Of a DNA stretch of 64,000 nt, positions 1-64,000 are shown in pieces; within the stretch, counting starts at the first letter, position 1; the number at the start of each line of letters is the position of its first letter. This stretch comes from an uncultured Gammaproteobacteria bacterium (GTDB lineage Bacteria > Patescibacteriota > Patescibacteriia > 2-01-FULL-39-33). The notes under the pieces were generated by a model, which was given only the letters and a program-made list of their open reading frames with translations, was not told where the DNA came from and did no database searches. The stretch lies in the NCBI GenBank assembly GCA_964512625.1, contig CAZEKG010000001.1, positions 217,413 through 281,412 on the forward strand, written 5' to 3'. The position numbers and the translations under genes were made by a program.

Positions 1-478
1 AGCGTTTGGCCGTCGGGATTTGGACTTGCATAATACCATGCGCGTCTTTGTTCGACTTAGCGTGGATATTATGCTCGCTTTCCCGATGACCGATCGAAAG
101 GAGTAAGCCGGGAGTGAAATCATACTTCTTTTCTTCCGCCCGGTAATAGCCGGCAATCTTGTTCGCCAGCTCAAACTCCATATGATGATTGTCGGTCATG
201 ATCAGCTCCGCGTACGCCGCGATAAGCTGATCATCGGAAAGTTCCTTCTTCAGTGTCGCTGAAACTTGCGCCTCAGCTTTTTCCGACTGAACCTCGGTTA
301 CTGCCGGTTGCGGAATCACAACCGCTTCCGGAAACGCCAAAGGCTCTTCATAGCTCCGATCAATCGCTAACGGGACTTCCGTCAAACGATCGGTCGCTGC
401 GAAAGCAATCTGCTCACTCTGATACTTTGCCGCCATGAAGACAGCAGCTATCAAAATCAAGCAGACGCCGATTCCCAT
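1..478 (-). CDS. lytic transglycosylase (SLT-domain) protein with N-terminal membrane anchor; the C-terminal part runs off the window edge
   Basis: Minus-strand translation reads MGIGVCLILIAAVFMAAKYQ...ESEHNIHAKSNKDAHGIMQVQIPTAKR, carrying the ES...G(L/I)MQ SLT motif. The start is either the ATG at 476-478 or the one at ~530. Confidence 0.45.
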   Translation of the reverse strand, partial: MGIGVCLILIAAVFMAAKYQSEQIAFAATDRLTEVPLAIDRSYEEPLAFPEAVVIPQPAVTEVQSEKAEAQVSATLKKELSDDQLIAAYAELIMTDNHHMEFELANKIAGYYRAEEKKYDFTPGLLLSIGHRESEHNIHAKSNKDAHGIMQVQIPTAKR

Positions 479-904
479 CTTAGAGTACTTGCCCAGCAAG
501 TACAATAAGGGCAATAGGGATCTCATCATTTCTCGTCTCCTGTGCCTCGCTAACGAGGTCCTGGGTTTGGAAGTGAACCTTGATTGGCTACCTAGCCAAC
601 CTGACATAATAGCATATTTCAGCCATTATGTCAATAATCGTCAAAAAGAACCATTTTATTTATCTAAATTTAGATAAATTATAAAATAGCCCATTAAAAA
701 GGCCTTCATAAGCTAAGGATTGTTTAAAACGACTCCCAATAAAAAACCCAAGAGAAAGATTTTCCCCAGGGTTTTAATATTTTATTAACTATGATTATTG
801 GAAAAAGCTGGCGCGCCCGAACATAAGAATCAAAAATGTCAAACTCGCCTAGCCTTCAATGGTACTACCCGATTCAAGATTGATTTGTTTCAATCTTTAT
901 TTTT

Positions 905-943
905 CCCGCCTCGACAAGCCCGGCAAAAAGCGGATGAGGCCGG
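905..943 (+). repeat. 39-bp direct repeat, copy 1 (identical to the pyrG 3' end at 9553-9591); putative left boundary of the island
   Basis: Exact 39-nt match cccgcctcgacaagcccggcaaaaagcggatgaggccgg at 905-943 and 9553-9591, in the same orientation. Confidence 0.8.
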
Positions 944-956
944 GGTTACTTGCAAC

Positions 957-992
957 AAAAAAAAACTGAGATTTTAAGGTCTCAATTTTTTT
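957..992. terminator. bidirectional rho-independent terminator
   Basis: A-run, then hairpin tgagattttaaggtctca, then T-run, located immediately 3' of the minus-strand gene ending at 1013. Confidence 0.6.
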
Positions 993-1012
993 ATTACGAA
1001 TATTAAATGAAA

Positions 1013-3550
1013 TCATTTCTTGCCTTTCTTCGCCGTTAGTTTCTTCGCCTCGGCGATTATTTCTTTCGAAACATGACTAGGCAAATCAGCGACTTTTTCG
1101 ACGCAATGTCCGCCCGGATAAGCTTTAACCGCTTCACCACTCTTAGTCATACCCCAAGCTGAAACCATAACCCCTAAATCGCGCAGCTTATTATCCTCTT
1201 TTATATAAGCACTAAGATCGTCAACTTCACCATCCATAAAAGCCATAACCGCGCGAACCCTCGGCTTGGATTTTTTCTTTTTCCCAGCCTGAACCTCGTC
1301 ATTCAAATCAGCCTCAATTACTTCTCTAACTTTTACTAGGCCGAGATGCGCCGGCGTCCCGCCGCCGATATTAGACTCCAAGCCCTTCCAAACCGCGTAT
1401 TGCTCTTTCGGTCCCCAACTTGATCCGGAAGACTTAATAACGCCGGCCGAGCCGGCTTGAAATGCGGTTAAAGAAGATTTTACATCTAAAGGCGAAATCA
1501 GCTTGCCGGCTCGCTGAGCGATGCGAGTTTTTTCGGCAAAGGAATACAAAGCGTCTTGAAGAATAAAACAAGCAAGTTGCTGTTCGTCTTTCTTTGGCAA
1601 GCCGGAAGATTCGTCAATATAATTCATAGAACTACTGCGATCAACGACGAAATGAATATCCAACCCGCTGTAATCCTGGATCATTTTATTAGTCTTCGCT
1701 TCCATCGCATACCCCTCAGGGTCGTTCGAGCCAGTCCTAATATCCCGGCCAATCATCGTCCAGCTATCAGGCTCATCGCCTATTGACCTTTTAACCGGGC
1801 CTTTAGTCGTCGCTTTCGGGACTAGATTAGTCTCGACGATTTCTTGGAACTGCGTTCTTAATTTTTCTAAGACATTAGCATACTTGAGCCTAGCCTGCCT
1901 TATTTTTTCTCTTACTATCAAAGCTTCCTCGTAAGAACATTCTGCATCTTTTGCCCACTCCCTCGCCTCCCAATCTTTTTCCCTTTCCCGAGTCTCAGCT
2001 TCTTTTTCCGCTTCTTGCATTTTACGCTTCAAATCATCAAGCTGTTCCTCCGTCAATTCCGGCGCTTCCTGTTCGCCGAAGTCACCTTCTCCCGGCTCAT
2101 CCTCCGGCAGCTCATCAGGCATTTCTTCATCCGCGTTCGGATCGCCCTCCGGCGTTGCGTCGAAACGATGCCATTTTTTATCCTCAGTATTATATACCTC
2201 CGTCCAAGCGTGCCGATTGCCCGAATTCAACGATGCGGCGCCATTGCTATCCTTACTCTTGACATAATTGCCGGTCGCCAACCTGGCTTTCACTCCCGAA
2301 GCGGATAATAAGTTTATATAATATGCGTTAGCCACATCGCAATCGGCTTGGCGATGTTCCTCGATTCCCGCGAAATAGCCGACCGGATGATTCTGATAAA
2401 CCTTATTGAACGAGCTGTCATTAGAATAAGTCAAGTAATTCCTAACGAATCTTTTAAGCTTCCTAGCCTTAACTAAATTATCCGTCTCATTTTCTATTTC
2501 CGCGAGCGCTTTTCCGGCGTCAGCCCCCGCATAAGGCGATTCGACCGCTAAGTCATTTTCATTTACTTCTAGCCGTCTTTCGGCTATCGAGCTTTCCGCT
2601 TCGCCGATCATAACTGTAAAACTGATTGGGAATTTTTCCAAGCCTCGCGAATCGATAAGCCAATTGCCATTGCCATCAATTAAAAACTTTAGTTCATCGC
2701 TGGCTTTTACAGTCCTGATATCCGGACGATAGCCGTAAGGCAAAGGGAAATCAGCCAATCTTCCGCCATTAACTTTTCCGCGGAAAACCTTTTTTGAATC
2801 TTCTTTAAGCTCGATTTCCGGTCCAGCAGTCAGCTCGCCTCGTTCAGTCTTCCAACGGGAACCGCCGGCATGTTTATTATAAACATTTTCGCGATAATAG
2901 CCGCCAAAAAACGGATGAACTGAAAAATAACCCTTATTTTCTTCCCCTTCATTTTTCTCCATTTCATCCATAGAAGTATCCATATCATCTCGGCTATCGG
3001 GCGGCATTTCCTCGTTACCTTTTTTTTCCTGACTTTCTTCCTCAACTTTTTCTTCATCTCTTAATTTTCTTAAATCACTGCGATAAGCGTAGTTTAAAAG
3101 CCCGGCAATCTTTTTATTAAAATAATCGTTCCTAACGCTTGACTGAGTGTTAGGCGAGGTTAAGACCTGAAGAGCATTAACTCTTCCTTCCTCGGTTTCC
3201 ACTCCCCTCAATTCGCTTATAACATCTTCCCAGACTTTCGAAGGCGAATAATTGTCATCTTTGGCGGCAGCTAGCAACTCTCTGACTAATCCGTCATATT
3301 CGCTCAAACCGATATCCCTCTGGTTATAAGCCGCATCGCCATTTTTTAAAGATTCGGACGAGCTAAAAATCATCTTGTCCAGCTCCTTCTTAAAATGCCT
3401 TTCCGCCGGCGTGCCCCTTGATTGCCAATCGCGCTGAGCCTCGACATCCTCGGAAGTCCTTATCCGCTCACGCCAAAAACCGGAAGATTTTTTTATTTCT
3501 TCCGATCCATTTTCTAAAATATTAGCTTTATTTTTTTCAACACTGTCCAT
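1013..3550 (-). CDS. cytoplasmic transglutaminase-like cysteine protease domain + C-terminal von Willebrand factor A (vWA) domain protein
   Basis: Cys-His-Asp transglutaminase core (QADCDVANAYY...NRHAWTEVYN...WHRFDATP). vWA MIDAS motif DRSSSM plus GGGTPAHLG. A coiled-coil/acidic linker joins the domains. No signal peptide. Confidence 0.7.
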   Translation of the reverse strand: MDSVEKNKANILENGSEEIKKSSGFWRERIRTSEDVEAQRDWQSRGTPAERHFKKELDKMIFSSSESLKNGDAAYNQRDIGLSEYDGLVRELLAAAKDDNYSPSKVWEDVISELRGVETEEGRVNALQVLTSPNTQSSVRNDYFNKKIAGLLNYAYRSDLRKLRDEEKVEEESQEKKGNEEMPPDSRDDMDTSMDEMEKNEGEENKGYFSVHPFFGGYYRENVYNKHAGGSRWKTERGELTAGPEIELKEDSKKVFRGKVNGGRLADFPLPYGYRPDIRTVKASDELKFLIDGNGNWLIDSRGLEKFPISFTVMIGEAESSIAERRLEVNENDLAVESPYAGADAGKALAEIENETDNLVKARKLKRFVRNYLTYSNDSSFNKVYQNHPVGYFAGIEEHRQADCDVANAYYINLLSASGVKARLATGNYVKSKDSNGAASLNSGNRHAWTEVYNTEDKKWHRFDATPEGDPNADEEMPDELPEDEPGEGDFGEQEAPELTEEQLDDLKRKMQEAEKEAETREREKDWEAREWAKDAECSYEEALIVREKIRQARLKYANVLEKLRTQFQEIVETNLVPKATTKGPVKRSIGDEPDSWTMIGRDIRTGSNDPEGYAMEAKTNKMIQDYSGLDIHFVVDRSSSMNYIDESSGLPKKDEQQLACFILQDALYSFAEKTRIAQRAGKLISPLDVKSSLTAFQAGSAGVIKSSGSSWGPKEQYAVWKGLESNIGGGTPAHLGLVKVREVIEADLNDEVQAGKKKKSKPRVRAVMAFMDGEVDDLSAYIKEDNKLRDLGVMVSAWGMTKSGEAVKAYPGGHCVEKVADLPSHVSKEIIAEAKKLTAKKGKK

Positions 3551-3584
3551 AGGCTTTATAAAATCTTGATTATTTCATTCTTTA

Positions 3585-4199
3585 TTACACGCTTCTGGCG
3601 ATTTTCTCTAAAAAGCTTTTTACTGCTGTAAAGTCTATATTTCTCTGATGCTTGAATTTTATCGGTTCCTTATTAATATCTTTAAAATATACTAAACTTT
3701 TTAAGACAAGATTGATATCTAAGTCGGGAAACTTTTTACTAAACACAAGCAAGATTTGACTAATCGTCAAATCTTGAAAAATAAAATACAAGTCAACATA
3801 ATCCTTATTTGTCGCGCGACTGACGATAGCTGACAATTTCATGCAGGCGATATCGACAATAGAGGCAATATTTAAATTTTCTTCTTTAATCGTCGGACTG
3901 ACTAACTTATAAGGATAAGAGAAAAAACTGATTTTGATATTATTGTCAATAAATACAGTTAAAGTATCTTTTTCATCCTGAACCTTGACTACCCGATAAT
4001 CGGCAAAAATTTCCTTTACTTTTTTAAATAAAATAGCGGTATCAATCGACTTAGGAGAAAAGAAGTCAAAATCTATACTATCGCGATGCCCCAATTGCAA
4101 AGCCAAACCCGTACCGCCGGCCAGATAAAAATCGGCTTTGAAATTTTTTAACAACGGAAGTATTTGACGCCTTTTAGCGTCTAAGATATCATAGAACAT
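3585..4199 (-). CDS. nucleotidyltransferase, AbiEii/DUF1814-like (type IV toxin-antitoxin toxin family)
   Basis: N-terminal minimal-NTase motif LAGGTGLALQLGHRDSIDFDFF (GG[TS]...DxD), ~200 aa. Tightly linked to a small upstream ORF. Confidence 0.55.
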   Translation of the reverse strand: MFYDILDAKRRQILPLLKNFKADFYLAGGTGLALQLGHRDSIDFDFFSPKSIDTAILFKKVKEIFADYRVVKVQDEKDTLTVFIDNNIKISFFSYPYKLVSPTIKEENLNIASIVDIACMKLSAIVSRATNKDYVDLYFIFQDLTISQILLVFSKKFPDLDINLVLKSLVYFKDINKEPIKFKHQRNIDFTAVKSFLEKIARSV

Positions 4200-4208
4200 A
4201 AAATTTAA

Positions 4209-4478
4209 TTAAAAACGAGAACGAGTTAATTCTCTCTCATTAATATTTAAAATCAGCGACCAATAATGCAGCGACTTATCATTTAATTCTCCCTTAGCGC
4301 CGTAATTAATAACCGCCTTCTTAATGCTTGATTTGGGATAAAAATCGAATAGCCAATCAGTAGCTTTCTTGTCGCCGAAATTAAGCAAATTCAAGATTAT
4401 CCTGACCCTATCCTTTTTAAGGTCAAGCTTACTGAAATCATTGAACCAAAAATACTTTTTTATAAACTTTGGCGGCAT
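4209..4478 (-). CDS. hypothetical 89-aa protein, possible antitoxin/partner of the AbiEii-like NTase
   Basis: Co-directional ORF with a 10-bp gap to the NTase gene. I recognise no family. Confidence 0.4.
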   Translation of the reverse strand: MPPKFIKKYFWFNDFSKLDLKKDRVRIILNLLNFGDKKATDWLFDFYPKSSIKKAVINYGAKGELNDKSLHYWSLILNINERELTRSRF

Positions 4479-4525
4479 AATATTGCTAATTTCTCCCCTA
4501 ATTATATCACATTTTAAGATTCAAA

Positions 4526-5572
4526 TCAATCGCCCGCATACCCCTTAATTACACCTAGAACGGCGTCATATTCTTCGCTGGAACCGATAATCTCCCTGTA
4601 AGAGCATAAGCTGTCATAAAGATTATCATCAAAGCCGGACAATTTCTCATTAAGCTCCTTTTTAGCCTTTAAAACCGTTTTGGGCCTTGGCCAAACCTTC
4701 AAGCCGTTGGTTTGAAGCCCTAAAACGTCGATAACTCCTGGAAATTGGCAAATATCTATTTTAGACTCAGGGATTTCTAATCCCAGCCTCTCTTTAGTAA
4801 AAGAACGGATCATTTTAACCGACTTCTCCGCAACTGGCCGATTGCCAGCCAGAAAAAGCAAGTCATCATTATACCTGATATAATGCTTTATTTTCAATTC
4901 TTTCTTAATATGCCAATCAAGCTCGTTAAGATAAATATTGGCTAAGACCTGGCTAGTTAAGTTTCCTAAGGGCAACCCCTTGCCATTTTCGCCAAAACTG
5001 ACGATTACCTGGCTTATGATATTTGAAATCAACTCATTCTTAGTTCTCTTTCTTAAAATAGCATTTAAAATATTATGATCTATGTTGCTGAAATATTTTT
5101 TAACATCCATCTTAACGGCTAATGTCCGGCGGCTGCGATACAGCCGAAAACAATTGCCGATAAAATATTTCCTAGCTAAATGAAGTCCCTTATTCGGACG
5201 GGAAGCGTAGGAATGGAAGTAAAATATTTGATCATATTTATGAAAAAGATAATCGAAGATGATTTGATGGACGACCCTGTCCCTGACCGAGGCTACATAA
5301 ATATCACGCTTCTTCGGATCGTAAATCCTAAAATGCTGATAACCGCCATGGCGATAACGACCGCTTGCCAAGTCATGATATAATGAGTTTACTTCGCTCT
5401 CAAGATTAAGCCAAAACTCCCTAACTAGCCTTTGACGAAGTTTTCCGCGACGGAATTTTTCCCATTTCCAACATATATTTTCTTTACCAAATAATAATTC
5501 ATATTCTTCTATGAGTCTCCCCCCCCCCCCCGACTCTTTTAAAGCTTCCATTTTTTCACAAACTCCGCTCAT
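4526..5572 (-). CDS. diversity-generating retroelement (DGR) reverse transcriptase
   Basis: RT motifs: YIRYNDDLLFL (motif C, YxDD-like) and the DGR-typical LPLGNLTSQVLANIYL (I/LGxxxSQ). It sits immediately downstream of a TR that has a cognate VR. Confidence 0.9.
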   Translation of the reverse strand: MSGVCEKMEALKESGGGGRLIEEYELLFGKENICWKWEKFRRGKLRQRLVREFWLNLESEVNSLYHDLASGRYRHGGYQHFRIYDPKKRDIYVASVRDRVVHQIIFDYLFHKYDQIFYFHSYASRPNKGLHLARKYFIGNCFRLYRSRRTLAVKMDVKKYFSNIDHNILNAILRKRTKNELISNIISQVIVSFGENGKGLPLGNLTSQVLANIYLNELDWHIKKELKIKHYIRYNDDLLFLAGNRPVAEKSVKMIRSFTKERLGLEIPESKIDICQFPGVIDVLGLQTNGLKVWPRPKTVLKAKKELNEKLSGFDDNLYDSLCSYREIIGSSEEYDAVLGVIKGYAGD

Positions 5573-5975
5573 TTTAAAAAGTTATTTTCTATACCGCGAA
5601 ATACTTAAATTAACTAAAGACTTTCCTAAGGTTTACCGCTACGGCTTAGGAGAAAAAAGCCAAAACGCCATCTTAAGCATAATTGAAATTACTTCTCAGG
5701 CACTTTATAGCCGGCAACCATTAAAAGAGCCTTTGATACTAAAGCTTATCGGCATCATACAAACCTTGCAGCTTTTTATCCGCTTGGCTTATGACGAAGA
5801 ACTGATAAGCGAGCGGAACTTTTTTACCCTAAGCGATCAAGTAATCGAGCTAAACAAAATGGCGGCGGGCTGGCTAACCTCCGTTCGCTCGCCATCCCAG
5901 CCTAAAGTCGAACCCTCGCCGAGAAACGGAAGCCGCTGTTCGAATTCGCATCCACATCATCCCTGTTCAAGTTGA
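5511..5975 (+). CDS. avd: Avd-like accessory protein (four-helix-bundle / 23S rRNA-IVS protein family). Start uncertain; the 3' end reads through the TR.
   Basis: DFPKVYRYGLGEKSQNAILSIIEITSQA...LILKLIGIIQTLQLFIRLAYDEELISERNFFTLSDQVIELNKMAAGWL resembles the FPKxE+YGLxSQ+RRAAVSI...SLxELxxQL...GYI four-helix-bundle pattern of DGR Avd proteins. It lies on the strand opposite to the RT, TR and target. Confidence 0.45.
   Translation: MSLPPPPDSFKASIFSQTPLILKSYFLYREILKLTKDFPKVYRYGLGEKSQNAILSIIEITSQALYSRQPLKEPLILKLIGIIQTLQLFIRLAYDEELISERNFFTLSDQVIELNKMAAGWLTSVRSPSQPKVEPSPRNGSRCSNSHPHHPCSS
5519..5531. repeat. 13-nt homopolymeric C tract (G13 on the coding strand of the RT gene, codons 14-18)
   Basis: Direct read: tctc + c x13 + gactc. 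It encodes the SGGGG stretch of the RT. Confidence 0.9.
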
Positions 5976-6034
5976 GCTGGGAATCGTCGGAATTCCAATT
6001 GCCGTTCGGCACATTGCCGTCAGAAGCGACCGGC
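5914..6034 (-). repeat. DGR template repeat (TR), 121 bp
   Basis: Aligns to 6381-6501 with 15 mismatches. Fourteen are at positions where the TR minus strand has A. In the VR frame the TR carries nine AAT/AAC codons. Confidence 0.85.
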
Positions 6035-6232
6035 CTCCGTTTCTTATCGTCCATAATCTCTTAACCCCTAAACCTGCCGAAGCAGACCTATCTAAAAACT
6101 TCCCTTGTTGACGCGTGAGGATATGTGAATCAAAGCGCTAAGAAACGCCTCCATTGCCCTTTAGCAATGCTCTGCCATAAACTCTTACGCTACCCGGCAA
6201 ACCAATTGCTTTTTTATTGGAAGTCGCTCAAA

Positions 6233-6252
6233 CCTGCCTGCCGGCAGGCAGG
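6233..6252. repeat. 20-bp perfect GC-rich palindrome (cctgcctgccggcaggcagg) between the VR and TR
   Basis: The sequence is its own reverse complement. It lies 111 nt 3' of the target-gene stop. Confidence 0.7.
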
Positions 6253-6362
6253 TACTTCGTCCGCTTAGCGGCGGGGTCAACTTCATTAAAAAACAAGGTT
6301 ATATTAGCCGGCTTTAAATTCTAAATTTAAAAATAAATAATAATCAAACTGAATTATAAAAC

Positions 6363-9300
6363 TTAAATCTTGCGAGGGATCCTCACCGAGAAACGGAAGC
6401 CGCTGCGCGAATGCGCATCCACAACATCCCCGTCCAAGACGAGCTGGGAAGCGTCGGAAAACCAAATGCCGTCCGGCACACTGCCGTCAGAAGCGACCGG
6501 CAGGTCAATAAAGCGGGAAAAAGTTCCGCCAGTGCGCCTATAATCATCAAGCGGTACGAGATCGTTTAATGCTTTGGCTTCTAAAACGCGATCTGTAAAA
6601 CGATTTTGTAGGATAAGATACTCGGCAATAGAAGTGATATTGACCATTTCTAAGGTTATGCCTTCATTCAAATCAATAAACTCTTGCTTGATCTTTTCGA
6701 ATTCCGCTTTTTGAGCGCCTAAGGCTTTATTCTTCGTTCTCTCCTCAGGCGATTGAGAGGGAGTAATTAAGGAAATATATGGAGATTCGGGAATGCTTAG
6801 GACTGCCTGGAATAGGAGTTCCGGATCTTCGCCGGCCTTTAAAAAAGGGGCGATTTCTGCTTTTAACTTATCCTTTTCCTTTATAGTCATATCAGGCTTC
6901 CCGGCGATCTTCTCCATAAAAGAAATGAGACTATCGATATAATCCCAAAGATAAGTATCGGCGACTTGACCTTCCTGCCCATCTTTCTTAAATCTCGGCT
7001 TAAGTTTTTCTATAGCCGTTTTAAGGCCTTTTATTTGAGCTAAACGCCCAGGCACGAAAAGCGGGATCTCGCCCAATTCCATTCGCGATCCGATAAGCTC
7101 GATATCTTCCTCGCTAAGATTAAAATCTTCCATATTTTCCGGCAAATGTCCGGCCATATTCCTATCGAGCCAAAAAGTTACTTCTTGATAGGCCCGCCTG
7201 TCTTTAGATAATATTTCCTGGAGATCGACTTCTAAATCCTGTTGTTCCGGATTATTCGCTTGATCTATTATTCCCGCTTCCTTAAAAGCTTCATGATAAG
7301 GATTTTTAGCGTTGAAAACAGTAAACTGGTAATTGCCATGCAGCCTTTCCAGCTCGTCAAGACTGTCGATTATTTCCCGATCGCCTTTTCCCGACTCGAC
7401 TAGCCATTTTCCTTTAAGCTCAGGAAACTTAGCGCACTCTTTAATTAAGCCGACAAAAGTAAAAGTCAAATCTTCTCCTGCCTTGTCCGGAGAAACATAC
7501 CGCCCTTTCGGCGCGGCCACCTTATCGAGCGATACTTTGACCCTTTTCTTGCCTCCATAATCGATGAATTCATCGGCGTATTCGGGGGCAGCCGGCGTAT
7601 TATCTTTTATTTCCGCTTTTCTTGGCACTCTGGGAGATAACTGCGCCAATTCCTTATCCGTTATGATATCTAAGCTTATCTTAGGGCCGGCCAAGGGTTC
7701 CAGCTTCGCATTCCCGCCGCCGGCAATAAGTCCATATTCAGCAAAAAGCTTAATGTAAAGATCCTTGTCTTCGAGATAATCATCAGCCGTAAAAGCGGTT
7801 TCCAGCCATTCGACTAATTTTTCGGAGAGAAATGATTTTAAAGACTTACCCTCTCGAGCCAATAGGCGGTATTCTTTTAACCAAAGAAAAATATCGCCCG
7901 GAGTTAGGACGCTGCCCGAAATCAGCGCTTCCGGATTGCCTCGGCTCAAGATATTATCTCGTCCGTAAAGGTTTTCGTAAGCTTGGGAAAGCGCTTGGGC
8001 TAAGCGCCAAAGTTCGCCGCCGGCTTTAGGATCGCCATCGAGAACTTCTTCCGTAATATTCTTACCGTTTTCTTCCTTATGTTTTTCATTATATATCGGC
8101 CCTAATTCCGCCTTGTTCGCCTGAATACGATTAGAATCATCCATCAGGGCGACTAAAAAGGTTTCGAACAATTCCGGGTTTTCGGCTGACTGAGGGAAAT
8201 ACTCGACCGGAATCATTTTCATTTTTCTTTGGATTTCCGGCGTATAGCTGGTGCGGCGGAATCTTGAGCCAGCCGGATTCTGGGCGCCGAGCACAATTGC
8301 TTTGGATAAGACAAGGTCTTTCGGATCGGCGCCGTTAGTAGAATAGCCTGTCGGCTCTCCGGAGCGAAGCCGATCGCACAAAGTCGCTAAAGTCCCGATA
8401 TCTTCCGCTTTATTCGCCTCATCGATAAAAACCGCCAAGCCCTGATGTTCGGGAGATGCTTGATCAGCTGTCTTTTTTCCAGTCAAACCGTATAAGACCG
8501 GGCCGTAATCCGTTCCGCCCCTAAGATTCTTATCGGCTAAAAGCTCTCTATCAACTTTCATTCTTTCATCAGCTTCCTTAATAATCGGCGCCTCGCCGGT
8601 AAAAAGCTGGGCGACAGCCTTGGCTAAAGTCGTCTTACCGGTACCCGATTGCCCTTCCAGGACGACCATTCTTAAAGTATTGGCCGAAGCGACAGCATCT
8701 TCTATCGCTTCCAATATCTTATGCCGGCTTTTAGTCCACATAAAATGATCCGGCCCGTCCAATTGTTCTTTTAACTCTTTAAGCTCGCTGAAAACCGCCC
8801 TGGCTGCCAAGTCCGGATTTTTAGCTAAAAGCTCAGCTTGCCTAGCTTTATTTTCCGCCATGGCCGAGGAAGCAATAGCTAATTCTTCCAATACCGCGCC
8901 TTTTTCTCGGCCCTGGCGCAAACCCTCAAAACGCTTCTTTTGAAGCTGGGCTTCCTCTTCTTCCCAAATATCCTCGTCATTCCTAAGCTCTTGATATTTC
9001 GGCCAATTGCCGTTAACCGAAGCCCATTGCTCGGCATACTTTTTCATCCCTTGCTCATAAACTAATCTTGTTTCTTCATCGCTGTACATCTCTTTAAGTA
9101 AAGAGAGAATTCTGGCGTTTTCCAGACGAGATTTGAATTCCTGAGTTAAGGGATTTTCGTCATCGAATATATCCATGAGAGCGAGCGACTGGGAATCTCC
9201 AGACTCTCTTTTTTCTTTAATATACTCAAGCCAAGAGTCCTTAAAGCTCTGCCAGAAACTCCAAAGAGCTTCCGCTTTCGCTTCCGGGCCTTTTTCTCTA

Positions 9301-9428
9301 AGCTTTTTTAGGGAAAACTCCCTGATTTTTTTCTCTTTCGGAGATTGTTCTTCTTTAGCAGGAGTGATTTCCTGAGCTGTCTTCTCAAGCGAGAAAATCG
9401 ATTTTATTTTCGGGTTTTTTTCCGGCAT
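6363..9428 (-). CDS. DGR target protein: MoxR-like AAA+ ATPase with C-terminal variable (CLec/FGE-like) domain; no signal peptide
   Basis: Walker A VLEGQSGTGKTTLAKAV, Walker B/sensor VFIDEANKAEDIG (the DEaNrA pattern of MoxR/AAA_5), and a coiled-coil N-terminus. The C-terminus ...DGSVPDGIWFSDASQLVLDGDVVDAHSRSGFRFSVR is encoded by the VR. Confidence 0.8.
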   Translation of the reverse strand: MPEKNPKIKSIFSLEKTAQEITPAKEEQSPKEKKIREFSLKKLREKGPEAKAEALWSFWQSFKDSWLEYIKEKRESGDSQSLALMDIFDDENPLTQEFKSRLENARILSLLKEMYSDEETRLVYEQGMKKYAEQWASVNGNWPKYQELRNDEDIWEEEEAQLQKKRFEGLRQGREKGAVLEELAIASSAMAENKARQAELLAKNPDLAARAVFSELKELKEQLDGPDHFMWTKSRHKILEAIEDAVASANTLRMVVLEGQSGTGKTTLAKAVAQLFTGEAPIIKEADERMKVDRELLADKNLRGGTDYGPVLYGLTGKKTADQASPEHQGLAVFIDEANKAEDIGTLATLCDRLRSGEPTGYSTNGADPKDLVLSKAIVLGAQNPAGSRFRRTSYTPEIQRKMKMIPVEYFPQSAENPELFETFLVALMDDSNRIQANKAELGPIYNEKHKEENGKNITEEVLDGDPKAGGELWRLAQALSQAYENLYGRDNILSRGNPEALISGSVLTPGDIFLWLKEYRLLAREGKSLKSFLSEKLVEWLETAFTADDYLEDKDLYIKLFAEYGLIAGGGNAKLEPLAGPKISLDIITDKELAQLSPRVPRKAEIKDNTPAAPEYADEFIDYGGKKRVKVSLDKVAAPKGRYVSPDKAGEDLTFTFVGLIKECAKFPELKGKWLVESGKGDREIIDSLDELERLHGNYQFTVFNAKNPYHEAFKEAGIIDQANNPEQQDLEVDLQEILSKDRRAYQEVTFWLDRNMAGHLPENMEDFNLSEEDIELIGSRMELGEIPLFVPGRLAQIKGLKTAIEKLKPRFKKDGQEGQVADTYLWDYIDSLISFMEKIAGKPDMTIKEKDKLKAEIAPFLKAGEDPELLFQAVLSIPESPYISLITPSQSPEERTKNKALGAQKAEFEKIKQEFIDLNEGITLEMVNITSIAEYLILQNRFTDRVLEAKALNDLVPLDDYRRTGGTFSRFIDLPVASDGSVPDGIWFSDASQLVLDGDVVDAHSRSGFRFSVRIPRKI
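6381..6501 (-). repeat. DGR variable repeat (VR), 121 bp, covering the last ~40 codons of the target gene
   Basis: See TR. The VR ends 15 nt before the stop codon. A single non-A mismatch (TR C vs VR T) lies 5 nt from the 3' end, in an IMH-like position. Confidence 0.85.
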
Positions 9429-9530
9429 ATATGCTTAATTAATAATTGATGATTAACCGGCTAATTTTCAATACTGAAAAGCGGCCGATTTATAGACTAA
9501 TCATAGAGGAATAATAAACTAATATCAAGA

Positions 9531-11180
9531 TTATTGATTCAGCCGATTCTTCCCCGCCTCGACAAGCCCGGCAAAAAGCGGATGAGGCCGGAGAGGCCGA
9601 GACTTGAATTCCGGATGGAATTGAACGCCAACGAAAAATGGATGAACACCCTTAGGTAATTCGACGATCTCAACTAATTGCCCATCCGGCGAAGTCCCGG
9701 CGATAACCAAGCCGTTACTCTTCGCCATTTCCAGATAATCATTATTGAATTCATACCTATGGCGATGGCGCTCTATAATATTTTTATCTTTATAAAGACT
9801 AAAAGAAATCGACTCTTCGCTAAGAACGCAAGGATAAGCTCCTAAGCGCATCGTATTACCATATTGATTCTTCGCCAGCCTCTCTGCCTGCTCCGGCATG
9901 ATATGAATAACGGGATTAGTAGTCTCTTTATTTATTTCGGTCGTATTAGCATCTTCAAGACCGGCCGTATGGCGCATAAATTCAATCGTCGCCAATTGCA
10001 TACCGTAACAAAGCCCGAGATAAGGAATATTATTTTCCCGCGCGAACTTAATAGCCAAGATCTTCCCCTCTACTCCCCGCGAACCAAAGCCGCCAGGAAC
10101 GACTAAACAATGATAATTATTCAACTCACTTACTTTTTCCGGCTCCTTCTCATAGATATCTGAATTGATCCATTCGATTTCCGGCTGAACCGATTGATGC
10201 CAACAAGCGTATTTCAAGCTTTCAATGACTGAGATATAAGAATCAGAAAGAACGAAGTCCCCCGTTTCAAAATATTTTCCGATAATGCCTATTTTCAGTT
10301 TCGAACCTTGGTTTTTAGTTTTCTCAACAAACTCCCGCCACTGATTTCCATCCTTAAGCTTCGGCTCCAAGCCGAGATCAGCCAGGATCTTATCCGATAA
10401 GCCTTCTTTCTCAAAATTAACCGGAATATCATAAACGCTCTCTACATCGGGCGCAGAAATAATATGGTCTTTTTTAACATTACAAAATAAAGCCAACTTC
10501 TCCTTCCGAGGCTCATCGATCGGATGAGTCGAACGGCCAAGAATGAAATCAGGCTGAATACCGACATAGTTAAGCTCCCGTGAAGCCATTTGGGTTGGCT
10601 TCGTCTTCATCTCGCCGATTTTTGATGGTACAGGAAGATAACTAACAAGAACGAAAAGCACATCATTAGGCTCCCTAAGATGCATCATCCTAGCCGCTTC
10701 TAAGAATAAAGCGTTTTGATATTCGCCGACCGTTCCGCCGATTTCAATCAAGGTGATATCAGCCTCGGCTTTTTTCGAGGCCCGCTCAATCCTTTCCATG
10801 ATTTCATAAGGAATATGAGGAACCGCCTCGACGCATTTTCCGCCATACTCAAGATTGCGCTCCTTATTAATAACCGAAAGATAAACGCGTCCGGTTGTCA
10901 TATAATTATCGCGGAAAATATTAACATCGAGAAAACGTTCGTAATTGCCAATATCCTGATCAGTTTCATCGCCGTCTTCCGTGACAAAAACCTCCCCATG
11001 CTCGACCGGATTCATAGTCCCAGCATCAACATTAAGATAAGGATCTATTTTAACCGCCGTTACTTTAAAACCTCTTTCTTCAAGTAGCCGGCCAATCGAA
11101 GCGCAAGCAATTCCCTTGCCGACTCCTGACATAACCCCGCCGACGATAAAAATATATTTCTTTTTTTTCTCACCTTCCAT
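9531..11180 (-). CDS. pyrG: CTP synthase
   Basis: N-terminal KYIFIVGGVMSGVGKGI...; C-terminal glutamine amidotransferase domain; full length 549 aa. Confidence 0.95.
   Translation of the reverse strand: MEGEKKKKYIFIVGGVMSGVGKGIACASIGRLLEERGFKVTAVKIDPYLNVDAGTMNPVEHGEVFVTEDGDETDQDIGNYERFLDVNIFRDNYMTTGRVYLSVINKERNLEYGGKCVEAVPHIPYEIMERIERASKKAEADITLIEIGGTVGEYQNALFLEAARMMHLREPNDVLFVLVSYLPVPSKIGEMKTKPTQMASRELNYVGIQPDFILGRSTHPIDEPRKEKLALFCNVKKDHIISAPDVESVYDIPVNFEKEGLSDKILADLGLEPKLKDGNQWREFVEKTKNQGSKLKIGIIGKYFETGDFVLSDSYISVIESLKYACWHQSVQPEIEWINSDIYEKEPEKVSELNNYHCLVVPGGFGSRGVEGKILAIKFARENNIPYLGLCYGMQLATIEFMRHTAGLEDANTTEINKETTNPVIHIMPEQAERLAKNQYGNTMRLGAYPCVLSEESISFSLYKDKNIIERHRHRYEFNNDYLEMAKSNGLVIAGTSPDGQLVEIVELPKGVHPFFVGVQFHPEFKSRPLRPHPLFAGLVEAGKNRLNQ
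9553..9591 (+). repeat. 39-bp direct repeat, copy 2 (inside the pyrG 3' end; encodes RPHPLFAGLVEAG)
   Basis: Exact match to 905-943. Confidence 0.8.
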
Positions 11181-11289
11181 AAATATTTAAATTATTTTTT
11201 ATTTTTTGGGTTTTATTTCATAAACTTAAAAAGAAAAATAGAGGTAATAAGCCTCTATTCTCTTCTTAAAATCAATGTTTTATGATATT

Positions 11290-11733
11290 TCATAATTCTT
11301 CCACTGTTAACATGAACTCCGTGTCAAGACTATGATCAAGGGAAGCAGTAATCATAAAATCACCAGATTCCTTTACCGGCTCCTTAAAAATAATCTTGTC
11401 TTTAGATATTTCGATGCCTTTTTCCTTTAACTTGCTAACTACCTGGCTCGCGGTTATAGCGGCATAAAGCTTGCCGGAATCATTAGCCTTCGCTTTAATA
11501 ATAATTGACAATCCCCTTAGCTTCTCCGCCAGTTTTTGAGTCGCTTTTAAATCCTTAACCGCTTTAAGCCTTAAAATTTCCTCCTCTTTCTTTTGGGAAT
11601 TGACCGTATTTTCATTAGCAATAACTCCGAGCTTTTGAGGCAAGATAAAATTCCTAGCGAAACCTTCCGCCACTTCTTTTATTTCACCTTTTTGCCCTAC
11701 TCCTTTAATTGCTTTTAATAATAGGATTTTCAT
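11290..11733 (-). CDS. rplI: 50S ribosomal protein L9
   Basis: MKILLLKAIKGVGQKGEIKEVAEGFARNFILP... matches the L9 N-terminal domain. Confidence 0.9.
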   Translation of the reverse strand: MKILLLKAIKGVGQKGEIKEVAEGFARNFILPQKLGVIANENTVNSQKKEEEILRLKAVKDLKATQKLAEKLRGLSIIIKAKANDSGKLYAAITASQVVSKLKEKGIEISKDKIIFKEPVKESGDFMITASLDHSLDTEFMLTVEEL

Positions 11734-11800
11734 AATCGCTTAATTTTACAATTTCATTTTATCACCCTCCTAAATACCTTGGCAATACTCTTATCGAATT

Positions 11801-13075
11801 CTATCTTAATAATTCTAAAGCCTTATCCATTTGGGGATCGCGGTCCTTATTAAAGTCTTCCTCAGTCAATTTAACCTCCAAATCAGGACTGATTCCCTGC
11901 TCATCGATCGATCGTCCTTTTGGTGTAAACCATTTCGCGATCGTCAACTTAAGGCTTGAGCCGTCAGGCAAGCTTTCCAATTCCTGGACTGAGCCCTTGC
12001 CGAAAGATTTTTCTCCGACGATCTTCGCCAAGGCGTAATCCTGAAGAGCGCCAGCAACAATTTCCGAGGCTGAAGCGCTGCCACCATTGATTAAAACTAT
12101 TGTTTGATAGCCATTAAGCCTGGTAGCGGTCGTCGGCGCATGAGCGATCTCGCTGCCGTCTCTTAATCTTTCCTTAACAACCGGCTGACCAGCAACCCAC
12201 TCGCCGGAAATATCGATCGCCGACTCAAGATAACCTCCCGGATTATTCCTTAAATCAAAAACTAATTTTTTAACGCCTCTTGATCTCATCTCATTTATCG
12301 CTTGATCGACTAAAGGATAAGTATCGTCGTTGAATTGGCGGACTTTAACGATTGCCACATCGCCCTTGAATTCCCAACTAACGCTTTTAACATTAATTGC
12401 ATCCCTGACGATCTCAAAATCTTTCGGCTGAGTAAAGCCATCCCTAAAAATAGATAAAATGACTTTCGTCCCTTTTTGTCCGCGAATTAGCTTAACCGCC
12501 GCATCTGTACTCATACCTTCAGTACTAGTACCGTTTATCTTGACGATAATATCTTTCGGCTTTAGGCCTGCTTTAATAGCCGGCGTATCAGGTAGCGGGG
12601 AAACAATAACCAAAACTCCCGCCTTAGAAGAAATCTCGGCGCCAATACCTTCGAAATTTCCTTTTAAATCTTCCTGGAATTGAGCGGAATCAGTCGGCGT
12701 CATAAAAACCGAATAAGGGTCATTTAATGAAGCGACGATTCCGGAAACCGCGCCGTAAAATAATTGGGTATCTGGAACATTCTTATCGTAATACTTATCC
12801 TGGACTAATTTCCAGACTTGCCAAAATAGATCAAAATTAGCGTCCTTAACTAAATACTCGGGCACTTTGCCGTCTTGCTTGATAACACTACTAGAAGAAC
12901 TGGCGACAGACGGATCAGCACCCTTAATAACCTCTTGGCCTCCGGTCGAACCGAAAACATCCGCCTGACCTCCGGCGTAAACCCCGGCCGTAAACGATAG
13001 TAAAATAGCCATAGTTGCCAGCCAAACGCTGACCCGGCTTTTAATTATTCTTTGCTTTAATGATTGGAAATCCAT
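11801..13075 (-). CDS. carboxy-terminal processing protease (S41 family, PDZ domain), secreted
   Basis: N-terminal signal anchor, PDZ region, S41 core (...GGSASASEIVAGALQD...). Confidence 0.85.
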   Translation of the reverse strand: MDFQSLKQRIIKSRVSVWLATMAILLSFTAGVYAGGQADVFGSTGGQEVIKGADPSVASSSSSVIKQDGKVPEYLVKDANFDLFWQVWKLVQDKYYDKNVPDTQLFYGAVSGIVASLNDPYSVFMTPTDSAQFQEDLKGNFEGIGAEISSKAGVLVIVSPLPDTPAIKAGLKPKDIIVKINGTSTEGMSTDAAVKLIRGQKGTKVILSIFRDGFTQPKDFEIVRDAINVKSVSWEFKGDVAIVKVRQFNDDTYPLVDQAINEMRSRGVKKLVFDLRNNPGGYLESAIDISGEWVAGQPVVKERLRDGSEIAHAPTTATRLNGYQTIVLINGGSASASEIVAGALQDYALAKIVGEKSFGKGSVQELESLPDGSSLKLTIAKWFTPKGRSIDEQGISPDLEVKLTEEDFNKDRDPQMDKALELLR

Positions 13076-13250
13076 ATTGCGTATTTATAATGTTTAATCA
13101 CAAATATAATAATACCATTTGCTTAAAAACTTCACAAACATTAAAAAGGCTGGACTATATTGGAGGATAATAAGGCTTGATTGTCAAGGTGAAAAATATT
13201 TTAAAAAATGTTATGATATTAAGTACTCAATCATGACAATAATCCAAGAT

Positions 13251-14513
13251 ATGGAAAAATATTTAATCCAGGGAGGACATAAACTCAGTGGCGAAATAAA
13301 AGTGGCCGGCGCGAAAAACGCCGCCTTAAAAATCCTCGCCGCCTGCGTCCTTTCAAAAAAGCCCTGCCTTATAACCAATGTGCCGGAAATAGAAGATTTA
13401 AAAAGAATGGTAGAAATACTCGAGGACCTGGGAGCAGAAGTCGATTGGTCTGGATCCAATATTTCCGTTAAAACTGAAAATATCAAAAAAAGTAATCCGA
13501 ATCCTGACCTAGTCAGGAAGCTTAGATCTTCAATCATGTTCGCCGGTCCCCTTTTAGCTCGCTTCGGAGAAGTAACTATGGCTCATCCGGGAGGCTGTAT
13601 AATCGGCAAGCGTCCTATCGATTTATTTCTTTCGGGCTTTAAAGCTATGGGAGCGCAGATTTTCGATCACCATGAAGAAGGCTTTTATACCCTTAAAGCT
13701 AAGAAGCTTAAAGGCGCAAAAATAGTCTTTCCTTGGGTAGCCGTAACGGCTACGGAAAGCTTAATGATGACCGCTTGTTTAGCTGAAGGGACAACAACCC
13801 TAATAAACGCAGCTATGGAACCGGAAATACCAGCCTTAGCTGATTACTTAAACTCTTGTGGCGCTAAGATCTCCGGCGCCGGCACCCCGATCATTACGAT
13901 CGAAGGCGTTAAGGAGCTTAACGGCGGAACTTATAACCTTATCCCTGACCGGATTGAAGCCGGATCATTCATTATCCTTGGACTTATTACCAATAGCCGA
14001 ATAAAAATCATGAACTGTAATCCGGCTAATTTGGAAACGGAATTGTTCATACTGAAAAAAGCTGGCGCAGAATTGGAAATCGGAGCTGATTATGTCATTA
14101 CCAAACCTTCCAAGTTTAGGGGCATTGAAATTAGGACTCATGAATATCCCGGCTTTGCAACCGACTTACAAGCGCCTTTTACAGTTTTAATGACTCAAGC
14201 CGAAGGCCAAAGCCTAATTCACGAAAATATTTACGACGGACGACTTTATTATACGGATAAACTAATCCAAATGGGCGCTAATATCATCATGTGCGATCCT
14301 CATCGCGTCGTCGTCAACGGCCCGACAAATCTTTATGGACGAAAACTGGAAAGCCCGGATCTTCGAGCCGGCATGGCCCTCATCCTAGCCGGCTTATGCG
14401 CCGAAGGAAAAACCATTATCGAAAATATTTATCAAATCGAGCGCGGTTATGAAAATATTATCGAGCGATTAAGAAAAATCGGCGCCAACATAGAAAAAGT
14501 CAACGATTGTTAA
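13251..14513 (+). CDS. murA: UDP-N-acetylglucosamine 1-carboxyvinyltransferase
   Basis: KLSGEIKVAGAKNAALKILAACVLS... Versus the ORF-track start at 13119, the MurA-like N-terminus begins at the Met at 13251 (MEKYLIQGG). Confidence 0.85.
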   Translation: MEKYLIQGGHKLSGEIKVAGAKNAALKILAACVLSKKPCLITNVPEIEDLKRMVEILEDLGAEVDWSGSNISVKTENIKKSNPNPDLVRKLRSSIMFAGPLLARFGEVTMAHPGGCIIGKRPIDLFLSGFKAMGAQIFDHHEEGFYTLKAKKLKGAKIVFPWVAVTATESLMMTACLAEGTTTLINAAMEPEIPALADYLNSCGAKISGAGTPIITIEGVKELNGGTYNLIPDRIEAGSFIILGLITNSRIKIMNCNPANLETELFILKKAGAELEIGADYVITKPSKFRGIEIRTHEYPGFATDLQAPFTVLMTQAEGQSLIHENIYDGRLYYTDKLIQMGANIIMCDPHRVVVNGPTNLYGRKLESPDLRAGMALILAGLCAEGKTIIENIYQIERGYENIIERLRKIGANIEKVNDC

Positions 14514-14520
14514 TTAAAAC

Positions 14521-15900
14521 ATGAATAATTTCAATAAAACCAGCCTGCCTAAAAGCGGTAATCCGGGAATAGCCTATCGGCGTTTTATCTATTCCATCTT
14601 TATCATTCTTTTTTTCGCCATCACCCCCTTAGTCGTCCTTTATACCGAGGGCTATCGTTATAATTTCCAAAAAGGCCGCGTTCAAAAAACCGGCATTTTG
14701 ATTATCAGCTCAACGCCTAAGAAAGCGGATATCTATTTAAACGGCCAAAAGGCTGACGACTATTCAACCCCGGCTAAGATCGAGAAAGTCCTGCCGGCTG
14801 ATTATGAAATAAGATTATCTAAAGAGGGCTATCATGATTGGCAAAAAAGGCTGACCGTCAACGAAAACCAAACGACTTTCGCGGAAAAGATAATCCTTTG
14901 GAAAATGAATTGGCCAGTTTCCGTCTCCTTAAAAAAAGCGGAAAGCCTCTTAACTTCTCCCGATAAAAGCCGAGCTATTTATATCGATAGTAACAAGGCT
15001 GTCCAGCTTTTCGATTTTAATGATGGGAAATTTTATCAGATCGACGACTTAAAAGAATATCAAAACGTCAAAATCGTTTCCTGGTCAGCTAGCAGCCGTA
15101 AATTCCTAATCAAAGGAGAAAAAAACGCCAACACCTCCTACTTCGTTTATACTTACAATAATTATGACCTAAACACCGGGGCGGAAAAATTCACTCTCCC
15201 TGGCAAAGGAATCATATCGGTCAAATGGGATAAGAATAGTGATAACAAGCTTTTTACGGAGGACGGCTCTTCTCTTTGGTCGATAGATTTAATGAGTAAG
15301 AAGCCGACTTTGATCGGCAAGATAAAAAATTGGCGCGATTTCATCCCAGTTGATAACATTATTTATTACTTATCAGAAAATTATCTTTATAAACAATCAG
15401 CTGACTTAAAGAAAGAAGCGGAAAAAATCGCCGAGATAAACTGCCCTAATTGCCTTATTGCCGGCTACAAATCTAATTATCTTATTCTCCTCAATAAAGA
15501 AAATCAATCGGCTAATTTAATCGATCTATCAGGGCAAAAAAAGATTCTCTCCCTCAACGCTAAAGGCTTCGATTGGCTAAATGATCAAACCCTGCTTTAT
15601 TACAATGATTGGGAAATATATGTTTATCACCTAGGCTTGGAAAACAGCGACCTTATCACCCGTCCAGGACAAAAAATAAACTCTGCTGTTTGGCATCCTG
15701 AGGGCAAGCATATTTTTTTCGCGACCGAAGACAAGATAAGAGTCATTGAATTAGATAATCGCGAACTGCGAAATACCGTCGAAATGTCTTCGGGAATTAT
15801 CAGTGACTATTTGAATTTTGATCAAAAAGGCAGAAACCTCTTTTTCTCAGGAGAGGGAGAAAACGCCCTGCCGGGCATCTATAAGCTTAATGTGCAATAA
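14521..15900 (+). CDS. membrane-anchored PEGA-domain + beta-propeller-like protein
   Basis: N-terminal TM segment. PEGA-like ISSTPKKADIYLNGQ...YEIRLSKEGYHDWQ. C-terminal repetitive beta-rich region. Confidence 0.5.
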   Translation: MNNFNKTSLPKSGNPGIAYRRFIYSIFIILFFAITPLVVLYTEGYRYNFQKGRVQKTGILIISSTPKKADIYLNGQKADDYSTPAKIEKVLPADYEIRLSKEGYHDWQKRLTVNENQTTFAEKIILWKMNWPVSVSLKKAESLLTSPDKSRAIYIDSNKAVQLFDFNDGKFYQIDDLKEYQNVKIVSWSASSRKFLIKGEKNANTSYFVYTYNNYDLNTGAEKFTLPGKGIISVKWDKNSDNKLFTEDGSSLWSIDLMSKKPTLIGKIKNWRDFIPVDNIIYYLSENYLYKQSADLKKEAEKIAEINCPNCLIAGYKSNYLILLNKENQSANLIDLSGQKKILSLNAKGFDWLNDQTLLYYNDWEIYVYHLGLENSDLITRPGQKINSAVWHPEGKHIFFATEDKIRVIELDNRELRNTVEMSSGIISDYLNFDQKGRNLFFSGEGENALPGIYKLNVQ

Positions 15901-15932
15901 AAAAACGGCTCGTCGACTGAGCCGTTTTTTTA
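15901..15932. terminator. bidirectional rho-independent terminator between convergent genes
   Basis: aaaaa + cggctcgtcgactgagccg + ttttttt. Confidence 0.7.
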
Positions 15933-15939
15933 TTTAAGT

Positions 15940-18021
15940 TTAATATTGCCAAACGAGATTACTGCCAAACGCCTTCGGTTCGCCTAAAAGATTATTCAAT
16001 TCAAGGATCGCTTGGGGCTTAGCCTTATCAGCTTCGATGACTATATACAACTTAGCGGCTTTAGCCGTTTTTAACGCCTCGCTCAAAAGTTCCTTGGATG
16101 GCTTGCTTAAAATGGAATTATAGAAACCAACCCTTTCCGGCTGTTGGTAATTATAAGCGACCGGAAAATTGCCAAGAACTATCTCTTTGGCCGAATAAGC
16201 TTCTAAAGCTAAAAGCGGCCAAGTATTAGCTAAGACCGCCGAACCTTTCGGGTCTTGTTTCGCCTGATCGAAGACATAAGCCATGGCTCGAGACTCGTCA
16301 GCAGTTACCATAGCATTCATAATCGGACCAGTCGCAAAAATGTAAGTAGAAATCAAAGCCAGGATAAAAGACGAACTGATTAATAAATATTTTTTCCTTA
16401 TCTCTGGAAAATTGGAAACAATAATCATAACTAGAAAGACAACTAAGAAAACATTCAATCTTCTTGATAGATGATTTATGCCTTGGATAAAAAAGCCGGA
16501 TAAAAAGTAATCAAGAATCAGGATAACAGCTATGAAAGCCAAAAGTCGATCCGCTTGCCTCTTCGAATTTAAAGATTTTAATAGCGAGTAGCCTAAGAAA
16601 AAGATAAATAAAATTAGAATCGCCTTAGATAATATATGCTCTCCCTTAAAATCGAAAGGCATGAAATTACCGAACTCGAAAAACAGCCAATCACCTTTAG
16701 AAATAAGTTTTTCAAACATCTCCAAGCTCGGCAAGTTAAGATTGAGAGAGCTACTGAAACTAAAAAGCTCGACTAAAAATAAAGGAATAATCATAAGGAT
16801 CGAAAACCAGCCTCTTTTATTTTTTTTCGACAGCCAATAAACCAATCCGAGCAAGAGAGCTAAAAGAAAAGCTAAGGAATAGCCGAAATACATCATAACG
16901 GAAAAGAATAATATGAGCCAGCCCCGGCGTCTAGTCGGGTTATTAAGATATCCAGACCAAAGCAAGATTAAACTTAGTAGGCTAAGGACTCCGAAACCGG
17001 CTGGCAAAGTCTGGGCGCCGTAATATTGCAATAAATAAAAACTGTTGCTTAGAGCTGAAAGCAATAAAGCCTTGCCGTTGTCCTTAAAAAGATTAAGCCC
17101 GATAAGATAAAAAAGGAGCGGCGCAAAAATAGACCAGACTCCGAAAATAAAATATTTATTGATCACCTCAAAAGTCCAACCGGTCAATCGATGGATTAAA
17201 ACCGCCCAAGACCACTCAAAGCCGTAAGACAGTTTAGTTTCGGAAATTAAAACCGTAGGAACGCTAAGAGGGCCGATCTTAGACAACCAAAGATTAGGAG
17301 TCAGTAAAGTCGGCTGATATTCCATTTCCTTATCGACTCGTATCTCCGAGCCGATATGGCGCCAAGAGTCCCCGCCGAAGCCGTTGCTATAAACTAATAA
17401 ATAGCCATGAATAGCTAAACTGGCTAAAACTATCAAGACTAGAGCCTTATTATCTTTCTTAAAAGAGAAGATAAAAGAGATAAATAAGATAAGCGCCACT
17501 AAGATTAAATAAGGCCAAAACAAAACCTGCCAAGGAGAAACAATATAGCGCTCCGTAACCGCCGAAAAGATAAAATAATAAGCCGCTAAAGCCAGGATTG
17601 AAGCTAAACCGATAACCCAATAAGCCGCGCGGCCGCTCTTACTAAAAAATATTTTTTCCTCAACCGCCTTAGACTTTTTAAAATAAGCATCAAAGAAATA
17701 AACCTCTAAGCCGGTAAGAGCCATCGCCGAAACTAAAGAAAGATCACTAAGCTTGAACCAAGAAGTGAATATATTAGCAATATAGCCGAATAATAAAAAA
17801 TTAAAAAATATGACTGTCGGCCATTTAAGGTTTTCAGGCAAATAAAAAGCTTTAACTAAGAATCGCGACATTATTCCAGCTGTAATTAAAAACCAAACAA
17901 TGAAAATAAAGCTCTTAAGCCAAAACCAGCCGACTAAGCCAAAAGCAAAATACTCGGACGCCGAGAGGGCCAGTCCGAGAAGAGTTAAATGAAAAGAATT
18001 TATTTTTTTTAGATCAAGCAT
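15940..18021 (-). CDS. large polytopic integral membrane protein (possible GT-C-type glycosyltransferase) with C-terminal extracytoplasmic domain
   Basis: More than 12 predicted hydrophobic helices; I recognise no catalytic motif. Confidence 0.5.
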   Translation of the reverse strand: MLDLKKINSFHLTLLGLALSASEYFAFGLVGWFWLKSFIFIVWFLITAGIMSRFLVKAFYLPENLKWPTVIFFNFLLFGYIANIFTSWFKLSDLSLVSAMALTGLEVYFFDAYFKKSKAVEEKIFFSKSGRAAYWVIGLASILALAAYYFIFSAVTERYIVSPWQVLFWPYLILVALILFISFIFSFKKDNKALVLIVLASLAIHGYLLVYSNGFGGDSWRHIGSEIRVDKEMEYQPTLLTPNLWLSKIGPLSVPTVLISETKLSYGFEWSWAVLIHRLTGWTFEVINKYFIFGVWSIFAPLLFYLIGLNLFKDNGKALLLSALSNSFYLLQYYGAQTLPAGFGVLSLLSLILLWSGYLNNPTRRRGWLILFFSVMMYFGYSLAFLLALLLGLVYWLSKKNKRGWFSILMIIPLFLVELFSFSSSLNLNLPSLEMFEKLISKGDWLFFEFGNFMPFDFKGEHILSKAILILFIFFLGYSLLKSLNSKRQADRLLAFIAVILILDYFLSGFFIQGINHLSRRLNVFLVVFLVMIIVSNFPEIRKKYLLISSSFILALISTYIFATGPIMNAMVTADESRAMAYVFDQAKQDPKGSAVLANTWPLLALEAYSAKEIVLGNFPVAYNYQQPERVGFYNSILSKPSKELLSEALKTAKAAKLYIVIEADKAKPQAILELNNLLGEPKAFGSNLVWQY

Positions 18022-18024
18022 AAA

Positions 18025-18900
18025 TTAAATACCAAAAAACTTCCTCGCGTTTTCAGTTGTCGCCTTAGAAACAACTTCTAAGTCCTCGTTTTTCAGCTCG
18101 GCTATTTTCTTAGCGATATATTTCACATAAGCGGGCTCGTTGCGACGGCCGCGATAAGGCTCGGGAGTTAAAAATGGCGCATCAGTCTCAACCAATATCC
18201 GACTTAGAGGGACCGCTTTAACCGCCAATTGGACTTCCGAGGCTTTTTTACCGAAAGTGATAATGCCGGTAAAGCCAACATAAAAACCCAGCTCAATAAA
18301 ACGCTCCGCCTGATCCGCGCGGCCGCCGAAACAATGAATAACGGCCTTAATCTTCCGACCGACGGCGATTTCCTTTTTTAGGATATCTAGCATCTCATCA
18401 TAGGCCGCATAAGGCTCATCTTTCGAACCGCGGCAATGGAGGATTAAGGGCAATTCCAGTTTTTCGGCTAAAGCGATAAAATCAAGGAAGATTTTTTGTT
18501 GTTTTGCTTTTCTCACTAGCACTTCTTCCTCACTCTTGCCCTCAAAAAAATAATAATCCAGCCCGACTTCGCCGATCGCGACGACTTTTTTAGAAGAGCG
18601 GGCTAATTTTTCATACAACGAAAAATCAGGCTCCTCGCCCGCATGCTTAATGATTTTCTTTTCGCCGTTTGCTTCCGTAAATTCTTCCGTCTCGGAAAAA
18701 AGATGAATCGGATGAAGCCCGATCGAGGCGTATACCCCCTGGGGGTATAGCTCGGCCGCTTCGATAGCTCGCTCGGAAGTAGAAAATTGAGCGCCGACAT
18801 TTATCAGCCAGACATCTTCCTTAAGCGTCCGATCAATAACTTCCCGCCAATCATCCTTAAAAGCAAAAAAGTCGAGATGGCAATGAGAGTCAATCAGCAT
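18025..18900 (-). CDS. tatD: TatD-family metal-dependent hydrolase/DNase
   Basis: MLIDSHCHLDF...GLHPIHL...EVGLDYY. The probable start is the internal Met at 18900, which removes the overlap with cvpA. The ORF-track start is 18981. Confidence 0.8.
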   Translation of the reverse strand: MLIDSHCHLDFFAFKDDWREVIDRTLKEDVWLINVGAQFSTSERAIEAAELYPQGVYASIGLHPIHLFSETEEFTEANGEKKIIKHAGEEPDFSLYEKLARSSKKVVAIGEVGLDYYFFEGKSEEEVLVRKAKQQKIFLDFIALAEKLELPLILHCRGSKDEPYAAYDEMLDILKKEIAVGRKIKAVIHCFGGRADQAERFIELGFYVGFTGIITFGKKASEVQLAVKAVPLSRILVETDAPFLTPEPYRGRRNEPAYVKYIAKKIAELKNEDLEVVSKATTENARKFFGI

Positions 18901-18904
18901 AAAT

Positions 18905-19438
18905 TTATAACAAAGTCTTAATCGTCTTAAAGGCTTCCGGAACGATATTAGGCCAATAATTATTGAACTGACTAATAACAATACTAAGCCAAGAAGCCAG
19001 CTTAGATCCGGAAATAAAAACGGCTACAGCCGGAATCGCGCCCTCAAAAGCGCCAATCGCTGCTAAGGAGAAACTAAGGATGATAATGCCTTCGATAAGC
19101 CCGAGAATCAAGCCGCCGAAGCGATTGATAGTTCCTAAGAAAGGAATGATGGCGATAAGCTTGAAAATCTTATTGATAAAATAAAAAAGTAAGCCGATTA
19201 ACCTGTTAGCAATGGTAAAAATAAGAATGAAAGCAACTACTTTAGCCCAGCCGGCATTGCCAAGTAAGATCGGAGTTAAAAAATCAGCCACCTTCAAGTA
19301 ATAAAGGCCGGCCAATTTAAGGCCAAGAACTAGGCCGATCAAAGCTCCTATTCCCTGGATCAAGCCGAGAAAGAAACCCATTGCACCGAAAAAGGCCAGG
19401 ACGGCGATAATTATGACATCAAGCAAAGTAAAAGTCAT
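18905..19438 (-). CDS. cvpA: CvpA-family membrane protein
   Basis: Four TM helices, ~177 aa, MTFTLLDVIIIAVLAFFGAMGFFLG pattern. Confidence 0.65.
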   Translation of the reverse strand: MTFTLLDVIIIAVLAFFGAMGFFLGLIQGIGALIGLVLGLKLAGLYYLKVADFLTPILLGNAGWAKVVAFILIFTIANRLIGLLFYFINKIFKLIAIIPFLGTINRFGGLILGLIEGIIILSFSLAAIGAFEGAIPAVAVFISGSKLASWLSIVISQFNNYWPNIVPEAFKTIKTLL

Positions 19439-19507
19439 ATCGTAAAATTATTTTCCATGTTTTCCTTGTTACGTAACATGCTACGCAACAAATAAAACTT
19501 TTTTATT

Positions 19508-21013
19508 TTAACTTATGCGGGGGAAAAGTCCTTCCCCTTTTTCAACCTTAGCCTTAGTTTCTAAACCGCCCCAGGCCATCGAGGCTTCTAGGTTTTGATT
19601 CTTATACTCATCAGCCCAAGCAAGATTAGCTAAAAGCTTTTCGGCGGCTTGAGGCATAACCGGATAAATCATCAAGCCAAGATGCCTTAAAAGCTCAAGC
19701 AAGTTATAAATAACTTTAGCTAGCCTATCGGGATCAGTTTTTGCAAGTTCCCAAGGCTTATTCTTTTCCACATAGCCGTCACCAAGAGAAACTAAAGATT
19801 TTATAGCGAGAATCATCTTATCAACCGCAAAAATCTCCGCCGCCGCTTCATAATCGCGCCAGATATCCTTGACCGAGACTTCTAATTCATGATCTTTTTC
19901 CGGAACTTCGCCGTTAAAATATTTTTCCGTCATCGCCAAGACTCGACTGGAAAGATTGCCGACGCCATTGGCTAAATCAGCATTGTATTGCAAAACAAAA
20001 TCGCCGGCCTTGAAATCGCCATCTTGTCCGAAAGGAAACTGAGCTAACAATAAATATCTCACCGCATCGGAACCGAATTCTTTGACTAATTCCGTCGGAT
20101 CAATAATATTGCCTAGCGATTTTCCCATCTTCTGACCATCAACCGTAAAAAAGCCATGAGCGAAAACGACTTTCGGCGTTTCAATACCGATAGCCATCAG
20201 CATCGCCGGCCAATAAACTGCATGGAACTTCAAGATATCCTTACCGATCACATGGATGTCTGCCGGCCAGAATTTTTCCAATCTACTTTCGTCATTAGAA
20301 CCGTAGCCTAAACCGGTAATGTAATTAGATAGGGCATCAACCCAAACATAAGTGACTTGCTTCTCGTCAAACGGCAGTTTAATACCCCACTTGACGCTTT
20401 CGCGCGAAATGGAAAAATCTTCCATACCCTGCTTGAATAAACCAATAACTTCTTTTTTCTTCGATTCAGGCATGATTCTTATCTCATCCTCAATGATTTT
20501 CCTTTCTAATTCCGGCAAATATTTCTTGAGATTGAAAAAATAATTCTTTTCCCTTACTTCTTCGGGCCTAACTTTATGAACCGGGCAAAGGCCATCGATC
20601 AATTCTTTTTCCGTCACAAAACTTTCACAGCCATTACAATAAAGGCCGAGATATTCACCTTCGTAAATAGCGCCCGCTTCTTTCATTTTATTCAAAACTT
20701 TTTCCACGCCGTTCTTATGCTCGATTGAAGTCGTCCTGATGAAATGATCCTGAGAAATATCTAAGATATCCCAAGCGAGCATGAAGCTAGCCGAGATTTG
20801 ATCGGTAAATTCCTTTGGCGATAAATTATTTTCTTCCGCCGTCTTGGCGACTTTATTGCCGTGCTCGTCAGTTCCGGTTAAGAAAAAAACCTCCTCGCCT
20901 TTCAAGCGATGATAGCGAGCTAAAACATCAGAAGCAATGGTCGGATAAGCGCTACCGATATGGGGCTTATCATTGGCATAATAAATCGGAGTAGTGATAT
21001 AAAATTTTTTCAT
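19508..21013 (-). CDS. metG: methionyl-tRNA synthetase
   Basis: HIGSAYPTIASDVLARYHRLKG (HIGH region), KMGKSLGN (KMSKS). Confidence 0.95.
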   Translation of the reverse strand: MKKFYITTPIYYANDKPHIGSAYPTIASDVLARYHRLKGEEVFFLTGTDEHGNKVAKTAEENNLSPKEFTDQISASFMLAWDILDISQDHFIRTTSIEHKNGVEKVLNKMKEAGAIYEGEYLGLYCNGCESFVTEKELIDGLCPVHKVRPEEVREKNYFFNLKKYLPELERKIIEDEIRIMPESKKKEVIGLFKQGMEDFSISRESVKWGIKLPFDEKQVTYVWVDALSNYITGLGYGSNDESRLEKFWPADIHVIGKDILKFHAVYWPAMLMAIGIETPKVVFAHGFFTVDGQKMGKSLGNIIDPTELVKEFGSDAVRYLLLAQFPFGQDGDFKAGDFVLQYNADLANGVGNLSSRVLAMTEKYFNGEVPEKDHELEVSVKDIWRDYEAAAEIFAVDKMILAIKSLVSLGDGYVEKNKPWELAKTDPDRLAKVIYNLLELLRHLGLMIYPVMPQAAEKLLANLAWADEYKNQNLEASMAWGGLETKAKVEKGEGLFPRIS

Positions 21014-21052
21014 AAGACTCGTTTAAATATTATTTAGATCTTTTCATCGCTA

Positions 21053-21751
21053 TTATCTCTTACCTTCGACGACAACGACGAATTCGCCCTTAGTCACGCC
21101 TTCTTTCAACTTAGCGATTACCGTCTTCAGATCGCCGCGATAAACCGTTTCGAATTTTTTTGTCAGTTCTCGACAAACGACGATCCGGCGATGTTTATCA
21201 GCCCCGTCGGGCATCATCTCCTCTAACTTTACCAAAGACTTCATAATCCGATGAGTCGATTCATAAAAAACCGCCGTTTCTTCGCTTTCGATTATCCGTT
21301 TCAACATCGTTTCCTTGCCTTTTTTGTGGGGTAAGAAACCGAGGAATAAAAAGCGATCCGTCGGCAAGCCGGAAATGGAAAGGGCCGAGATAATGGCCGA
21401 AGGTCCGGGAATCGCTACAACTTCCAGCTCTTCGCCAAACTTCTTAATCGCCTCGGCGATAAAAAGATTGCCCGGATCAGATATTCCGGGAGTTCCGGCA
21501 TCAGTAATCAAAGCCATCTCCCCCGCTTCTTTCATTTTATCAAGCAAGAAGCCGACTTTATCCGACGAACTGTGCTGATGATAAGAAACGGTTTTAGTTT
21601 TTATTTCATAAGCCGCTAAAAGCCGACTAGAAACGCGCGTATCTTCACAAGCAATTAAAGGCACAGACTTAAGTATTTCCAAAGCCCGTAAAGTGATATC
21701 GCTTAAATTTCCCAGTGGCGTCGCCACGATATATAGCTTAATCATGGGCAA
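21053..21751 (-). CDS. rsmI: 16S rRNA (cytidine1402-2'-O)-methyltransferase
   Basis: LYIVATPLGNLSDITLRALEILKSVPLIACEDTR tetrapyrrole-methylase fold. Confidence 0.85.
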   Translation of the reverse strand: MPMIKLYIVATPLGNLSDITLRALEILKSVPLIACEDTRVSSRLLAAYEIKTKTVSYHQHSSSDKVGFLLDKMKEAGEMALITDAGTPGISDPGNLFIAEAIKKFGEELEVVAIPGPSAIISALSISGLPTDRFLFLGFLPHKKGKETMLKRIIESEETAVFYESTHRIMKSLVKLEEMMPDGADKHRRIVVCRELTKKFETVYRGDLKTVIAKLKEGVTKGEFVVVVEGKR

Positions 21752-21854
21752 ATCATACCATTTTTCCCCTATAAAATCAAATTTTAGCGATTTTTGGGAT
21801 AAAAAACTCCGCCCTAGGGCGGAGTTTTCTTATATAGAGTTTTAAGCGATAATC

Positions 21855-22745
21855 TTATTTAACGGCCGGAGCGGTTGTCGAAACTGTCTGAGTCAGGTCA
21901 ACCTTAATGACCTTATTCTTAGCTAAATCCTTATAAGTACCCATAGCATCAAGCTTCGTAAAGATATAGGCGCCATCAGTCTTATTAATAGTACCATAGT
22001 TCGGCCAAATTTGAGTCAAACCCTGATACTCGGACATCTCGCCGGTAATGATAATGGTCGGAACGACGGTAATGGCATATTTCTTAACTAAGTCTTTACC
22101 TTCGGCGGAAGAAATATCAACTGACTTGGAATTCTTATCAGTAATGCCTAATTGTTGTAAAGCCTGTTCATGAGTCCTAACATCATAGCATTCCTTGCAA
22201 GAAGAATCCCCGAGGTAAGTTACATTAACTTTGCCTTTTATTTGTCCGGAGGCGATATCAAAATAAGGAGGAATGACTTGCCTAAAAACGAAAGTACCAT
22301 CAATGATCTCTCCTAAAGCACCCCAAATTTCTTTCCACTCAGCTTTCGCTTCTAAATCGCCGGTAATGATAATAGTCGGGACTTTAGTAATCTTATATTT
22401 CTCAACTAGATCCTTGCCTTTCTTATCTTCAATATTAACGGTCGCCTTTTTAGTTTCGGTTATGCCATTCTGATGAAGGGCGTCTAAAAGTAAATTAACA
22501 TCCCAGCAATCAGTGCATTCATTCTTAGTTATGATAGTCAATTCAAGCTTGGCGTTTTTTACACCAGACGATCCATCTTTAGAGCCGCCTTTATTCTGGA
22601 TGAAATAAATAGCCAACAAAACGATGATTAAGATTAAAAACGCGATGCTAAGGCCGATAGCCAAGCCTCGTCCGAAAGAGGTCGGTTCAGCTTCTGAAGG
22701 AAATTCACCTTTAGGGCGAAGTAACTTAGAAAAAGGATTCTTCAT
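21855..22745 (-). CDS. membrane-anchored protein with two tandem thioredoxin-like domains (CxxC)
   Basis: N-terminal TM segment. Duplicated modules with CTDC/CKEC and VPTIIITG (cis-Pro-like). Confidence 0.5.
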   Translation of the reverse strand: MKNPFSKLLRPKGEFPSEAEPTSFGRGLAIGLSIAFLILIIVLLAIYFIQNKGGSKDGSSGVKNAKLELTIITKNECTDCWDVNLLLDALHQNGITETKKATVNIEDKKGKDLVEKYKITKVPTIIITGDLEAKAEWKEIWGALGEIIDGTFVFRQVIPPYFDIASGQIKGKVNVTYLGDSSCKECYDVRTHEQALQQLGITDKNSKSVDISSAEGKDLVKKYAITVVPTIIITGEMSEYQGLTQIWPNYGTINKTDGAYIFTKLDAMGTYKDLAKNKVIKVDLTQTVSTTAPAVK

Positions 22746-22829
22746 AGTTATTCTTTTAATTATTTTACAAAAAAATTAGACTCATTCCGAGTTGCTAATA
22801 TTTTAACATATAAAAATAAGGGACGCAAA

Positions 22830-23402
22830 CTACTTTGGAACAATCTTACCCTGCCTTAAAATCGTAAAATCTTCCTGATCAAACTTAATTAAAGTCGAGG
22901 GTAAACCCTTGCTGAGCCTCCCAGCGTAATAATAATCTACTTTAGTCGCAAAATATTTTTTTGCCTCAGTAAGGTTACTAGCCGGCGGAAAACCGGAAGG
23001 ATTAGCGCTAGGGGCCGCTAAAGGGCCTGTTTTTTTAACTATTTCTCTTAGCCATTCATTATCAGGTAAGCGGAAAGCTAAAGATTTCGTTCCTCTATGA
23101 AGATAATGCCATTTTACCTTAGGGCAATCAAAAATAATACTTAAGGCTCCAGGCCAATTGCGCCTCAGAAAAGCTCGCTGAAAATCACTGATTTTAATAC
23201 CGAAAAGATCAAGATCTTTAATATTAGAAATAAGAATAATAAAAGGCTTATCTTTTTCCCGATCCTTGATTTCATAAACTCTCTCAACAGCCTTTTTAGA
23301 AAAAGCGGAAGCGACTAAGCCGTAAATCGTATCCGTCGGCATGACCGCTAGACCACCGGACTTTAAAGTTTCTATCAAGCACTTATCTTTTTCGTTTAAC
23401 AT
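22830..23402 (-). CDS. tsaC: L-threonylcarbamoyladenylate synthase (YrdC/TsaC family)
   Basis: PTDTIYGLVASAFSKKAVERVYEIKDREKDKPFIIL. Confidence 0.85.
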   Translation of the reverse strand: MLNEKDKCLIETLKSGGLAVMPTDTIYGLVASAFSKKAVERVYEIKDREKDKPFIILISNIKDLDLFGIKISDFQRAFLRRNWPGALSIIFDCPKVKWHYLHRGTKSLAFRLPDNEWLREIVKKTGPLAAPSANPSGFPPASNLTEAKKYFATKVDYYYAGRLSKGLPSTLIKFDQEDFTILRQGKIVPK

Positions 23403-23407
23403 AGAGA

Positions 23408-24154
23408 TTACTCAAAAATTATTTTAGCCCCGTACATAAAAACTAAAGCTAAAACAAAAAGCCCGAAGTTAAAAACAGATCTTTTCATGTTACTGTCTTT
23501 ATGAAGTTCCGGAATTAGATCGGAGGCCGCAATATAAATAAAACCGCCAGCCGCGATCGGCAATAATAAATAATGGAAACCGGGGTTCAAGCCGCTTAGA
23601 AAATAAGCTAGAAAAACTCCAATGATAGCGACAATGGCCGAAGCGAAGTTATATAATAAAGCCTGGATTTTGGAAAAGCCGGAATAAATCAAAACGCCGA
23701 AATCTCCGAGCTCCTGAGGGATTTCATGAAGAATAATAGAGAATAAAACCGACCAGCCAAGATAAAAATCAATCGCGAAAGCGGAAAAAATGATCATGCC
23801 GTCAATAACGTTATGGATGCCACCGCCGATAATATTGAGCCAGCCTAAATGCTCGTGAGTCTCGCAATGGCCTTCGTGGCAATGGCGCCAGCGAAGCAGC
23901 CTCTCCATAATATAAAAAAGGCAGAACCCAACTAAGAGCCAAGCGAAAACCGGTATGGCGTTACTGTTTTGATCAAGCGCCTCAGGTAAAAGATGGAAAA
24001 AAGCGCCTCCCATCAAGGCTCCGGCTGAAAAAGCTACTAGATGAATAATGATCTTATTCAAAGTCTTATCCCTGATTAGAAGCGATAAAGCTCCAACGAA
24101 AGAGATTAAGCCGACGATTATAGCGGCCAAGAGAGACCAATAAAGACTCATCAT
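23408..24154 (-). CDS. ZIP-family metal (Zn) transporter
   Basis: HEIPQELGDFGVL and a His-rich loop HCHEGHCETHEH. I trimmed the start to the Met at 24154 because the ORF-track start at 24223 overlaps a tRNA. Confidence 0.75.
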   Translation of the reverse strand: MMSLYWSLLAAIIVGLISFVGALSLLIRDKTLNKIIIHLVAFSAGALMGGAFFHLLPEALDQNSNAIPVFAWLLVGFCLFYIMERLLRWRHCHEGHCETHEHLGWLNIIGGGIHNVIDGMIIFSAFAIDFYLGWSVLFSIILHEIPQELGDFGVLIYSGFSKIQALLYNFASAIVAIIGVFLAYFLSGLNPGFHYLLLPIAAGGFIYIAASDLIPELHKDSNMKRSVFNFGLFVLALVFMYGAKIIFE

Positions 24155-24177
24155 ATTTTTAAGCTTAATATCAGAAA

Positions 24178-24248
24178 TGGACCTAGGCGGAGTCGAACCG
24201 CCGTTACTGCAATGCGAATGCAATGTCGTACCGCTAGACCATAGGCCC
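24178..24248 (-). tRNA. tRNA-Ala (anticodon CGC)
   Basis: Cloverleaf folded by hand: acceptor GGGCCTA/TAGGTCC with G3:U70, anticodon loop TTCGCAT, T-arm GGCGG-TTCGACT-CCGCC. CCA is not encoded. Confidence 0.7.
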
Positions 24249-24297
24249 TTTATACTGCCAATAAAAATCTTGACTAACTCATATTAGCCTAAAAAAG

Positions 24298-25773
24298 CTA
24301 AAATTTCAACCCGGCTTTAGTTTTATTCATAGCGGCTCGGATCTTAGTCTTGGCCATTGAAGTCTTGACGAATTCCAACCAATCAGGATTAGGACTTTTA
24401 CGATTCTTATCATTTATAATTTCAACAATATCACCGCTTTTCAAAACCGAATCAAGACTGACCATTTGATCATTTATTCTGGCGCCAACACATTTATCGC
24501 CGAGCGAACTATGAACGTGATAAGCGAAATCAACCGGCGTCGAACCTTCCGGCAAATCGATTACATCTCCTCTCGGAGTAAGGACGAAGATCCTGTTTTG
24601 AAAAATATCAAACTTAATCGTATGTAAGAATTGCTCATTATCTTTTATTTGACTTTGCCATTTAACCAATTCATTAATCCATTTCGTTACTTGATTATCG
24701 ACCGAACCTTTATTTTCTTTATAATTCCAATGAGCGGCTACTCCGTATTCCGCCTCTTCATGCATCTTTTTCGTCCTGATTTGAAACTCAACAATTTCAC
24801 CGTCCTCGGTAAAGACGGTCGTATGAAGCGACTGATAGCCGTTTAGCTTCGGCTGAGCTATATAATCTTTAATACGGCCCGGCATCGGCCGATACATTTG
24901 ATGGATAACTCCGAGAGTTAAATAACAATCCGCTACGGTCGGCAAGATTATTCTAAGAGCGATTAAATCATAAACTTTCGAAAGATCGCGGTTAATATTA
25001 GGCTTATTCAACTTTTTATAAAGACTATATAAATGCTTAGTTCGGCCATGAATCGAAAGAACTTCCACATCAAGACCGTTTTCAACCAGCTTCTTATCGA
25101 TCGCTTTTTTAACTTTTTCCAAATACCTACCTTTTGCCTTATATTCCTTAGGTAATATCTCACTGATCCATTTATAATCCTCAGGATAAACATACTTGAA
25201 AGACAAGTCCTCTAGTTCGCCTTTAATCTTACCAATAGAAAGACGATCAGCAATCGGGGCATAAATCTCTAAAGACTCGCGGGCTATCCTGATTTGCTTA
25301 TCCGGCGGCAAGGCATCCAAGGTTTTTAGGTTGTGAAGCCGATCGGCGAATTTAATAAGAATGACCCGAATGTCATCACTCATCGCGACGAACATCTTCC
25401 GAAGATTTTCTGCATAACGTTCAATGCCACGATATTTTATTTTTCCCAACTTGGTAATGCCGTCGACCAACTGCGCCACATCCGGCCCGAAATTTTTCCT
25501 AAGATCCTCGATGGTTTTTCCCGTATCTTCCGGCACATCATGAAGTAAGCCGGCAATAATAGTATTTAAGTCCATTTTCAAATCGGCCAGCTTTTGGGCG
25601 GTCGCTATGGGATGAAGGATATATGGCTCGCCGGAAGCGCGCTTTTGGCCTTGATGAGCCTCCGCCGCATACTCATAAGCCATTTTTACCAATTCTAAAT
25701 CATCAGCTGAAAAATTGCCTTCCAGCTTCTGGGATAGCTTTTTAAATTCTTGGTTCGGATCGTAAGTGAACAT
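24298..25773 (-). CDS. (p)ppGpp synthetase/hydrolase, short Rel/SpoT homologue (HD + synthetase + TGS domains)
   Basis: HD motif LHDVPEDT. The synthetase region is followed by a TGS-like C-terminus. At 491 aa it lacks the usual ACT/RRM tail. Confidence 0.8.
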   Translation of the reverse strand: MFTYDPNQEFKKLSQKLEGNFSADDLELVKMAYEYAAEAHQGQKRASGEPYILHPIATAQKLADLKMDLNTIIAGLLHDVPEDTGKTIEDLRKNFGPDVAQLVDGITKLGKIKYRGIERYAENLRKMFVAMSDDIRVILIKFADRLHNLKTLDALPPDKQIRIARESLEIYAPIADRLSIGKIKGELEDLSFKYVYPEDYKWISEILPKEYKAKGRYLEKVKKAIDKKLVENGLDVEVLSIHGRTKHLYSLYKKLNKPNINRDLSKVYDLIALRIILPTVADCYLTLGVIHQMYRPMPGRIKDYIAQPKLNGYQSLHTTVFTEDGEIVEFQIRTKKMHEEAEYGVAAHWNYKENKGSVDNQVTKWINELVKWQSQIKDNEQFLHTIKFDIFQNRIFVLTPRGDVIDLPEGSTPVDFAYHVHSSLGDKCVGARINDQMVSLDSVLKSGDIVEIINDKNRKSPNPDWLEFVKTSMAKTKIRAAMNKTKAGLKF

Positions 25774-25915
25774 AATAATTGTTCGCCAGGATTAAAAATA
25801 GGCTTTAGCAAATTATAGCCGAAACTGTGGATAAAATCAATTGACTACTTAATTGAATTGTTTTTTCGTGGTATACTATAAACATTAAGTAACTCAAAAT
25901 AAAAACTAAAAAAGT

Positions 25916-26854
25916 ATGGCTCCCAAAAAAACTCCAGTTGCGATGCCGGCTTCTATGCCTTCCATCCCAACTAAAACCGTCAGCCAGTCTAAAATCCTCC
26001 AGGCTCTTGGCTTAGCGGTTGTTGCCGTTGCCGGCTTAGCTTTCTTCGGCTCGGTTTTAATGAACAGCATAATCGGCCTCCAACCGAAACCAATCATCTC
26101 TGCTGTTAATGTTTCTAATTACACTCCGGTTTTAGCTGACGGAACTATTACAATTTCTTGGATCGCTCAAAATGCTAGCCAATATCTAGTTCAATACCAG
26201 AAAACTGGGGGAACTAACGATACTAGGATCGCCTACTCTCCGCAAATCACTCTTAGATTAATGGATTTACCTCTCGAAATTCCTTTCAAGGTCAAAATCA
26301 CTCCGAAAACCTCAAACTGGTTCAATCCTATTTATGGTTCTCCCGTTTATACTCAAGATATTACTATCGGCAAGTTGGCTACCCGCCCTTGCAGCAATCA
26401 ATGCAAAGTCGGCGATGTGAATTGTGATGGATTAACCGATTCTAAAGACCTAAGTATCGCCAACACTATACAAGCTTCCAACCTTTCTATTACCGATAAT
26501 AATCGATGTGCAGATGTTGATAATAGTGGTAAATTTGATGTTACAGATTGGCAAAAAATCAGCAATGTAGTTACTCTTGGCCATAACTACGGCAATTGGC
26601 CGTTTATCGCCACAACCACCTCAACAACAACCCTCCCGATTCTTGGACTTATTTGCCCAAATAGAATAAAGGGCGATGTTAATGGCGATGGCAAAGTTGA
26701 TGCTTTAGATATTCAATTAGCTATAAATATTTCATTGAATACTGCCTCCTTAAGAAACTACCCTTGCGCCGATCGAAATAACGACGGACTAGTCAATAAG
26801 ATGGATATAGATGTCTTAGTTAATTGCATTTTGTCTCTAGAAACTTGCAAATAA
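25916..26854 (+). CDS. secreted Fn3-like + dockerin-repeat protein
   Basis: Signal/TM segment. Four Ca-binding dockerin-type repeats (DVNCDGLTDSKD, DVDNSGKFDVTD, DVNGDGKVDALD, DRNNDGLVNKMD). Confidence 0.6.
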   Translation: MAPKKTPVAMPASMPSIPTKTVSQSKILQALGLAVVAVAGLAFFGSVLMNSIIGLQPKPIISAVNVSNYTPVLADGTITISWIAQNASQYLVQYQKTGGTNDTRIAYSPQITLRLMDLPLEIPFKVKITPKTSNWFNPIYGSPVYTQDITIGKLATRPCSNQCKVGDVNCDGLTDSKDLSIANTIQASNLSITDNNRCADVDNSGKFDVTDWQKISNVVTLGHNYGNWPFIATTTSTTTLPILGLICPNRIKGDVNGDGKVDALDIQLAINISLNTASLRNYPCADRNNDGLVNKMDIDVLVNCILSLETCK

Positions 26855-26875
26855 GTTTTCAAACTCCACGATTAT

Positions 26876-26911
26876 AAAACCCCGCTCGGATCCGAGCGGG
26901 GTTTTATTTTT
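26876..26911. terminator. rho-independent terminator (22-bp perfect palindrome + T-run)
   Basis: ccccgctcggatccgagcgggg followed by ttttatttttt. Confidence 0.7.
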
Positions 26912-26938
26912 AATTTTGTTACGTAACAAGCGATGAGC

Positions 26939-29110
26939 TTATTTTTTCTTATGCGGATTATGATTAGGGCAATTCTTGTCAGAGCAACGCTCCGGAATCG
27001 TCTTTGTTCCTTCCATCATTAGCTGGCCACAGATCGGGCAAAGGTTGCCGGTCGGCTTAGTCTTAATGATATTCTTACACTTCGGATAATTGCTACAGCC
27101 GTAAAAGACTCCGTAACGGCCTCTTTTTTCAATCATGGTCCCTTCTTTACATTGCGGACATTTAACGCCCGTATCGGCGGCCTTCATCCTTTCAGCTTCG
27201 GCGGCTTCGTCCTTTTTAATATATTTGCATTTCGGATAATTACTGCAAGCGATAAATTTTCCAAACTTTCCTTCGCGTTCGATCAACTTACCCGTCTTGC
27301 AATCAGGGCATTCTTCGCCGGTTTCTTTCGGCCCTTCTAAGACCTTGCCCTCGATCGTCATCGCTCCCAGGCAATCGGGATATTTTGAACAAGAATAGAA
27401 CTTGCCTCCGCGACTTAGTTTTATAATCATCTCCGAACCGCAAAGCGGGCATTTAATGTCTTTAGGCGCTTTTCCAAGATCGGAAATCTTCGCGATATCT
27501 TTCTTGCTTTTTATTTCATTTGTAAAAGGACCGTAAAAATCCTTAAGAATCTTTAAATAAGTTAAATTGCCTTTAGCAACTTCATCAAGCTCGTCTTCCA
27601 ATTCTGCCGTATAAGTATCGGAGATATAATTGCCGAAATACTCGCTTAAAAAATCACTAACGACTTCGCCAGTATCTGTCGGCTTCAAAGACTTATTTTC
27701 TTTCTCGACATAACCGCGAGCCAAGATGGTATTGATAATCGAAGCGTAAGTCGAAGGACGGCCGATGCCTCGCTTTTCAAGCTCTTTAACTAGGCCGGCT
27801 TCGCTATAACGATGGGGCGGTTCAGTTTGCTTTTCTTCATTAAAGATTTCCAAAAGCTTCAAGCCCTCCCCCTGCTTGATCTCCGGTAATTCATTCTCTT
27901 CGCCGCGAGATCGTTTATCCGCTGCCAACCAGCCTTCAAACTCGATATGCATGCCGTCAGTAATAAAAGCCGGCAAGCCTTTTGCCTCGGCGGTAATCCT
28001 CGTCTTAAGCATTTTAGCATCCGCCATTTGCGAAGCTACTGCCCGACTCCAAATAAGCTGATACAATTTATGTTCTTGAGGCGTAGCGCCGGCTTCTAAA
28101 ACCTTAAAGTGGGTCGGCCTGATGGCTTCATGGGCTTCCTGGGCATTCTTGCTTTTCGTTAAGAATTTCTGAGGCTTAGAATAATTAGCGCCGTATTTTT
28201 CAATGACCAAAGAATTGATTTCTTTGACCGCCTGCTCAGAGAGATTAGTTGAATCCGTACGCATATAAGTAATATGTCCAGCCTCGTATAACTTTTGGGC
28301 TAAGCGCATAGTAATCGACGGCGAATAGCCAAGACGCGAAGATGCGGCCTGCTGAAGAGTCGAGGTATGGAAAGGCGCTTTAGTTTTCCGCTTCACTTCA
28401 CTTTGCTCAACTGATAAAACTTGCCATTTCGCTTTCTTAGCTTCCTCGACGATTTCCGAAGCGACTGATTCTTCCTTAACTTCTTTAGCGCACTTGAATC
28501 TTAGCTTATCTTTTCTCTCCGTCTCAAAATCAGCTTCGATGACAAAATATTTTTCCGGAATAAAAGCTTTGATTTCTTTTTCCTTCTCAACAATAATGCG
28601 AAGGGCTGGCGATTGGACCCGGCCGGCGGAAAGGCCGTAACGCAATTTCTTCCAGAGCAACCCGGAAAGATCGTAGCCGAATAAGCGATCCAAGACTCGG
28701 CGCGCCTCTTGAGCCTCTTTTAGATTCTCGTCTATCTCGCGCGGATGCTTCATAGCTTCCTGAACTGCTTCTTTAGTAATTTCATGAAAAACAATCCTTT
28801 TAGGTTTTTTCAAACCGATAGCTTCTTTGATATGCCAGGCAATCGCCTCGCCTTCGCGATCAGGGTCAGTAGCCAAGATTACTTCATCAGCGCTCTTAGC
28901 CAATTTCTTCAGCTCACTAACCACTTTCTCCTTGCCCGGAGAAATCTCATAATGCGGCAAAAATCCCGCCTCAATATCAATGGCGTTCTTATTGGACTTG
29001 GGTAAGTCGCGAATATGGCCGACCGACGCCCTAACTAAATACTCATTATCGAGATATTTAGCGATAGTCTTTGATTTGGCTGGTGACTCGACAATGACTA
29101 ATTTAGACAT
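26939..29110 (-). CDS. topA: DNA topoisomerase I with C-terminal Zn-ribbon repeats
   Basis: TOPRIM (LVIVESPAKSKTI), active-site region, multiple C4 zinc fingers at the C-terminus. Confidence 0.95.
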   Translation of the reverse strand: MSKLVIVESPAKSKTIAKYLDNEYLVRASVGHIRDLPKSNKNAIDIEAGFLPHYEISPGKEKVVSELKKLAKSADEVILATDPDREGEAIAWHIKEAIGLKKPKRIVFHEITKEAVQEAMKHPREIDENLKEAQEARRVLDRLFGYDLSGLLWKKLRYGLSAGRVQSPALRIIVEKEKEIKAFIPEKYFVIEADFETERKDKLRFKCAKEVKEESVASEIVEEAKKAKWQVLSVEQSEVKRKTKAPFHTSTLQQAASSRLGYSPSITMRLAQKLYEAGHITYMRTDSTNLSEQAVKEINSLVIEKYGANYSKPQKFLTKSKNAQEAHEAIRPTHFKVLEAGATPQEHKLYQLIWSRAVASQMADAKMLKTRITAEAKGLPAFITDGMHIEFEGWLAADKRSRGEENELPEIKQGEGLKLLEIFNEEKQTEPPHRYSEAGLVKELEKRGIGRPSTYASIINTILARGYVEKENKSLKPTDTGEVVSDFLSEYFGNYISDTYTAELEDELDEVAKGNLTYLKILKDFYGPFTNEIKSKKDIAKISDLGKAPKDIKCPLCGSEMIIKLSRGGKFYSCSKYPDCLGAMTIEGKVLEGPKETGEECPDCKTGKLIEREGKFGKFIACSNYPKCKYIKKDEAAEAERMKAADTGVKCPQCKEGTMIEKRGRYGVFYGCSNYPKCKNIIKTKPTGNLCPICGQLMMEGTKTIPERCSDKNCPNHNPHKKK

Positions 29111-29121
29111 ATAATAATGAT

Positions 29122-30261
29122 TTACAATTTAATATAATTCTTGCCGCCAAGATCCCTAACATAACCTTTCATTTCTAAAAGCGACAAAGATCCCGATAAG
29201 ACACTAATCCCTAGTTTACATGATTTGGCGATTTTGTCAACATGAAGCGGTTCTTTGGAAAGTACTGCCAATATTAATGATTCCTCTAAATTTAGATTAA
29301 AATAGTCACTATCCCTTTCTTTATTAATAACTAAATTTAGCTTTAATTCTTCTATGACATCTTCCGGCTTACTAACAGTTTTCGCTCCCTGTTTAATTAA
29401 TTTTATGGTTCCTTGAGAGCCTTGGTTATAAATATTACCAGGAACAGCAAAAACTTCCCTATTCTGCTCAAGAGCGTAATAAGCGGTTATTAAAGAACCG
29501 GAAGGCTCCGGCGCTTCAATAACTAAAACGCCATAAGAAAGTCCCGAAATAATTCGATTGCGCTGCGGATAAGTAATTTTGCTCGGATTAGTCCCTAAAG
29601 GGAAATCAGAAATTAAACAGCCGCCGCTATCGATTATTTTATTAGCTAGATAGCGATTAGAAGAAGGGTAAATATTTTGCGTCTCAAGGCTTGAGCCGAG
29701 AACAGCCGCCGTCCTGCCTTCGGCTTTAAGAGCTCCCAAATGCGCTATAGCGTCTATCCCGAGAGCTAAGCCGGAAACAATGCAAAGCCCCGAAGAAGCT
29801 AAAGCGCCGGAAAAATCCTCAGCCACCTGCTTACCGTAAGGACTAAACTTTCTTGTCCCGACGATCGCCAAAGGATTGATCTTGACCGCCTCGATCTCGC
29901 CTCGATAATAAAGAAGGAAGGGTGGATTATAAATCTGCTTTAAAAGCCGAGGATATTTATTATCTGTTATTTTTAAAACCTTGATTCCCTCTTTCTCTAA
30001 CCTCTCTAATTCCCTATCCGGATTGATTTGGTTCTTGCATAAAATAATTTCTTGGATTAATTCATGATCGAAGCCAGTACATAGCCAATCATTAAAACGA
30101 CTTTCCCAAGCCGTCTTAAGATCGGGAAAGCAACTACTGATTTTACCAAACCTGGCCGGACCGATTTTCCGAACTTGAGAAAAAGCCAGCCAATATTTTA
30201 TATCATTATAATCGCTTTGAGCCTTTTCCGGCTCAAAAATATTTAAACATGTTCCCTCCAT
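29122..30261 (-). CDS. dprA: DNA processing protein A
   Basis: IVGTRKFSPYGKQVAEDFSGALASSGLCIVSGLALGIDAIAH Rossmann-like DprA core. Confidence 0.85.
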   Translation of the reverse strand: MEGTCLNIFEPEKAQSDYNDIKYWLAFSQVRKIGPARFGKISSCFPDLKTAWESRFNDWLCTGFDHELIQEIILCKNQINPDRELERLEKEGIKVLKITDNKYPRLLKQIYNPPFLLYYRGEIEAVKINPLAIVGTRKFSPYGKQVAEDFSGALASSGLCIVSGLALGIDAIAHLGALKAEGRTAAVLGSSLETQNIYPSSNRYLANKIIDSGGCLISDFPLGTNPSKITYPQRNRIISGLSYGVLVIEAPEPSGSLITAYYALEQNREVFAVPGNIYNQGSQGTIKLIKQGAKTVSKPEDVIEELKLNLVINKERDSDYFNLNLEESLILAVLSKEPLHVDKIAKSCKLGISVLSGSLSLLEMKGYVRDLGGKNYIKL

Positions 30262-30329
30262 GTAAAAAGTTAAGAAATTTAGCTGTTTTAAAGTCTATTG
30301 ACAAACGGATTATTTTTTTATACAATACA

Positions 30330-30670
30330 TCATCAGAAGCATGATCTTTATAAGGCTGTTTGTTAGTCGGCAGGAGTTGTTTCCCTCCTAATAACTCCAG
30401 CTTTAAAATGATTTAGGCCTTTTGGCGTAAATCATGCTAACAGGCAGCCTTATACGGATCATTCTAATGAAATAGCAGGATGCGCCCCTTGAAGTCCGCT
30501 TCATAGGGCTTAAGCCCCTTTTACGGGTTAGAGGGTCCAAATCCCTCCACCCTGACCATTCAAACTTGCTTTGGGAGCGGCCGTGTTCGTTATCATGCAG
30601 CGGCAACGGATTGCTTGACTCGAGAACTTCTCCTTCGCCGAGTTGAGATAGGCCGCTCCCCCGCGTTCTT
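30330..30670 (+). ncRNA. rnpB: putative structured RNA; candidate RNase P RNA (boundaries uncertain)
   Basis: A ~400-bp gene-free gap in a compact region. The + strand contains GAAGUCCGCUUCAUAGGGC, close to the universal P4/CR-I element GAAAGUCCGGGCUCCAUAGGGC. Other conserved regions were not convincingly found by eye. Confidence 0.3.
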
Positions 30671-30673
30671 TAA

Positions 30674-31237
30674 TTAATTGAAGGCATTCATTGCCTTCGA
30701 GAAATCAACCAAAGCCATTTCCAAGCCGGGGATGGCTTTATTTATTTGTTCTAATAATAAATCAGCTTCAGCCTTAGCCGGCTTTTCCAAAACATAATCG
30801 GGCGCCGGGACTGTTGCCAGCCTCTCAGTCTTAACGCCGATCTTAAGGCGCTTAAAATCCTTAGTTCCTAATTCTTCAATGATTGATTTTATGCCGTTAT
30901 GGCCGCCGGAAGAAGAATTGCTAGAAAATCTTAAAGTACCCAATAATAAATCAATATCGTCATGAACAATAATAATATCTTCAACCTTAATTTTATAATA
31001 CTGAGCAACACTTTTAACGGATGAACCGGAAAGATTCATAAAAGTACTCGGCTTAAGCAACAAGATTCTTTCACTTTTAATCCTACCCTCGCTGATTTCG
31101 CCGTTGAATTTATTCTCAGCCTTAAAAACCGGAAAACCGAAATCCTGCCGAAATTTTTCGACAGCCATAAACCCGGCATTGTGCCAGGTTTTTTCATACT
31201 TTTTTCCGGGATTGCCGAGACCGACAATTAATTTCAT
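30674..31237 (-). CDS. pth: peptidyl-tRNA hydrolase
   Basis: MKLIVGLGNPGKKYEKTWHNAGF. Confidence 0.9.
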   Translation of the reverse strand: MKLIVGLGNPGKKYEKTWHNAGFMAVEKFRQDFGFPVFKAENKFNGEISEGRIKSERILLLKPSTFMNLSGSSVKSVAQYYKIKVEDIIIVHDDIDLLLGTLRFSSNSSSGGHNGIKSIIEELGTKDFKRLKIGVKTERLATVPAPDYVLEKPAKAEADLLLEQINKAIPGLEMALVDFSKAMNAFN

Positions 31238-31243
31238 AGCTGA

Positions 31244-32122
31244 TCAGCTAATAATTATCCTTCTAATCAGCTCGTCCATTTCCTCATCAGAATAGAAACT
31301 GATTAAGATTTGGCCAGCATGACCCTTCTTCTTAACCTCAACTTTAGTTCCAAGCGCCGATTGCATCTCTTCTTCTCTCGCTCTTATCTCCGGATTAAAA
31401 GAAGTTTTGCGAAGCTTCTTATTTGAAGTTACTTTCTTGCCCTCGATTTCTGTATCGTGAACACTAAGATTGGTCGAGGAAATTTTCTTTAAAAGCTCAA
31501 GCTGTTCTTTCTCCGGCAACCCGGCTAAGACACGGGCGTGGCTTTCTGTTATTTCCGATTTCTTTAAAGCTTCGATAACCTCCTCGCTTAAAGTCAATAA
31601 TCTTAAGTTATTGGCCACAGCCGAACGGCTCTTGCCGACTCGCTTCGCTAATTGGTCCTGAGTCAAGTTGAACTCATCAACCAGCTTCTGATAAGCTAAA
31701 GCGACTTCGTAAGGATTAAGATTAGCGCGCTGAAGATTCTCGATAAGCGCTACTTCCATTTTTTTCTGTTCGCTGAATTCGCGGACGATGGCCGGAACTG
31801 TCTTTAGGCCGAGCAACTTGGCGCTGCGCCATCTTCGTTCTCCAGCAATCAACTGCCAATCATCGCCGTGCTCAGTAACAATCAGCGGCTGAATAATGCC
31901 ATGTTCCCTAATTGACTCGATAAGATCTTTTAAATTTTCCGTATCAAAATGAGTCCTCGGCTGATGAGGGTTCGGCGTTATTCTTTCAACATCAATAGCT
32001 GTTACCTGTTCTTTTTTATCAAGCAGTTCCTCAACGATTACATTGGCCGAAGCCATAATTGTCGGGCGCTTTTGAGGAATCAGCGATCCCAGTCCTCGGC
32101 CTAAGCCGGTATTTTTTTGCAT
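31244..32122 (-). CDS. parB: chromosome partitioning protein ParB/Spo0J
   Basis: GLGRGLGSLIP N-terminal box. HTH region. Confidence 0.9.
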   Translation of the reverse strand: MQKNTGLGRGLGSLIPQKRPTIMASANVIVEELLDKKEQVTAIDVERITPNPHQPRTHFDTENLKDLIESIREHGIIQPLIVTEHGDDWQLIAGERRWRSAKLLGLKTVPAIVREFSEQKKMEVALIENLQRANLNPYEVALAYQKLVDEFNLTQDQLAKRVGKSRSAVANNLRLLTLSEEVIEALKKSEITESHARVLAGLPEKEQLELLKKISSTNLSVHDTEIEGKKVTSNKKLRKTSFNPEIRAREEEMQSALGTKVEVKKKGHAGQILISFYSDEEMDELIRRIIIS

Positions 32123-32136
32123 ATCTGAAAATATAA

Positions 32137-32904
32137 TTAATCTGATGTTTGATATAAAACTTCTCGCGCCAGTTTCTCATACGCCCTGGCGCCTTTCGAC
32201 TTCGGATCGTATTCAAGAATCGTTTTGCCGTAACTCGGAGCTTCAGAAAGCCTAACACTGCGAGGAATAACCGAACGGAAAATCTTATTAGGGAAATATT
32301 GATACAACTCACGAAGAACATCATTAGCCAAGCGGAAACGGCTGTCATACATCGTTAAAACCGCGCCCAAGACATCGAGCTCCGGCTTGATATTTTCTTT
32401 TATCAAATCGATCGTACCCATTAACTGACCCAATCCCTCAAGCGCGAAATATTCCGCCTGAACCGGAATTAAAACTTGATCGGAGCCGACTAAGCCGTTA
32501 ATCGTTAAAAGGCCGAGAGACGGCGGGCAATCAATAATAATATAATCAAACTCATCTTTTATTTCCGCGATATTGTCATAAAGCCGGAATTCACGGCGAT
32601 CAAGGTTAACCAGCTCAACGTTAGCGCCAGCTAAAGACATCGTCGAAGGAGCCAGCTTATAAAAAGAATGCGCCGTATCGACAATTACTTCCTTAAAAGT
32701 CGTCGGACTGATTAAGACTTCATAAACTCCCATATCCAGCTTATCGCGCGTATAACCCAAGCCAGAAGTAGCATTGCTTTGAGGATCAAGATCTATAAGA
32801 AGAACCGACTTATCTAATCGGCTTAGATAAGCGGCTAAATTGACCGAGGTCGTCGTTTTGCCGACGCCCCCTTTTTGATTGACAATTGATATTACTCTTC
32901 CCAT
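32137..32904 (-). CDS. parA: chromosome partitioning ATPase ParA/Soj
   Basis: Deviant Walker A VNQKGGVGKTTTSVNLAAYL. Likely start at the Met at 32904. Confidence 0.9.
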   Translation of the reverse strand: MGRVISIVNQKGGVGKTTTSVNLAAYLSRLDKSVLLIDLDPQSNATSGLGYTRDKLDMGVYEVLISPTTFKEVIVDTAHSFYKLAPSTMSLAGANVELVNLDRREFRLYDNIAEIKDEFDYIIIDCPPSLGLLTINGLVGSDQVLIPVQAEYFALEGLGQLMGTIDLIKENIKPELDVLGAVLTMYDSRFRLANDVLRELYQYFPNKIFRSVIPRSVRLSEAPSYGKTILEYDPKSKGARAYEKLAREVLYQTSD

Positions 32905-32998
32905 ATGAAATGAATTATAGCACAACAAAAGGAGTAATTAAAGACATAAAAAATAAGGAAATTAAAGCAAAAAATAAAAAGAAGGTTTAAGACCTTCT

Positions 32999-33268
32999 TT
33001 AGTCGCGATCAAGAAAGATTCCCTTCTTTCTAGCATTCAGTAGGATCTCTTCAAGGTATATGAAGCGACGAATACTTTCCGAAGCTTCCTCAAGCTCCTC
33101 AACCTTCTTATTGTATCCATCTACGTCCTGCTTTCGACGATACGTATTGCCATTACAGACAATCGACATGAGTTGTTGTTGCATGGTGCCTATTTCATGG
33201 ATATTAGCTCCCGTAGCAACCCGCCTAAGGCGATAGGTCAAGGATGGATCAATCTTTAATTTAGGCAA
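32999..33268 (-). CDS. hypothetical 89-aa protein
   Basis: ORF only; no recognised motif. Confidence 0.3.
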   Translation of the reverse strand: MPKLKIDPSLTYRLRRVATGANIHEIGTMQQQLMSIVCNGNTYRRKQDVDGYNKKVEELEEASESIRRFIYLEEILLNARKKGIFLDRD

Positions 33269-33495
33269 CCCTATTCTTCTCTCTATATCAAGTACCTATT
33301 CCGTCGTCGTCTTCATAAACAGGCTTATTGAATTCCGGAGGCAAGTCGTCTTCCTCGCAAAACTCATCAAGCCGCATATCAGGAGGAGCGAAAATACTAG
33401 CCAAAAAAGAAAAACCAAATAAAGAGCCAGTAAGAAAGAACAAACCAAGTATTCCATACCCGCACCCCCATATATTGTGAAGTTTTCAGAACAAG

Positions 33496-33577
33496 TGCCC
33501 GAGGTGAGACTCGAACTCACACACCTTGCGGTACACGATTTTGAGTCGTGCGCGTCTACCAATTCCACCACTCGGGC
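33496..33577 (-). tRNA. tRNA-Leu (anticodon CAA), long variable arm
   Basis: Acceptor GCCCGAG/CTCGGGC, anticodon loop CTCAAAA, long extra arm, T-arm GTGAG-TTCGAGT-CTCAC. Confidence 0.75.
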
Positions 33578-33597
33578 AATTTTAAATTAACAACGAT

Positions 33598-33672
<75 letters not shown>

Positions 33673-33699
33673 GTAAAATAGTTTAAAAAGTCAAAAGTC

Positions 33700-33775
33700 C
33701 ATAAGGTCGAAAGTTAAAAGAAAATGCGGAAACTTAGATTCTTTATGGACTTTTAACTTTATGGACTTTTGACTT
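33700..33775. repeat. 16-bp perfect inverted repeat (agtcaaaagtccataa / ttatggacttttgact) plus a local direct repeat of tggactttt between two tRNA genes
   Basis: Read directly from the sequence. Confidence 0.7.
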
Positions 33776-33781
33776 GTTTTG

Positions 33782-33854
33782 TTGCGGGGACAGGACTCGA
33801 ACCTGTGACCTTCGGGTTATGGGCCCGACGAGCTGCCAACTGCTCTACCCCGCG
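33782..33854 (-). tRNA. initiator tRNA-fMet (anticodon CAT)
   Basis: C1xA72 mismatch, three consecutive G-C pairs in the anticodon stem (TCGGG-CCCATAA-CCCGA), T-arm ACAGG-TTCGAGT-CCTGT. Confidence 0.75.
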
Positions 33855-33988
33855 ATAATCGCCAAAGGTCTTAGGCATAACAATAATAACAAAATTACAT
33901 CTTTTTGGCAAGGGCCTTAATCCTAACAACGGAGGATAACCGATAGACGAGTGATTTTCTTTTTGTTATAATTACGTTTGTTAAGATA

Positions 33989-34492
33989 ATGAAACATATG
34001 TTTATAACTGTTCACGCGGCCGCAGCCACAATTATCGGTAAAGAAATTGCAAACCCCATAATCGCCTTTATAGCCGGTTTCGGGCTTCATTTCATTCTTG
34101 ATATGATTCCTCATGGTGATATGAAAATGGGGCGGAAATTCTTTGGTGTAGAGTTCAAAACCTTCAGACAAGAAGAGAACTTCAAGGCCATGGCCCTTTA
34201 CGGTACGATTGACGGAATCATTATGGCCGGCTATTTGATTTTTCTTTTTAGGACTTTCGATTTTGCCAATACAGATGGCGTAACCGCTGCGATTATCGGC
34301 GGCATTCTTCCTGATATTATCGTTGCCCTATATAAGCTTGGGAACTTTAAATTCCTTCGCTGGTTCGATCGCCTTCATCATAAAATCCATTATTCCCTAA
34401 CTAGCCGACTTAAGGACGATATTCCTTTGTCCGCTGGAATAATTATGCAAGTCGCCTTCATGGCTTTTCTTATTTGGATTCTTTATACCTAA
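33989..34492 (+). CDS. small polytopic membrane protein (possible membrane-bound metal-dependent hydrolase, YdjM/DUF457-like)
   Basis: Four or five hydrophobic helices; HGD and HH motifs. Weak family assignment. Confidence 0.4.
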   Translation: MKHMFITVHAAAATIIGKEIANPIIAFIAGFGLHFILDMIPHGDMKMGRKFFGVEFKTFRQEENFKAMALYGTIDGIIMAGYLIFLFRTFDFANTDGVTAAIIGGILPDIIVALYKLGNFKFLRWFDRLHHKIHYSLTSRLKDDIPLSAGIIMQVAFMAFLIWILYT

Positions 34493-34512
34493 AAATCCTT
34501 CTACTATTTAAT

Positions 34513-34546
34513 TCTGCAGATACAACCGTATCTGCATTTTATTTTT
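34513..34546 (+). terminator. rho-independent terminator
   Basis: tgcagata-caaccg-tatctgca followed by a T-run. Confidence 0.65.
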
Positions 34547-34577
34547 ATTCTTTTTTGTATTTGTATTTGCGAGCCTT

Positions 34578-34611
34578 AAAAAATAAAAAACTCCGATAAG
34601 GAGTTTTTTTA
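34578..34611. terminator. bidirectional rho-independent terminator
   Basis: A-run, then ctccgataaggag, then T-run. Confidence 0.65.
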
Positions 34612-34629
34612 TATAAGTATAAGAATAGA

Positions 34630-35919
34630 TTATTTCTTTTTTTCCAACACAACATCTTTATAAATCTCTAAAGTCTTCATCGCGCAATCTTTCCAGGAAA
34701 AATCCTTTGACCTATTAATCGCTTCAATACCAAGACTTTCACTTAATCCTTGATCAGTAATAATCTGACTAAGCGCTTCCGCGATTTCTGAATCCTTCTC
34801 CGGATCGACGAGCAATCCCGCTTTCTTAGTCACTACCTCCGAGAGAGAACTATTATCAGAAGTAATAACCGGAACCCCCATACTCATTGCTTCTAAAACA
34901 GGAAGTCCGAAACCTTCATATAAACTCGGAAAAACAAAAGCCTTGGCATTACATATTAAAGCGGTTTTTTCTTCATCACTAATATAGCTAATATATTTGA
35001 CCGGCAAACCCTTCCTTCTTTCACGATTTGATCTTCTTTCTCCTACTTTTTGAACCTCCTTTTCATCCCTTAAATCAAAGCCACTTCTTCTTTCTATGCC
35101 GCCTCTTTTTTTACTGTCACCAAGTAAACTGGCATTAGTATCGGAGATAGAATCAAAAACAGCTTGATCGGACCAACCCCGACTACCGGCAATAATCAAC
35201 TGATAATCTTTAGCTGGAGAATCATAGGCCAGCCTTAAATTCCTAAAGGCATTAATGAGATTGACTAAGTTTTTCCTTGGCTCAATAGTTCCAATAAATA
35301 GAAAATACTTATCTTCGATGCCGAATTTTTCCTTGATCTTCTCAAAGCTTATTGCAGACAAGCAGGACTTATCATTGACAGTAATCCCCTCATAAACAAC
35401 TTCGATCCGCTCTTCGGGTACGCCGAATTCTTCAATAATATCGGACTTAGTATTTTTAGAAACCGCAATAATTCGATCGGCCTTAGTTACGGTTTTAGGC
35501 ACTAAAGTCTTTATCGCAAAAGATTGGCGATTAACATTGGGAAAAAGATTCGGGTATTTATAAATGGCCAAATCATGAATCGTAACCACCGAAGTCTTAC
35601 TATAAAGAAGAGGTAAAATGTTAGCTGGAGAATGGAAAACATCTAAGTTCTCTTTATCTAAAATAGCACTGATTAGTATATGAGAATAAGCCAAAGGCAG
35701 GTATTTTTTATACTGATAAAAAGGAAAAGTAACCATCTTAACATTCTTTTGCTTGAAAAGATCGAACTTCGTAAAGCGATTATCGAAAAACAAAACATAA
35801 AGATTGTCCTTATCTATCTCTAGTAAGTTTTTCACAAGATAATAAGTATAGTATCCTACTCCGGCTCTTTCTCCGGTCTTAGGATTTAAAATCGTGCGAC
35901 AATCTATTCCGATACGCAT
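34630..35919 (-). CDS. glycosyltransferase family 4 (GT-B, group 1)
   Basis: C-terminal ...FVFPSLYEGFGLPVLEAMSMGVPVITSD... An unusual basic ~45-aa insert (KKRGGIERRSGFDLRDEKEVQKVGERRSNRERRKG). Confidence 0.8.
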   Translation of the reverse strand: MRIGIDCRTILNPKTGERAGVGYYTYYLVKNLLEIDKDNLYVLFFDNRFTKFDLFKQKNVKMVTFPFYQYKKYLPLAYSHILISAILDKENLDVFHSPANILPLLYSKTSVVTIHDLAIYKYPNLFPNVNRQSFAIKTLVPKTVTKADRIIAVSKNTKSDIIEEFGVPEERIEVVYEGITVNDKSCLSAISFEKIKEKFGIEDKYFLFIGTIEPRKNLVNLINAFRNLRLAYDSPAKDYQLIIAGSRGWSDQAVFDSISDTNASLLGDSKKRGGIERRSGFDLRDEKEVQKVGERRSNRERRKGLPVKYISYISDEEKTALICNAKAFVFPSLYEGFGLPVLEAMSMGVPVITSDNSSLSEVVTKKAGLLVDPEKDSEIAEALSQIITDQGLSESLGIEAINRSKDFSWKDCAMKTLEIYKDVVLEKKK

Positions 35920-35929
35920 ATATTTGCGA

Positions 35930-37189
35930 TTAAGAATTTAATATATTTTTGAATTTCGATTCGTCTTTAAAAGGCCCAATAACCGCCAAGCTTAACTTAT
36001 TAAAATTAATAACTTCTTCGGCGATTTTTTTTACTTCCTCAAGTGTAACTTTATTGAATTTTTCAAGCTTCTCTTCCGGCGTCATCAATTCATCCAAGAA
36101 TAACTCTTGCTGAACAAACCATTGTGAAAGATGGAGTGAATCCTCAAGGTCAATAGCCATCCGGCCCGAGAGAGAATCCTTCGCCCGACTTAATTCCTCT
36201 TCGGTAACGCCCTCTTTAATCTTCTTTAACTCTTCAATAATTATCTCGATAGCTTCTTCTATCCTATTCTTATCCAAACCTGATTGGATGACTAAGCCGC
36301 CAGTATCATCAAAAATATTTACCCAAGAACGAATGAAATAAGCAAGTCCATGTTTTTCTCTAACCTGAAGAAAAAGTCGAGAACTCATATTTCCGCCAAG
36401 AATTGCTGAAAGTATTTGAAGAGGATAAATCCGTTCATCTCCATAAGAGAATGCCGGAAAACCCATAGCCAATTGAACCTGTTCAGTTTCTTTATACATT
36501 AATTTTATTCTAGGTTCTTTTTGATCAATAGCTATTCTTTCAAACTTATTCTTATTTTCTGAACCAAGAAAAGAGAATTTTTCTTCTATTTCCTTCAAGT
36601 GCCCTTCACCAAAACGTCCACCCAAGCCAATAACTACATTCACGCCACGATAATTATTATCGCGATAACTTATCAGATCATCGGCACTAATTCCCTTAAC
36701 TGATTCACGAGTGCCGGCAATAGAACGACCAAGAGGATTGTCTTGGAACATTATCTGCTCAAGGATATCCTCAACCAACATCATTGGATTATCTTCATAC
36801 ATATTTATCTCCTCAATAATAACCCGCTTCTCTCTTTCTACTTCTTCCGGATCAAATTTTGAATGCAGCAGCATGTCTGAAAGCACATCAATCGCCAAAG
36901 AAAGATGTTTGCCATCAGACTTTACATAATAACCAGTATAATCCTTACCAGTAAAAGCATTATATTCAGCGCCAATCCTATCTAATTCTTTAGATAAATC
37001 AAGAGTCTTTGGCCTTCTCTTCGTTCCTTTAAACATCATATGCTCGACAAAATGAGAAATGCCAGCCATTCTTTCTTCCTCAAAACGGGAGCCAACTTTA
37101 AAAAGGACCAAAAGGCTAGCCGTTTTTGTTTCATGGAGCGGCAAGGTAATCAGTCGTACTTGATTTTTAAAAACTTTTTTATTATACAT
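35930..37189 (-). CDS. M16-family zinc peptidase (insulinase-like)
   Basis: Inverted zinc motif HFVEHMMFKGT (HxxEH). Confidence 0.85.
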   Translation of the reverse strand: MYNKKVFKNQVRLITLPLHETKTASLLVLFKVGSRFEEERMAGISHFVEHMMFKGTKRRPKTLDLSKELDRIGAEYNAFTGKDYTGYYVKSDGKHLSLAIDVLSDMLLHSKFDPEEVEREKRVIIEEINMYEDNPMMLVEDILEQIMFQDNPLGRSIAGTRESVKGISADDLISYRDNNYRGVNVVIGLGGRFGEGHLKEIEEKFSFLGSENKNKFERIAIDQKEPRIKLMYKETEQVQLAMGFPAFSYGDERIYPLQILSAILGGNMSSRLFLQVREKHGLAYFIRSWVNIFDDTGGLVIQSGLDKNRIEEAIEIIIEELKKIKEGVTEEELSRAKDSLSGRMAIDLEDSLHLSQWFVQQELFLDELMTPEEKLEKFNKVTLEEVKKIAEEVINFNKLSLAVIGPFKDESKFKNILNS

Positions 37190-37207
37190 GTTGTTAAAAT
37201 AAAATGA

Positions 37208-38587
37208 TTACTCGCCCAATTTTTCCTTAAGCCAATTTTTCAAATCTTTGATATTTATTCTCTCTTGTTTCATGCTGTCGCGATCGCGGACCGTAACCGC
37301 TTCATCCTCTAATGATTCAAAATCAATCGTAATGCAATAAGGAGTTCCGATCTCATCCTGACGGCGATAGCGCTTACCTACATTGCCGTTATCATCAAAC
37401 TCGCATTTAAATTCATTCTTTAAGCTATCGAATATTTCCTGCGCTTTAGCAACCAGTTCCGGCTTATTCTTTAATAATGGGAAGATAGCGGCTTTAATCG
37501 GAGCTATTTTCGGAGGGAATTTAAGAACAACGCGACTATCATCCTCACCTAAATCCTCTTCAGTGTAAGCGGCGGAAAGAGCTAAAAGAATACATCTATC
37601 AACTCCAAAGGTCGGCTCAAGCACATGAGGCAAATATTTAGTTCCGGCTTGTTGGTCAAAATATTGCAAATCAGCGCCGGAAAACTTCTGATGCTGACTA
37701 AGATCGAAATCACCTCTATGGGCAAGGCCGAACAACTCGGAAAAACCGAACGGAAAATTATATTCGATATCAACTGTCTTTCGAGAATAATGGGACAACT
37801 TCTCTTTCGGATGCTCATAACGGCGAAGATCCTCTTCCTTCGCTCCAAGCTCTTTAGCGAATTCTTCCTGTAAAGCCAGCCAATCGGTAAAAAGAGTCTC
37901 CCACTTCGCCTCCGGAGAAATAAAATACTCGATTTCCATTTGCTCGAACTCTCTTACTCGGAAAATGAAATTGCGAGCTACGATTTCATTCCTGAAAGCC
38001 TTGCCGATTTGACCAATACCGAAAGGTACTTTAACTCGGCAGGAATTGATAATATTTTTAAAATCAACAAAAATAGCTCCGGCAGTTTCCGGCCTTAAAT
38101 AAACCGGGCCTTCAGCGCCATTCATCTCCGTCTTAAACATCATGTTAAAAAATCTCGCTTCCGTCCAATCTTTTTTTCCGCAATTCGGGCAATTTATTTT
38201 TTCACTTATCTTTTTCGTCAAGGCCTCAAGATTACCTTCCAAATCTTCGCCCGTCGCCTCGGCAACTAAGTGATCAGCGCGATAACGCTTTTTGCAATTC
38301 TTACAATCAATCATAGCGTCATTAAAGCCTCCTAAATGGCCAGACGCTTCCCATAATTTAGAATTTAAAAGAATTGGTCCATCCATTCCAACCATGTCTT
38401 CCCGAGAATCGATAAATTTTTTCCACCACAAGCGCTTAATATTATTTTTTAACTCCGCGCCATAAGGACCATAAGAATAAGCATTAGCAAAGCCGCCGTA
38501 AATCTCGCAAGCAGGAAAGACAAAACCTTTCCTTTTACATAAAGAAACGATCTTTTCCATTAAATCATCTTTTTTAGGTTTTTCCAT
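37208..38587 (-). CDS. glyQS: glycyl-tRNA synthetase (class II, alpha2 type)
   Basis: N-terminal CKRKGFVFPACEIYGGFANAYSYGPYGAELKNN. Confidence 0.9.
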   Translation of the reverse strand: MEKPKKDDLMEKIVSLCKRKGFVFPACEIYGGFANAYSYGPYGAELKNNIKRLWWKKFIDSREDMVGMDGPILLNSKLWEASGHLGGFNDAMIDCKNCKKRYRADHLVAEATGEDLEGNLEALTKKISEKINCPNCGKKDWTEARFFNMMFKTEMNGAEGPVYLRPETAGAIFVDFKNIINSCRVKVPFGIGQIGKAFRNEIVARNFIFRVREFEQMEIEYFISPEAKWETLFTDWLALQEEFAKELGAKEEDLRRYEHPKEKLSHYSRKTVDIEYNFPFGFSELFGLAHRGDFDLSQHQKFSGADLQYFDQQAGTKYLPHVLEPTFGVDRCILLALSAAYTEEDLGEDDSRVVLKFPPKIAPIKAAIFPLLKNKPELVAKAQEIFDSLKNEFKCEFDDNGNVGKRYRRQDEIGTPYCITIDFESLEDEAVTVRDRDSMKQERINIKDLKNWLKEKLGE

Positions 38588-38719
38588 AAAAATCGATAAT
38601 GAATATATATGCTTTATAATAGTTTAATCAGAGCTAAAAGTCAACCGAAAAACCGACCTTTAAATATGGACAGAAAGTCTTAAATTCATTATTATTAATA
38701 TGACTAAACTTAATAAAAT

Positions 38720-40201
38720 ATGAAAAATATCAAAGCTCTTCTTATTGGCTTAACAGCTATCGCGGTTTTTTTCCTCGTTTACCAAATCCACTGGTCGTAT
38801 CACCTCCCTTATCATGTCGACGAATGGCATCACATCACTGAAGGGATTAGAGTCGGAAACTATGGCGAATACCTAATGGACTATACTGCCAAAGGACTCT
38901 CGGACGGCTTTAGCGGCACAGAGTTCGGCTTCCATATTTTTCTTTTTATCATCAGCTGGTTTACTAACCTGATCAATATTTACCAATTCCTGCCGGCTAT
39001 TTGGGCGGCCATAGGATCGCTAATAATTTTTTTTGTAACCTATAAAAAGTCAGAAAGCTTTTTCGTCGGCTGGCTATCCATGCTCTTTTTCGCTTCCATT
39101 AAATCTAATGTCAACTTGATGGGCATTTGGTTCTTTACGCCATTATCCTTCGCCATACCATTTATTTATTTATTTTTTTATTTATTTACCGAAGGCCTGG
39201 AAAAAAGAAACCGGAAATACCTGCTCGGTAGTATCGCCGTCATGATTCTGCTTTGCCTCACTCATGCCATCTCCTTTCTTTTTGCCTTGCCAATACTATT
39301 AATCGTTTCGGCTGTAAATTACAAATACATTATAAAGAAGATAAAATTCTTCTCTTTATTCTTATTAGTCCCTTTAGCTGGTCTAATTTTCTATAAATTG
39401 ACTCTCGCCTTGACTTGGAGCGAGCTATTAAGCCACCTCTCCAGCCAAATAATATTCAAGTTAGGCTGGGGCGTCTTAGAAAGACAAAATCAACCGACGG
39501 AATTATACAGTTTAGCCGGCTACGCCCTCGCCTTTATCGGTTTAGCTATCGCCTTTGTTATTAAGGGCGAATCAAAAAAATATTTAGCCTACCTTATCTG
39601 GCCACTATGGCTCCTCGCCGAAATCGTTTTTTATCGACTTACCAGTTTCTCACCTCTAGCTCCATACCAAAGAAACTTTTATTACTTCGTCCTAGGCTTA
39701 CCCTTCTTAAGTGCTTTAGGAGCGAGCTATATCTGGCGAGGCGTTAAATTTTATATCGGAAAAACCCCTCTCTCGGAAATAGAAAAAAAATATGCCAAGA
39801 TTTTATTTATGATCATTTTTATTCCTGTAATTATCCTCTTCGCTTTTAAAGATTATTATAAGACAGAAAAGGCAGTCTCTCTTTATAAACTAGTAAGCGA
39901 CAAAGATATTAGCACTTTAAATTATTTAAAAGGCCTACCCAAAGGCAAGGTAATGGCAACTCCATTTATCTCAACTACTCTATACCCAATGAGCGGCCAT
40001 AAGCCAATAGGTACTTTAGTTTTTTACGGCGATCCGGAAATAGTAAATCAATTTTTTATGGTCGAAGATTGCGCCTTCCGGCAAAATATCATCAACCAAC
40101 ATAAAATAGACTATGTGATTTCCAAATGGAATATGGGTTGCGGCTGGAAAACTCTTTACAATAAAGACGATTACATTTACGATACCTCGATAAGTCAGTA
40201 A
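38720..40201 (+). CDS. polytopic integral membrane protein (possible GT-C glycosyltransferase / polymerase)
   Basis: More than 10 TM helices; I recognise no motif. Confidence 0.5.
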   Translation: MKNIKALLIGLTAIAVFFLVYQIHWSYHLPYHVDEWHHITEGIRVGNYGEYLMDYTAKGLSDGFSGTEFGFHIFLFIISWFTNLINIYQFLPAIWAAIGSLIIFFVTYKKSESFFVGWLSMLFFASIKSNVNLMGIWFFTPLSFAIPFIYLFFYLFTEGLEKRNRKYLLGSIAVMILLCLTHAISFLFALPILLIVSAVNYKYIIKKIKFFSLFLLVPLAGLIFYKLTLALTWSELLSHLSSQIIFKLGWGVLERQNQPTELYSLAGYALAFIGLAIAFVIKGESKKYLAYLIWPLWLLAEIVFYRLTSFSPLAPYQRNFYYFVLGLPFLSALGASYIWRGVKFYIGKTPLSEIEKKYAKILFMIIFIPVIILFAFKDYYKTEKAVSLYKLVSDKDISTLNYLKGLPKGKVMATPFISTTLYPMSGHKPIGTLVFYGDPEIVNQFFMVEDCAFRQNIINQHKIDYVISKWNMGCGWKTLYNKDDYIYDTSISQ

Positions 40202-40269
40202 TTGGAAAGTTTGGCGGCTTATCTTTAAATTAAGCCGTTATCCGTAAAGCTGAAACCAAAGAAAATCAT

Positions 40270-41985
40270 ATGACTGAATTATTTAATCGTTTAAAAATCT
40301 TCTTAGACTATTTAAAAAATGAGCCCTCCGCTTTATGGCTGCGGCTTTTTTTTATCTTAGCGATCTTACTAGCCGGACTAGTTCTAAGAGCATATTTATC
40401 TAATCAATGCGCTTTGCCCTATTCGCCTTATGAACTCTTCCAACTAAACGAGCACCCGCGCTTATTCAATCCCAGCCAAGAAATAGATTTTTCCCAAAAA
40501 GCGGCGAAATACCCCTTGAGTTTCTTACTACAACCACTAATAGACGCCCTACCTGTCGGGAAATACATTATCTATTTTTTAGGAGCGATAATCATTTATT
40601 TTTTAGGCAAAGAAATCTCTTCAAAAGGGTTTGGGGGCATATTAGCTTTAACTTTTTTCGCCTTCGCTCCAGACAATTTGCTTTTTTATACTAGTAATTT
40701 TTTCTATAGCGGCCTTTGCTATATCCTTAGCTGGCTTTCTCTTCTTTATTTATTAAAGTACCTGAAATCAAGGAAACCGCCTTATCTTTTTGCTTTCTTT
40801 ATTTTTTCTCTTGGTGTTTTATTATCTTATCATACCGGTTCTTACGCTTTTGCGATCATAATCAGCGCCATCTTTTTTTATGATCTTTTTTCTTCCGGAA
40901 AAGTCGATAAAAAAATGGCGGCCGCTTATGCCTTCATTATTTCTTTCCTTTTCGTTTGGTCGCTTATTTTTGATTTAAACGAATTACTACTAATAAGAAA
41001 CTCCCTAATCACCGCTTTTACGACTTGGCCAGCGGTTCTCCTTATAACAATCTTAATAGCTATAACCGCCATTATCTTCATTTTAAAAAATAAAGGTTTC
41101 CTATACCTAAATTATCCAACTACATACTTAATAATTCTCGTCACTAGCCTAATCATTTGCTATCCGACGTTAAGTCATTCAATTGTAACTTTTCTTTCCA
41201 GCTACGCTTATATAACGCCCACGACTTTCTCCGCATACTTTATTCAGCTTATCATTATAATAATTTCCATTTTAAGCCTCTTTTCCAAAGAAAATAAAAA
41301 CCTTAATGAGGCCGAGCAAATATTCTTAAAAGGCTGGCTGATCGGCTTAGTAATTGTTCTTTTGGGGCTATTTATGGAAGGTTATTTAGTAAGAATAATT
41401 GATTTCATCGCTCCCTTGGCTTTTATTGTCTTTGGTCTTTTTTGGTCAAACAAAAAAAGACTCCGAACAATCGCCGGCATCCTTTTAATTGTCATTATGA
41501 TTACAACTCAGTTAGCAATCATTTATGATAAGTATAATATTAGGCGATGCTATTCAAAAAACGAGATTTATTCAGCTCGAGAAGTGGCTAACCTGCCGCT
41601 AAGCGGTATCTTCGTTTCCGACTTAAGGACGGCGGGGCTCCTATACTATTGCGGGCAAAAAAATATTACCTATACCAGCTATTATCTTGAATTCCATAAA
41701 ATCATATTTAAAAAACCCGAAACCTTAAGGAATTACCAACAGAAATTTATTTTTTATAAATACGACAATATAGTCAACCACTACCTCATCCTTTCAAAAA
41801 AAATGGATACGCTTATTTACGGCGTTAACTTCCCGCAGCAACCGCTCAAAAAATCAATCAGGGATTATTATCACACTAACTACGAATTAGTTTACGATAA
41901 CGAGGAGTTAGAGGTTTTTAAGATCAATAACAAGCCTGAATACAAAACTGATTCATACACAACAGCAACTAACCAATCTTTTTAG
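40270..41985 (+). CDS. polytopic integral membrane protein (possible GT-C glycosyltransferase / polymerase)
   Basis: More than 12 TM helices. Confidence 0.5.
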   Translation: MTELFNRLKIFLDYLKNEPSALWLRLFFILAILLAGLVLRAYLSNQCALPYSPYELFQLNEHPRLFNPSQEIDFSQKAAKYPLSFLLQPLIDALPVGKYIIYFLGAIIIYFLGKEISSKGFGGILALTFFAFAPDNLLFYTSNFFYSGLCYILSWLSLLYLLKYLKSRKPPYLFAFFIFSLGVLLSYHTGSYAFAIIISAIFFYDLFSSGKVDKKMAAAYAFIISFLFVWSLIFDLNELLLIRNSLITAFTTWPAVLLITILIAITAIIFILKNKGFLYLNYPTTYLIILVTSLIICYPTLSHSIVTFLSSYAYITPTTFSAYFIQLIIIIISILSLFSKENKNLNEAEQIFLKGWLIGLVIVLLGLFMEGYLVRIIDFIAPLAFIVFGLFWSNKKRLRTIAGILLIVIMITTQLAIIYDKYNIRRCYSKNEIYSAREVANLPLSGIFVSDLRTAGLLYYCGQKNITYTSYYLEFHKIIFKKPETLRNYQQKFIFYKYDNIVNHYLILSKKMDTLIYGVNFPQQPLKKSIRDYYHTNYELVYDNEELEVFKINNKPEYKTDSYTTATNQSF

Positions 41986-44371
41986 CCGAGGATAAGAGAA
42001 AGTTATAACAATTCTCCATACTCGACAAGTCCGCAATTTCCTCGCCGGATCTTAAAGCTAATTCATTAAAAAGTTTTTCCTGTTCCAAGCAAACTATTCC
42101 ATAATCCATAATCAATCTAAAATAAGCAGTATAATAACAATACTGCCTTATTTTTTCTAAATTATTAAAATTAGCACCCAATATCTGCCAATACCTATCT
42201 TTAAAGTTTTTAACGTCTTGATCTTCTAAATAATGGCACTTGATAGCCTTACCACTTAAAAACTCCGCTCCGAAATAAAACTCCAGAGACTCAGCGCGAT
42301 TAATTCGACTAAAAAAATAGGGGCTGTTCAAGGTTTTTTCCGTCAAAATAAGAGGGATAACCCGGTCATTTTCTTCAAGAGTCGTAAGAGTTGGCCAAGG
42401 ACTATCCTTAAGGGAAAAATCAATCAAGATATTTTTTATAATCTCGTCTTTTAATGGGATGAATATATAAAGTATCCTCTCTTTCGGTGTTAAATAAGTT
42501 CGAGGCGATAAATAAATCGCTTCCGTTCCAAGATGAGAAAGTTTTTCCACTTCTTTCTCTAGAAAAATCAATTTCCCGCCCTCTTTTTTTCCGACCAATT
42601 CCAACTCCCTCTTTTCATTATCAATTTCAAAGTTAAGATTCTCAAATAACTTTAAAGAAGTATAAATAATAAAAACCGCATCATCAAGACTGAAAATCTT
42701 ATTTTTATTCAAAATATTTTTCTCTATCAAATCTTCATTAAATCCCGCTTTTTCATGAATAAAAACGACTAATTCCTTAAGACTAGGATCAACTCCCAAT
42801 TCCTTAATATAGAACATCCTAGAAAGATTAAAAAAATACTCTCTCACCTTACGAGCTGATTTCAATGAGCCGTTTTTTAGATAATCAATGATTTCTAGTA
42901 AGATAAATTCATAACAAGTCCTTGCTCTTTCGGTTAGAAAAGTTTCTTCTTTTTTTATTTTATTCACTCTTAAATCGGAACCCAAAATAAGCTTAAAATC
43001 GGCTAAGTGCTTACCGACTCGCGTAATCTCATTAGTAGTATGTAATTCAATCAGTCTAAAATCATCGACCCTTAAAATCGAATTAATATGGATAATAGGT
43101 AATATTTTTTTAAATACTCTAATTGTTTTGTTAAGTTTTTTAATCCTCTCTTTCTTTTCTTCAGAGGAAGAATTGCTTATGATAACTAATAAATCAACAT
43201 CGCTTTGGCCGGCAACTATTCTATTTAAATCGGTCTTACTGTAAACAGCAACAACAAAATCGTATCGGGAAATAACTAAAATAAAAATCTTTACTGAAAA
43301 GTCATAAATAAAAAGCCAAAAATCATTGACTAATTTCCATTTCGAGCTTTTTTCAGCGATTTTAGCGATTAACCTATAAATAGATTTTAATGGATCAAAC
43401 CCTCTAGATTGCGATTGCCTTAAAATGAATTCATTGATTGCTATGTAATTTTCTAACCTATCACTGCCAAGATAGGCTTCGAAACATTTTGATCTAATAA
43501 CTAAAGACAGTGAAGCAAAAAACCGACCAAACCCTATCTTTGACTTACTAAATCCGGTCTTAAAATCATTAAGAATAAAAAAAGCTAAGGATTGCTGAAG
43601 CTCAAGCCCAAGAACCATACTTTTAAAAAGGGCTGTCAAAAGGCTAAATCGACTAGCTGAATCAACTCGACAATTACCAGTCATAAAGCGCCGACCTTTA
43701 ATAAGGCAAAAGGGTTGAAAATATAAATCATCAAAATTGAGCTTTTCATGATTAATTATCTTTTTCTCCTGACCAATTTCCTCTCTTAAAGACCAGGCGA
43801 AGTTAAGAGGATAAAGCTTATTCTTTTTATAAAGAACCATATCCTCGCCCAATACCCTAATCAACTTATCCTGAAAAAAGTTCATAGCCAAGGTTGATTT
43901 CCCGGCTCCGGGAGGCATAAGAAAAAGATAAGCTAGCCCTTTATAATCAAGAGCTAGGCAATGAACTCGATAATAGCCGAGCATGTCTAACTTTTCTCCT
44001 AATAAAGTTTCAAAAGCTAATCTTAATATCTTATAAGCCTTTAAAGAATCCTCCGCATAAATAAATACCTCCGATTTCTTCTTACTAAAATCATAAACGA
44101 CTAAGGCCGATCCAAAATAATCAATGTAGCGCACTTTCTTATCTTGCGATTCATAAACTATATAATCCTGATGATACTTTACGGCTGGCAGTTCTAATAA
44201 CCGATTATAATTGGGCCTTTCTAAAGCGACTGAGAAAAATAAATCTTCCTCGCGCGATAACTCTTTTTTATAATAACCATACTCCGATTCAGCTAACGAC
44301 AATAATTCTTCCGGCAAACTCAAAGCTATTAAGACATTATAAATATCAAGTTTTAGATTATTTTGAGACAT
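41969..44371 (-). CDS. 800-aa protein with HprK-like P-loop kinase domain and nucleotidyltransferase-like (pol-beta superfamily) domain
   Basis: YRVHCLALDYKGLAYLFLMPPGAGKSTLAMNF...LGEDMV resembles the HprK C-terminal kinase fold. AGQSDVDLLVI is a GS...DxD NTase motif. Confidence 0.5.
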   Translation of the reverse strand: MSQNNLKLDIYNVLIALSLPEELLSLAESEYGYYKKELSREEDLFFSVALERPNYNRLLELPAVKYHQDYIVYESQDKKVRYIDYFGSALVVYDFSKKKSEVFIYAEDSLKAYKILRLAFETLLGEKLDMLGYYRVHCLALDYKGLAYLFLMPPGAGKSTLAMNFFQDKLIRVLGEDMVLYKKNKLYPLNFAWSLREEIGQEKKIINHEKLNFDDLYFQPFCLIKGRRFMTGNCRVDSASRFSLLTALFKSMVLGLELQQSLAFFILNDFKTGFSKSKIGFGRFFASLSLVIRSKCFEAYLGSDRLENYIAINEFILRQSQSRGFDPLKSIYRLIAKIAEKSSKWKLVNDFWLFIYDFSVKIFILVISRYDFVVAVYSKTDLNRIVAGQSDVDLLVIISNSSSEEKKERIKKLNKTIRVFKKILPIIHINSILRVDDFRLIELHTTNEITRVGKHLADFKLILGSDLRVNKIKKEETFLTERARTCYEFILLEIIDYLKNGSLKSARKVREYFFNLSRMFYIKELGVDPSLKELVVFIHEKAGFNEDLIEKNILNKNKIFSLDDAVFIIYTSLKLFENLNFEIDNEKRELELVGKKEGGKLIFLEKEVEKLSHLGTEAIYLSPRTYLTPKERILYIFIPLKDEIIKNILIDFSLKDSPWPTLTTLEENDRVIPLILTEKTLNSPYFFSRINRAESLEFYFGAEFLSGKAIKCHYLEDQDVKNFKDRYWQILGANFNNLEKIRQYCYYTAYFRLIMDYGIVCLEQEKLFNELALRSGEEIADLSSMENCYNFLLSSAKKIG

Positions 44372-45500
44372 AGACGTAATACTCTTCTAAATCTTTTGCG
44401 ATCTTATCCCAATCAAAAGCTTTAGCTTTAATTAAGGAGTGCTCAGCCATTTTCTGCCTTAAGTTATCATCATTCAAAACATTTAAAACCTTAGCCGCGA
44501 TATCTTCAGCGCTATCCTCGGCCAAGAAACCGTTTAAACCATTATCGATTAGCTCCTTTGAGGCTGACATAACACTATCGACAACAATCGCCGGCAACCC
44601 GCAAGCATTAGCTTCAATAACTACAATTCCAAAACCCTCAAGAAGCGAGGGTAAAACGAATACTCGGCTTCGCTTAAGAGTCTTAAAGACTTCTTTAGAA
44701 GAAGCGAGAAACCCTGTCATAAAAATAACCTCTTCCAAGCCTAATTCTTTGATTTTTTCAATAATCACTTCTTTTTCCGGACCATCCCCGATTAAGCAAG
44801 CCTTGAGTTCCGGCTTTTTTTTCTTCATCTCATAAATAGCTTCAATCAACCTTATAATATTCTTTTGATGAACGAAACGACCAGCAAAAGCTAAATCATA
44901 GATTTTTTCCGGCTCTGCAATCTTGGCTATTTTTTCGTTATCAACTCCATTATAAGAAATAAATATTTTTTCCGGACTTAAGCCTGATCTTATTAAATCT
45001 CTTTTAGTTGTTTGGGACATGGCAAGATGATTATCGGTAAAATTCTCAACTATCTTCTCAATCACCCTACCGATAAAACCCCGAACCGGCCCTAGATAAT
45101 CATACCAGTAATCGCCCCAAAATTGATGCCAGCTCATTATCAGCTTGGACTTCGTTTTCAAAGAAGCTAGCTTAACCGTAAAGCAATGAAAATAAACAAA
45201 GGAAGAACAATCAATAATATCAAATTTTTCTTTCGCTAAATGACGATAAAGAAAGAAAGCGAATTTCAATGGCTCCCAGACTGTCCTCGTTCCGGAAAAA
45301 TTATATAGCTTTTTATAACGGCAAACTCCATGAATAATAATCCCGTCGCAAGAAATCGTATCCGGGCCATCCCAAAGCTTAACCCCAAATAGATGAACTT
45401 CGTGATTCTTGGCCAACCGTTTAGCCATTTCATAATTCCTTAACTCTGCCCCGCCAATGTTGAAGGGGTAAATCATATCATAGATAAAAGCGATCTTCAT
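44358..45500 (-). CDS. glycosyltransferase family 4
   Basis: ...RVFVLPSLLEGFGIVVIEANACGLPAIVVD... Confidence 0.8.
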   Translation of the reverse strand: MKIAFIYDMIYPFNIGGAELRNYEMAKRLAKNHEVHLFGVKLWDGPDTISCDGIIIHGVCRYKKLYNFSGTRTVWEPLKFAFFLYRHLAKEKFDIIDCSSFVYFHCFTVKLASLKTKSKLIMSWHQFWGDYWYDYLGPVRGFIGRVIEKIVENFTDNHLAMSQTTKRDLIRSGLSPEKIFISYNGVDNEKIAKIAEPEKIYDLAFAGRFVHQKNIIRLIEAIYEMKKKKPELKACLIGDGPEKEVIIEKIKELGLEEVIFMTGFLASSKEVFKTLKRSRVFVLPSLLEGFGIVVIEANACGLPAIVVDSVMSASKELIDNGLNGFLAEDSAEDIAAKVLNVLNDDNLRQKMAEHSLIKAKAFDWDKIAKDLEEYYVYVSK

Positions 45501-45603
45501 TTATATTCCGATTTAAGATTTATACTAATTCAGCGGCCCTATGGGGCCGCTGAGAGCTTATCTAATCCCTTACTATCCTACAAAATTATCCCATTTATAG
45601 CAA

Positions 45604-48600
45604 TTAAGGCGTCAAGCCTTCTTCCGGAGGAGTCTCGACTATAACAGTCGAATTATCAGCCGGCGTTTCAACGCTGACAGTCGGCTCTTCGACAATAGGC
45701 TCAGAAGGCGTTTCTAAAGCCGGCGGCTCAACTTCAGGATCAGTACTACTTGAGACAGTCTCTTCAGGCATACTGGAAGAGGCTTCGGTACTTGAGCTAA
45801 CAGACACCTCGTTATTATTTCCGGACTCGGTCGAATTACCGGAAGAAACATCAATTGAATTATTATTATTTTCACCGCCGATAACTTCCCCAACATTCGA
45901 TTGATCACTTGAGGAAGCGTAATTAAACCCGTCAACCGCTAAAGCGTGCCAACCAAACTCGATGTCGCTAGAAAAAATCGGATCAATATTAAGCCTGAAG
46001 CCAGTCTTTGATTCTTCACTAATCCAATAAGTTGAAGGTTTGATATCGTTTCTCGGGGTAGCGGTAATGATTGGGATCCAAAGGTATTCTTTCGAGAAAT
46101 TAACTTCCGTCGAAGTGGCTCCGGCTAAAAGCTTGACAATTCCGGCCATATCGCGATTAAAGTAAACCTGATCCTTAAAGACGACTTTAGAGGTAAAGTT
46201 AGCCTCGCCAATAACGGTTATACTGCCGACAAAATCAGCTTCCTGGTTAACGGTTATACGGGCAAAAGAAGCGTCCGCAGTAACAGTTATAGGAGCATTA
46301 AATTCTTGAGATTCCTTAAAAGTAAAAGAATAAAGAACTTCCCGTTTTCCAGAACTAGAAGTCGACGAACTAGTTGAAGCGCTTCCGGAAGAACTATTAG
46401 CAGATACTTCATTTTCAAGAGAAGAGCTATTTCTAATTAACATCATGATCTTTCCAGTTGAGCCATTAAAGTCTTCAAGCGCTACACCAATAATACCGAC
46501 TGAGCGAGCAGTCGCTTTCATGGCATGACCAAGAGTGTCGGAAGTCGTCAATAAATCACCCGCTTTAATCGAGCCATTTTCTCCCGAAACCTTAACCGGA
46601 ATACGACCGGCCAAACCAATTCTTACAGCATCATCACCAGCGTTTTCGGCGCTCATAACTACGCCTGGATCAGTTGTTACCGCTCCTAAGACTCTTGAAT
46701 CATAACTCTTACTACTTAAGGTAACTTTTTCTTCGCCAGCCGCAATTAGAACATCACCTTCTTCCGGTTTTTGGCCGATATATTTTATCCACTCAGCGAT
46801 ATCAGAAGAATTACTAACGACGCCACCGGCAGTATATACCTTGCCCCTACTCCAAATACCGATACTGGCAGTAGAAGTTGTATCGACATATAAACCGTAA
46901 CCGGTTTGCTGAGAACCAATAGTCAAACCATGCGTAAGAGTTGAAGTAGCAATAGCAACTTTAGTAGTACTTACATACATAGCAACTACCCTATTAGATC
47001 CGCCTCCAGTAGCAGCATAATCTTCCTTAAAAATCCTTAATAAGCCGCCGTTAGCATCAATATTCCATAAATTGCTTTTATTCGAAGCGGGAAGAATCAC
47101 TCTAGTATCAATTCTAGCTTCACCAGCAACATGAAGACGATTACCAGGAGTAGTAGTTCCGATGCCGACGTTACCACCCCCCTGAATAGTCATCAAATTA
47201 TTCATCACTCCAGCATTAGTATAATCATATAATCTAAAACCTCCGATATTTCCTCCAGCTCGATTGGAAACTAAATCAATCTCTCCTTCGCCCCCTGAAT
47301 AATTCCAACCAGTAAGTAGTTTTCCTGAACTTTGCAAAGGAACTAAAGAATATCCTGCTGTCGGATCCATATTTTTACCTGCGACAATAAGACCTCCTGC
47401 GCCATTCACATCTAATTTTCCACTAGGTGCTGTTAGACCAATCCCCACATTACCAGTACTAGCAATAGTCATTTTATTGGAATCATTAGCAAAGAAATCC
47501 AAATAACCTGTTCGAACACCAAAACCATAAAAATCAGAAGTACCGTCATAAACGGCCAGCTTCTTAGCCGTAACATCAGTACCCAAAGACAATTTAACCA
47601 GAGGCGCATTAGTTCCAGTCCCGACTCCCAAATACCCAGCTGAACTAATAGTCATAACATTACCGGTTCCAAGAGAAGAAGTAGCGATAGTAAAATAATC
47701 ACTAGCAGACACATCATTGCCGATTGACCATTTAAGGACTCCTGATTTCCTAAACTCCATAACACTATCTCCGCCGGCGGCAGCACCAACAGCTAAATTG
47801 CCTGTCGTCGTTACATTGCCGCTAGTGTCGATAGTAAAGTTATTGGCACTGCCGACAGTAAATAGTTTTGATGGAGTTGTCGTTCCGATACCGACATTAG
47901 TTCCATTATCATATAAGACTCCCGTACTTAAGGTATTAGCATCGCTCCAACGTGCCACATAACCAGCAACACCAGTCATAGCAGTAAAGGCCCCTGTACC
48001 ATTACCTTTTACAACACCAGTTAAAGTACTTGCTCCAGTACCGCCATTAGCAACAGATAGGACAGTTCCTGACCAATTACTATTATTTATTGTATTTAAA
48101 ACCGCTAAAGATCCGAGGCCTAAATTAGTTCTTGCTCCAGCAGCTGTAGAAGATCCAGTACCCCCATAAGCAACGCCAATAACTCCACCTATCCATGTTC
48201 CTGAAATATTACCGGAAACAACCAAATTACCAGAAGTTGTTGCATTCGTTACCTGAAGACTGCCAAGAGTCATTGCACTAACCGTACCAGTTAAGTTAAT
48301 GGATGGTGCCGTTAAAGATATAGCTTGAGTCGCCGACAAATCAACATTGGAGTTGGTTCCATTAGCATTAATACCAATACTAGAACCATTGCCGTTAGTT
48401 TGAATAGTAAGCCCATGACTATTGCCAACTGTTTCCATGGTTAAATTCGTACCTCCAGTCATTGTTAAGGTAGAACTACTATTCATATTTATACCGCCAC
48501 TGCCAGTATTAAACAACTGCAAGGCGCCATTGATCGTATTAAGTTTTAAATTCTGACCGGTATCAGCATAAAAATTCAAATTAGTCGCATCACTAGTAAT

Positions 48601-50997
48601 AACCCTTGTTCCGTTCATATAAAAGGAGTTACCACTAGTATAGATATGATCAGCATACAAGGCGCCCGAAACCGTCAAGGTTGTCGTTGCTGAATAAGGA
48701 GTTGAGGTTCCGATCGTAGTTATGTTTGGTAAAATAGTCATACCTGATCCGGAAGGCTGAAGAGTAATATTCTGATTCGAACCGCCGGCCGTAAAAGTAA
48801 GAGCGCCGGTTCCAGTAATCGAACCATTATTGCTTCCCGTACCGCCATAAGGCACTCCGACAATCGTACCATTCCAAGTGCCTCCGGAGATAACTGCTCC
48901 GTTAATCGTCCCAGTAACGCTAAGATTGCCGCCGACGCTTAGGTTGGCATAAATAGAGGAGGTACCTGTCGGTCCATTAACGGCCAAGGTACCGCCAATA
49001 ACGGCGCCATTATTCAAAGTCAAAGAACTGAATTGAGGACTGGCACCAGTTCCAATGTTTTGGACAGTATCAAGCTGGCTGCCGCTAACCATTAAATTGC
49101 TAGTATTAAAACTAAGACTTAATTGCCCGGTTGTTGTAGATAGTTGTAATGGACTAACGGTATTAAAAGCCGACCTAGCTCTAACATCAGTAAAATACAA
49201 ATTAGAAACTTCCGGAATATTAGAAGTATTTAAATCGACAGCCCCAGAAAAACCGTTAACAGAAGTAACACTAGCCCCTTGAAGTAACTCAACCCAATCG
49301 CTGGATGAGGTAGCACTGTTTCCCTGGAGAATATAGGTCTTATTAAGGGAAGAAATAACCGCCACATCCCCCTTATTAGCGCTTAAATTAAGCATGGATG
49401 AGGTCGTATTGGTTACGAAAGTATTATTCAAAGGTACGGAGCCGATTTGAGAAGTCGGAATCTTGCCATTAGAATCAAGTGTAGCTAAGCCATTAACTTG
49501 GCCCTTTTGTAGATCTATCCTAGCATCGGCGCGAGCATTCGTATAATAAAGATTTGTTACTCCCTCCCCTATATCATCCGTATCAATAAGAATCGAGCCA
49601 TTAACCGGAAATACGCCATTAACTTCCCTAACCGAAGCCATAGGAGAGGAAAGCTCGATCCAATCTCCAACCTGACTACAGGGTGCCGTTTGCAAAACGA
49701 AAGAAGTGCTACTAGCCGAAATAATGGCCACATCACCTACCGTCAGCGTACTACTTGAAGGTCCGGAACAAAGATTGACCATTTCCTGGGTTGTTGAAAC
49801 GACATAAGTATTACCAATAACGATAGATGACAACTGAGAAAGAGGGATCTTACGATTAGCTCCTAAAGTAGCCAAGCCATTCGCCTCACCTTTCTGAAGT
49901 GAAATCCTACTATCAGCCGCCAAATTAGCTCTCGTATCCGTATAGTATAAATTAGAGCCCTCCGTTAAATTAGAAGTTGATTTTAAAGCAAAATTACTAT
50001 TGAAATTAGAAGTATCTCGAGCATCGGTATAATAAAGGTTCGAGCCTTCCGCTAAATTAGAAGTTGATTTAGTCGCTAAGTCAGCATTAAATAAAGTTGA
50101 AGAATAATATTTATTAGTAGATCCTTGAGCTAGATCGTCTGTCGTTTTTTGACTAAGGAGAGTATTAAAACTACTAGTTGCTCGAGCTGAAGTATAATAA
50201 AGATTCGATCCTTCAGTTAAATTAGAAGTACTCTTAAGAGAAAAATTACTATCAAAATTGGTTCCGAAAGCCCACCAACTCGAGGTCGCATTAAAAGCGT
50301 CATTCCAAGCATTATTAAAACCAACACCAGTTAATGAGCCGTTAATAACTGCCGGCCCGTTAAATGTCGAAGTTGCGGTAACTGTTAATTTACCCTGAGA
50401 AAGAATATCAGCGGTCGTCGTTACGCCGTTTAGCGTCATTCCACCAACAGAATCCATAACCATGATTTGATTAGCAACGGGAGTTGTCGTCGCCTTAAAA
50501 CCGCCCAAAGTTTCCGAGTTAAAAGCGTAAGGCGTAGCCGTCAGCTTTTTCCTCGGCGTAAAAGCTTCCTCAAAAATTCCGTTATTATCCGTATCTAAAT
50601 AAACTTGGAGATAAACGGTGCTATTGGCACTAAAAATATCTTGAGGGAGCGTCGAAGAAGCGCCTAAAGTGGCAGAAAAAATACCGTTACTAACGCTGAC
50701 TGATTGGGTTTCCGACCAGGAACTTATCGGACTACCGCCGGAAGAGGTATTGTAAAGCTCAAACTTAAAGCTTAGGGGCGTAGAAGTTACGGCCTGACCA
50801 AGGGAATTAATTAACTTACCTTGATAGGTTATTTCGCGATTTATATCTCCAGTTAAGGCCTGAGAAATCTTCTTTTGGCCGTAAATACCAATAAACAAAA
50901 GGATAAAAATAAAACTAAAAAACAAGCAAGTAAAATAAAATCTTCCTCTTTTTTGATTAGAATTGTTTTTTTCGGTTTGTTTTAGACTAGAAAGCAT
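45604..50997 (-). CDS. giant (1797 aa) cell-surface fibre-like protein with tandem repeats
   Basis: N-terminal TM anchor. About five tandem copies of ...KSTSNLTEGSNLYYT(D/S)AR... GVPYGGTGS / VANGGTGAST motifs. Ser/Thr/Asn-rich. Pro/Glu-rich C-terminal tail. Confidence 0.7.
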   Translation of the reverse strand: MLSSLKQTEKNNSNQKRGRFYFTCLFFSFIFILLFIGIYGQKKISQALTGDINREITYQGKLINSLGQAVTSTPLSFKFELYNTSSGGSPISSWSETQSVSVSNGIFSATLGASSTLPQDIFSANSTVYLQVYLDTDNNGIFEEAFTPRKKLTATPYAFNSETLGGFKATTTPVANQIMVMDSVGGMTLNGVTTTADILSQGKLTVTATSTFNGPAVINGSLTGVGFNNAWNDAFNATSSWWAFGTNFDSNFSLKSTSNLTEGSNLYYTSARATSSFNTLLSQKTTDDLAQGSTNKYYSSTLFNADLATKSTSNLAEGSNLYYTDARDTSNFNSNFALKSTSNLTEGSNLYYTDTRANLAADSRISLQKGEANGLATLGANRKIPLSQLSSIVIGNTYVVSTTQEMVNLCSGPSSSTLTVGDVAIISASSTSFVLQTAPCSQVGDWIELSSPMASVREVNGVFPVNGSILIDTDDIGEGVTNLYYTNARADARIDLQKGQVNGLATLDSNGKIPTSQIGSVPLNNTFVTNTTSSMLNLSANKGDVAVISSLNKTYILQGNSATSSSDWVELLQGASVTSVNGFSGAVDLNTSNIPEVSNLYFTDVRARSAFNTVSPLQLSTTTGQLSLSFNTSNLMVSGSQLDTVQNIGTGASPQFSSLTLNNGAVIGGTLAVNGPTGTSSIYANLSVGGNLSVTGTINGAVISGGTWNGTIVGVPYGGTGSNNGSITGTGALTFTAGGSNQNITLQPSGSGMTILPNITTIGTSTPYSATTTLTVSGALYADHIYTSGNSFYMNGTRVITSDATNLNFYADTGQNLKLNTINGALQLFNTGSGGINMNSSSTLTMTGGTNLTMETVGNSHGLTIQTNGNGSSIGINANGTNSNVDLSATQAISLTAPSINLTGTVSAMTLGSLQVTNATTSGNLVVSGNISGTWIGGVIGVAYGGTGSSTAAGARTNLGLGSLAVLNTINNSNWSGTVLSVANGGTGASTLTGVVKGNGTGAFTAMTGVAGYVARWSDANTLSTGVLYDNGTNVGIGTTTPSKLFTVGSANNFTIDTSGNVTTTGNLAVGAAAGGDSVMEFRKSGVLKWSIGNDVSASDYFTIATSSLGTGNVMTISSAGYLGVGTGTNAPLVKLSLGTDVTAKKLAVYDGTSDFYGFGVRTGYLDFFANDSNKMTIASTGNVGIGLTAPSGKLDVNGAGGLIVAGKNMDPTAGYSLVPLQSSGKLLTGWNYSGGEGEIDLVSNRAGGNIGGFRLYDYTNAGVMNNLMTIQGGGNVGIGTTTPGNRLHVAGEARIDTRVILPASNKSNLWNIDANGGLLRIFKEDYAATGGGSNRVVAMYVSTTKVAIATSTLTHGLTIGSQQTGYGLYVDTTSTASIGIWSRGKVYTAGGVVSNSSDIAEWIKYIGQKPEEGDVLIAAGEEKVTLSSKSYDSRVLGAVTTDPGVVMSAENAGDDAVRIGLAGRIPVKVSGENGSIKAGDLLTTSDTLGHAMKATARSVGIIGVALEDFNGSTGKIMMLIRNSSSLENEVSANSSSGSASTSSSTSSSGKREVLYSFTFKESQEFNAPITVTADASFARITVNQEADFVGSITVIGEANFTSKVVFKDQVYFNRDMAGIVKLLAGATSTEVNFSKEYLWIPIITATPRNDIKPSTYWISEESKTGFRLNIDPIFSSDIEFGWHALAVDGFNYASSSDQSNVGEVIGGENNNNSIDVSSGNSTESGNNNEVSVSSSTEASSSMPEETVSSSTDPEVEPPALETPSEPIVEEPTVSVETPADNSTVIVETPPEEGLTP

Positions 50998-51335
50998 GAA
51001 AAGTCTCTTGTTCCGAATTTATTTTTTAATAAAAACCCCCGATTTTAGGCCAACAAAAACAGTTTTTAAAAACTTTTAGTCTGAAATTTATTTTCAGCTA
51101 AATTTTCGCCAACCTTCCATCGATTGTCTATATTATTATAACATTATTAAGCTATTCCTTTCAAGAGATAAGAAGAAAATAAAAAAACGCTTTAACAGCG
51201 TCTATAAAAACTCATAATTAGCTGACTTTACTGCTTTTTTTATAAAAAATTTTCTTTAATTAAAAATTTAGAATGTGTTACTATATCAAACCTGTGGAAA
51301 AAAACTTGACCGGCTTTTTTTCGTCAAGTTTTTTT

Positions 51336-52568
51336 TTAATCTAATTTAAGAGTACCGCCATCTATTTTTACAGTTCCGCCATCGATCAACGCTTTAGTCG
51401 GGGTAATTTCTGAATAAATAACTGTGAGGTAGGGCTGATAGCCCATGCCAGCTTCCGAGAGATGAATTCGAATATCACTACCAAATATTGGCGTTGCCTG
51501 AACATTTTCTAAATCATGACCCTCTCTTAGACCTAAACAAGTTACTCCCGTAGTATTATTTGCTGTTCCACAAGAAGACGCTTCTCCATTTCTTTTAATC
51601 CACCCCTTACCGATATTATTTAAAGAGAAATGTATAAATCCTGAACCCATACTATCAATATCCGTAAGGCTAATGGGCGTAGCTCCAACAGTGTTCGTAA
51701 AATTATCATAATTATCATAACTCCAAGCCGAGATACTGGATTGGGAACTTTCAACTACATTAATGTAATTTTTACCATCAGCGGAACCGTCATAAACACT
51801 ATTGACATAAACAACTAGCGTTGCGGAAATAATATTCGCCCCGCTACGAATAGAAGAGGTATCGAAAGGTAAGAAAGTTCTATAAATCGCAAAAGTACTA
51901 TCCATAGCATTATAGTTAATCCCACTATAAGCATCAACTAATTCCATAGAGCCGCAATTTCCCGTAGTCGCGTTATGAGTAGTCGCCCAAGATGTTGACC
52001 CGCCATAACATATCCAGCCATCACCCGATCCAGAAAAAAAATAAGAAGTCAAATCAGCTAAAGCTTTTTTTCCGAAAAACTCCTTAACCCGATCAAGAAC
52101 CGTCAGCTTAACTTGCCTTTTAAAAGAGACGGCTGTTGTCGTTGCGGCTTCAATCTTATACCATTTATTCCCAACTCGCTCAAAGGACTTTCCGGAAAAG
52201 AAACGGGCAACATACTTTTCTTCCTGGAATTTTTTATTTATCGGCTTGACTGATTCAAGAAAAGTCATAGAGCTTTCCGTTCTCTTACTTAAATCTTCCT
52301 TAAGACCATTATAAAGCATAGGGGGAACTTCCTGATTAGAGATATAGCTATATCTTACAATACTTTCTTCTTCCTTTCCCGGCCGGCCTAAAACTTTATA
52401 ATCAATAATTTTTTCCTTCGGTGCTTTTAATAACTCGTCGCCGCTTAGCGACTCAACCGCTTTTTGCTTTTGATAGAAATCAATACTAAAAATAACGATC
52501 CCGACCACAAAAATTAAAGCCAGTACGGCTAATAATATTTTTTTAGAGTTTGAATTTATTATCTTCAT
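51336..52568 (-). CDS. membrane-anchored hypothetical protein (410 aa), extracytoplasmic
   Basis: N-terminal TM segment; no motif. Co-directional with, and immediately downstream of, the giant protein gene. Confidence 0.5.
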   Translation of the reverse strand: MKIINSNSKKILLAVLALIFVVGIVIFSIDFYQKQKAVESLSGDELLKAPKEKIIDYKVLGRPGKEEESIVRYSYISNQEVPPMLYNGLKEDLSKRTESSMTFLESVKPINKKFQEEKYVARFFSGKSFERVGNKWYKIEAATTTAVSFKRQVKLTVLDRVKEFFGKKALADLTSYFFSGSGDGWICYGGSTSWATTHNATTGNCGSMELVDAYSGINYNAMDSTFAIYRTFLPFDTSSIRSGANIISATLVVYVNSVYDGSADGKNYINVVESSQSSISAWSYDNYDNFTNTVGATPISLTDIDSMGSGFIHFSLNNIGKGWIKRNGEASSCGTANNTTGVTCLGLREGHDLENVQATPIFGSDIRIHLSEAGMGYQPYLTVIYSEITPTKALIDGGTVKIDGGTLKLD

Positions 52569-52572
52569 TTTA

Positions 52573-53247
52573 TTATTTTAAGGATTCGCTTTCCCCGGCC
52601 ACTTCTCCATTTCTTAAAAATAAAGCGCCTCTAATCTTATCAGTCAATAATTCATCATTGATCTTTCCATTAGAAAACTTCTCTAATACTAAGGAAGTTC
52701 CGCGATTAAGACCTGATTGGAAGTCAATCGAAGCTGTTTTTATCATCTCTCCTTCAATAATAATAGTTTTTCCGATATCTCTGCCCAAGGATAAGCCGAT
52801 ACCTAAGATAGCTACTGTCGCGATTCCCGCCAAGAAAGAAAATTGGTAATCCCTCCCCTTTTTCTCCGGCCGAGCCTTAATCTTATTTTTTATAATCTTG
52901 TCCTTAACGATTTTTTTGTTACCTGATCGGCTTTTAAAAGCAACCGACTTAACTTTACTATCGGAAAAAACATGATGATTTAGGTGATGATCATCCGACT
53001 TCCGAGCTATTTCCAATTCATCATCCAATCCCTTCTTAAATTTATTAAGATAGTCCTTAAACCAAGCCTCGTTTGTCAGCCAATGGCCGTCATACTTAAA
53101 AGCCTTTAAAGAACCGGCGCCTATCAAGCGCATTAAATGAGCTTCGCTGAAACCGAACTTAACCGAAGCCTCTTTTAATGTTAGGCAACCAGGAAAATAA
53201 GCGTCTAAATCGACTAGATTGTCCTTTTTTAAAACTTTTCTTTTCAT
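52573..53247 (-). CDS. membrane-anchored protein with N-terminal excisionase/MerR-like HTH
   Basis: LTLKEASVKFGFSEAHLMRLIGAGSLKAFKYDGHWL resembles Xis-type HTH. One TM segment at about residue 150. Confidence 0.45.
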   Translation of the reverse strand: MKRKVLKKDNLVDLDAYFPGCLTLKEASVKFGFSEAHLMRLIGAGSLKAFKYDGHWLTNEAWFKDYLNKFKKGLDDELEIARKSDDHHLNHHVFSDSKVKSVAFKSRSGNKKIVKDKIIKNKIKARPEKKGRDYQFSFLAGIATVAILGIGLSLGRDIGKTIIIEGEMIKTASIDFQSGLNRGTSLVLEKFSNGKINDELLTDKIRGALFLRNGEVAGESESLK

Positions 53248-53344
53248 AAGGCTATTATAACATAAATAAGACTATCTAATCGAGTCTTAAAAAATAAAAT
53301 TCCCACACCAACAGGAATGGGAATCTTAGATTTTTTTTAAAAAC

Positions 53345-53902
53345 CTATTTAGTAGCGGCCGTAGAAGAAGCCTTCTGTTGTTTTAAATAGCTATTGATTG
53401 CCTGAACGACCTTAGAATCTAATCTCAATTTTTCAGTCAATAAAACCTGGGCTCGGTTTATAACCATATTATCCGTCGGGCCATGAAGCTCGTTACCAAG
53501 TTTAATTAAAGTCAACTGCTGCTCTTGATTAGCCGCATCAGTAGTCGCTGCTTCTTGAGTCCTTTGAAGTGGCTTAGTTACAACTTGAAGATAATAAATA
53601 TCCCTTAGGATTATATTATTATCGTCCTGAGACTTTATCTTGCCAAAATAAACCTGGCCATTTGTTAAGAAAACCGCTTGCCAACCGCTGTAATCCTGAC
53701 CTTTGGCCTTAGCCATCATCTCCGATCCGTATTGGTTGTAAGCGAATAAAACGCCTCCGATAACAACTATTAACACAATGATTCCAACCAGCCAGCCCAT
53801 CATTCCCTTACCTTTTCCGCTTCTTCTCGGTTCTGATTGATCCACTTCTTGATCATCGAATGACATTTCTGACATTGGTGATTCTCTCCTTTTATAAACC
53901 AT
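53345..53902 (-). CDS. membrane-anchored hypothetical protein
   Basis: Single TM (WLVGIIVLIVVIGGVLFAY); no motif. Confidence 0.45.
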   Translation of the reverse strand: MVYKRRESPMSEMSFDDQEVDQSEPRRSGKGKGMMGWLVGIIVLIVVIGGVLFAYNQYGSEMMAKAKGQDYSGWQAVFLTNGQVYFGKIKSQDDNNIILRDIYYLQVVTKPLQRTQEAATTDAANQEQQLTLIKLGNELHGPTDNMVINRAQVLLTEKLRLDSKVVQAINSYLKQQKASSTAATK

Positions 53903-53982
53903 GTTATTGTCTCCTTCTTGTTTAGGCAGGACGATTACTCGGCCTACTGTTATTTTTATTAATATTTTAATTTTTTTTAAGC

Positions 53983-55029
53983 TTAATTTTTCTCACTATC
54001 ATTATTCATAAAATCACCGATAAAAACCGACATGGCTGTCGCAACCGGAACTGCCATCAAGACCCCGAGAATCCCGGCAATTTTCGCGCCTATCAAGATC
54101 GCGATAATAACAACAACCGGACTTAAGCCTACTGCTTTTTGCATAACCTTAGGCACTATCAAATGATTCTCTGCCTGTTGGATAATTATATATAAGCCGA
54201 TAACCCAAAGGGCTAAGGTTGGATCCTGAGTAAAAGCGATAAAAACGGCTGGCAAGGCGCCGATAAACGGCCCGAGATAAGGAATCAATTCCGTAATGCC
54301 GGCAAACAAGGCGAGGACTAAGGCATACTTAACGCCAAGAATACTTAAACCTATCCAGCTCATTAAAAAAATAATCAGCGAAAGAACTAACTGCCCTCTT
54401 AACCACCAACCGATCTTCGTTTGGATTCTATTGATAAGATTAGTAACATAAGGCTGATAGCTTACCGGAACAACAGACCTGACCGTTCTTTTCATTGATT
54501 GCTCATCGGCCGCTAAATAGAAAGCCATGACAATAATAATAAAGAAAGAAACGATACCACCGAAGAAAGAGCCGACGATATTGAAAAGACCTCCCGCCAT
54601 TCCACCTAAACTCGATTCAATAGCATTAAGGGTTTCTTGGATATTCTTATCGAGGCCAAGATTACTTGAATAGCTTTGGAAGTTAGCAAATATTCCGGAA
54701 GCCTTATTCCAATAAGCGGGAAAGTTCTTCGCTAAGTCAGAAGTTTCTAAAAAGATCGGCGGAATAATTAAATAAATCGATAAGGCTAGAATGGAAAAAA
54801 TTCCGAGATAAATAAATAACAAGCCGGCCGAACGAGGAATCTTATATTTTTGCATCCAATCAACAGCGGGATCGAGCGCCGCAGAGATAAGCAGCGCGAC
54901 AAAAATAAGCAGCAAGATGTCCTTAATGAAGAAAAGAAAAAAGACAACTAAGATAATCAAAAGAACTTTAATCAAAGTTAAAGTTGAGATATCGATCAAT
55001 AATTTCTTATCCTGTTTTTTTTGCATCAC
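53983..55029 (-). CDS. AI-2E family transporter (PerM/YhhT-like)
   Basis: Eight TM helices. C-terminal ...GLSPVVVIIAILIGAKIAGILGVLMAVPVA. Confidence 0.75.
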   Translation of the reverse strand: MMQKKQDKKLLIDISTLTLIKVLLIILVVFFLFFIKDILLLIFVALLISAALDPAVDWMQKYKIPRSAGLLFIYLGIFSILALSIYLIIPPIFLETSDLAKNFPAYWNKASGIFANFQSYSSNLGLDKNIQETLNAIESSLGGMAGGLFNIVGSFFGGIVSFFIIIVMAFYLAADEQSMKRTVRSVVPVSYQPYVTNLINRIQTKIGWWLRGQLVLSLIIFLMSWIGLSILGVKYALVLALFAGITELIPYLGPFIGALPAVFIAFTQDPTLALWVIGLYIIIQQAENHLIVPKVMQKAVGLSPVVVIIAILIGAKIAGILGVLMAVPVATAMSVFIGDFMNNDSEKN

Positions 55030-55199
55030 CTTCCGTTATTTAGTTTAATTATACAATGGAATCAAAAGCAGGGTCAAGGGGAAAATATAAATTATGTAAC
55101 TAGTAATTGGAAACTGGTAACTAGAAATTAATTATTTATTTGCAAGTTGCATCACTCGCATCTCTTCCATTACTGCCCCACTTCTGCTAATCTTAAAAT

Positions 55200-55652
55200 A
55201 TGAAAACGATTACCATAAACAAGGAAGGGCTTTATAACTACGAAGTCCTCGAAAAATACGAGGCCGGAATAGTCTTGACCGGACCGGAAGTCAAGTCAGT
55301 TAAGCTCGGGCAAATAAGCCTTAGAGGCGCCTACATCAGACTTGATAAGAATAATGAAGCTTGGCTGATAGGATCTCATATATTACCCTACAAACCAGCT
55401 AAAAACGCCCAAATCAACTATAATCCTGATCAACATCGGAAGCTACTTTTAAGGCGAAAAGAGCTAGACTCACTTCTAGGCAAGAGCAAACAGAAGAACT
55501 TGACAATTATACCGACTTCTGTATATAATAAGAGAGGATTGATAAAGATAGAGCTGGCTTTAGCTAAAGGCAAAAGCAAGATTGATAAGCGCGAAACGAT
55601 TAAAAAACGGGAAAGCGCTCGAGAAATCAAGCGAGTCTTAAGACAAAAATAG
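55200..55652 (+). CDS. smpB: SsrA-binding protein
   Basis: ITINKEGLYNYEVLEKYEAGIVLTGPEVKSVK. Confidence 0.9.
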   Translation: MKTITINKEGLYNYEVLEKYEAGIVLTGPEVKSVKLGQISLRGAYIRLDKNNEAWLIGSHILPYKPAKNAQINYNPDQHRKLLLRRKELDSLLGKSKQKNLTIIPTSVYNKRGLIKIELALAKGKSKIDKRETIKKRESAREIKRVLRQK

Positions 55653-55679
55653 GCTCTATTATGCAGTAAATTACAATTT

Positions 55680-56068
55680 GGGGATGCTTTGACTCGATAG
55701 GAGTTTCAAAGTTCCAAGAAGGCAAGCCGAGCTTGATGGCTGACTCGTTAAACCGGTCATCAAAACATAAGTGTAAAAACCACTTTGGCTAAAGTTGCTT
55801 CCGCTTTCCGCGGAATGGCTTTTGCCCCAGTTATGGCCTAAAAGGCATCATAACCATCGCCCTGCCAACGCCTGATACGCAGTCAGCGGTGTTATATTAT
55901 CGGGCTGGACACAAACCTTCTTAGTAGTTGGTGTCGAGAACCTTACCTAAGTAAGTCCTCGGCCGTTTTTTTCTTTTTTAAGGCCGCGGTCTGATTTAAA
56001 AAGAAGAAAAGCTTGTAAACCGACTTGGATCTTGCTTCTAGACAGGGGTTCATCGCCCCTCATCTCCA
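55680..56068 (+). ncRNA. ssrA: tmRNA (transfer-messenger RNA)
   Basis: Immediately 3' of smpB. The 5' GGGGAUG pairs with 3' CAUCUCC-A; T-arm-like AGGGG-UUCAUCG-CCCCU; ~389 nt. Candidate tag ORF ...AKVASAFRGMAFAPVMA*, frame not verified. Confidence 0.6.
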
Positions 56069-56119
56069 CAAAAGCTAATCATCTTAAGCTTCCATCAAAA
56101 AATTCCATAACAAAAACTA

Positions 56120-56677
56120 ATGCGAAGATCCTTTAGAGGAAAAAACCACAATCAGAACGAAATCAAGGAATTCAAGGTAAACGAAAGAATTAATTCCCCC
56201 GAGCTTGTCGTCATCGACGAGAATGGAGTTAACCTCGGGATTTTAACCCGTCTTCAAGCCCTCGAAGAAGCTCGCTCCCGAGAACTCGATTTAATCGAAG
56301 TCTCGCCGAAAGCTGTTCCGCCGATTGCGAAGTTCATGGATTACGGCTCCTACAAATATCAGAAAGAAAAATCCGAAAGAAAGCAAAAAGCTAAGACTAA
56401 AACTATCAGCGTCAAGACGATCAAGATCTCCACTCGCATCAGTCAGCATGATGTCGATGTAAGAGTCAAACAGGCTCTAGGCTTCCTTGAGGACGGCGAT
56501 AAAGTCAGGATAGAACTCCAGCTAAGAGGCCGAGAAAACCAACATGGCGACTTAGCCGAACAAAGTATTAAGCGGACTATGGAAGAGATAAAAGAAAAAC
56601 TAGGAAATAAAATTTTAAAAATAGAACAGGATATTAATCGGCAAGGGGGTAAATTCTCTGCTACGATTAGCCTTTAA
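56120..56677 (+). CDS. infC: translation initiation factor IF-3
   Basis: INSPELVVIDENGVNLGILTRLQALEEARSRELDLIEV. The true start may be a non-ATG codon upstream. Confidence 0.9.
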   Translation: MRRSFRGKNHNQNEIKEFKVNERINSPELVVIDENGVNLGILTRLQALEEARSRELDLIEVSPKAVPPIAKFMDYGSYKYQKEKSERKQKAKTKTISVKTIKISTRISQHDVDVRVKQALGFLEDGDKVRIELQLRGRENQHGDLAEQSIKRTMEEIKEKLGNKILKIEQDINRQGGKFSATISL

Positions 56678-56690
56678 AGAAAGAAAATAT

Positions 56691-56900
56691 ATGCCAAAAA
56701 TCAAAACCAGAAAAGCTTTCGTCAAGAGATTCGTTATCACCAAAAACAAGAAGGTTTTAAAAAGAACTGCTGGTAAGAATCATTTCAATGCCAGGGAAGA
56801 CGGAGCTACCGGACGAAGCAAGAAAAGAGATAATCAAATCTCCAAAGCCGATCGCAAGAATATCTTAGTGGCTATCACTAACTTCAAAAAGAAAAAGTAA
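56691..56900 (+). CDS. rpmI: 50S ribosomal protein L35
   Basis: MPKIKTRKAFVKRF... Confidence 0.9.
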   Translation: MPKIKTRKAFVKRFVITKNKKVLKRTAGKNHFNAREDGATGRSKKRDNQISKADRKNILVAITNFKKKK

Positions 56901-56937
56901 AGTAAGAACTGAAAAAATAATTTAAAGCAAGAAAAAT

Positions 56938-57282
56938 ATGCCAAGAGTAAAACGAGGTGTTATCCACTCAAAATCAAGAAAGAACTTATTGAAGCAAGCT
57001 AAAGGCTTCATGTGGGGAAGAAAAAAATTAATCAAACTAGCTACTACTGCCGTTACTAAAGCCGGCGCTTACGCTTACAGAGATCGAAGGACGAAGAAAC
57101 GAGATGCTCGCGCCCTTTGGCAGATAAGACTTAACGCCGCCGCTAGAGAGCACGGTCTAAGTTACAGCAAGTTCATCGCCGGCATCAAGAAATCCAGCAT
57201 CGAACTCGACCGAAAAGTTATGTCAGAAATCGCAAGAAAATACCCGACTATCTTCGCTAAAATCGTAGAAAAAGCTAAATAG
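56938..57282 (+). CDS. rplT: 50S ribosomal protein L20
   Basis: MPRVKRGVIHSKSRKNLLKQAKGF... Confidence 0.95.
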   Translation: MPRVKRGVIHSKSRKNLLKQAKGFMWGRKKLIKLATTAVTKAGAYAYRDRRTKKRDARALWQIRLNAAAREHGLSYSKFIAGIKKSSIELDRKVMSEIARKYPTIFAKIVEKAK

Positions 57283-57296
57283 ATTCTTACTCGAAA

Positions 57297-57326
57297 CTCC
57301 CGCTTCACGGCGGGGGTTTTGTTTTT
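57297..57326 (+). terminator. rho-independent terminator after the infC-rpmI-rplT operon
   Basis: cccgcttcacggcggggg followed by ttttgttttt. Confidence 0.7.
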
Positions 57327-57336
57327 CTCTTTGAAA

Positions 57337-57365
57337 TTGACTATTACAATATAGTGCCATATAAT
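57337..57365 (+). promoter_or_regulatory. perfect consensus sigma70-type promoter (TTGACT-N17-TATAAT)
   Basis: Direct read: ttgact attacaatatagtgcca tataat, 44 nt upstream of the XRE gene's ATG. Confidence 0.6.
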
Positions 57366-57408
57366 AATCTAGGTCATATAGAACATTCAATCAAGGAGAA
57401 GAAGAATA

Positions 57409-57657
57409 ATGGGAATAAAACCCGTCGCAGTGGGAGCTTCGGCTTCCATCGTTAAATGCCTTAAGCAGTTAGCCAAAGACAAGAAATTGACCCAAGCCGT
57501 AATGGCTAAAAGATCAGGCCTTCGACAGCCTACGATCAGCAACATGTTTACAGGAAAAACAATCCCTAATCTCGACACTTTTCTAAGTCTATGTCGGGCT
57601 ATAGGCCTCAAACCTTCGGAGGTTTGCGAGCTAGCAGAGAAGAAAACTAGAACCTAA
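57409..57657 (+). CDS. XRE-family helix-turn-helix transcriptional regulator (82 aa)
   Basis: LTQAVMAKRSGLRQPTISNMFTGKTIPNLDTFLSLCRAIGLKPSEV. Confidence 0.75.
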   Translation: MGIKPVAVGASASIVKCLKQLAKDKKLTQAVMAKRSGLRQPTISNMFTGKTIPNLDTFLSLCRAIGLKPSEVCELAEKKTRT

Positions 57658-57713
57658 GCGGGAAACCAAGATCGGCGACCCGCTCTTTTAATTCAAAAAT
57701 AAAAAGTCGGGTA

Positions 57714-58079
57714 TTAAAACCCGACTGCGCGCAAATGGAATTCCTCAATCACTTTTCTTACGGCCTGAGGCGTCTTGTCGATATGGATAACTCCCAACTC
57801 TTCCATCTCGGACGATCTTACGGAAGAAATCGAAAAAAGACTAAGAGTAGTCTTATTCTCGACAAGCTCTCTAGCTACTTCCAGGCCATCGTTACCGTGG
57901 CCAAGATCGTTATCTAAAAACACCGCTACTAAGTTGGGATGTTTATCTATTTCCGCCAAAACCTCCTCTTTTGATCGGCACCTTTTGATCAAGACCCTTT
58001 CGTCCCTACTGAACAAAAGAGCAAATGACGTCACTATCGGTTCATAGTCATCGACGAGCAAGAACTTAATTAAAGGCAT
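57714..58079 (-). CDS. single-domain response regulator (CheY-like receiver)
   Basis: LLVDDYEPIV...LVAVFLDNDLG...: acidic pocket and the phospho-acceptor Asp context. Confidence 0.7.
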   Translation of the reverse strand: MPLIKFLLVDDYEPIVTSFALLFSRDERVLIKRCRSKEEVLAEIDKHPNLVAVFLDNDLGHGNDGLEVARELVENKTTLSLFSISSVRSSEMEELGVIHIDKTPQAVRKVIEEFHLRAVGF

Positions 58080-58236
58080 TGATCGAATCCCCCTTGCCTA
58101 TTTTTTCCGACTAAAGAACGAGAATTTCATTTTATCAAAAATATTAAGATAAGTCGAAATATAAAAATTAAAGAAAATAAAGACCGGACAAGCATATTAG
58201 CTCATCCGGTTGATAATTTAGATTCTCTTTTCCGCC

Positions 58237-59334
58237 CTAAGGCAGGATGGAGAAATCAACTTGCCACATGACATTGCCATCAGAGGTGGCTTTGGTAACT
58301 TGGGCGGCCGTTCCGCTCGCTCCCGCCTCGACATAGTCAGGGTTGACGAACAGCCTGTCAGAACAGTTGTTCGTCTGAAAGAAGAAGTTAACAAAGAAGG
58401 TCGAGCTGTCGACAACTACTGTCGTCGGCTGATTTCCCCAGTCAACTCCGCTTCCCGTAAAGGTCAAGATTGTCGTATCGCCGTCTTGAGTGACAGTAAC
58501 ATTCTTAACCTCGAGAACGGTCCAAGGCGCCGAGGAAAGTTTACAGTAAATCCCGATTGCGGTGATATTACTGTAGCTAGTCCCCTGCGGTAAAACTCCC
58601 GGGTTACTCAAGATACTGGCCAAAGCCGCACCGTGAGCGTTGAAAACGACGGAATAAACCGCTTCCCCGGCGTTGTGTGTGACCGTAAAAGTCGCTGGTA
58701 CGGTCGCCGCGGGTAAAACAGTTAAGACGCCCGGCGTCGATTCAATCGGCGTATTGATACCGTCGCTGGCAACGCAGGTATAGGTCCCGGCGTCGCCTAG
58801 CGTCGCCGAAGTAACACTGTAGTTAGCCGAGGTCGCTCCCGTAACCGCGACTCCGTCTTTCTTCCACTGGTATGAGACAGTACCCTGTCCCGTCGCCACA
58901 ACGGAAAAGTCGAATGGCTGGCCGACAGTCTTACTCAGCGCCGTCCAGGGCTGAGTCGTAAACCGCAACTGGTCGTAAATGACCAAGTTGCAAACCGCGC
59001 TCTCCCGACTAATTCCCGAGCCGGTACTGGTTACTACGCATTTGTAGTTTCCAGCGTCGGTAAGGGCAACGGACGCAATACCGTAAGTCGCCGAATTGGC
59101 GCCTACGATATCAGCTCCTTCCTTCTGCCACTTGTACACAAATGGTCCCGTTCCAGAGACCACCACGCCTAGGTTGAGAGTTTGGCCAACAAACCGAGTT
59201 ACCGTCGCCGGTGGCGAGGAGTCAAGGTTGGGCGGCGTATGAACCATCAAGAAAACCGAGGGCGAAGGCACAACCGCCGCTAAAGCCGCCTGGCAGACAA
59301 CCAGGCAAAAAACCAATAGCATCATCTTTTTCAT
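58237..59334 (-). CDS. secreted protein with two Ig-like (I-set-like) domains; lies in the GC-rich segment
   Basis: Signal peptide. Repeats FVYKWQKEGADIVGANSATYGIASVALTDAGNYKCVVTS and VSYQWKKDGVAVTGATSANYSVTSATLGDAGTYTCVASD. Confidence 0.7.
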   Translation of the reverse strand: MKKMMLLVFCLVVCQAALAAVVPSPSVFLMVHTPPNLDSSPPATVTRFVGQTLNLGVVVSGTGPFVYKWQKEGADIVGANSATYGIASVALTDAGNYKCVVTSTGSGISRESAVCNLVIYDQLRFTTQPWTALSKTVGQPFDFSVVATGQGTVSYQWKKDGVAVTGATSANYSVTSATLGDAGTYTCVASDGINTPIESTPGVLTVLPAATVPATFTVTHNAGEAVYSVVFNAHGAALASILSNPGVLPQGTSYSNITAIGIYCKLSSAPWTVLEVKNVTVTQDGDTTILTFTGSGVDWGNQPTTVVVDSSTFFVNFFFQTNNCSDRLFVNPDYVEAGASGTAAQVTKATSDGNVMWQVDFSILP

Positions 59335-59567
59335 CGATTCAACCTCCTCCCCTCATCGGGGCTTGTTACTAAACATACATTCAGACAGAACAAGACAAAG
59401 TAACTTACCATATATCTTTATTTATGTCAATATATTTTAAGTTATTTTCTTATTTTTTAGCCTATTTTAGATATTATATATTAACTCCCAAAGAAATTTA
59501 AAGAAAATAAAAAGCGGGCTGTATTTCAAGCCCGCGAGGTGTAAAAAAGTACTGAGATCTTTGTCGT

Positions 59568-60308
59568 TTACGGCAAGGTCGCCGTTACAACGCAACGCCA
59601 ATAACCGCCATCAGCCGCGCTGATTTGAGCCACGCTGAGTTGGTCGCCGGTCAGGACCGCAGTCCCGATACTGGCGCCAAGATCGCCGTTATTGATATTC
59701 GTCCAATTCGTGTTGTCTGGCGAATGCTGCCACTGGAACGTGTAAGTCGTCCCAGCCTGGCCGCCGGAAGGCGTGGCTGTGAGAGTCATCGTATGCGGAT
59801 AGGTAGCATTGCCGTCCGGATACGGATTGACTGTCGTATTGTCGGCCATGACGGAAACCGTCGGCGCCGCATAAACGGTCAGCTGTGCCGAGTCCGAAGT
59901 CAAGCTAACGCCCGACCCGCTATTGGTCGTAATCACGCAACGGTAATATCCCGCGTTACCAAGGACGACGGACGGCGCGTTATAGGTCGCGGCTGTCGCA
60001 CCCACAACATCGTTAAACGTAACGTTGTCGGATGAGTATTGCCACTGGTAAACCAGGGCGGGTCCGGTCGCCGAAATTGAGAAGCCAGCCGGGTCGCCGA
60101 CATAGGCCGCCGTACTCGTCGGTTGCGCCGAAATGTTCGCCGTGCCATTGACGGTAATCAAAACCGCATTCGAATTGACCGTAACAGCAAGCGCCGGGAA
60201 CGACCCGAAGGTCATGGCAATCGCGAGAACCGCGGTCAACAACACTTTCGAAAGCTTCTGCTTCTTCATGAGTTCTTCTCCTTCTCCCGATATCCTCGGG
60301 AATTCCAT
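59568..60308 (-). CDS. secreted protein with Ig-like domains; lies in the GC-rich segment
   Basis: Signal peptide. YQWQYSSDNVTF...AGYYRCVITT... GGYWRCVVTA. Confidence 0.65.
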   Translation of the reverse strand: MEFPRISGEGEELMKKQKLSKVLLTAVLAIAMTFGSFPALAVTVNSNAVLITVNGTANISAQPTSTAAYVGDPAGFSISATGPALVYQWQYSSDNVTFNDVVGATAATYNAPSVVLGNAGYYRCVITTNSGSGVSLTSDSAQLTVYAAPTVSVMADNTTVNPYPDGNATYPHTMTLTATPSGGQAGTTYTFQWQHSPDNTNWTNINNGDLGASIGTAVLTGDQLSVAQISAADGGYWRCVVTATLP

Positions 60309-60344
60309 ATGCCTTTCGAATTGAGAGACGCTCCCCCAACTCGA

Positions 60345-61934
60345 TCATTCCACAGTCAGAGATTTCGTCTGCCCGGCAGAATCAGTTACCGAACAGATAT
60401 AGGCTCCCGTATTACTACTTGAAGCCTTGAACGAGAGAGTTGAGTTGGAGCCGACCGGTTGGCCGACTCGCTTCCAAGCGAAACTATAAGGCGGAATCCC
60501 GCCCCAAGCCTCGCAAACAATCTCCACGGTTGTTCCCGAAGAAACTGTTACCTGACTTTCATCAGGATAGCCTCTAACGTAGATTCGCGCCTTGAGCGGG
60601 TAGCTCACTGACGCGAAATCAATCAGGAAAAGACCGTTCTCCACTCTCGCTTCCTGTCCGTTGACCATGAGTTTCAGAAAGTTATGGTTGAAGCCATAAC
60701 CCTGAGTCCCCTGGCCCGTATAAGACAGGAGATCGAGATAGAACTTGGAGTTCCGATTAAGAGCGAGGCTAACCGGCGAACCGGCGCTGTTCACTCCTTG
60801 CGGACTCAGGTCAATCTCGATCTTGGGAGTAGAACCTAAAAAGTTGACTGTCCAGGCCTTGAAGATCCCCTCACTCTCGTTACCCAAAGCGTTCGGGTAA
60901 TAAGCAGCCTCGAAGATCTTGACATTCGACCAGGGCCAACCTGTACTCCAACCCAGCAAGATTTCCTCCGGTTTCTTCCCTGAAAGGTCGAAGGAGAAAT
61001 GGAAGCTGCCGCCCGGCGTCCCATCGTAAGTTAGGTACGCTGTCGTTTGTTCCACTTCAGCCGGAACCGAGAAGCTATCCGTCGGACTTGAGCCGTGGTT
61101 TAACTCGAAGAAGTCGCTGAACCCGTCCCCGTCCGTATCGATCTTCAAAGGATCCGTCTTATGAAGATGCTCCTCAAGGTTACTCAGTCCGTCCTTATCG
61201 GCGTCCTGAGTTGCATCGCCGGAGTTCAATGGGTTTAAGCCGTAACGAATTTCCCAACCGTCAAGCAAGCCGTCATCATCAGAGTCGGCAACCGTCGGAT
61301 TGGTATTCTTCGAATTCTCGGTGATGTTGTTGGCGCCATCGCCATCAAAATCACCGTAGGCTCCGTTTACTCCGACCGCACTATTAGGATCCAGTCCGTA
61401 CTGGATTTCCCAAGTGTTCGGCAGACCGTCGCCATCGACATCATTACTGCTCGGCGTTCGCCGTTTCAGCACGATATTTCTGACCTCAAACTTGCCGTTA
61501 GCGAGAGCGACTTCAAGTTTCATCGTCGCCGTTTGGAAGCCAAACGGAAAAGAAACATGAAAAACGAAACCGTCCGCCGTATTCTCGTAGGTCGTTTCCG
61601 AGGAAGTTTTCACTTCACCGTCATTGACAACAACGACAACCGGCGTCCCCGATCCAGTCGAATACTCGACAGTCAGAAGCGGATTACAATCCACGACCTT
61701 ACCGTCTTTCTTCTCCTGGACCAAGAGATCAAGAATCTTCCCTTCGGTTTCGATGACTGCCGGGTTATCCGTAACCTCGACATCAGTCGAAACCGGATTT
61801 CCCGCAAAGTCGTACAAACTGGCGAAAACCGCCAGCGTGTATTGAGGCGGCGGCGAAGGCGAAGGACAGCCCGTCAGGCCGGCCAAAGCCAGAAAAAACG
61901 CCACCATAAGCCACCCACTAATCCTACTCTTCAT
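60345..61934 (-). CDS. lipoprotein with thrombospondin type-3-like Ca-binding repeats and a C-terminal Ig-like domain
   Basis: Lipobox LALAGLTGC. Repeats DVDGDGLPNTWE, DFDGDGANN, DSDDDGLLDGWE, DADKDGLSNLEE, DTDGDGFSDFFE. C-terminal PYSFAWKRVGQPVGSNS...GAYICSVTD. Confidence 0.7.
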   Translation of the reverse strand: MKSRISGWLMVAFFLALAGLTGCPSPSPPPQYTLAVFASLYDFAGNPVSTDVEVTDNPAVIETEGKILDLLVQEKKDGKVVDCNPLLTVEYSTGSGTPVVVVVNDGEVKTSSETTYENTADGFVFHVSFPFGFQTATMKLEVALANGKFEVRNIVLKRRTPSSNDVDGDGLPNTWEIQYGLDPNSAVGVNGAYGDFDGDGANNITENSKNTNPTVADSDDDGLLDGWEIRYGLNPLNSGDATQDADKDGLSNLEEHLHKTDPLKIDTDGDGFSDFFELNHGSSPTDSFSVPAEVEQTTAYLTYDGTPGGSFHFSFDLSGKKPEEILLGWSTGWPWSNVKIFEAAYYPNALGNESEGIFKAWTVNFLGSTPKIEIDLSPQGVNSAGSPVSLALNRNSKFYLDLLSYTGQGTQGYGFNHNFLKLMVNGQEARVENGLFLIDFASVSYPLKARIYVRGYPDESQVTVSSGTTVEIVCEAWGGIPPYSFAWKRVGQPVGSNSTLSFKASSSNTGAYICSVTDSAGQTKSLTVE

Positions 61935-62120
61935 CTTCGTTCCTCCATCCCGCTTATAAAGCGGTTATGTTGCAAAATCCAAACTAAGTTTTCAAACATT
62001 CATGGCCGGAAACCATTCCTGCCAACGACATAACTTACAACAATTTCAATAATTTGTCAATACCCTTAAAATTATCCTTATTTTTTTCTTAATTTAGACT
62101 TTTTATGGGTTATTTTTAAG

Positions 62121-62160
62121 GGAAAATAAAACGACGCCATTTCATGCGGAAATGACGTCT
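62121..62160 (-). terminator. rho-independent terminator downstream of purC
   Basis: 11-bp arms gacgccatttc / gaaatgacgtc (one mismatch) around the loop atgcg, with a T-run on the minus strand. Confidence 0.5.
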
Positions 62161-62193
62161 TAAGTGTTAAATTCCAAGATAACGGGCTATCAC

Positions 62194-63120
62194 CTACTCT
62201 GACAACGCCAATGACATCGCCTGATCGATGGAAAATCCCTGAACTAGCCGCGCAACCAAAGCGTACTTTTCCTCGACTTCGCTCAAGTCATGACAATCGC
62301 GGAAAAGCTGTTTTGAAAGCTCTTTCCATTCTCGATCGCGGACTCGCCAGCTATCGTTGTCGATAACATCAGCGACGAGAAGCTCCCCATTCGGCCCGAG
62401 GCCAAACTCAAGCTTGAAGTCGATGAGCCGACAGTCAAGTTGAGCCCAAGCGCCCTCAAGAACGAGGAAGACATCGCGAGCGATTTCTTCGATTTGCTCG
62501 ACAGTAACCCCTGTCGACAGGATCGCTTCCCGATCGATATAGAAACCAAGACTCCAGCCATCGGCATAACTCGGAAGCTTCGGATGAACTGGTCTCCACG
62601 ACCTCACATAAGGATCCAAGATAAGCGGGTCGTCAATGTGACGATCGTTCTTCGGATCAATCGGGGTCTGACCGATTTTCTCGCCGCAAAAACTAGTAAT
62701 CCTGCCCCCCGTCGTCTTCAAGAAGAGCTCGAATTCCAGTCGGTCGAACCGGTAAGGAGGAGAGCCTGATGGCGTCGCCAGCTGCGGATTCCGATTGAGA
62801 TAACTGCCGACGGCGTAACGCCTGACAACAACTTCAAGGGGAATCATCTTGCAGTTAGGGACTAGGAACTCCCTTTCCGAAAGCTGCCTATGAAAGGCGA
62901 CGGGCAATTCCGCTTCCTTCAGTAGTTGGAAAACCGCACAAGTCGTGGCGGTCGCGTGCTTAGCTTTTGAGGACATTTCCCTGGTCGCCGATGGGTCGTC
63001 ATTTTTCGTAATGGCGTCCATGTTTTCGACGATTAGAGCTGTCGGATCTCCCTCAACCTCGTATAAGACCTTCGTCTTTCCCTTGGCAATTTCGCCGCCT
63101 CTTATTATTATATTTACCAA
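62194..63120 (-). CDS. purC: phosphoribosylaminoimidazole-succinocarboxamide (SAICAR) synthase, long form
   Basis: KGKTKVLYEVEGDPTALIV...DAITKND; MIPLEVVVRRYAVGS (compare yeast ADE1 LIPLEVIVRGY). Confidence 0.75.
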   Translation of the reverse strand: MVNIIIRGGEIAKGKTKVLYEVEGDPTALIVENMDAITKNDDPSATREMSSKAKHATATTCAVFQLLKEAELPVAFHRQLSEREFLVPNCKMIPLEVVVRRYAVGSYLNRNPQLATPSGSPPYRFDRLEFELFLKTTGGRITSFCGEKIGQTPIDPKNDRHIDDPLILDPYVRSWRPVHPKLPSYADGWSLGFYIDREAILSTGVTVEQIEEIARDVFLVLEGAWAQLDCRLIDFKLEFGLGPNGELLVADVIDNDSWRVRDREWKELSKQLFRDCHDLSEVEEKYALVARLVQGFSIDQAMSLALSE

Positions 63121-63224
63121 AACGACCTCCTTTTCCGGGCTTAGCCCGACCCGACACTAAAACACTAAAAACGAGCAATGCAAAGATAAGTTAACAGGAA
63201 AGAAATAAAAAGTCAACCTCAACC

Positions 63225-63962
63225 CTAACCCTTAACCGCCTCAACCGCTAAGCTTTCTAAGGGCATTCCCTGATATTGTTTCTTACTTATCTCTTTGTTT
63301 TCATTTAAAATATTAACTTTAAAACCGACTGATTCGATTATTCTTAAATATTCATCTCTCATCAAAGCGCCAGCTACGCACCCAGCTAAAAGCGCTTCAT
63401 CGTTTTTCTGACCTTCCGTCAAATCCCCTAAAAGGACGATATCGGATAAATAAATCCGGCCGCCTGATTTTAAAACTCGAAAGGCTTCGCGGAAAACTTT
63501 CTCTTTATCGGGCGCTAGATTAATGACGCAATTGCTGATTATGATATCGATCGATTCATCATCAACTGGTAATTTTTCAATATCGCCCAATCTGAATTCC
63601 GTATTATTATAATTATATTTTTCTGCATTAGCTTTAGCGCGGGCAATCATCTCTTCCATCATATCAACGCCGATAACCTTGCCACTCGCGCCGACTTTCT
63701 TGGCCGCTAAAAAAGCGTCAAACCCGGCACCGCTGCCAAGATCTAAAACAATGTCGCCTTCTTTTATTTTTCCAAGAGCGATCGGATTGCCGCAACCGAG
63801 ACCGAGATTGGCTTCAGGAACGGCATTAATTTCTTCGTCCGAATAGCCGATACTCTTAGAAATGTCCTTGGCACTCTTACAGCCGCAACCGCAACTTGAT
63901 TGAGAAACGGCAATACCGGCATAGCTATCCTTAACGATCTTTTTAATCTTATCTGAATCCAT
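63225..63962 (-). CDS. arsM: arsenite S-adenosylmethionine methyltransferase-like (ArsM) SAM-dependent methyltransferase
   Basis: Cys cluster [61 protein letters not shown] matches the ArsM core. Confidence 0.7.
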
Positions 63963-64000
63963 ATTTAATGGTTATTAATTAGGTTTTATTACTATAGCAA

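Follow-up and report, generated by a model that had tools for sequence, protein, structure and literature searches.

An 8.6-kb block of accessory genes is inserted at the 3' end of pyrG in the window (the whole 64-kb stretch of DNA that was analysed) and bounded by perfect 39-bp direct repeats, one of which lies within the pyrG coding sequence. The insertion was, on balance, probably produced by Campbell-type integration at the 39-bp pyrG site, leaving behind an integrase-less, CIME-like island in the end of pyrG.

The 39-bp repeat pair and the pyrG end

The exact 39-mer CCCGCCTCGACAAGCCCGGCAAAAAGCGGATGAGGCCGG (plus strand) was found at positions 905-943 and 9553-9591 and at no other site of the window with up to three mismatches tolerated, while none of 100 shuffled controls contained any match. 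The original prediction of perfect direct repeats flanking the block was thus confirmed at 39 of 39 positions. The features of the locus outside the cargo are the following:

1-529, minus strand: SLT-type lytic transglycosylase gene, 5' part only, the rest lying beyond the window; five relatives have a homologue after pyrG
530-904, minus strand: presumed native pyrG-SLT spacer, with the putative displaced pyrG tail and terminator-like hairpins
905-943, minus strand: repeat copy B (attR-like), intergenic, same 39-mer
9553-9591, minus strand: repeat copy A (attL-like), in pyrG, encoding residues 531-543 (RPHPLFAGLVEAG)
9531-11180, minus strand: pyrG, CTP synthase of 549 aa, intact (Pfam CTP_synth_N, 2.9e-105)
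11290-11733: rplI, upstream neighbour of pyrG, syntenic with relatives
11801-13075: S41 peptidase gene, upstream neighbour of pyrG, syntenic with relatives

The borders of the repeat are sharp, with the similarity ending abruptly on both sides: the register can be extended to 42 nt at 98% identity, and local alignment of the 150 nt on each side past the 39-mer did not score above shuffles. A decayed longer duplication was rejected, since the flank alignments were no better than shuffles and the best upstream match was out of register, within the gene for the 845-aa protein. The ends of the 39-mer are reverse-complementary at seven of eight bases, and its secondary structure was no better than that of shuffles. 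No partial third copy of more than 16 nt was detected in the window by blastn-short. The exact 39-mer had no match in 185,579 representative genomes or in 241 million metagenome records, and viral contigs contained neither the 39-mer nor a degenerate pyrG-tail pattern. Two copies in 64 kb and none in the collections is not the distribution of a sequence scattered over many loci, a possibility that had been raised together with the original prediction.

Of the C-terminal motifs of pyrG, copy A occupies the most conserved. In the DNA of this stretch many codon third positions differ in every relative, and the 39/39 identity of the two copies cannot therefore be a result of convergence. Copy A had been taken for the last residues of CTP synthase, which has to be corrected: it is followed by six more codons (KNRLNQ) and then by the pyrG stop at 9531-9533. 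The gene is full-length (549 aa vs. 528-566 aa in relatives), and its frame is kept intact through the new short tail. Copy B lies, as predicted, between genes and downstream of a terminator-like hairpin (read from the sequence) of the gene for the 845-aa protein. Read in the pyrG frame, it runs on as KIKIETNQS* (stop at 874-876), ending, like KNRLNQ, in a short basic tail, and this extension is a candidate for the displaced original pyrG tail. The KNRLNQ tail resembles xNR[LIM] tails in eight pyrG homologues. Comparison of the C-terminal tails of 120 homologues was not decisive on the ancestral tail, because both KNRLNQ and KIKIETNQS appeared plausible.

Comparison with the pyrG loci of relatives

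The gene order upstream, S41 peptidase-rplI (L9)-pyrG, is conserved in relatives. Downstream, in five Buchananbacteria-type genomes (L009, L010, L011, L012 and L036), pyrG precedes a same-strand SLT gene and then L27, and no more than one small ORF separates pyrG from this SLT gene, a homologue of the SLT gene located beyond copy B. In other relatives L27 comes after pyrG. The uninterrupted pyrG-SLT arrangement anticipated for relatives does, accordingly, exist, as an empty site at the family level only (72-77% pyrG identity), and the 8.6-kb block has been inserted at the 3' end of pyrG. An empty or excised form of the same strain was not present in the collections searched, in which the pyrG cluster had a single member. 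None of 56 Patescibacteria pyrG loci carried a second copy of its own pyrG 3' end (at least 15 nt, within 10 kb), so that pyrG is not a recurrent target in this sample. A strong promoter-like site is located in the spacer ahead of the SLT gene (634-606).

Cargo of the block

The block consists of a complete diversity-generating retroelement (DGR) with its target, variable repeat (VR), template repeat (TR), Avd and reverse transcriptase (RT), of a secondary DUF6922/AbiEii pair and of a transglutaminase-VWA protein:

1013-3550, minus strand: 845-aa protein with a transglutaminase-like core (residues 351-465) and a C-terminal VWA-like domain (residues ~630-823)
3585-4478, minus strand: toxin-antitoxin pair of DUF6922 (4209-4478) and AbiEii nucleotidyltransferase (3585-4199)
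4526-5572, minus strand: DGR RT (RVT_1, 9.8e-19)
5511-5975, plus strand: Avd (bAvd-like), overlapping the TR and the RT start
5914-6034, minus strand: TR, with 15 mismatches to the VR over 121 nt
6381-6501: VR, at the 3' end of the target gene, 5-45 codons from the stop
6363-9428, minus strand: DGR target protein of 1021 aa, an AAA_5 (MoxR-like) NTPase whose variable region is C-terminal

The assignment as a DGR relies on the RT, the Avd, the location of the VR at the 3' end of the target gene and the adenine-specific TR/VR differences, 14 of the 15 mismatches falling at TR adenines. The Avd match (bAvd, 3.4e-8) has 34.4 bits, under the curated Pfam cut-off of 40; its product is 65-69% identical to the Avd genes of the related loci L004 and L006, where Avd has the same arrangement relative to the TR and the RT. 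All genes of the block had been described as co-directional, which is wrong because of this plus-strand Avd gene. The DUF6922/AbiEii pair (33-34% GC) is missing from the corresponding slot in L004 and L006, and this slot is occupied by Polbeta(MNT)/HepT in L173. The 845-aa protein has homologues in related cassettes, namely the VWA proteins encoded after the RT, and a DRSSS stretch in its VWA-like domain may represent a MIDAS (metal-binding) motif.

The cargo is accessory, as had been predicted, and recurs at unrelated loci of other genomes: after dnaX, before dnaE and before a tRNA synthetase gene. None of 30 related DGR loci, counted as those matching any query protein, adjoined pyrG, and flanking repeats of at least 25 bp were found at none of the 27 with adequate flanks, four of which had flank matches of only 20-24 nt. 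Megablast of the block against phages and plasmids gave no match, and relatives of the RT in viral contigs were only 27-36% identical.

Proposed route of integration

The block was predicted to lack a recombinase, and this holds: no integrase, resolvase, transposase or excisionase was detected among its ORFs in the Pfam, PHROGs and PADLOC scans. The same classes were not found across the 64-kb window among the ORFs of at least 100 aa chosen as genes (Pfam, and PHROGs for those without a Pfam match), nor was a cognate integrase-bearing element with the same site present within the window. A hidden integrase/excisionase pair was suspected in a 410-aa ORF and a neighbouring weak HTH_17 protein (51336-53247) and rejected, the 410-aa protein matching designed Kelch-type beta-propellers and no recombinases.

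As no recombinase is present, the route of block entry is what we infer from the junctions. The incoming DNA would have been a circle with a 39-bp sequence identical to the pyrG stretch. A conservative, Campbell-type recombination between the 39-mer of the circle and that of pyrG would have placed one 39-mer at each junction, the attL-like copy at 9553-9591 and the attR-like copy at 905-943. By the same crossover pyrG would have gained an element-derived tail of six codons, and its presumed old tail, KIKIETNQS*, would have ended up at the opposite junction. A site-specific recombinase, encoded elsewhere or lost, is the most likely enzyme, and the remnant would be an integrase-less island, comparable to a cis-mobilizable element.

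The attL/attR site-specific integration put forward in the original prediction stands in part. It agrees with the insertion at the pyrG 3' end, the family-level empty sites, the upstream synteny and the maintained pyrG frame, while the missing integrase, the lack of any duplicated pyrG end in the 56 loci, the related DGR cassettes located elsewhere without flanking repeats and the host-like composition of the block speak against it.

Alternative explanations

A junction topology identical to the observed one is also predicted by a RecA-dependent single crossover, in which a circle originating in the same lineage, or in one very close to it, carried a chance pyrG 3' fragment beside the DGR cassette, with no dedicated recombinase or att site involved. 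This is a realistic, though unlikely, alternative. The block is host-like in composition (42.6% vs. 40.8% GC, with a tetranucleotide distance inside the range of the window), suggesting a donor of the same lineage; the 39/39 identity extends to the host-specific codon choice; the window is free of any recombinase and encodes DprA, a protein of the DNA-uptake/natural transformation pathway. However, a homology of 39 bp is close to the minimum for RecA-mediated recombination, neither flank shows any extension of it, and a chance fragment would not be expected either to end exactly at the 7/8 reverse-complementary ends or to rebuild a plausible pyrG tail.

The 39-mer might instead be a long target-site duplication made in situ, where pyrG was cut with a stagger, linear DNA was inserted and the gaps were filled in by repair, without any pre-existing shared site. 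The perfect identity, the sharp borders and the lack of an att-type partner sequence elsewhere in the collections or viral contigs fit such an origin, which is nevertheless improbable: the block has no transposase, Cas1-like integrase or terminal inverted repeats, the 39 bp far exceed the 2-15 bp of known prokaryotic transposon target-site duplications, and the new tail resembles genuine pyrG tails, which is unexpected for the end of a random insert. The terminal inverted repeat score at the block ends was under the shuffle mean, making a transposon unlikely, as do the missing transposase and a duplication of 39 bp rather than a short one.

Since the sequence comes from a metagenome-assembled contig (284,256 bp; NCBI) and no second assembly of the same strain was present in the collections searched, the block could also be a separate molecule or strain variant sharing the 39-mer that was threaded into the chromosome by the assembler. 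Such an artefact is very improbable, given that one contig holds both junctions and that replication and partition genes are missing from the block, which matches the host in composition; even then the element would share the 39-bp site with pyrG, which would still point to an integrative relationship. The metagenomic origin of the contig is in line with the MAG label borne by other Patescibacteria entries listed with it. Finally, a generic dispersed repeat or a chance match unrelated to the block is refuted by the presence of only two copies in 64 kb where none is expected by chance, with no partial copies and none in the representative genomes, metagenome records or viral contigs.

Relation to known islands and DGR systems

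Islands and integrative elements with attL/attR in the 3' ends of conserved genes are known, such as ICESt1/ICESt3 in the 3' end of fda of Streptococcus thermophilus, and guaA and tRNA genes are other insertion sites of islands. The block shares with the ICESt1/ICESt3 type the perfect direct repeats at the junctions, one of them overlapping a housekeeping gene at its 3' end with restoration of the reading frame, the accessory cargo and the absence from the orthologous site in relatives. In contrast to this type, it has no integrase or excisionase in or near it, is host-like and not atypical in base composition, and has no second case in the 56 pyrG loci that would indicate reuse of the att site in other genomes. 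CIMEs are att-flanked islands without recombination or transfer genes which are mobilised by a related ICE. The att-like flanking repeats and the lack of any recombinase or transfer gene place the block close to them, but no cognate integrase-bearing element is known for this site and mobilisation would here be hypothetical.

The block might still be mobile, as an integrase-less satellite that carries a DGR-based sensor/conflict cassette and depends for insertion and excision on a recombinase supplied in trans by a co-resident element. This enzyme would recognise the conserved RPHPLF...EAG-coding pyrG end, with the 39-mer and its 7/8 reverse-complementary ends as the recombinase site. Such continuing mobility is a doubtful proposition. 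If true, Patescibacteria would to our knowledge gain their first described att site and their first cis-mobilizable island, and DGRs a way of spreading without phage or transposon. Neither the integration favoured here nor the cargo overturns the current understanding. Little is documented on how DGR cassettes move among Patescibacteria, whose genomes are small and recombination-poor, and the clean insertion into a housekeeping gene, with its att-like duplication of 39 bp, provides a concrete, datable case of island-type acquisition. It also makes the pyrG 3' end a candidate target site to look for in population data; the literature searched contained nothing relevant on pyrG as an integration site.

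Published work on the spread of DGRs points to phages and transposons (PMC10907252). DGR-diversified vWA-MoxR conflict/sensor systems have been described mainly in multicellular bacteria, with transposons, not att-flanked islands, invoked for DGR mobility (Kaur et al., 2020, PMC7159879; Doré et al., 2024, PMC10907252). The cargo resembles them in combining a DGR with a MoxR-type AAA_5 NTPase, a VWA domain and a peptidase-superfamily (transglutaminase-like) domain, and in that the ligand-binding part undergoing diversification is a variable region at the C-terminus. It differs in that the VR is fused to the AAA protein instead of the vWA protein, in the union of transglutaminase and VWA domains in one protein and in the host, a Patescibacterium; a VMAP (vWA-MoxR-associated protein) domain was not detected in the block. 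The DGR-diversified MoxR-like AAA protein encoded beside a transglutaminase-VWA protein extends the vWA-MoxR/DGR "sensor" theme to a Patescibacterium.

Direct repeats and insertion at the pyrG 3' end

The block of accessory DNA next to pyrG (8.6 kb) is bounded by two copies of a 39-bp sequence, both on the + strand: copy A at 9553–9591, inside pyrG, and copy B at 905–943, in an intergenic position. The genes of the region are arranged as follows.

1–529, − strand: SLT-type gene, continuing past the window edge
1013–3550, − strand: transglutaminase-core protein, 845 aa
3585–4199, − strand: AbiEii
4209–4478, − strand: DUF6922
4526–5572, − strand: reverse transcriptase (RT)
5511–5975, + strand: bAvd-like gene
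6363–9428, − strand: AAA_5 protein, 1021 aa, target of the diversity-generating retroelement (DGR)
9531–11180, − strand: pyrG, 549 aa
11290–11733, − strand: rplI (L9)
11801–13075, − strand: S41 peptidase

The perfect pair of 39-mers in the original prediction proved to be real: these are exact copies and the only two in the window, where a search allowing 3 mismatches gave no third match and a sensitive short-word search no partial one; 100 shuffles gave no match at all. The generic-repeat reading was excluded. The borders of the repeat are sharp, with an extension of at most 3 bases at 98% identity, and alignment of the 150-nt flanks on either side gave nothing better than shuffled sequence. 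Copy A encodes the pyrG residues RPHPLFAGLVEAG, followed by KNRLNQ and a stop, so that it does not form the end of the protein as had been claimed. Eight homologues have tails of the form xNR[LIM], which this new tail resembles. Copy B, read in the pyrG frame, continues into KIKIETNQS and a stop. Seven of eight positions in the terminal octamers of the 39-mer are reverse-complementary (CCNGCCTC...GAGGCNGG; p about 3.5e-4 in shuffles), a post hoc observation on a sequence that is also constrained by coding. Neither the 185,579 representative genomes searched, nor 241 million metagenome records, nor IMG/VR contained the 39-mer. Every relative has many third-codon-position differences in this stretch of pyrG, so the second copy must have come either from the lineage itself or from an element adapted to it.

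The host belongs to the Patescibacteria, near Candidatus Buchananbacteria, and its pyrG forms a single-member cluster with nearest relatives only 76–77% identical. The upstream order S41 peptidase-L9-pyrG was kept in all three relatives examined, and in two related loci, L002 and L003, the synteny reached further upstream (MetRS, Colicin V, TatD, PEGA, EPSP synthase). Immediately downstream of pyrG, many relatives have a convergent L27 gene. The predicted empty site, pyrG followed by the SLT gene, exists in five relatives (L009–L012 and L036), at the family level only, with the SLT-domain gene on the same strand and separated from pyrG by no more than a single small ORF lacking annotation. L27 comes next in four of these genomes, the L011 contig stopping before it. 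In the window, copy B is followed by a 375-bp spacer and then by the SLT gene. Within the spacer lie the alternative tail of pyrG, hairpins and, for the SLT gene, a strong promoter-like site. The block has truly been inserted at the 3' end of pyrG.

The pyrG-SLT spacers of relatives carry differing small ORFs without Pfam match (L011:11738–12106, L012:11682–12230, L036:11670–12320). In this clade, accessory DNA may accumulate locally in the 3' flank of pyrG, as at a hot spot.

Origin of the insertion

The junctions have exactly the topology of a Campbell-type integration into the 3' end of a gene, with the frame restored, and to this extent the proposed attL/attR interpretation stands; it is the best available reading, albeit without its key component, a recombinase, and without any second example. 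The resemblance of the new tail to those of homologues, the third-position differences and the reverse-complementary ends also favour an att site; the absence of the 39-mer from the collections searched and the negative results below tell against it. Domain scans agreed with the prediction that the block has no recombinase, and integrase, resolvase, transposase and excisionase domains were detected neither in it nor in 39 further ORFs picked as genes across the window (each at least 100 aa). The one suspicious pair of a weak HTH_17 protein and a 410-aa unknown was dismissed, since it includes a Kelch-like propeller. A second copy of the own pyrG 3' end within 10 kb was found in none of 56 Patescibacteria pyrG loci, and a flanking repeat of at least 25 bp in none of the 27 related DGR loci whose flanks were adequate for the comparison; none of 30 related DGR loci matching any query protein adjoined pyrG. 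No phage or plasmid record matched the block, and pyrG was not found named as an attachment site in the literature searched.

We lean towards a conservative recombination event at a 39-bp site that was shared beforehand; the enzyme was most likely a recombinase that acted in trans or has since been lost. This would make the 39-mer an att site and the block an island resembling cis-mobilizable elements (CIME). The block would then belong to the known type of att-flanked, integrase-less genomic islands, with a DGR-based cassette as cargo in an unusual host. The composition of the block is not foreign, which tells against the att reading and fits a RecA-dependent single crossover with DNA of the same lineage; this would yield the same topology, but needs more homology than 39 bp would normally offer, and we consider it unlikely. 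An in-situ duplication of a 39-bp target is less probable again, having no known enzyme and no terminal inverted repeats to go with it. Misassembly is highly improbable, and even then a 39-bp site would have to be shared.

The DGR cassette and its cargo genes

The cargo of the block is a complete DGR. Its template repeat (TR, 5914–6034) and variable repeat (VR, 6381–6501) have 15 mismatches over 121 positions, and in 14 of these the TR base is adenine; the VR lies 5–45 codons ahead of the stop of the target gene. The closest RTs, 49–54% identical, belong to cassettes of the same layout: in L004 and L006 this is AAA_5 target, antisense accessory gene (Avd), RT and then VWA protein, while of L173, a short contig, only the half from RT to VWA is available. 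Not all block genes are co-directional, as had been stated: Avd (5511–5975) is on the + strand, antisense to the rest of the cassette, and overlaps the TR as well as the beginning of the RT gene. L004 and L006 share this arrangement, which is thus a conserved trait of the DGR lineage.

In L004 an extra 89-nt direct repeat (92% identical, 9040–9128 and 9537–9625) lies just downstream of VR and TR, perhaps as a conserved cis element of the DGR; the window showed no comparable second long repeat.

Pfam detected only the transglutaminase core in the 845-aa protein. Its C-terminal 260 residues, however, align to the Pfam-VWA part of related-cassette proteins and retain a DRSSS stretch, probably a MIDAS (metal-binding) motif, so that the earlier transglutaminase-vWA label holds by homology. 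With a MoxR-like AAA_5 NTPase carrying a C-terminal VR (6363–9428) and a partner combining transglutaminase core and VWA-like parts (1013–3550), the block resembles the vWA-MoxR conflict/sensor systems in uniting MoxR-type AAA, VWA and peptidase-superfamily domains with a DGR (PMC7159879, PMC10907252). However, the domain arrangement differs, and it is mainly from multicellular bacteria that such vWA-MoxR/DGR systems have been reported, in contrast to the Patescibacterium host of the block.

The slot between RT and VWA genes is occupied by DUF6922 and AbiEii in the window (3585–4478) and by Polbeta(MNT) and HepT in L173 (1479–2146), and is empty in L004 and L006; both pairs are toxin-antitoxin modules of the nucleotidyltransferase type, different in each. 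The GC content of the window pair is 33–34% against 39–46% in neighbouring genes. The pair is a later addition to the cassette. Either insertions recur at this slot, it would seem, or toxin-antitoxin modules are functionally tied to the cassette.

Other features of the window

A 1797-aa ORF (45604–50997) had no Pfam match, and several large ORFs near it (38720–44371) were likewise without significant match. In tetranucleotide profile, the window deviates most at 58237–61934, a cluster of Ig-domain/bacterial TSP3-repeat proteins (distance 0.41 against about 0.13–0.31 elsewhere); this may be either repeat-driven or a sign of foreign DNA. Amid housekeeping genes of this Patescibacterium, 25916–26854 encodes a 312-aa protein that carries a type I dockerin domain at its C-terminus.

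Follow-up and report, generated by a model that had tools for sequence, protein, structure and literature searches.

A DGR-diversified MoxR-class ATPase and its predicted transglutaminase-vWA partner in CPR bacteria

Sequence comparison across genomes indicates that the AAA+ ATPase and the transglutaminase-like vWA (TGase-vWA) protein encoded in the window, by which we mean the whole stretch of 64,000 nucleotides analyzed here, constitute a soluble, CPR/Patescibacteria-specific MoxR-vWA machine of two proteins, furnished with a dedicated DGR. On balance, we favor the reading that this CPR machine operates, through its DGR, as a diversified intracellular sensor linked by an AAA+ switch to a thiol-peptidase effector. 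New in these results is the pairing of the ATPase with the TGase-vWA protein, which occurs in two gene orders and with or without a DGR, the lectin module being sometimes encoded by a gene of its own.

A complete DGR was found on the minus strand at positions 1013-9428 of the window, comprising the target, VR, TR, an inverted Avd and the reverse transcriptase (RT). The target gene (6363..9428, minus strand), identified from the ORF list and its translation, encodes 1021 aa; VR (6381..6501, minus strand; residues 983-1008) lies within its C-terminal lectin-like domain, and TR (5914..6034, minus strand), rich in AAY codons, encodes the peptide PVASDGNVPNGNWNSDDSQLNLNRDDVDANSNSGFRFSA. The two repeats, 121 nt each, are 88% identical, and TR adenines, which make up 21% of TR, carry 14 of the 15 TR/VR mismatches (binomial p = 5e-9). 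Each of these 14 affects the first or second base of its codon, and eleven codons of VR are changed relative to the TR-encoded peptide. In related loci, 508 of the 539 mismatches in 32 TR-VR pairs were likewise on TR adenines, and VR was always 3'-terminal, either in the ATPase gene or in a gene for a split-off C-terminal module. Adenine-directed mutagenic retrohoming, from TR through RT/Avd to VR, rewrites these eleven surface-loop and strand codons of the lectin module.

The [I/L]GxxxSQ motif is a mark of DGR RTs, and the window RT (348 aa; 4526..5572, minus strand; Pfam RVT_1 E 1e-18), which adjoins TR, carries it as LGNLTSQ together with YNDD; RT homologues were present in 27 related loci. 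The Avd-like gene for a four-helix-bundle accessory protein (5511..5975, plus strand) matched bAvd (E 3.4e-8) and DivGenRetAVD (E 1.5e-8), both under the curated cutoffs, and equally inverted homologues were found in 26 related loci. Its true start and end are uncertain because the listed ORF overlaps the RT start and the 3' part of TR. Between the target stop and TR, a GC-rich perfect palindrome, ACCTGCCTGCCGGCAGGCAGGT (6232..6253, unstranded), was read from the sequence and could be either a terminator or an inverted repeat associated with the DGR. With adenine-specific mismatches, an RT and an Avd-like ORF all in place, the DGR called in the earlier note proved to be real.

From its sequence and its predicted model (pLDDT 90.4), the target was classified as a MoxR-class AAA+ ATPase of the AAA_5, helix-2-insert clade whose catalytic residues are intact. 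In the model, residues ~30-224 form a helical N-terminal region; of the coiled coil previously proposed here, the long helices were recovered, but only as helices of a predicted model. A MoxR-class AAA+ core and lid (residues ~250-565) follow, and the alpha/beta core (8199..8681, minus strand; residues ~250-410) includes GQSGTGKT (residues 259-266) and VFIDEANKA (residues 333-341). Pfam AAA_5 matched residues 255-401 (E 1.9e-6, 28.4 bits, cutoff 22), and G259/G262/G264/K265, D336/E337, N384 and R401 were invariant or nearly so in alignments of 33 and 62 sequences. The Walker A/B motifs, the sensor-1 Asn and Arg401 are conserved, R401 being placed just ahead of strand 5 (403-407) by the predicted model, in which helix 2 is broken by a beta-hairpin (helix 292-297, strands 298-300 and 306-308, helix 310-316).

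When the target profile was compared with the PDB, Midasin was matched with E 8e-22, a value summed over several of its AAA domains, and NorQ with 1e-6, along with CbbQ, McrB and dynein. The top Foldseek match of the model was NorQ complexed with the NorD vWA domain (E 1.4e-6, TM 0.72 on the target). The AAA_5/MoxR-type assignment, originally made from the two motifs, was thus upheld by Pfam, by the PDB profile and by structure comparison. Upstream of the AAA+ core, a conserved aromatic/arginine motif, F229-x-W231-x-x-S234-R235, was observed, which deviates from the published WxhapG and PsWRxa patterns that precede the MoxR domain in VMAP-type systems (PMC7159879). Downstream are a conserved LSPRVPR motif (residues 598-602), a small beta domain (residues ~606-687), an alpha/beta domain (residues ~686-836) and a C-type-lectin-like domain (6366..6806, minus strand; residues ~875-1021). 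The latter, a divergent C-type-lectin fold that contains VR, agrees with the lectin-like C-terminus that had been anticipated.

The partner gene (1013..3550, minus strand), located like the target gene exactly where the earlier note had placed it, encodes 845 aa arranged as an N-terminal conserved region, a transglutaminase-like cysteine peptidase core, an acidic/helical linker and a C-terminal vWA domain with MIDAS. Pfam Transglut_core was assigned to residues 351-465 (2156..2500, minus strand; E 4.4e-11, 43.5 bits, cutoff 23), and the Cys-His-Asp triad C404/H447/D464 was invariant across 25 homologues; the domain is predicted to be catalytically intact, its reaction being either cleavage or cross-linking. 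The vWA/MIDAS domain (1016..1678, minus strand; residues ~625-845) was delineated from homologues, motifs and a PDB profile. In the window protein itself it fell below the Pfam thresholds, VWA/VWA_2 being recorded for eight partner homologues. Across the same 25 homologues, D637/S641 and D773/G774 were invariant, S639 nearly so and the GGGTP threonine conserved, and the profile matched solved vWA domains (PTMP1 1.6e-6, TRAP, anthrax receptor). Homologues and conserved motifs together indicate a vWA domain with a complete MIDAS motif, and the originally claimed fusion of a Cys-His-Asp core with vWA/MIDAS held.

Both proteins appeared to be soluble. Hydrophobic N-termini and TM-grade segments are absent from both the target and the partner (maximum Kyte-Doolittle 19-residue means of 1.21 and 0.67, respectively), and 43 ATPase homologues showed zero TM-grade segments (maximum 1.35) and zero hydrophobic N-termini, in line with the lack of signal peptides noted earlier for the two proteins. 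Since the catalytic ATPase residues are invariant, cytoplasmic ATP would be needed, and hydropathy and this ATP requirement, the two grounds for a cytoplasmic location, point to action inside the cell rather than as a surface adhesin. CPR bacteria could, on the other hand, export such proteins by an unconventional route. A PADLOC search yielded zero matches to known defence families for the partner and no specific defence-family match for the target, which gave weak P-loop-level matches alone (best E 5e-5).

The ATPase gene adjoined a TGase-vWA gene in about 43 of 62 CPR loci, the exceptions being mostly truncated contigs or distant homologues; as the earlier reading required, the partner gene was conserved beside homologous ATPases in dozens of CPR genomes. 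Gaps within these modules are typically <=20 nt, and where the RT is wedged between the two partners, the genes are separated by <=5 nt or overlap. Reverse look-ups from ATPase homologues recovered the TGase gene for P0004, P0036 and P0057; no TGase gene was present in the available flanks of P0080. About one third of the pairs were DGR-less on the available contig, and the machine therefore does not require diversification. Some ATPases, of ~750 aa, also lack the lectin module. In L017/L019 the lectin module is split off, a 555-aa ATPase being accompanied by two 361-aa VR proteins, and L039/L045 carry small stand-alone VR proteins. As gene arrangements, these split forms show that the lectin module would be able to work in trans.

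Clustering of all ORFs that lie up to 6 kb from the module, carried out for 57 loci, revealed only four recurrent families, namely TGase-vWA, ATPase, RT and Avd, and no third conserved gene. Most of the 60 genome loci came from CPR/Patescibacteria MAGs; a minority bore the bin labels uncultured Gammaproteobacteria, Bdellovibrionales or Methylomirabilis, which we judged to be mis-binning.

In the window itself, both large genes lie on the minus strand, as the co-directional block of the earlier note implied, but they are not directly adjacent, being separated by an AbiEii/DUF6922 pair (3585-4478) in addition to the DGR cassette. The pair consists of a small DUF6922 protein (4209..4478, minus strand; Pfam E 5e-10) and an AbiEii-family nucleotidyltransferase, the toxin of the Abi/TA pair, encoded between the RT and the partner gene (3585..4199, minus strand; Pfam AbiEii E 6.5e-13, PADLOC AbiEii E 1.3e-8). 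L002/L009, L013 and L072 have the same pair within the module or next to it, and TA/Abi cassettes (AbiEii/DUF6922, HicAB) recur inside the module in related loci. The entire 8.6-kb module is bracketed by a 42-46-nt direct repeat. Its left copy (899..943, unstranded) is a duplicate of the 3' end of pyrG and precedes an apparent old pyrG tail and a hairpin, and its right copy (9546..9591, unstranded) lies within the terminal codons of pyrG itself, which is intact (9531-11180, minus strand). In L020, the module is similarly flanked by a 60-nt repeat located in an rpmB-like gene.

These repeats, the TA/Abi cassettes and a DDE transposase adjoining one related locus fit the idea that the module is mobile-element cargo which, instead of being owned by the host, serves its element, for instance by exclusion of competing elements or phages or by addiction. 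The 8.6-kb block, however, holds no integrase, transposase, replication or structural gene, no relatives were detected among 2.9 million viral contigs in a search of pattern-limited sensitivity, and an empty site was not found in the genome collection searched, which excluded the source genome. We regard this explanation as unlikely.

Another explanation is that of a housekeeping MoxR-vWA chaperone for the maturation or remodeling of one fixed cellular complex, as in NorQD, CbbQO and RavA-ViaA, with the DGR module as a minor add-on. The DGR-less pairs and the ~750-aa ATPases would agree with it, and the closest solved relatives are maturation chaperones. It is nevertheless countered by the patchy distribution of the module at varied genomic sites (pyrG, rpmB, dnaX and groEL neighborhoods), by the direct repeats around it in two genomes and by the lack of a conserved client gene nearby in the 57 clustered loci. 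Moreover, the two partner genes enclose the DGR, with stops and starts that overlap, and a hypervariable binding tip is ill-suited to a single fixed client. Such a role appears quite improbable.

The role usually suggested for CPR/DPANN DGRs is host attachment, and CPR bacteria are largely episymbionts enriched in DGRs (PMC8144416); the host-interaction idea of Paul 2017 is relayed by Dore 2024 (PMC10907252). Under this explanation, the variable protein would be exported non-classically as an episymbiosis tool, the lectin tip binding the host surface and the transglutaminase-like domain anchoring or cross-linking; VR domains of lectin fold are classical surface binders, extracellular vWA domains and transglutaminases are frequent, and the PDB vWA matches of the partner are adhesins. 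We consider it the least probable of all, given the signal-less, TM-less target, partner and 43 ATPase homologues, the invariant catalytic residues that imply cytoplasmic ATP, the cytoplasmic MoxR chaperones as nearest structural relatives, and the absence of a conserved secretion-system gene from the 57 clustered module neighborhoods.

For the favored reading of an intracellular sensor, switch and effector, the mechanism can be sketched by analogy. As in NorQ-NorD, CbbQ-CbbO, RavA-ViaA and midasin, the ATPase ring would engage the vWA domain of the partner and pull its linker, for which precedents of MoxR-vWA action have been described (PMC13036017, PMC9976466). Hypervariable lectin tips on the ring would capture an intracellular ligand of changing identity, for which the most plausible candidates are proteins from a phage, some other invader or a host, and ATP-driven remodeling would link binding to the transglutaminase-like domain, which would then cleave or cross-link its substrate. 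The concept of DGR-diversified conflict systems also has precedents (PMC7159879, PMC10907252), and a sensing or conflict role of the ATPase/TGase-vWA pair is plausible. More tentatively, and with doubt prevailing, the commonest CPR DGR target class might as a whole provide the sensing part of an immune-like machine that is self-contained and acts inside the cell; in it, a MoxR ring would bear hypervariable lectin tips against invader proteins, and a MIDAS/vWA handle would activate a transglutaminase-like enzyme to cleave or cross-link whatever target is bound. If true, anticipatory, antibody-like recognition tied to an effector would exist in ultra-small unicellular episymbionts, and the proposed tie between such systems and multicellularity would be broken. 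The gene pairing supplies the commonest, yet unexplained, class of hypervariable CPR proteins with a defined partner and with an intracellular role that can be tested.

CLec-AAA fusions are the commonest CPR DGR target according to Paul et al. 2017 as summarized in PMC10907252, and the window target very probably belongs to this class, as matched by the descriptions in PMC5758913 and PMC10907252: a CPR host, an AAA region of Midasin/AAA_5 type followed by a C-terminal VR, and an Avd inverted relative to the RT. The rarity implied for such a target by the earlier note is not supported, as Midasin-type AAA targets were noted by Wu 2018 (PMC5758913), under 'UVR4 / Midasin-domain' and category g1 P-loop targets, with the VR fold left unassigned (lectin, Ig or other). 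The accessible papers, however, handle the target protein by itself, and this literature, in which Paul 2017 is represented through PMC10907252, mentions neither a conserved transglutaminase-vWA partner nor split ATPase/lectin versions nor pairs that lack a DGR.

Eukaryotic Midasin/Rea1, a ribosome-assembly AAA+ protein, is the best sequence-profile match of the ATPase core and shares AAA_5-type modules and a MIDAS domain docking on the ring; unlike the window proteins, it combines six AAA modules and a MIDAS domain in one chain of ~4900 aa and has no lectin domain, transglutaminase domain or DGR. The chaperone pairs NorQ-NorD, CbbQ-CbbO and RavA-ViaA resemble the present pair in that NorQ is the best structural match and in that an adjacent gene encodes a C-terminal vWA/MIDAS after a charged linker; in such pairs, the ring ATPase probably pulls on its vWA partner (PMC13036017). 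Whereas their ATPases (~260-500 aa) have one fixed client and no ligand-binding appendage, the window ATPase is extended by a helical N-terminus of 225 aa and, at its C-terminus, by ~450 aa tipped by a hypervariable lectin fold, and an enzyme domain resides on its vWA partner. The STAND NTPase-CLec DGR targets of cyanobacteria and multicellular proteobacteria, for which an antigen-sensor role was proposed (PMC10907252), are likewise intracellular NTPases that end in a lectin domain diversified by a DGR, but differ in using STAND/NACHT instead of MoxR AAA+ modules, in their TIR and caspase-like effectors and in their hosts.

The VMAP-type ternary conflict systems, known for DGR-diversified FGS domains (PMC7159879, PMC10907252), share with the present pair a MoxR-class AAA+ ATPase co-encoded with a vWA protein, one component whose FGE/lectin-type domain is diversified by a DGR, a peptidase-type effector (transglutaminase-like thiol peptidases being rare there) and predicted cytoplasmic location. 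In those systems the variable domain is on the vWA protein, whereas here it is on the ATPase or stands alone, never on the vWA protein, which instead bears the peptidase-like domain. The CPR RTs form a separate DGR clade, and the hosts are ultra-small CPR bacteria, in contrast to the multicellular bacteria in which VMAP-type systems are enriched. Membership in the VMAP family, in which VMAP is the defining third protein, was rejected on the grounds that no VMAP gene recurs in the 57 clustered loci, VR is not on the vWA protein and the preference for multicellular or aggregating bacteria is not seen; similarly, the earlier view of the locus as a compact version of the systems of Kaur et al. is not supported, the lectin domain being on the ATPase here and a third conserved gene being absent. 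Because CLec-AAA targets and DGR-diversified MoxR-vWA conflict systems (PMC7159879, PMC10907252) have already been reported, we place the ATPase/TGase-vWA pair outside the VMAP family as a new binary variant.

All features that the earlier note had listed for the locus were recovered at their coordinates, and its observation was thereby confirmed. On the minus strand, the 1021-aa ATPase ORF (the target, 6363-9428) lies between pyrG (9531-11180) and the RT ORF (4526-5572; RVT_1, E 1e-18), which shows LGNLTSQ and YNDD motifs, followed by ORFs of 89 aa (4209-4478, DUF6922) and 204 aa (3585-4199, AbiEii), both assigned with Pfam/NCBIfam, and by the 845-aa TGase-vWA ORF (the partner, 1013-3550). 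A 154-aa Avd-like ORF (5511-5975), recognized with Pfam/NCBIfam under curated cutoffs, is on the plus strand. A 121-nt direct repeat pairs the TR (5914-6034) with the VR (6381-6501) at the 3' end of the target ORF. Adenines, which make up 21% of the TR, take 14 of the 15 TR/VR mismatches (binomial p = 5e-9), all 14 at codon positions 1 or 2, and eleven codons, AAY for the most part, are recoded between the TR-encoded peptide PVASDGNVPNGNWNSDDSQLNLNRDDVDANSNSGFRFSA and the VR-encoded peptide PVASDGSVPDGIWFSDASQLVLDGDVVDAHSRSGFRFSV. The DGR in the window is complete, with Avd opposite in orientation to RT. As listed, the Avd ORF overlaps both the RT start and, on the opposite strand, the TR, by about 60 nt each; Avd in related loci ends right at the TR end, and that of the window may thus have been extended at its C-terminus by read-through. 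The spacer from the target stop codon to the TR contains a GC-rich, perfect palindrome of 22 nt (6232-6253, ACCTGCCTGCCGGCAGGCAGGT), which may be an inverted repeat tied to DGR homing or a terminator.

AAA_5 (Pfam) covers target residues 255-401 with a score over the cutoff, and the Walker A residues G259, G262, G264, and K265, the Walker B residues D336 and E337, N384 (sensor 1), R401, and R475 proved invariant or nearly so when 33 and when 62 homologues were aligned. When the target-family profile was compared with solved structures, Midasin ranked top (E 8e-22, a value summed over several Midasin AAA modules), followed by NorQ (1e-6), CbbQ, McrB, and dynein. In the AlphaFold2 model of residues 1-689 (pLDDT 90.4, pTM 0.86), long helices at residues 30-224 are joined by an AAA+ alpha/beta core, in which helix 2 is broken by a beta-hairpin (298-308) and R401 stands directly ahead of strand 5, a helical lid (472-564), and a small beta domain (606-687). 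A Foldseek search of the PDB with this model gave NorQ complexed with the NorD vWA domain as the top match (E 1.4e-6; TM 0.72, normalised on NorQ), with dynein, McrB, and Lon ranking next. The agreement among sequence, motifs, and predicted fold thus supported assignment of the target to the MoxR class.

Pfam and PDB sequence searches with target residues 660-1021 gave no match. The structure of this C-terminal module predicted from a 34-sequence alignment (pLDDT 91.8, pTM 0.89) comprises an alpha/beta domain (~686-836) and a beta-alpha-alpha-beta4 domain (~875-1021), on the last three strands of which the VR is predicted to sit. The likenesses listed for the module include PvdO (6.1), PorK (5.9), SUMF2 (5.8), and OvoA/EgtB, the DGR variable proteins TvpA (5.7), Mtd (4.5), and TaqVP (4.3), and dozens of classical lectins. 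The lectin/FGE-type fold proposed earlier for the variable tip is therefore borne out at the level of the model, which resembles PvdO, SUMF2, DGR variable proteins, and lectins. At the boundary between the ATPase and C-terminal parts, an LSPRVPR motif (residues 598-602, about 7623-7637) is nearly invariant. It is retained in ATPase forms lacking the DGR, goes with the variable module in the split systems of three loci encoding partner relatives (L016/L017/L019), and is absent from the second VR protein of another (L010); the transglutaminase-like peptidase, for instance, may dock there or cleave it.

In the partner, Transglut_core covers residues 351-465 (E 4.4e-11), and among 25 homologues the triad C404, H447, and D464 is invariant, as are D637 and S641 of the DxSxS motif, with S639 nearly so; the GGGTP segment and D773-G774 are also conserved. 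Precomputed Pfam VWA or VWA_2 hits were present on eight partner homologues, and the partner-family profile matched solved vWA domains. The linker between the two domains is acidic and then helical, and the protein ends in a basic tail that is conserved. Hydropathy analysis revealed neither a TM-grade segment nor a hydrophobic N-terminus in target or partner, nor in 43 ATPase homologues (highest 19-residue mean 1.35). The cytoplasmic location put forward in the earlier note thus holds as a prediction from sequence.

A scan of one genome per species gave 60 loci with partner relatives. Most belong to CPR/Patescibacteria MAGs (Magasanik-, Doudna-, Uhr-, Kaiser-, Moran-, Falkow-, Berkel-, Levy-, Peregrini-, and Gracilibacteria), and some, under other bin labels, were judged to be mis-binned. 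Linkage was counted with profiles from the window proteins against six-frame ORFs, with 500 aa as the lower limit for ATPase homologues: of 62 non-redundant loci, about 43 have the TGase-vWA gene adjoining such a homologue, and in most unlinked loci the contig ends at the gene or the homologues are distant ones of about 1100 aa. Two gene orders were recognized, namely that of the window, ATPase - TR - Avd (inverted) - RT - TGase-vWA, in which RT stops no more than 5 nt before TGase-vWA starts or overlaps it, and TGase-vWA - ATPase - [TR - Avd - RT], in which the gap between the first two genes is typically at most 20 nt. In reverse look-ups from ATPase homologues, a TGase-VWA_2 gene was found 10 nt after the ATPase (P0004), and the orders ATPase - RT - TGase (P0036) and TGase - ATPase - Avd - RT - DUF6922 - AbiEii (P0057) were observed; for P0080, no TGase gene was found within the contig flanks at hand. 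These counts and look-ups together sustained the pairing of ATPase and TGase-vWA protein that had been claimed from the window. When all ORFs within 6 kb of the module were clustered, the recurrent families were TGase-vWA, ATPase, RT, and Avd only, every other cluster consisting of antisense shadow ORFs or local genes. Only 206 target relatives (E <= 1e-3), many of them stand-alone copies of the C-terminal module, came out of 1.84 billion representative proteins searched exhaustively with phmmer; a word-index search gave only 3-5, even with a 33-sequence profile.

Divergent C-termini could not be scored with a narrow HMM of the lectin domain, derived from the window's subfamily, which also matched TR pseudo-ORFs; TR/VR mapping was used instead. 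Adenine-biased TR/VR pairs were found in about 25 loci, with TR adenines taking 508 of 539 mismatches over 32 pairs, and the VR was in every case 3'-terminal, either in the ATPase gene or in a smaller one for the C-terminal module only. In L016/L017/L019/L020, the ~555-aa ATPase has a gene separate from those of the variable module, which occurs as two paralogues of ~360 aa that each carry a VR; in L039/L040/L045/L052, Avd-RT-TGase-vWA-ATPase (~770 aa) comes after a small VR protein. In about 15 pairs, the ATPase is of ~750 aa, without the lectin module and without a DGR on the contig. The RT of L002/L009 has decayed to an 82-aa remnant (8774-9112), and RT ORFs in two pieces were noted in L039, L040, and L049; with ATPase and TGase-vWA intact beside such RTs, the pair seems to outlive its DGR. 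In a Doudnabacteria locus (L006, GCA_001777655.1), an assembly N run falls exactly within the VR of the ATPase gene (about 8175-8190), as would be expected of a population-hypervariable site. Another locus (L068) carries a DDE transposase upstream and, about 500 bp downstream of its ATPase-RT-TGase module, a second, separate DGR (17847-21634; 659-aa protein, Avd, RT).

In the window, the 8.6-kb block is enclosed in its entirety by direct repeats of 42-46 nt (899-943 and 9546-9591). The right copy supplies the intact pyrG with its last codons, and the left copy is followed by an apparent displaced original pyrG tail and a hairpin; in L020, an analogous 60-nt repeat (5146-5205, 12567-12626), part of an L28-like gene, surrounds the module. 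No recombinase genes were found within the 8.6-kb block, and a search of metagenome contigs for the empty pyrG site and near-identical pyrG ends gave 0 matches. The repeats, with no recombinase between them, suggest island-like insertion of an accessory block. A phage-borne origin was set aside, since a pattern-limited search of 2.9 million viral contigs yielded no relatives of target or partner. TA/Abi cassettes recur within or right beside the module at differing positions (window 3585-4478; L002/L009 9030-9997; L013 7241-8112; L072 12679-13591; L070 3437-3924), AbiEii with DUF6922 in four independent loci and HicAB in one; they may be accessory effectors, or else serve a mobile block as addiction modules.

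Elsewhere in the window, GC content rises to 0.50-0.52 at 58000-62000 versus ~0.40 in the rest, and the ORFs at 58237-59334 and 60345-61934 encode eukaryote-type immunoglobulin domains (Ig_3, I-set) and bacterial TSP3 repeats; their products may be adhesins of the cell surface, or the genes may have come in by horizontal transfer. Two further, very large ORFs, 45604-50997 (1797 aa) and 41969-44371 (800 aa), had no Pfam match and lie beside a GT4 glycosyltransferase.

We are highly confident in the architecture, namely a working-looking DGR that recodes a lectin-type tip, carried in cis or in trans to a MoxR-class ATPase with intact catalytic residues and tightly and anciently linked to a TGase-like/vWA-MIDAS protein, both proteins being predicted to be soluble. 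Cases akin to NorQD include RavA-ViaA, CbbQO, and midasin. In NorQD, a finger of the vWA domain inserts into the pore of the ATPase ring, which twists the partner's linker (PMC13036017, PMC9976466). By analogy, the ATPase ring would hold the vWA domain of the partner and remodel the partner via its charged linker, this remodelling would gate the thiol-peptidase/transglutaminase domain for cleavage or cross-linking, and the variable lectin tips would provide the changing specificity. Such a sensor-switch-effector function is plausible, falling just short of an even chance in our judgment; toward the whole explanation as worded, architecture and function together, we lean slightly. PADLOC assigned no specific defence family, with no match for the partner and weak P-loop-level matches only for the target.

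CPR bacteria are among the organisms with the most DGRs (PMC8144416). The window locus and its ~45 relatives give the CPR targets without TM or known domains a defined architecture, MoxR ATPase plus lectin fold, and a partner that looks obligate, in which a vWA handle bears a transglutaminase-like enzyme; the split and DGR-less variants found in nature take the system apart, and the nature of these CPR targets can now be tested on two or three recombinant proteins. Should the sensor-switch-effector reading be right, DGR-programmed intracellular recognition would reach minimal, non-multicellular cells, and a compact two-gene scaffold would be at hand to engineer diversified intracellular binders with enzymatic output.

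As reported previously, CPR targets lack TM or known domains, and their genuine non-membrane status 'remains to be established' (Roux et al., 2021; PMC8144416). The 'UVR4' targets of CPR match the Midasin AAA domain, with no fold assigned to the VR (Wu et al., 2018; PMC5758913), the ATPase was suggested to transduce signals sensed by the C-terminus (Dore et al., 2024; PMC10907252), and MoxR-vWA-VMAP ternary conflict systems have been described (Kaur et al., 2020; PMC7159879). Given these reports, neither the fusion nor DGR-tuned MoxR-vWA systems are new here. The reading in the earlier note stands in part, namely for architecture, pairing, and predicted cytoplasmic location; the conflict role is no more than plausible, and the implied rarity was overstated, the ATPase-lectin fusion being already on record for CPR targets. 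In the literature searched, three elements appear to be unreported: the binary ATPase/TGase-vWA module as a conserved context of CPR targets, its split and DGR-less forms, and the lectin-fold assignment for this VR class. Membership in the VMAP ternary family, to which the locus had been likened, was rejected, as that family is defined by a third conserved component and by a variable domain on the vWA protein, both of which are lacking here. In those systems, surveyed with CPR genomes left out of the statistics, transglutaminase-like peptidases are rare and reside on VMAP (Kaur et al., 2020; PMC7159879), whereas in the module described here the transglutaminase-like domain is carried by the vWA protein itself.

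Follow-up and report, generated by a model that had tools for sequence, protein, structure and literature searches.

The stretch of Patescibacteria DNA analysed here over its full 64,000 nucleotides (the window) carries on its minus strand a gene for a 1021-aa protein (6363-9428, taken from the list of open reading frames), two 121-nt repeats found by repeat search, one at the 3' end of that gene (the variable repeat, VR; 6381-6501) and one further downstream (the template repeat, TR; 5914-6034), and a gene for a 348-aa reverse transcriptase (RT; 4526-5572) recognised by its RVT_1 match. An initial annotation had described a complete diversity-generating retroelement (DGR) with RT, TR and a VR at the 3' end of its target, and all the parts it named are present; that the TR sits between target and RT gene on their common strand also follows from the open reading frames and the repeat coordinates. 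Four things it did not mention are an antisense avd gene, the AAA+ ATPase nature of the target, RNA that is conserved upstream of the TR and the precedent for such elements in the CPR. We regard it as highly probable that the locus is an intact-looking, complete chromosomal DGR of CPR type in a Patescibacteria genome, ordered target-VR, TR, (avd reversed), RT and operating by the mechanism proposed below.

With the TR (5914-6034, minus strand), avd (5511-5975, plus strand) and RT (4526-5572, minus strand), the core order TR-(avd on the reverse strand)-RT fits architecture B3, which according to the main text of Wu et al. (2018, PMC5758913) accounts for 90% of CPR DGRs, and the main texts of the same study and of PMC10907252 already report CPR DGR targets fused to AAA ATPases. 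Since the layout and the type of target are both published and the host is itself a Patescibacteria bacterium, the element adds to a known class: taken alone, it is another well-preserved example of a class described since 2017 and as such unsurprising. Seven further complete loci (L001, L003, L005, L012, L013, L014, L015) have the same layout and adenine bias, with 13-19 mismatches at A sites and at most five others each in extended alignments. Two contigs (L017, L018) of one related DGR break off at the VR or within it, at most an indirect hint of ongoing homing.

The RT carries the DGR-specific LGxxxSQ motif that had been pointed out (here LGNLTSQ) along with YNDD. Its best match in the PDB is the Bordetella phage bRT (8ub7, E=7.7e-31), with a group II intron RT at 6.7e-20, and its nearest named relatives come from Magasanikbacteria, Vogelbacteria and Patescibacteria. 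Judged by the motif and by its best solved relative, the RT is therefore assigned to the DGR lineage. In the public gene call translation begins at Met8 (position 5551), for a product of 341 aa.

Avd is the four-helix bundle accessory protein of DGRs. The product of the plus-strand gene at 5511-5975 matches Pfam bAvd (E=3.4e-8; 34.4 bits, below the cut-off of 40) and NCBIfam DivGenRetAVD (E=1.5e-8 with 2-103 of its 104 positions covered, likewise under the cut-off), and its single-sequence model has four long helices; sequence and profile searches against the PDB gave no match and Foldseek nothing significant. Orthologues occupy the same antisense position at seven loci, four of them with precomputed PF22296 matches. 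On these sequence grounds we identify the opposite-strand gene as a predicted Avd. Its conserved part stops near 5900, from where a non-conserved tail extends into the TR. At their 5' ends avd and RT overlap by 62 nt, and this overlap contains a C13/G13 homopolymer (5519-5531), which is the only run of at least eight G or C in the 64-kb window and is missing from the orthologous loci.

The repeat pair and its protein target

The two repeats align without gaps at 88% identity, and our pairwise tally returned the 15 mismatches initially annotated, 14 of which fall on plus-strand T (minus-strand A) of the TR. Given that the TR sense strand has 26 A among its 121 nt, this bias is highly significant (Fisher's exact test, one-sided p=1.7e-10). 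Adenine-specific mutagenesis and the architecture seen here are established DGR hallmarks. The one non-adenine difference (1 of 95 such positions) lies, as had been noted, 5 nt from the 3' end and is C in the TR and T in the VR on the minus strand. The VR (target codons 976-1016) is in frame in the open reading frame at 6363-9428 and ends 15 nt ahead of the stop codon, as claimed before. Codon analysis recovered the Asn codons previously listed as altered (to Ser, Asp, Ile, Phe, Val, Asp, His and Arg) and the further changes GAT to GCT, AGG to GGG and GAT to GTT; the AAT/AAC codons of the TR, however, number eight rather than the nine first counted. Eighteen TR codons contain A, and in none of them can an A-to-N change create a stop codon; their theoretical repertoire computes to ~10^15 peptides. 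Probes for both TR ends detected no copies in the 64-kb window beyond TR and VR.

At its 3' boundary the VR reads GTGAGG followed by a VR-specific flank AT (6379-6386, minus strand; IMH-like), the TR counterpart being GCGAGG and then GT, so that the IMH/IMH*-type difference anticipated for the repeat 3' end does occur at the TR/VR boundary. GTGAGG is found in the VR of all eight loci compared, and the TR has GCGAGG, ATGAGG or another flank. In four loci the TR has A at the discriminating position and the VR has G there every time, which argues that this position is never copied.

The target protein consists of an N-terminal coiled or helical region, a MoxR/midasin-like AAA_5 ATPase domain and a C-terminal variable module. 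The ATPase domain (residues 255-401; 8226-8666, minus strand; Pfam 28.4 bits, cut-off 22) has a Walker A motif GQSGTGKT and a Walker B motif VFIDEAN, and G259, G262-T266, D336 and E337 are invariant across four aligned orthologues. As there is no hydrophobic segment (Kyte-Doolittle maximum 1.21 over 19-aa windows), the protein is predicted to be cytoplasmic. The C-terminal module, which includes the VR (residues 690-1021; 6366-7361, minus strand), matches no Pfam family; 68 representatives of it were collected and a confident structure model was obtained. The last ~130 aa weakly resemble a C-type lectin-like fold. Foldseek against the PDB with this module returned nothing significant, and a PDB sequence search with the target no match. 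The target family is very sparsely sampled: a word-indexed search of 5.8 G proteins found four homologues, a scan of metagenome contigs one distant AAA match alone and a scan of viral contigs no relative, and among genome contigs, where the source genome itself was not retrieved, four loci came up, none with the element of this clade (see below) or a TR/VR pair. PADLOC gave weak P-loop matches alone for the target and none for its partner gene.

This partner (1013-3550, minus strand; 845 aa; Pfam Transglut_core) combines a transglutaminase-like core (C404, H447 and D464) with a VWA-like domain at its C-terminus that bears a DxSxS MIDAS motif; a Pfam search of the protein gave no direct VWA match, and its residues 559-842 can be aligned with the L003 VWA protein (E=3e-12). 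From its hydropathy it, too, is predicted to be a cytoplasmic protein. In L002-L005 and L013-L016 this place after the RT is likewise taken by a VWA or Transglut_core gene, and a VWA or transglutaminase-VWA partner flanks all of the seven further complete loci except L001 and L012, whose contigs stop just past the RT. With an AAA_5 domain above cut-off, conserved Walker A and B motifs and an adjoining VWA-like gene, the two genes form a MoxR-type AAA+/VWA pair. General searches, in a set that has no dedicated VMAP model, recognised no VMAP component among the neighbourhood genes. Judging from synteny, the most likely role of the diversified ATPase is that of a variable sensor for ligands, exercised together with the transglutaminase/VWA protein encoded next to it as a pair of the MoxR-VWA type.

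The RNA domain upstream of the TR

Comparison of eight related loci by RNAalifold predicts a structured RNA domain (6035-6111, minus strand) directly upstream of the TR. The 5' strand of helix P2 (6031-6044) pairs with 14 nt inside the TR (5922-5935), a strand that contains no A; P3 pairs 6106-6112 with 6049-6055, and in hairpin P4 a stem of 9 bp (6082-6090 with 6069-6077) is closed by a UUCG loop of UNCG type (6078-6081). UUAGA and GGGGUUAAG are conserved single-stranded motifs. Pairing holds in 89.8% of cells and 15 of 23 pairs show double changes, a value reached by none of 500 shuffles. No Rfam family matches the domain; RAGATH-25, the sole match between 4000 and 10000 at a permissive threshold, was rejected as chance. 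A conserved block, GGCTAATATAACC, lies further upstream, and the TR RNA is predicted to begin after it, near 6290-6300; promoter-like sites for a TR transcript are consensus matches only. Downstream of the TR there is neither a complementary strand nor a tetraloop hairpin. Binding of Avd by 9-bp tetraloop hairpins has a precedent in BPP-1 (bioRxiv 10.1101/2023.10.23.563531), and our comparison of the eight loci shows at the level of sequence and predicted pairing that RNA features of the BPP-1 downstream spacer, namely a tetraloop hairpin and a strand able to pair with the TR end, sit upstream of the TR here.

The domain starts with an invariant CCUCACG, and the invariant element CCUCACGCG with its 5' flank AU (6112-6122, minus strand), which we name anti-IMH and regard as the candidate primer strand, is perfectly complementary to the VR end and its flank (AUCCUCAC / GTGAGGAT). 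In all eight loci the element matches the VR 3' end plus VR-specific flank perfectly over 7-10 nt, and the +1 pair between element and VR flank covaries (CG in five loci, UA in three). The covariation score of 0.271 (0.127 shuffled; reached by 2 of 500 shuffles) draws on 2-4 flanking pairs only, since the CCUCAC/GUGAGG core never varies. Set against the TR end, by comparison, the core is interrupted in six of the eight loci, and no covariation is seen; for four of the loci the putative pair that element and TR form at the priming end would be C.A, a mismatch that the RNAalifold structure avoids by bulging one base. This pattern fits the primer-IMH pairing model proposed for BPP-1 (PMC5703328), with the spacer-like RNA moved upstream, and it is the RNA domain 5' of the TR and its match to the edge of the target that make up the new part of our finding.

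The element lies between VR and TR on their strand, 165-396 nt downstream of the VR end, and with arms so far apart we rejected the idea that it is one arm of a DNA cruciform in the style of the BPP-1 hairpin. We also looked for a counterpart in L016 and in the second of the L014 DGRs, which belong to other VR classes; both gave only matches of 6-7 nt that may be due to chance, so that we claim the feature for the GFR(F/V/L)SVR clade only. A scan of viral contigs for CCTCACGCG..GGGTTWAGR yielded 59 loci, which were discarded as they are mostly one unrelated phage coding sequence without TR/VR pairs.

Proposed mechanism and alternative readings

By analogy with BPP-1, an RT-Avd complex would reverse-transcribe the TR-containing RNA, misincorporating opposite template adenines, and the mutagenised cDNA would then replace the VR. 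Up to 18 codons could in this way be recoded, giving ~10^15 variants of the last 41 residues of a predicted cytoplasmic AAA_5 ATPase. The CCUCACG strand would form the primer:template duplex with the TR end and cDNA synthesis would begin immediately 5' of G(C/U)GAGG. Since that strand also has perfect complementarity to the VR end and its private flank, the RNA-cDNA chimera may dock on the sense strand of the VR rather than on the TR, and such VR-specific docking would give homing its direction. We tentatively entertain, as a real though far from assured possibility, that the DGR RNA of this CPR clade is a circular rearrangement of the BPP-1 order and that its primer strand doubles as a short guide whose complementarity to the VR covaries; the spacer-like domain, with primer strand, Avd-binding tetraloop hairpin and closing helices, would stand 5' of the TR because avd fills the 3' side in antisense. 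The match between element and VR end could instead reflect RNA-RNA pairing in a read-through target-TR transcript (for processing, stability or primer masking), with primer and Avd-binding RNA perhaps located elsewhere. Covariation cannot separate RNA-DNA docking from RNA-RNA pairing, and as the element sits between VR and TR on one strand, a single transcript would carry both partners if no terminator intervenes. We nevertheless hold this to be less likely than not: a covarying domain directly follows the element and includes a UNCG hairpin of 9 bp, the kind to which Avd binds in BPP-1, pairing of the element with the TR end is possible at the very point where copying has to begin, nothing comparable lies downstream of the TR, and the BPP-1 primer, too, matches IMH better than IMH*.

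Two further alternatives concern the element as a whole. It may be an intact-looking DGR that is currently silent, its VR differences being relics of past homing and the C13 tract perhaps switching avd and RT off in part of the population. The position of this tract inside both reading frames, as the sole long G/C homopolymer of the window, lends some colour to the idea, which we still hold to be improbable: both frames are intact at the present C13 length, the stop-free codon design is still kept, and TR and VR are identical at 94 of 95 non-adenine positions with the single difference at the conserved IMH/IMH* site, a sequence pattern that argues for recent homing. That the locus is no DGR at all but a group II intron, retron or defence RT beside a chance or duplicative repeat has next to no probability and is, as far as these data go, already refuted. 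Such a reading can appeal to the best NCBIfam match of the RT, a group II RT/maturase (119.9 bits, cut-off 300), in a collection that has no DGR RT model. It is opposed by the concentration of 14 of 15 mismatches on TR adenines (p=1.7e-10) and the same bias at seven other loci, by bRT as the best solved relative, by an Avd encoded at the locus and by Rfam searches free of intron RNA or retron msr/msd matches.

Significance and relation to known systems

In a 2026 study (PMC12875486) the way in which DGR cDNA locates and enters the VR was still called unknown. The comparison of eight loci provides a compact natural covariation test of primer-IMH pairing, which has hitherto rested on one BPP-1 sequence (PMC5703328), and if true, the circular rearrangement with its guide strand would provide comparative evidence, for the first time, that the IMH and the direction in which homing proceeds are defined by an RNA-target duplex. 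The comparison also singles out a short RNA (about 6035-6122 together with the TR) that lends itself to in vitro work. Moreover, that a diversified AAA_5 ATPase is conserved side by side with a transglutaminase/VWA protein suggests a variable sensor acting inside the cells of small-genome bacteria, and the unclassified variable module of this target family now has a confident model.

With the BPP-1 DGR (mtd-avd-TR-brt) the element shares adenine-specific transfer from TR to VR, a bRT-like RT with [LIV]GxxxSQ, an Avd, an IMH/IMH* difference, a tetraloop hairpin of 9 bp and a strand that pairs, or here is predicted to pair, with the 3' end of the TR; the primer strand (a candidate here), moreover, matches the VR better than the TR in either element (PMC5703328). 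Unlike BPP-1, which is viral, it is chromosomal, its avd is encoded downstream of the TR in antisense, its spacer-like RNA is apparently 5' rather than 3' of the TR, no GC-rich hairpin directly follows the VR, and its target is a predicted cytoplasmic ATPase instead of a phage tail fibre.

Like the DGR NTPase sensors of multicellular bacteria (Dore et al. 2024, PMC10907252), the target combines a variable C-terminal ligand-binding domain with an NTPase, and as in the MoxR-vWA-VMAP ternary conflict systems (Kaur et al. 2020, PMC7159879) a gene for a MoxR-like AAA_5 ATPase adjoins a VWA gene; a protease-like effector domain is common to these systems and to ours. The VR, by contrast, is carried here by the ATPase itself and there by a vWA or NACHT protein, no VMAP is recognised here, the RT belongs to a different (CPR) clade, and the host is a small-genome, presumably symbiotic bacterium rather than a multicellular one.

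The transglutaminase/VWA synteny and the 5' RNA domain go unmentioned in the main texts of PMC5758913 and PMC10907252 on CPR DGRs. As far as these describe them, the CPR B3 DGRs with midasin-like 'UVR4' AAA targets have the same TR-(avd reversed)-RT order, a single upstream AAA-ATPase target and the same host phylum as the element reported here, and a VR class that, as here, cannot be assigned by sequence to CLec or Ig; it is by description that we liken our target to UVR4 (Wu et al. 2018, PMC5758913; Paul et al. 2017 via PMC10907252).

Repeat pair and genes of the element

The two 121-nt segments that the initial annotation had taken for template and variable repeats (TR, 5914-6034(-); VR, 6381-6501(-)) were recovered by a repeat search as a direct, ungapped repeat with 15 differences, and our mismatch tally upholds the adenine bias claimed for them, since 14 of the 15 lie at + strand T of 5914-6034, i.e. 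at adenines of the minus strand. TR has 26 such adenines, 14 of them mismatched, as against 1 of 95 non-adenine positions (Fisher one-sided p=1.7e-10). The one remaining difference is, as described, minus-strand C in TR and T in VR, 5 nt from the 3' end. VR does lie in frame in ORF 6363-9428(-), where it encodes residues 976-1016 and ends 15 nt short of the stop codon. While all amino acid substitutions listed for it were confirmed, TR holds eight Asn codons rather than the nine reported. Codon enumeration found no A-to-N change that would create a stop among the 18 TR codons with adenine, and the theoretical repertoire of VR calculated from these codons is ~10^15 peptides. Probes made from the TR ends detected no third repeat copy within the 64-kb window.

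The reverse transcriptase gene (RT, 4526-5572(-); Pfam RVT_1) encodes a YNDD motif and, as read initially, the LGxxxSQ motif specific to diversity-generating retroelements (DGRs), here LGNLTSQ. Its best solved relative in a PDB sequence search is the Bordetella phage DGR RT (8ub7, E=7.7e-31), with group II intron RTs (6.7e-20) and retron-type RTs behind. Missed at first reading was avd (5511-5975(+)), which matches Pfam bAvd (E=3.4e-8) and, over the whole profile length, the NCBIfam model 'diversity-generating retroelement protein Avd' (E=1.5e-8), both under the curated cut-offs. Its 5' end shares 62 nt with that of RT and its non-conserved tail reaches into TR. Within the overlapping 5' coding ends lies a C13/G13 homopolymer (5519-5531), the sole G or C run of at least 8 in 64 kb and missing from orthologous loci, which could be a slipped-strand on/off switch for avd and RT or else an assembly-sensitive site. 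The target (6363-9428(-), 1021 aa) has an AAA_5 domain (Pfam) with intact Walker motifs and is devoid of hydrophobic segments.

Related loci, host and target function

Homologues of target and RT led us to seven further complete loci (L001, L003, L005, L012, L013, L014, L015), all with the gene order target-VR, TR, RT and with TR/VR mismatches nearly all at TR adenines. Five of the seven have an antisense avd ORF between TR and RT; none was found there in L012 and L014. RT is followed by a VWA protein or a ~850-aa transglutaminase-core protein in every locus whose contig goes on. In the window, this partner gene is 1013-3550(-), the product of which carries a DxSxS motif and aligns at its C-terminus with the L003 VWA domain (E=3e-12); an AbiEii/DUF6922 toxin-antitoxin pair (3585-4478(-), Pfam) is inserted between it and RT. 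The same slot holds a Polbeta/HepT toxin-antitoxin pair in L002 (1479-2146), and L012 has an AbiEii-like gene (1012-1870) upstream of the target. Around another relative (P0042), (avd)-RT is preceded by three genes, one each for an AAA_5 ATPase, a VWA protein and a free-standing variable module of 345 aa, so that the fused target of the window has an unfused counterpart.

L014 contains a second DGR (9947-12885), 4 kb from the first, with antisense bAvd, RT and a different, 659-aa target (VR 11783-11925, TR 12205-12350). L003 has an 89-nt repeat (7040-7128/7537-7625, 92% identical) with a hairpin inside, downstream of both VR and TR and at an offset that differs from that of the TR/VR pair. A related DGR is represented by two independent contigs (L017, 1-30; L018, 1) that stop inside or just past VR; as assemblers break at heterogeneous VR, this is an indirect hint at activity in that relative.

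The element has housekeeping neighbours (CTP synthase, L9, MurA-type transferase, MetRS, RelA/SpoT, TopA), its CTP synthase neighbour shares 71-76% identity with proteins labelled Patescibacteria group or Candidatus Buchananbacteria, and among named RTs the nearest come from Magasanikbacteria, Vogelbacteria and Patescibacteria. Hence, the element is chromosomal in a CPR bacterium; a search with the target found no relatives in viral contigs. Elsewhere in the window, two ORFs (45604-50997(-), 1797 aa; 15940-18021(-), 693 aa) have no Pfam match at E<=1e-5.

Target residues 690-1021 match no Pfam family, and 1.84 billion clusters yielded only 68 representatives of this module. An AlphaFold model built from the alignment of these reached pLDDT 95 and pTM 0.93, and Foldseek with the model found nothing significant in the PDB. 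We tentatively read the variable module as a strongly diverged, putative CLec-like domain after an unassigned alpha/beta domain. By analogy with MoxR-VWA systems, and on the basis of synteny only, the target would most likely serve as a ligand sensor open to diversification and linked to an ATPase and an effector of protease-like or adhesive kind. We place it inside the cell because target ATPase and transglutaminase/VWA partner are both without membrane segments by hydropathy. PADLOC did not recognise the target/partner system.

RNA domain upstream of TR and its match to the VR edge

When the stretch from target stop to TR was aligned for the window and the seven loci, CCTCACG(C/G)G proved invariant, at 50-88 nt ahead of TR (window 6112-6122(-), together with its 5' flank AU). 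The domain downstream of it (6035-6111(-)) comprises helix P3, then a 9-bp hairpin, P4, with a UUCG, UGCG or UACG cap (absent in L013 and L014), after which UUAGAG and GGGUUAAGG are conserved. Six loci also have a helix P2, in which bases directly 5' of TR pair with the adenine-free 3' part of TR; P2 varies according to whether F, V or L is encoded, with the compensating change on the non-coding strand. Across the alignment of the domain, 89.8% of cells are paired and 15 of 23 pairs have both-sided changes; none of 500 shuffles reached the observed values, and slid controls were 34-49% paired. These RNA conclusions are drawn from eight related loci, to which genome, metagenome and viral contigs added none. 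No Rfam family matches the domain, nor was comparable RNA structure found downstream of TR, where antisense avd begins.

All loci also share GGYTMATAGAAYC, GGTTTGCC and GGCAGAG upstream of the CCUCAC element (window 6297-6309(-), near 6200 and near 6170), which is why the conserved leader may be ~200 nt long; GGYTMATAGAAYC is a possible -10 box. In a target-TR spacer stretch missing from other loci, the window has a perfect 20-nt palindrome (CCTGCCTGCCGGCAGGCAGG, 6233-6252(-)) and an adjoining GC hairpin, which may be a terminator-like insertion.

Every VR in the eight loci ends in GUGAGG, to which CCUCAC is exactly complementary. In the window, complementarity runs on into the VR-private flank (AUCCUCAC/GTGAGGAT) and, with the flank matches of the other loci (ACCCTCAC, AATCCTCAC, AAACCCTCAC, CACCCTCAC, CCCTCAC, TCCCTCAC, TGTCCTCAC), all eight have 7-10 perfect pairs, the first flank pair being C-G in five and U-A in three. 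At this edge 90% of cells are paired; the score for covariation, 0.271 as against 0.127 for shuffles, was reached by 2 of 500 shuffles. At the TR end, six loci read GCGAGG or ATGAGG, which interrupts pairing within the core, and covariation was not found among the eight. In all four loci with A at the discriminating position of TR, VR has G. It follows that the discriminating base is not copied at all and that the start of cDNA synthesis or homing has to lie 5' of it.

Homing and comparison with known DGRs

In BPP-1, the Bordetella phage DGR, cDNA is primed at G117 by a spacer strand that extends to A56 and base-pairs with TR 118-129, and a tetraloop hairpin just downstream of TR binds Avd; among predicted Avd-type hairpins across DGRs a 9-bp stem is commonest (bioRxiv 10.1101/2023.10.23.563531). 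The BPP-1 primer pairs longer with IMH than with IMH* (3' boundaries of VR and TR), and Naorem et al. proposed that such IMH-biased pairing sets homing direction through an Okazaki-like RNA-cDNA intermediate (PMC5703328); the route of cDNA into VR is still given as unknown (PMC12875486). In the CPR clade of the window, an RNA-cDNA chimera begun at the CCUCACG strand would match the sense strand of VR colinearly over GTGAGG and flank. Across the aligned loci, covariation shows that element-VR edge pairing is under selection but is silent on which molecules pair. Our main rival explanation is an RNA-RNA interaction in a read-through transcript.

Taken as a whole, the window holds what the initial annotation rightly read as a DGR, an ordinary and complete one of the already known CPR type, because both its layout and its kind of target have been published for CPR. 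In Wu et al. (PMC5758913), the order TR-(avd reversed)-RT is named architecture B3 and assigned to 90% of CPR DGRs, and CPR targets are reported that combine midasin-type AAA ATPase domains with a VR class ('UVR4') assignable to no fold; AAA-ATPase targets of CPR DGRs also appear in Dore et al. (PMC10907252), there citing Paul et al. The upstream RNA domain and its VR-edge match are the only parts beyond what we found described. The CPR clade of the window fits the BPP-1 logic of primer strand and hairpin with the parts displaced: the BPP-1 hairpin lies downstream of TR, whereas in the CPR clade primer-like strand and hairpin lie 5' of it.

Follow-up and report, generated by a model that had tools for sequence, protein, structure and literature searches.

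What controls DGRs in nature is an open question, and a 2026 study of a reconstituted Bordetella element describes DGR regulation in the wild as 'an exciting frontier'. The window, that is the whole stretch of 64,000 nucleotides analysed here, poses the question in a concrete form. A run of thirteen G/C pairs sits within the start of a DGR reverse transcriptase (RT) gene, and an earlier note on this DNA had left it as either a candidate phase-variation switch or an assembly error. Literature searches on DGR or Avd combined with phase variation, repeats, slippage or frameshifting returned no description of repeats at avd/RT (the 2017 CPR DGR paper and one 2026 preprint lay outside their scope). 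A large metagenomic DGR survey classes many DGRs as 'inactive'; term searches of it gave no mention of Avd or of frameshifts.

The DGR locus

The window carries a complement of DGR genes and repeats:

4526..5572, minus strand: DGR reverse transcriptase gene, 348 aa from the ATG at 5572 (Pfam RVT_1, E 1e-18)
5511..5975, plus strand: Avd-like accessory gene (avd), a 154-aa ORF (Pfam bAvd PF22296, E 3e-8)
5919..6034, minus strand: template repeat (TR), from alignment to VR
6386..6501, minus strand: variable repeat (VR), 3' end of the target gene, from alignment to TR
6363..9428, minus strand: DGR target gene, 1021 aa, P-loop NTPase (AAA_5) with C-terminal VR (Pfam AAA_5, E 2e-6)

In the public annotation (P0001) the RT begins at the second ATG, at 5551, and is 341 aa long. 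The best solved-structure match of the RT is chain 8ub7_A (E 8e-31, residues 31-314, with RT residue 31 aligned to chain residue 16), which is deposited only as 'Reverse transcriptase' and which we take to be the Bordetella phage bRT, although the entry label does not say so. Its relatives are the RTs of Patescibacteria loci in which a divergent Avd-like gene adjoins the RT. The RVT_1 domain, the match to 8ub7_A and these relatives together meet the criterion for a DGR-type RT.

The Avd-like ORF scores 34.4 bits against PF22296, below the 40-bit gathering cut-off, and its homologues P0121 and P0122 (67-70% identity) have a precomputed match to the same family. A protein search with Avd returned only three homologues, and a PDB sequence search with it gave nothing meaningful. 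The gene is antisense to the TR-RT transcript, its last ~19 codons running antisense into TR. Among 161 loci with related Patescibacteria RTs, the window included, a local Avd profile found a divergent adjacent Avd in 131, which makes this the standard architecture of the clade. The related loci also share the placement of an AAA_5 gene upstream of avd/RT.

Over a 116-nt core, TR and VR differ at 14 positions, all of them TR adenines on the minus strand and none at other bases. This satisfies the TR/VR criterion of a DGR, that differences be confined to TR adenines, and because of it the DGR of the window looks recently active.

A homopolymer in the overlap of two gene starts

Two further features concern the 5' ends of avd and RT:

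5511..5572, both strands: antisense overlap of the 5' coding ends of avd (plus) and RT (minus), 62 nt, from ORF coordinates and translations
5519..5531, C13 on the plus strand and G13 on the minus strand: homopolymer tract, the proposed slipped-strand switch, from direct sequence reading

The run within the RT start is exactly C x13, preceded on the plus strand by tctc and followed by gactc, as the earlier note had it, and both of the translations given there (SGGGG in the RT, PPPP in the Avd-like ORF) are correct. The minus strand reads TCG GGG GGG GGG GGG AGA, encoding S-G-G-G-G-R at RT codons 14-19 from the ATG at 5572 (codons 7-12 if counted from the second ATG at 5551). The plus strand reads CTC CCC CCC CCC CCC GAC, encoding L-P-P-P-P-D at codons 3-8 of the Avd-like ORF; C13 itself spans avd codons 3-7 and RT codons 14-18. 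The tract lies inside the 62-nt overlap, where the two genes diverge and the codons of opposite strands are aligned with each other. The overlap of the two divergent ORFs is a point that the earlier note leaves implicit.

No other G/C run in the 64 kb of the window, whose G+C content is 41%, exceeds 6 nt, and the first-order Markov expectation for a run of at least 13 is ~0.001. C13 meets the contingency-locus criterion of a pure repeat, with a unit that is not a multiple of 3, in a 5' coding region. A second such criterion, that a one-unit change should switch ORFs between full-length and truncated forms, is met in silico. When the tract was varied from 9 to 17 nt, lengths of 10, 13 and 16 left avd and RT both full length, and at all other lengths in the series the RT stopped after 19-25 aa and Avd after 9-22 aa. 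No in-frame ATG, GTG or TTG follows the tract in the RT before residue 68, and no canonical in-frame start follows it in Avd before residue 75. The prediction that a change of one base would end the RT after ~20 residues is thus borne out in silico, and the effect is stronger than had been claimed: a +/-1 change leaves 20-24 aa of the RT and also cuts Avd, to 10-21 aa, so that one tract gates the two proteins together. In the assembled allele, 13, both genes are ON.

The tract within the window's own clade

Searches for exact matches to the window RT, in its 348-aa and 341-aa forms, identified no other contig with DNA, and the cluster of this RT has one member on one NCBI contig (284 kb); there is therefore no second assembly of the window lineage. 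Within the clade of the window, five pure tracts (13, 11, 11, 10 and 10 nt) are all ON for both genes. All nine distinct clade relatives examined (L002, L161, L162/163, L164, L165/166, L167, L168, L169 and L171) have a CTC Leu codon, followed by AT, opposite the RT ATG, a conservation that preserves the CAT/ATG of the RT start.

Three close relatives have interrupted Gly codons, GGC GGT GGG in L161, GGA GGT in L165/166 and GGT GGA in L167. We read these as decayed or locked tracts; they also show that a Gly/Pro peptide can persist without a homopolymer. Conserved Gly codons with synonymous interruptions in orthologues formed part of what the earlier note held would refute a switch. The interrupted Gly/Pro codons of the three relatives satisfy that condition in part.

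Frame-shifting repeats at the avd/RT junction of related loci

The wider family extends the comparison, with the reservation that its loci are not independent: many are interrelated, and some represent the same contig in two collections. A pure simple repeat is present at the avd/RT junction in 70 of the 161 loci. Poly-G of 7-13 nt occurs there in 32 of the 160 loci related to the window and other frame-shifting repeats in 37 more. On the RT strand the classes are poly-G, (GT)n (which is (CA)n on the avd strand), (TGTC)n, (CCTGT)n and (TCTGT)n; the unit is never a multiple of 3, and the repeats of the relatives are 7-49 nt long. Outside the junction the related loci have almost none of them. 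One 165-nt junction window accounts for 32 of the 46 G/C runs of at least 7 nt in 770 kb of these loci, and no GT/CA repeat of at least 10 nt was found outside the junction in 777 kb. The length of junction G-runs is bimodal, being either at most 4 nt or 7-13 nt, with none of 5-6. At one locus, L073, a scaffold N-gap abuts the tract.

The repeat follows the conserved avd ATG and precedes the first residue that is conserved in Avd, a position occupied in repeat-free relatives by 5-7 ordinary codons. The avd ATG is in frame in 81 of 84 repeat-free loci (96%). Among repeat-bearing loci avd is in frame in 15, out of frame in 41 and ambiguous in 7, hence ~27% of the 56 scorable loci are in frame. 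Pure tracts are retained in RTs down to 32% identity, and the RT tree (UPGMA with Fitch parsimony) implies at least 16 gains or losses. Conservation of a frame-shifting repeat at this position extends across the clade. In the family as a whole it is avd and not RT that, judged by reading frame, is gated most consistently.

These data bear on whether the tract does anything at all. The N-terminal tails of Avd and RT could simply tolerate Pro and Gly, with codon homogenisation generating the homopolymer and with the out-of-frame relatives being decaying elements or assembly errors. Such a functionless low-complexity linker would agree with the PP(P)/GG(G) written in mixed codons in L161, L165/166 and L167, with the alignment of the tract to the extreme N-terminus of 8ub7_A, outside the conserved core, and with the scaffold gap in L073. 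It does not account for four unrelated repeat classes at one site, none with a unit that is a multiple of 3, nor for the missing 5-6 nt class, the fall in intact starts from 96% without a repeat to ~27% with one, or repeats that stay pure down to 32% RT identity. Recurrent G9/G10 changes on two VR backgrounds of an active DGR (below) also speak against it, and we regard a mere linker as quite improbable.

Composition raises a different possibility. In all 70 loci the repeat is G- or GT-rich and free of adenine on the RT strand, which is not predicted by a pure frame switch. The repeat falls within the TR-to-RT transcript, at the RT start or shortly before it; in the (GT)n loci it precedes the RT ATG by 8-26 nt (43 nt in L129). 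These facts, and the antisense position of avd relative to the TR-RT transcript, would suit an element that belongs to the retroelement or its promoters and works at the level of RNA or DNA, one that shapes DGR RNA structure, RT translation initiation or promoter geometry and has only secondary effects on frame. Against this, lengths of 7-49 nt and differing repeat classes resemble neither a promoter spacer nor a defined RNA motif. A sigma-70 scan of 1.2 kb gave 3 sites against 1.7 expected, with no pair of promoter-like hexamers flanking the tract and none at the junction, and Rfam at gathering thresholds identified only tmRNA and tRNAs in the window, all elsewhere than in this region. We therefore consider it rather improbable that the repeat acts chiefly at this level. 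A promoter-spacer model in particular is rejected as the main mechanism, given the misfit between repeats of 7-49 nt and a 16-18-nt spacer. The tract was also considered, and rejected, as an IMH-like GC element of TR/VR: its distance downstream from the end of TR is ~345 nt, and no GC block stands where the TR/VR homology stops. A more speculative idea, not excluded, is that the adenine-free G/GU-rich repeat could also function in, or be remodelled by, the RNA/cDNA pathway of the retroelement.

Length polymorphism in related lineages

In two related lineages natural differences in tract length turn avd ON and OFF. They are named here for their RT proteins, P0124 and P0143, and are represented in the groundwater series ERZ272547xx-ERZ272548xx, ERZ49030xx/49031xx, ERZ285635xx/285636xx and ERZ978281. 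In the P0124 lineage, ten assemblies or samples with identical RT and with 0-2 mismatches per 1.8 kb of flank carry G9 (four), G10 (five) or an interrupted tract (one). The G9 allele gives an Avd of 119 aa and the G10 allele one of 9 aa; gene calls agree, with a full-length avd in 4/4 G9 assemblies and in none of the five with G10. In the P0143 lineage, ten assemblies or samples (0 mismatches per 1100 nt of RT) have G9 (one), G10 (six) or G11 (three), alleles that again turn avd ON or OFF. Dinucleotide repeats vary as well: between identical flanks, the (GT) tract is 21 nt in L115 and 23 nt in L118, leaving avd OFF and ON respectively, and is 15 nt in L104 and 13 nt in L105.

The P0124 lineage contains two VR haplotypes that differ at 20 TR-adenine positions, indicating that its DGR is active. 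Both G9 and G10 occur on each haplotype, so the tract has changed more than once in this lineage.

Differences in length between assemblies could in part be homopolymer miscounts. They are unlikely to be so entirely, since the (GT)n cases vary and the A/T runs in the polymorphic loci are invariant. For the window the corresponding worry is that this genome really has a tract of some length other than 13, the assembly error considered in the earlier note. Homopolymers of at least 10 nt are error-prone, and an N-gap lies at the tract of L073. On the other hand, a length of 13 keeps two independent ORFs in frame, one on each strand, and the tracts of four clade relatives do so for both of their genes. 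The tract itself is conserved, so that at most the count and not the feature would be wrong. In the absence of reads we hold a miscount to be very improbable as the main explanation. A sequencer 'poly-G' read artefact was rejected: the tracts are internal, they have conserved coding flanks, the assemblies come from many studies, and (GT)n repeats offer a parallel.

The frequency of OFF alleles invites a further alternative, in which recoding at expression, by RNA polymerase slippage or by +1 ribosomal frameshifting on CCC-C, yields some in-frame product at any genomic length. On this view the tract would keep Avd, and here also RT, constitutively low and would not be a heritable switch. CCC-C is known to be prone to +1 shifts, and transcriptional slippage is favoured by long homopolymers. 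Out-of-frame genomic states are the commoner ones in relatives (41 against 15), and the in-frame minority of 15/56 is about the random-frame expectation, which would also fit a mechanism that ignores DNA frame. Exactly one base too many relative to the avd ATG is found at 16 of 28 poly-C loci, and six of eight diverged 'ATG-C(n)' loci have C10 where C9 would be in frame; this excess could be a hint of +1 recoding. VR has moreover diversified in the P0124 lineage although its consensus avd is often OFF.

Several facts weigh against recoding. The tract of the window is in frame for both genes and needs none. The extra base is not fixed, with in-frame G9 in 4/10 assemblies of the P0124 lineage. 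The same site accommodates (CA)n, tetra- and pentanucleotide repeats, which to our knowledge are not slippage or frameshift motifs, and both frame offsets are present among the (CA)n loci. A programmed frameshift would be recognised by a conserved out-of-frame arrangement from which only a specific shift makes the product, and this criterion is not met, as the window is in frame and the offset of its relatives varies within a lineage and between loci. We consider recoding unlikely, though not negligible.

Model for a proposed contingency switch

We consider it probable that the C13/G13 tract serves the DGR as a simple-sequence contingency switch, the variation of this particular tract being inferred without reads. 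The phase-variation reading of the earlier note finds its support in comparative evidence, namely the junction repeats of relatives and the length differences that toggle frame. During replication the homopolymer would gain or lose a base by slipped-strand mispairing. Lengths other than 10, 13 and 16 would frameshift avd and RT simultaneously, because the tract lies in their antisense-overlapping 5' ends and neither gene has a canonical start downstream. The frameshift would turn off cDNA synthesis and mutagenic retrohoming, and a later slip would restore function. That the window tract varies in its own population, and that such changes are frequent and reversible, is inferred from the relatives and not shown. 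The same is true of the proposal that loss of Avd or RT silences the DGR of the window; a requirement for both is known for the Bordetella phage DGR, and has been restated in print.

We also lean, by a little, towards the broader proposal that this Patescibacteria DGR clade is bet-hedged. Second-order selection would keep the repeat pure and so maintain heritable ON/OFF states of targeted mutagenesis, with one overlap tract gating avd and RT together in the sub-clade of the window.

If the switch is real, the tract is a sequence-readable ON/OFF marker of DGR state in metagenomes, it explains the silence of apparently intact DGRs, and it is an example of one hypermutable device gating another. 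There is also a warning for annotation, as avd is missed or truncated at repeat-bearing loci. The window is a case in point: its Avd ORF, used as query, did not retrieve itself from the protein collection.

Comparison with known systems

The slippage and +1 frameshifting of dnaX, prfB and IS elements resemble the present case in having a homopolymer at a frame junction, and in many relatives the ATG is one base off the avd body. They differ in that the window tract is already in frame, the offset varies even within one lineage, and dinucleotide and longer repeats occupy the same site.

The contingency genes of Campylobacter jejuni, Neisseria and Haemophilus, which undergo translational phase variation, share more with this locus. 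There, as here, a pure repeat of 7-13 G/C or of di-, tetra- or pentanucleotides closely follows the start codon, unit lengths are not divisible by 3, near-identical genomes differ in length with the ORF ON or OFF, and many genomes are caught OFF. Those genes encode surface or restriction-modification functions, whereas the genes gated here are the RT and Avd of a targeted hypermutation system. The window tract, in contrast to theirs, sits where two divergent genes overlap in antisense, and it gates the pair. Those genes belong to host-adapted pathogens, the present ones to environmental Patescibacteria (in which switching rates are unmeasured).

With the BPP-1 DGR (mtd-avd-TR-brt) the window has in common an RT closest to 8ub7_A, presumably bRT, an Avd-like four-helix accessory protein, a TR and VR that differ only at TR adenines, and a VR at the 3' end of the target gene. 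Unlike in BPP-1, avd is inverted and diverges from RT with overlapping 5' ends, TR is antisense to the 3' end of avd, the target is an AAA_5 NTPase, and a hypermutable repeat is embedded in the gene starts.

Control of two divergent genes by one simple repeat between or within them has a counterpart in the hifA/hifB fimbrial switch of Haemophilus influenzae, where (TA)n between the genes acts through -10/-35 promoter spacing. That switch is transcriptional, whereas the window repeat lies in a coding overlap and is predicted to act on reading frame; a promoter-spacer role of the hifA/hifB kind is excluded by the 7-49-nt span of repeats in relatives.

Phasevarions, which depend on phase-variable mod methyltransferases, and repeat-controlled mutL alleles are examples of switchable master enzymes or mutators. 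In these systems, as proposed here, a hypermutable repeat gates a master enzyme and through it many phenotypes or the supply of mutations, a two-tier control of variability. Their effects are genome-wide, on methylation or mutation, whereas the process downstream of the tract described here would be the site-specific retroelement mutagenesis of one target gene.

Results

The tract and the two genes that start across it

A 13-nt G/C homopolymer in the early codons of the reverse transcriptase (RT) of a diversity-generating retroelement (DGR), reported by the earlier note as SGGGG in the RT and PPPP in an Avd-like ORF, is read directly in the sequence. Window positions 5519-5531 are C x13 on the plus strand, with tctc on one side and gactc on the other. 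On the minus strand TCG GGG GGG GGG GGG AGA gives S-G-G-G-G-R (RT codons 14-19) and on the plus strand CTC CCC x4 GAC gives L-P-P-P-P-D (codons 3-8 of the Avd-like ORF). The two ORFs are divergent, and their 62-nt 5' overlap contains the tract. No other G or C run exceeds 6 nt in the 64-kb window (G+C 41%), where about 0.001 runs of such length would be expected under a first-order Markov model. The only other notable simple repeat is (ATTT)7 at 39160-39188.

Features of the window
5572..4526, minus: RT ORF, 348 aa, Pfam RVT_1 match
5511..5975, plus: Avd-like ORF, 154 aa, bAvd family match (E 3e-8, under the Pfam gathering score)
5919-6034, minus: template repeat (TR), from TR/VR comparison
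6386-6501, minus: variable repeat (VR), from TR/VR comparison
9428..6363, minus: target gene, AAA_5 NTPase, 1021 aa, VR at its end
1013-3550 and 6363-9428, minus: loci of conserved gene order, shared with related loci L161, L162, L165 and L169
55680-56071: tmRNA gene
33496-33854: cluster of three tRNA genes

The element qualifies as a DGR on RT and TR/VR criteria. On the minus strand the AAA_5 NTPase gene, ending in the VR, is followed by the TR and then the RT, with the Avd-like gene placed antisense between TR and RT. Comparison of TR and VR over a 116-nt core gives 14 differences, every one at a TR adenine; judged from these repeats, the window DGR has been active. At its 3' end the Avd-like ORF extends for ~19 codons into the TR in antisense orientation (window 5919-5975), so that a TR-to-RT transcript would be antisense to the entire avd. 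Among solved structures the RT best matches chain 8ub7_A (E 8e-31), an entry deposited as 'Reverse transcriptase' that we take to be the Bordetella phage bRT. RT residue 31 pairs with its residue 16, placing the Gly run at that enzyme's extreme N-terminus, outside the conserved core.

Gene order is kept in the four related loci listed: AAA_5 NTPase target, avd, RT, and last a large protein of VWA and/or transglutaminase-core type. This VWA protein may form a functional pair with the diversified NTPase. The RT is separated from the next conserved gene by a toxin-antitoxin-like pair, DUF6922 and an AbiEii nucleotidyltransferase (window 3585-4478, minus); L161 has a different pair, Polbeta and HepT (1479-2146), at the equivalent position.

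The tract was swapped in silico for 9-17 bases and both proteins re-translated. Avd and RT are full-length at 10, 13 and 16; every other length leaves an Avd of 9-22 aa and an RT of 19-25 aa, in agreement with the predicted truncation of the RT after ~20 residues. The first canonical in-frame starts past the tract are at RT residue 68 and Avd residue 75, so frameshifted proteins are not rescued. Since both ORFs share these frame effects, one slip removes Avd and RT together; the simultaneous loss of Avd goes beyond the earlier prediction. The tract had also been suspected of being an assembly or sequencing miscount, and this is unlikely to alter the conclusion because a length of 13 keeps two ORFs in frame.

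Repeats at the same site in related loci

The identical RT is present once in the protein collection, on a 284-kb NCBI contig, and its nearest relative is 54% identical. The comparison covers 160 loci that encode related RTs; they come from metagenomes and species-representative genomes, and almost all belong to Patescibacteria/CPR. The loci share ancestry, and a few are duplicated across two collections. A divergent, 5'-overlapping avd is the clade's usual architecture (131/161 loci). At the avd/RT 5' junction, 32 of the 160 carry poly-G on the RT strand (7-13 nt, mode 10), 34 more carry (GT)n of 12-41 nt, read as (CA)n from the avd strand, one carries (TGTC)4 and two carry pentanucleotide repeats; with the window counted, the total is 70/161. 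Junction G-runs are bimodal, at most 4 nt or at least 7 nt, with none at 5-6. Such runs are concentrated there: 32 of the 46 G/C runs of at least 7 nt in 770 kb fall within the 165-nt junction window, and no GT/CA repeat of at least 10 nt was found outside the junction in 777 kb of related loci.

The position is constant, after the conserved avd ATG and before the first conserved Avd residue, where repeat-free relatives have 5-7 ordinary codons. In-frame proteins are plausible, for example MSNNNKSV-HTHTHTHT-DSNL.. and MNNYPSEGS-(GQDRT)n-GNDFNIPIF... No repeat unit at the 70 loci has a length divisible by three. Several repeat types at one site, each able to shift the frame, are what a contingency locus classically shows.

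On the strand of the RT and the TR transcript, all 70 repeats are rich in G or GT and lack adenine (poly-G, (GT)n, (TGTC)n, (CCTGT)n, (TCTGT)n), and the complementary orientation occurs in none of these loci. A frame switch does not explain this strand bias. A role as promoter spacer is a weak proposal and is not supported; an RNA family element at the junction is likewise weak, Rfam having no family that matches the region.

Two further runs lie elsewhere. The diverged relatives L048 and L124 have an in-frame G9 at the same position within the RT, ~540 nt into the gene, encoding GGG in the loop that precedes the conserved GLPIGN(L/V)TSQ motif; this is possibly a second type of repeat switch in DGR RTs. 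L151 and L156 have, in both assemblies, a C8 run in the gene 3' of the RT; judged by its position, ~1430 nt past RT residue 20, the run may lie in the nusA N-terminal region.

The sub-clade of the window

The window's sub-clade is marked by Avd 'IFSQTPLILKSY' and RT 'MSGVCEK..'. The window (13), L164 (11), L171 (11), L168 (10) and L002 (10) have pure tracts, and all five are in frame for both proteins; L164 and L168 were found via in-frame RT proteins, which biases this set towards in-frame alleles. Among tract-free members, L162/163, L169 and L001 lack the Gly/Pro residues, whereas L161 (GGC GGT GGG / CCA CCG CCC), L165/166 (GGA GGT) and L167 (GGT GGA) have mixed codons. Orthologues with interrupted Gly codons had been named as one part of the grounds for refutation, and L161, L165/166 and L167 fit that part. 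We read the interrupted versions as putative decayed or locked tracts; they show that the Gly/Pro peptide can last after the homopolymer is lost.

Most of the conserved RT N-terminus MSGVCEK is an antisense shadow of the conserved Avd helix. A change silent in avd puts a stop codon into the RT extension of L002, whose RT begins at a later ATG, still upstream of the tract. Throughout the sub-clade the Leu codon facing the RT start is invariably CTC with AT directly after it, so the RT ATG is preserved.

Repeat state clusters on the RT tree yet requires at least 16 changes, and identity between RTs that carry poly-G falls as low as 32% (median 50%). Pure tracts lasting or recurring at that depth argue for maintenance of mutability.

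Frame disruption and natural length polymorphism

Of 84 repeat-free loci, 81 keep an intact avd start, whereas the repeat-bearing loci divide into 15 with the start in frame, 41 with it out of frame and 7 that are ambiguous (possible downstream GTG/TTG); frame disruption is thus specific to repeats. Dinucleotide-repeat loci behave alike (9 in frame, 25 out), which excludes homopolymer sequencing error as the sole cause. L073 has a 10-N scaffold gap adjoining its G12 tract, a sign that assembly struggles at these sites. The avd of L093 has an A5 versus A6 frameshift relative to L017.

Pairs were compared whose 400-nt flanks are 100% identical and whose repeat alone differs: L115 (21 nt, avd out of frame) with L118 (23 nt, in frame), and L104 (15 nt) with L105 (13 nt). 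Two lineages, named for their RT proteins, were traced through ten independent assemblies each. In P0124, the lineage of a Curtissbacteria RT (identical RT protein, flanks with 0-2 mismatches per ~1.8 kb), four assemblies have G9 and an Avd of 119 aa (MPPPTDFTLDIPIF...), five have G10 and a 9-aa stub, and one has an interrupted tract. In P0143 (0 RT mismatches per 1100 nt), one assembly has G9, in frame, and G10 (six) and G11 (three) are out of frame. No other indels occur in the compared stretches of these lineages; 7-nt A/T runs there are few, two or three per locus, and mostly outside those stretches. The TR is invariant in P0124, and its VR exists as two haplotypes that differ at 20 positions, every one a TR adenine; G9 and G10 each occur on both. 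The DGR is therefore active in P0124, and the tract length has changed more than once.

The near-identical L151 and L156 differ by G9 versus G10 and by a compensating T4 versus T3 six bases off, and share one out-of-frame offset despite the tract difference. Among the gene calls of L172-L181, avd (119 aa) is present in the four G9 assemblies only and absent in all five with G10. The window Avd ORF, used as query against the protein collection, did not return itself. Out-of-frame alleles hide avd from annotation.

Discussion

Slipped-strand phase variation gating avd is the best-supported reading of these consensus assemblies. The RT would be gated too where its start lies upstream of the repeat, as in the window. 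The evidence is comparative, without reads for the window locus, and switching rates, reversibility and any effect on retrohoming are inferences. Among relatives, in-frame alleles are the less common state, which counts against phase variation or remains unexplained. Poly-C loci with one base too many are in excess (16/28), so +1 recoding or transcriptional slippage may contribute or be the mechanism instead.

We found no description of DGR or Avd with such repeats or phase variation in the literature searched, which did not cover a 2017 CPR DGR study. From general knowledge, slipped-strand gating of avd would resemble the contingency genes of Campylobacter, Neisseria and Haemophilus, with their poly-G and other repeats, and its bidirectional reach the hifA/hifB switch. 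The novelty lies in the combination: the overlapping starts of a DGR's own machinery contain a hypermutable repeat.
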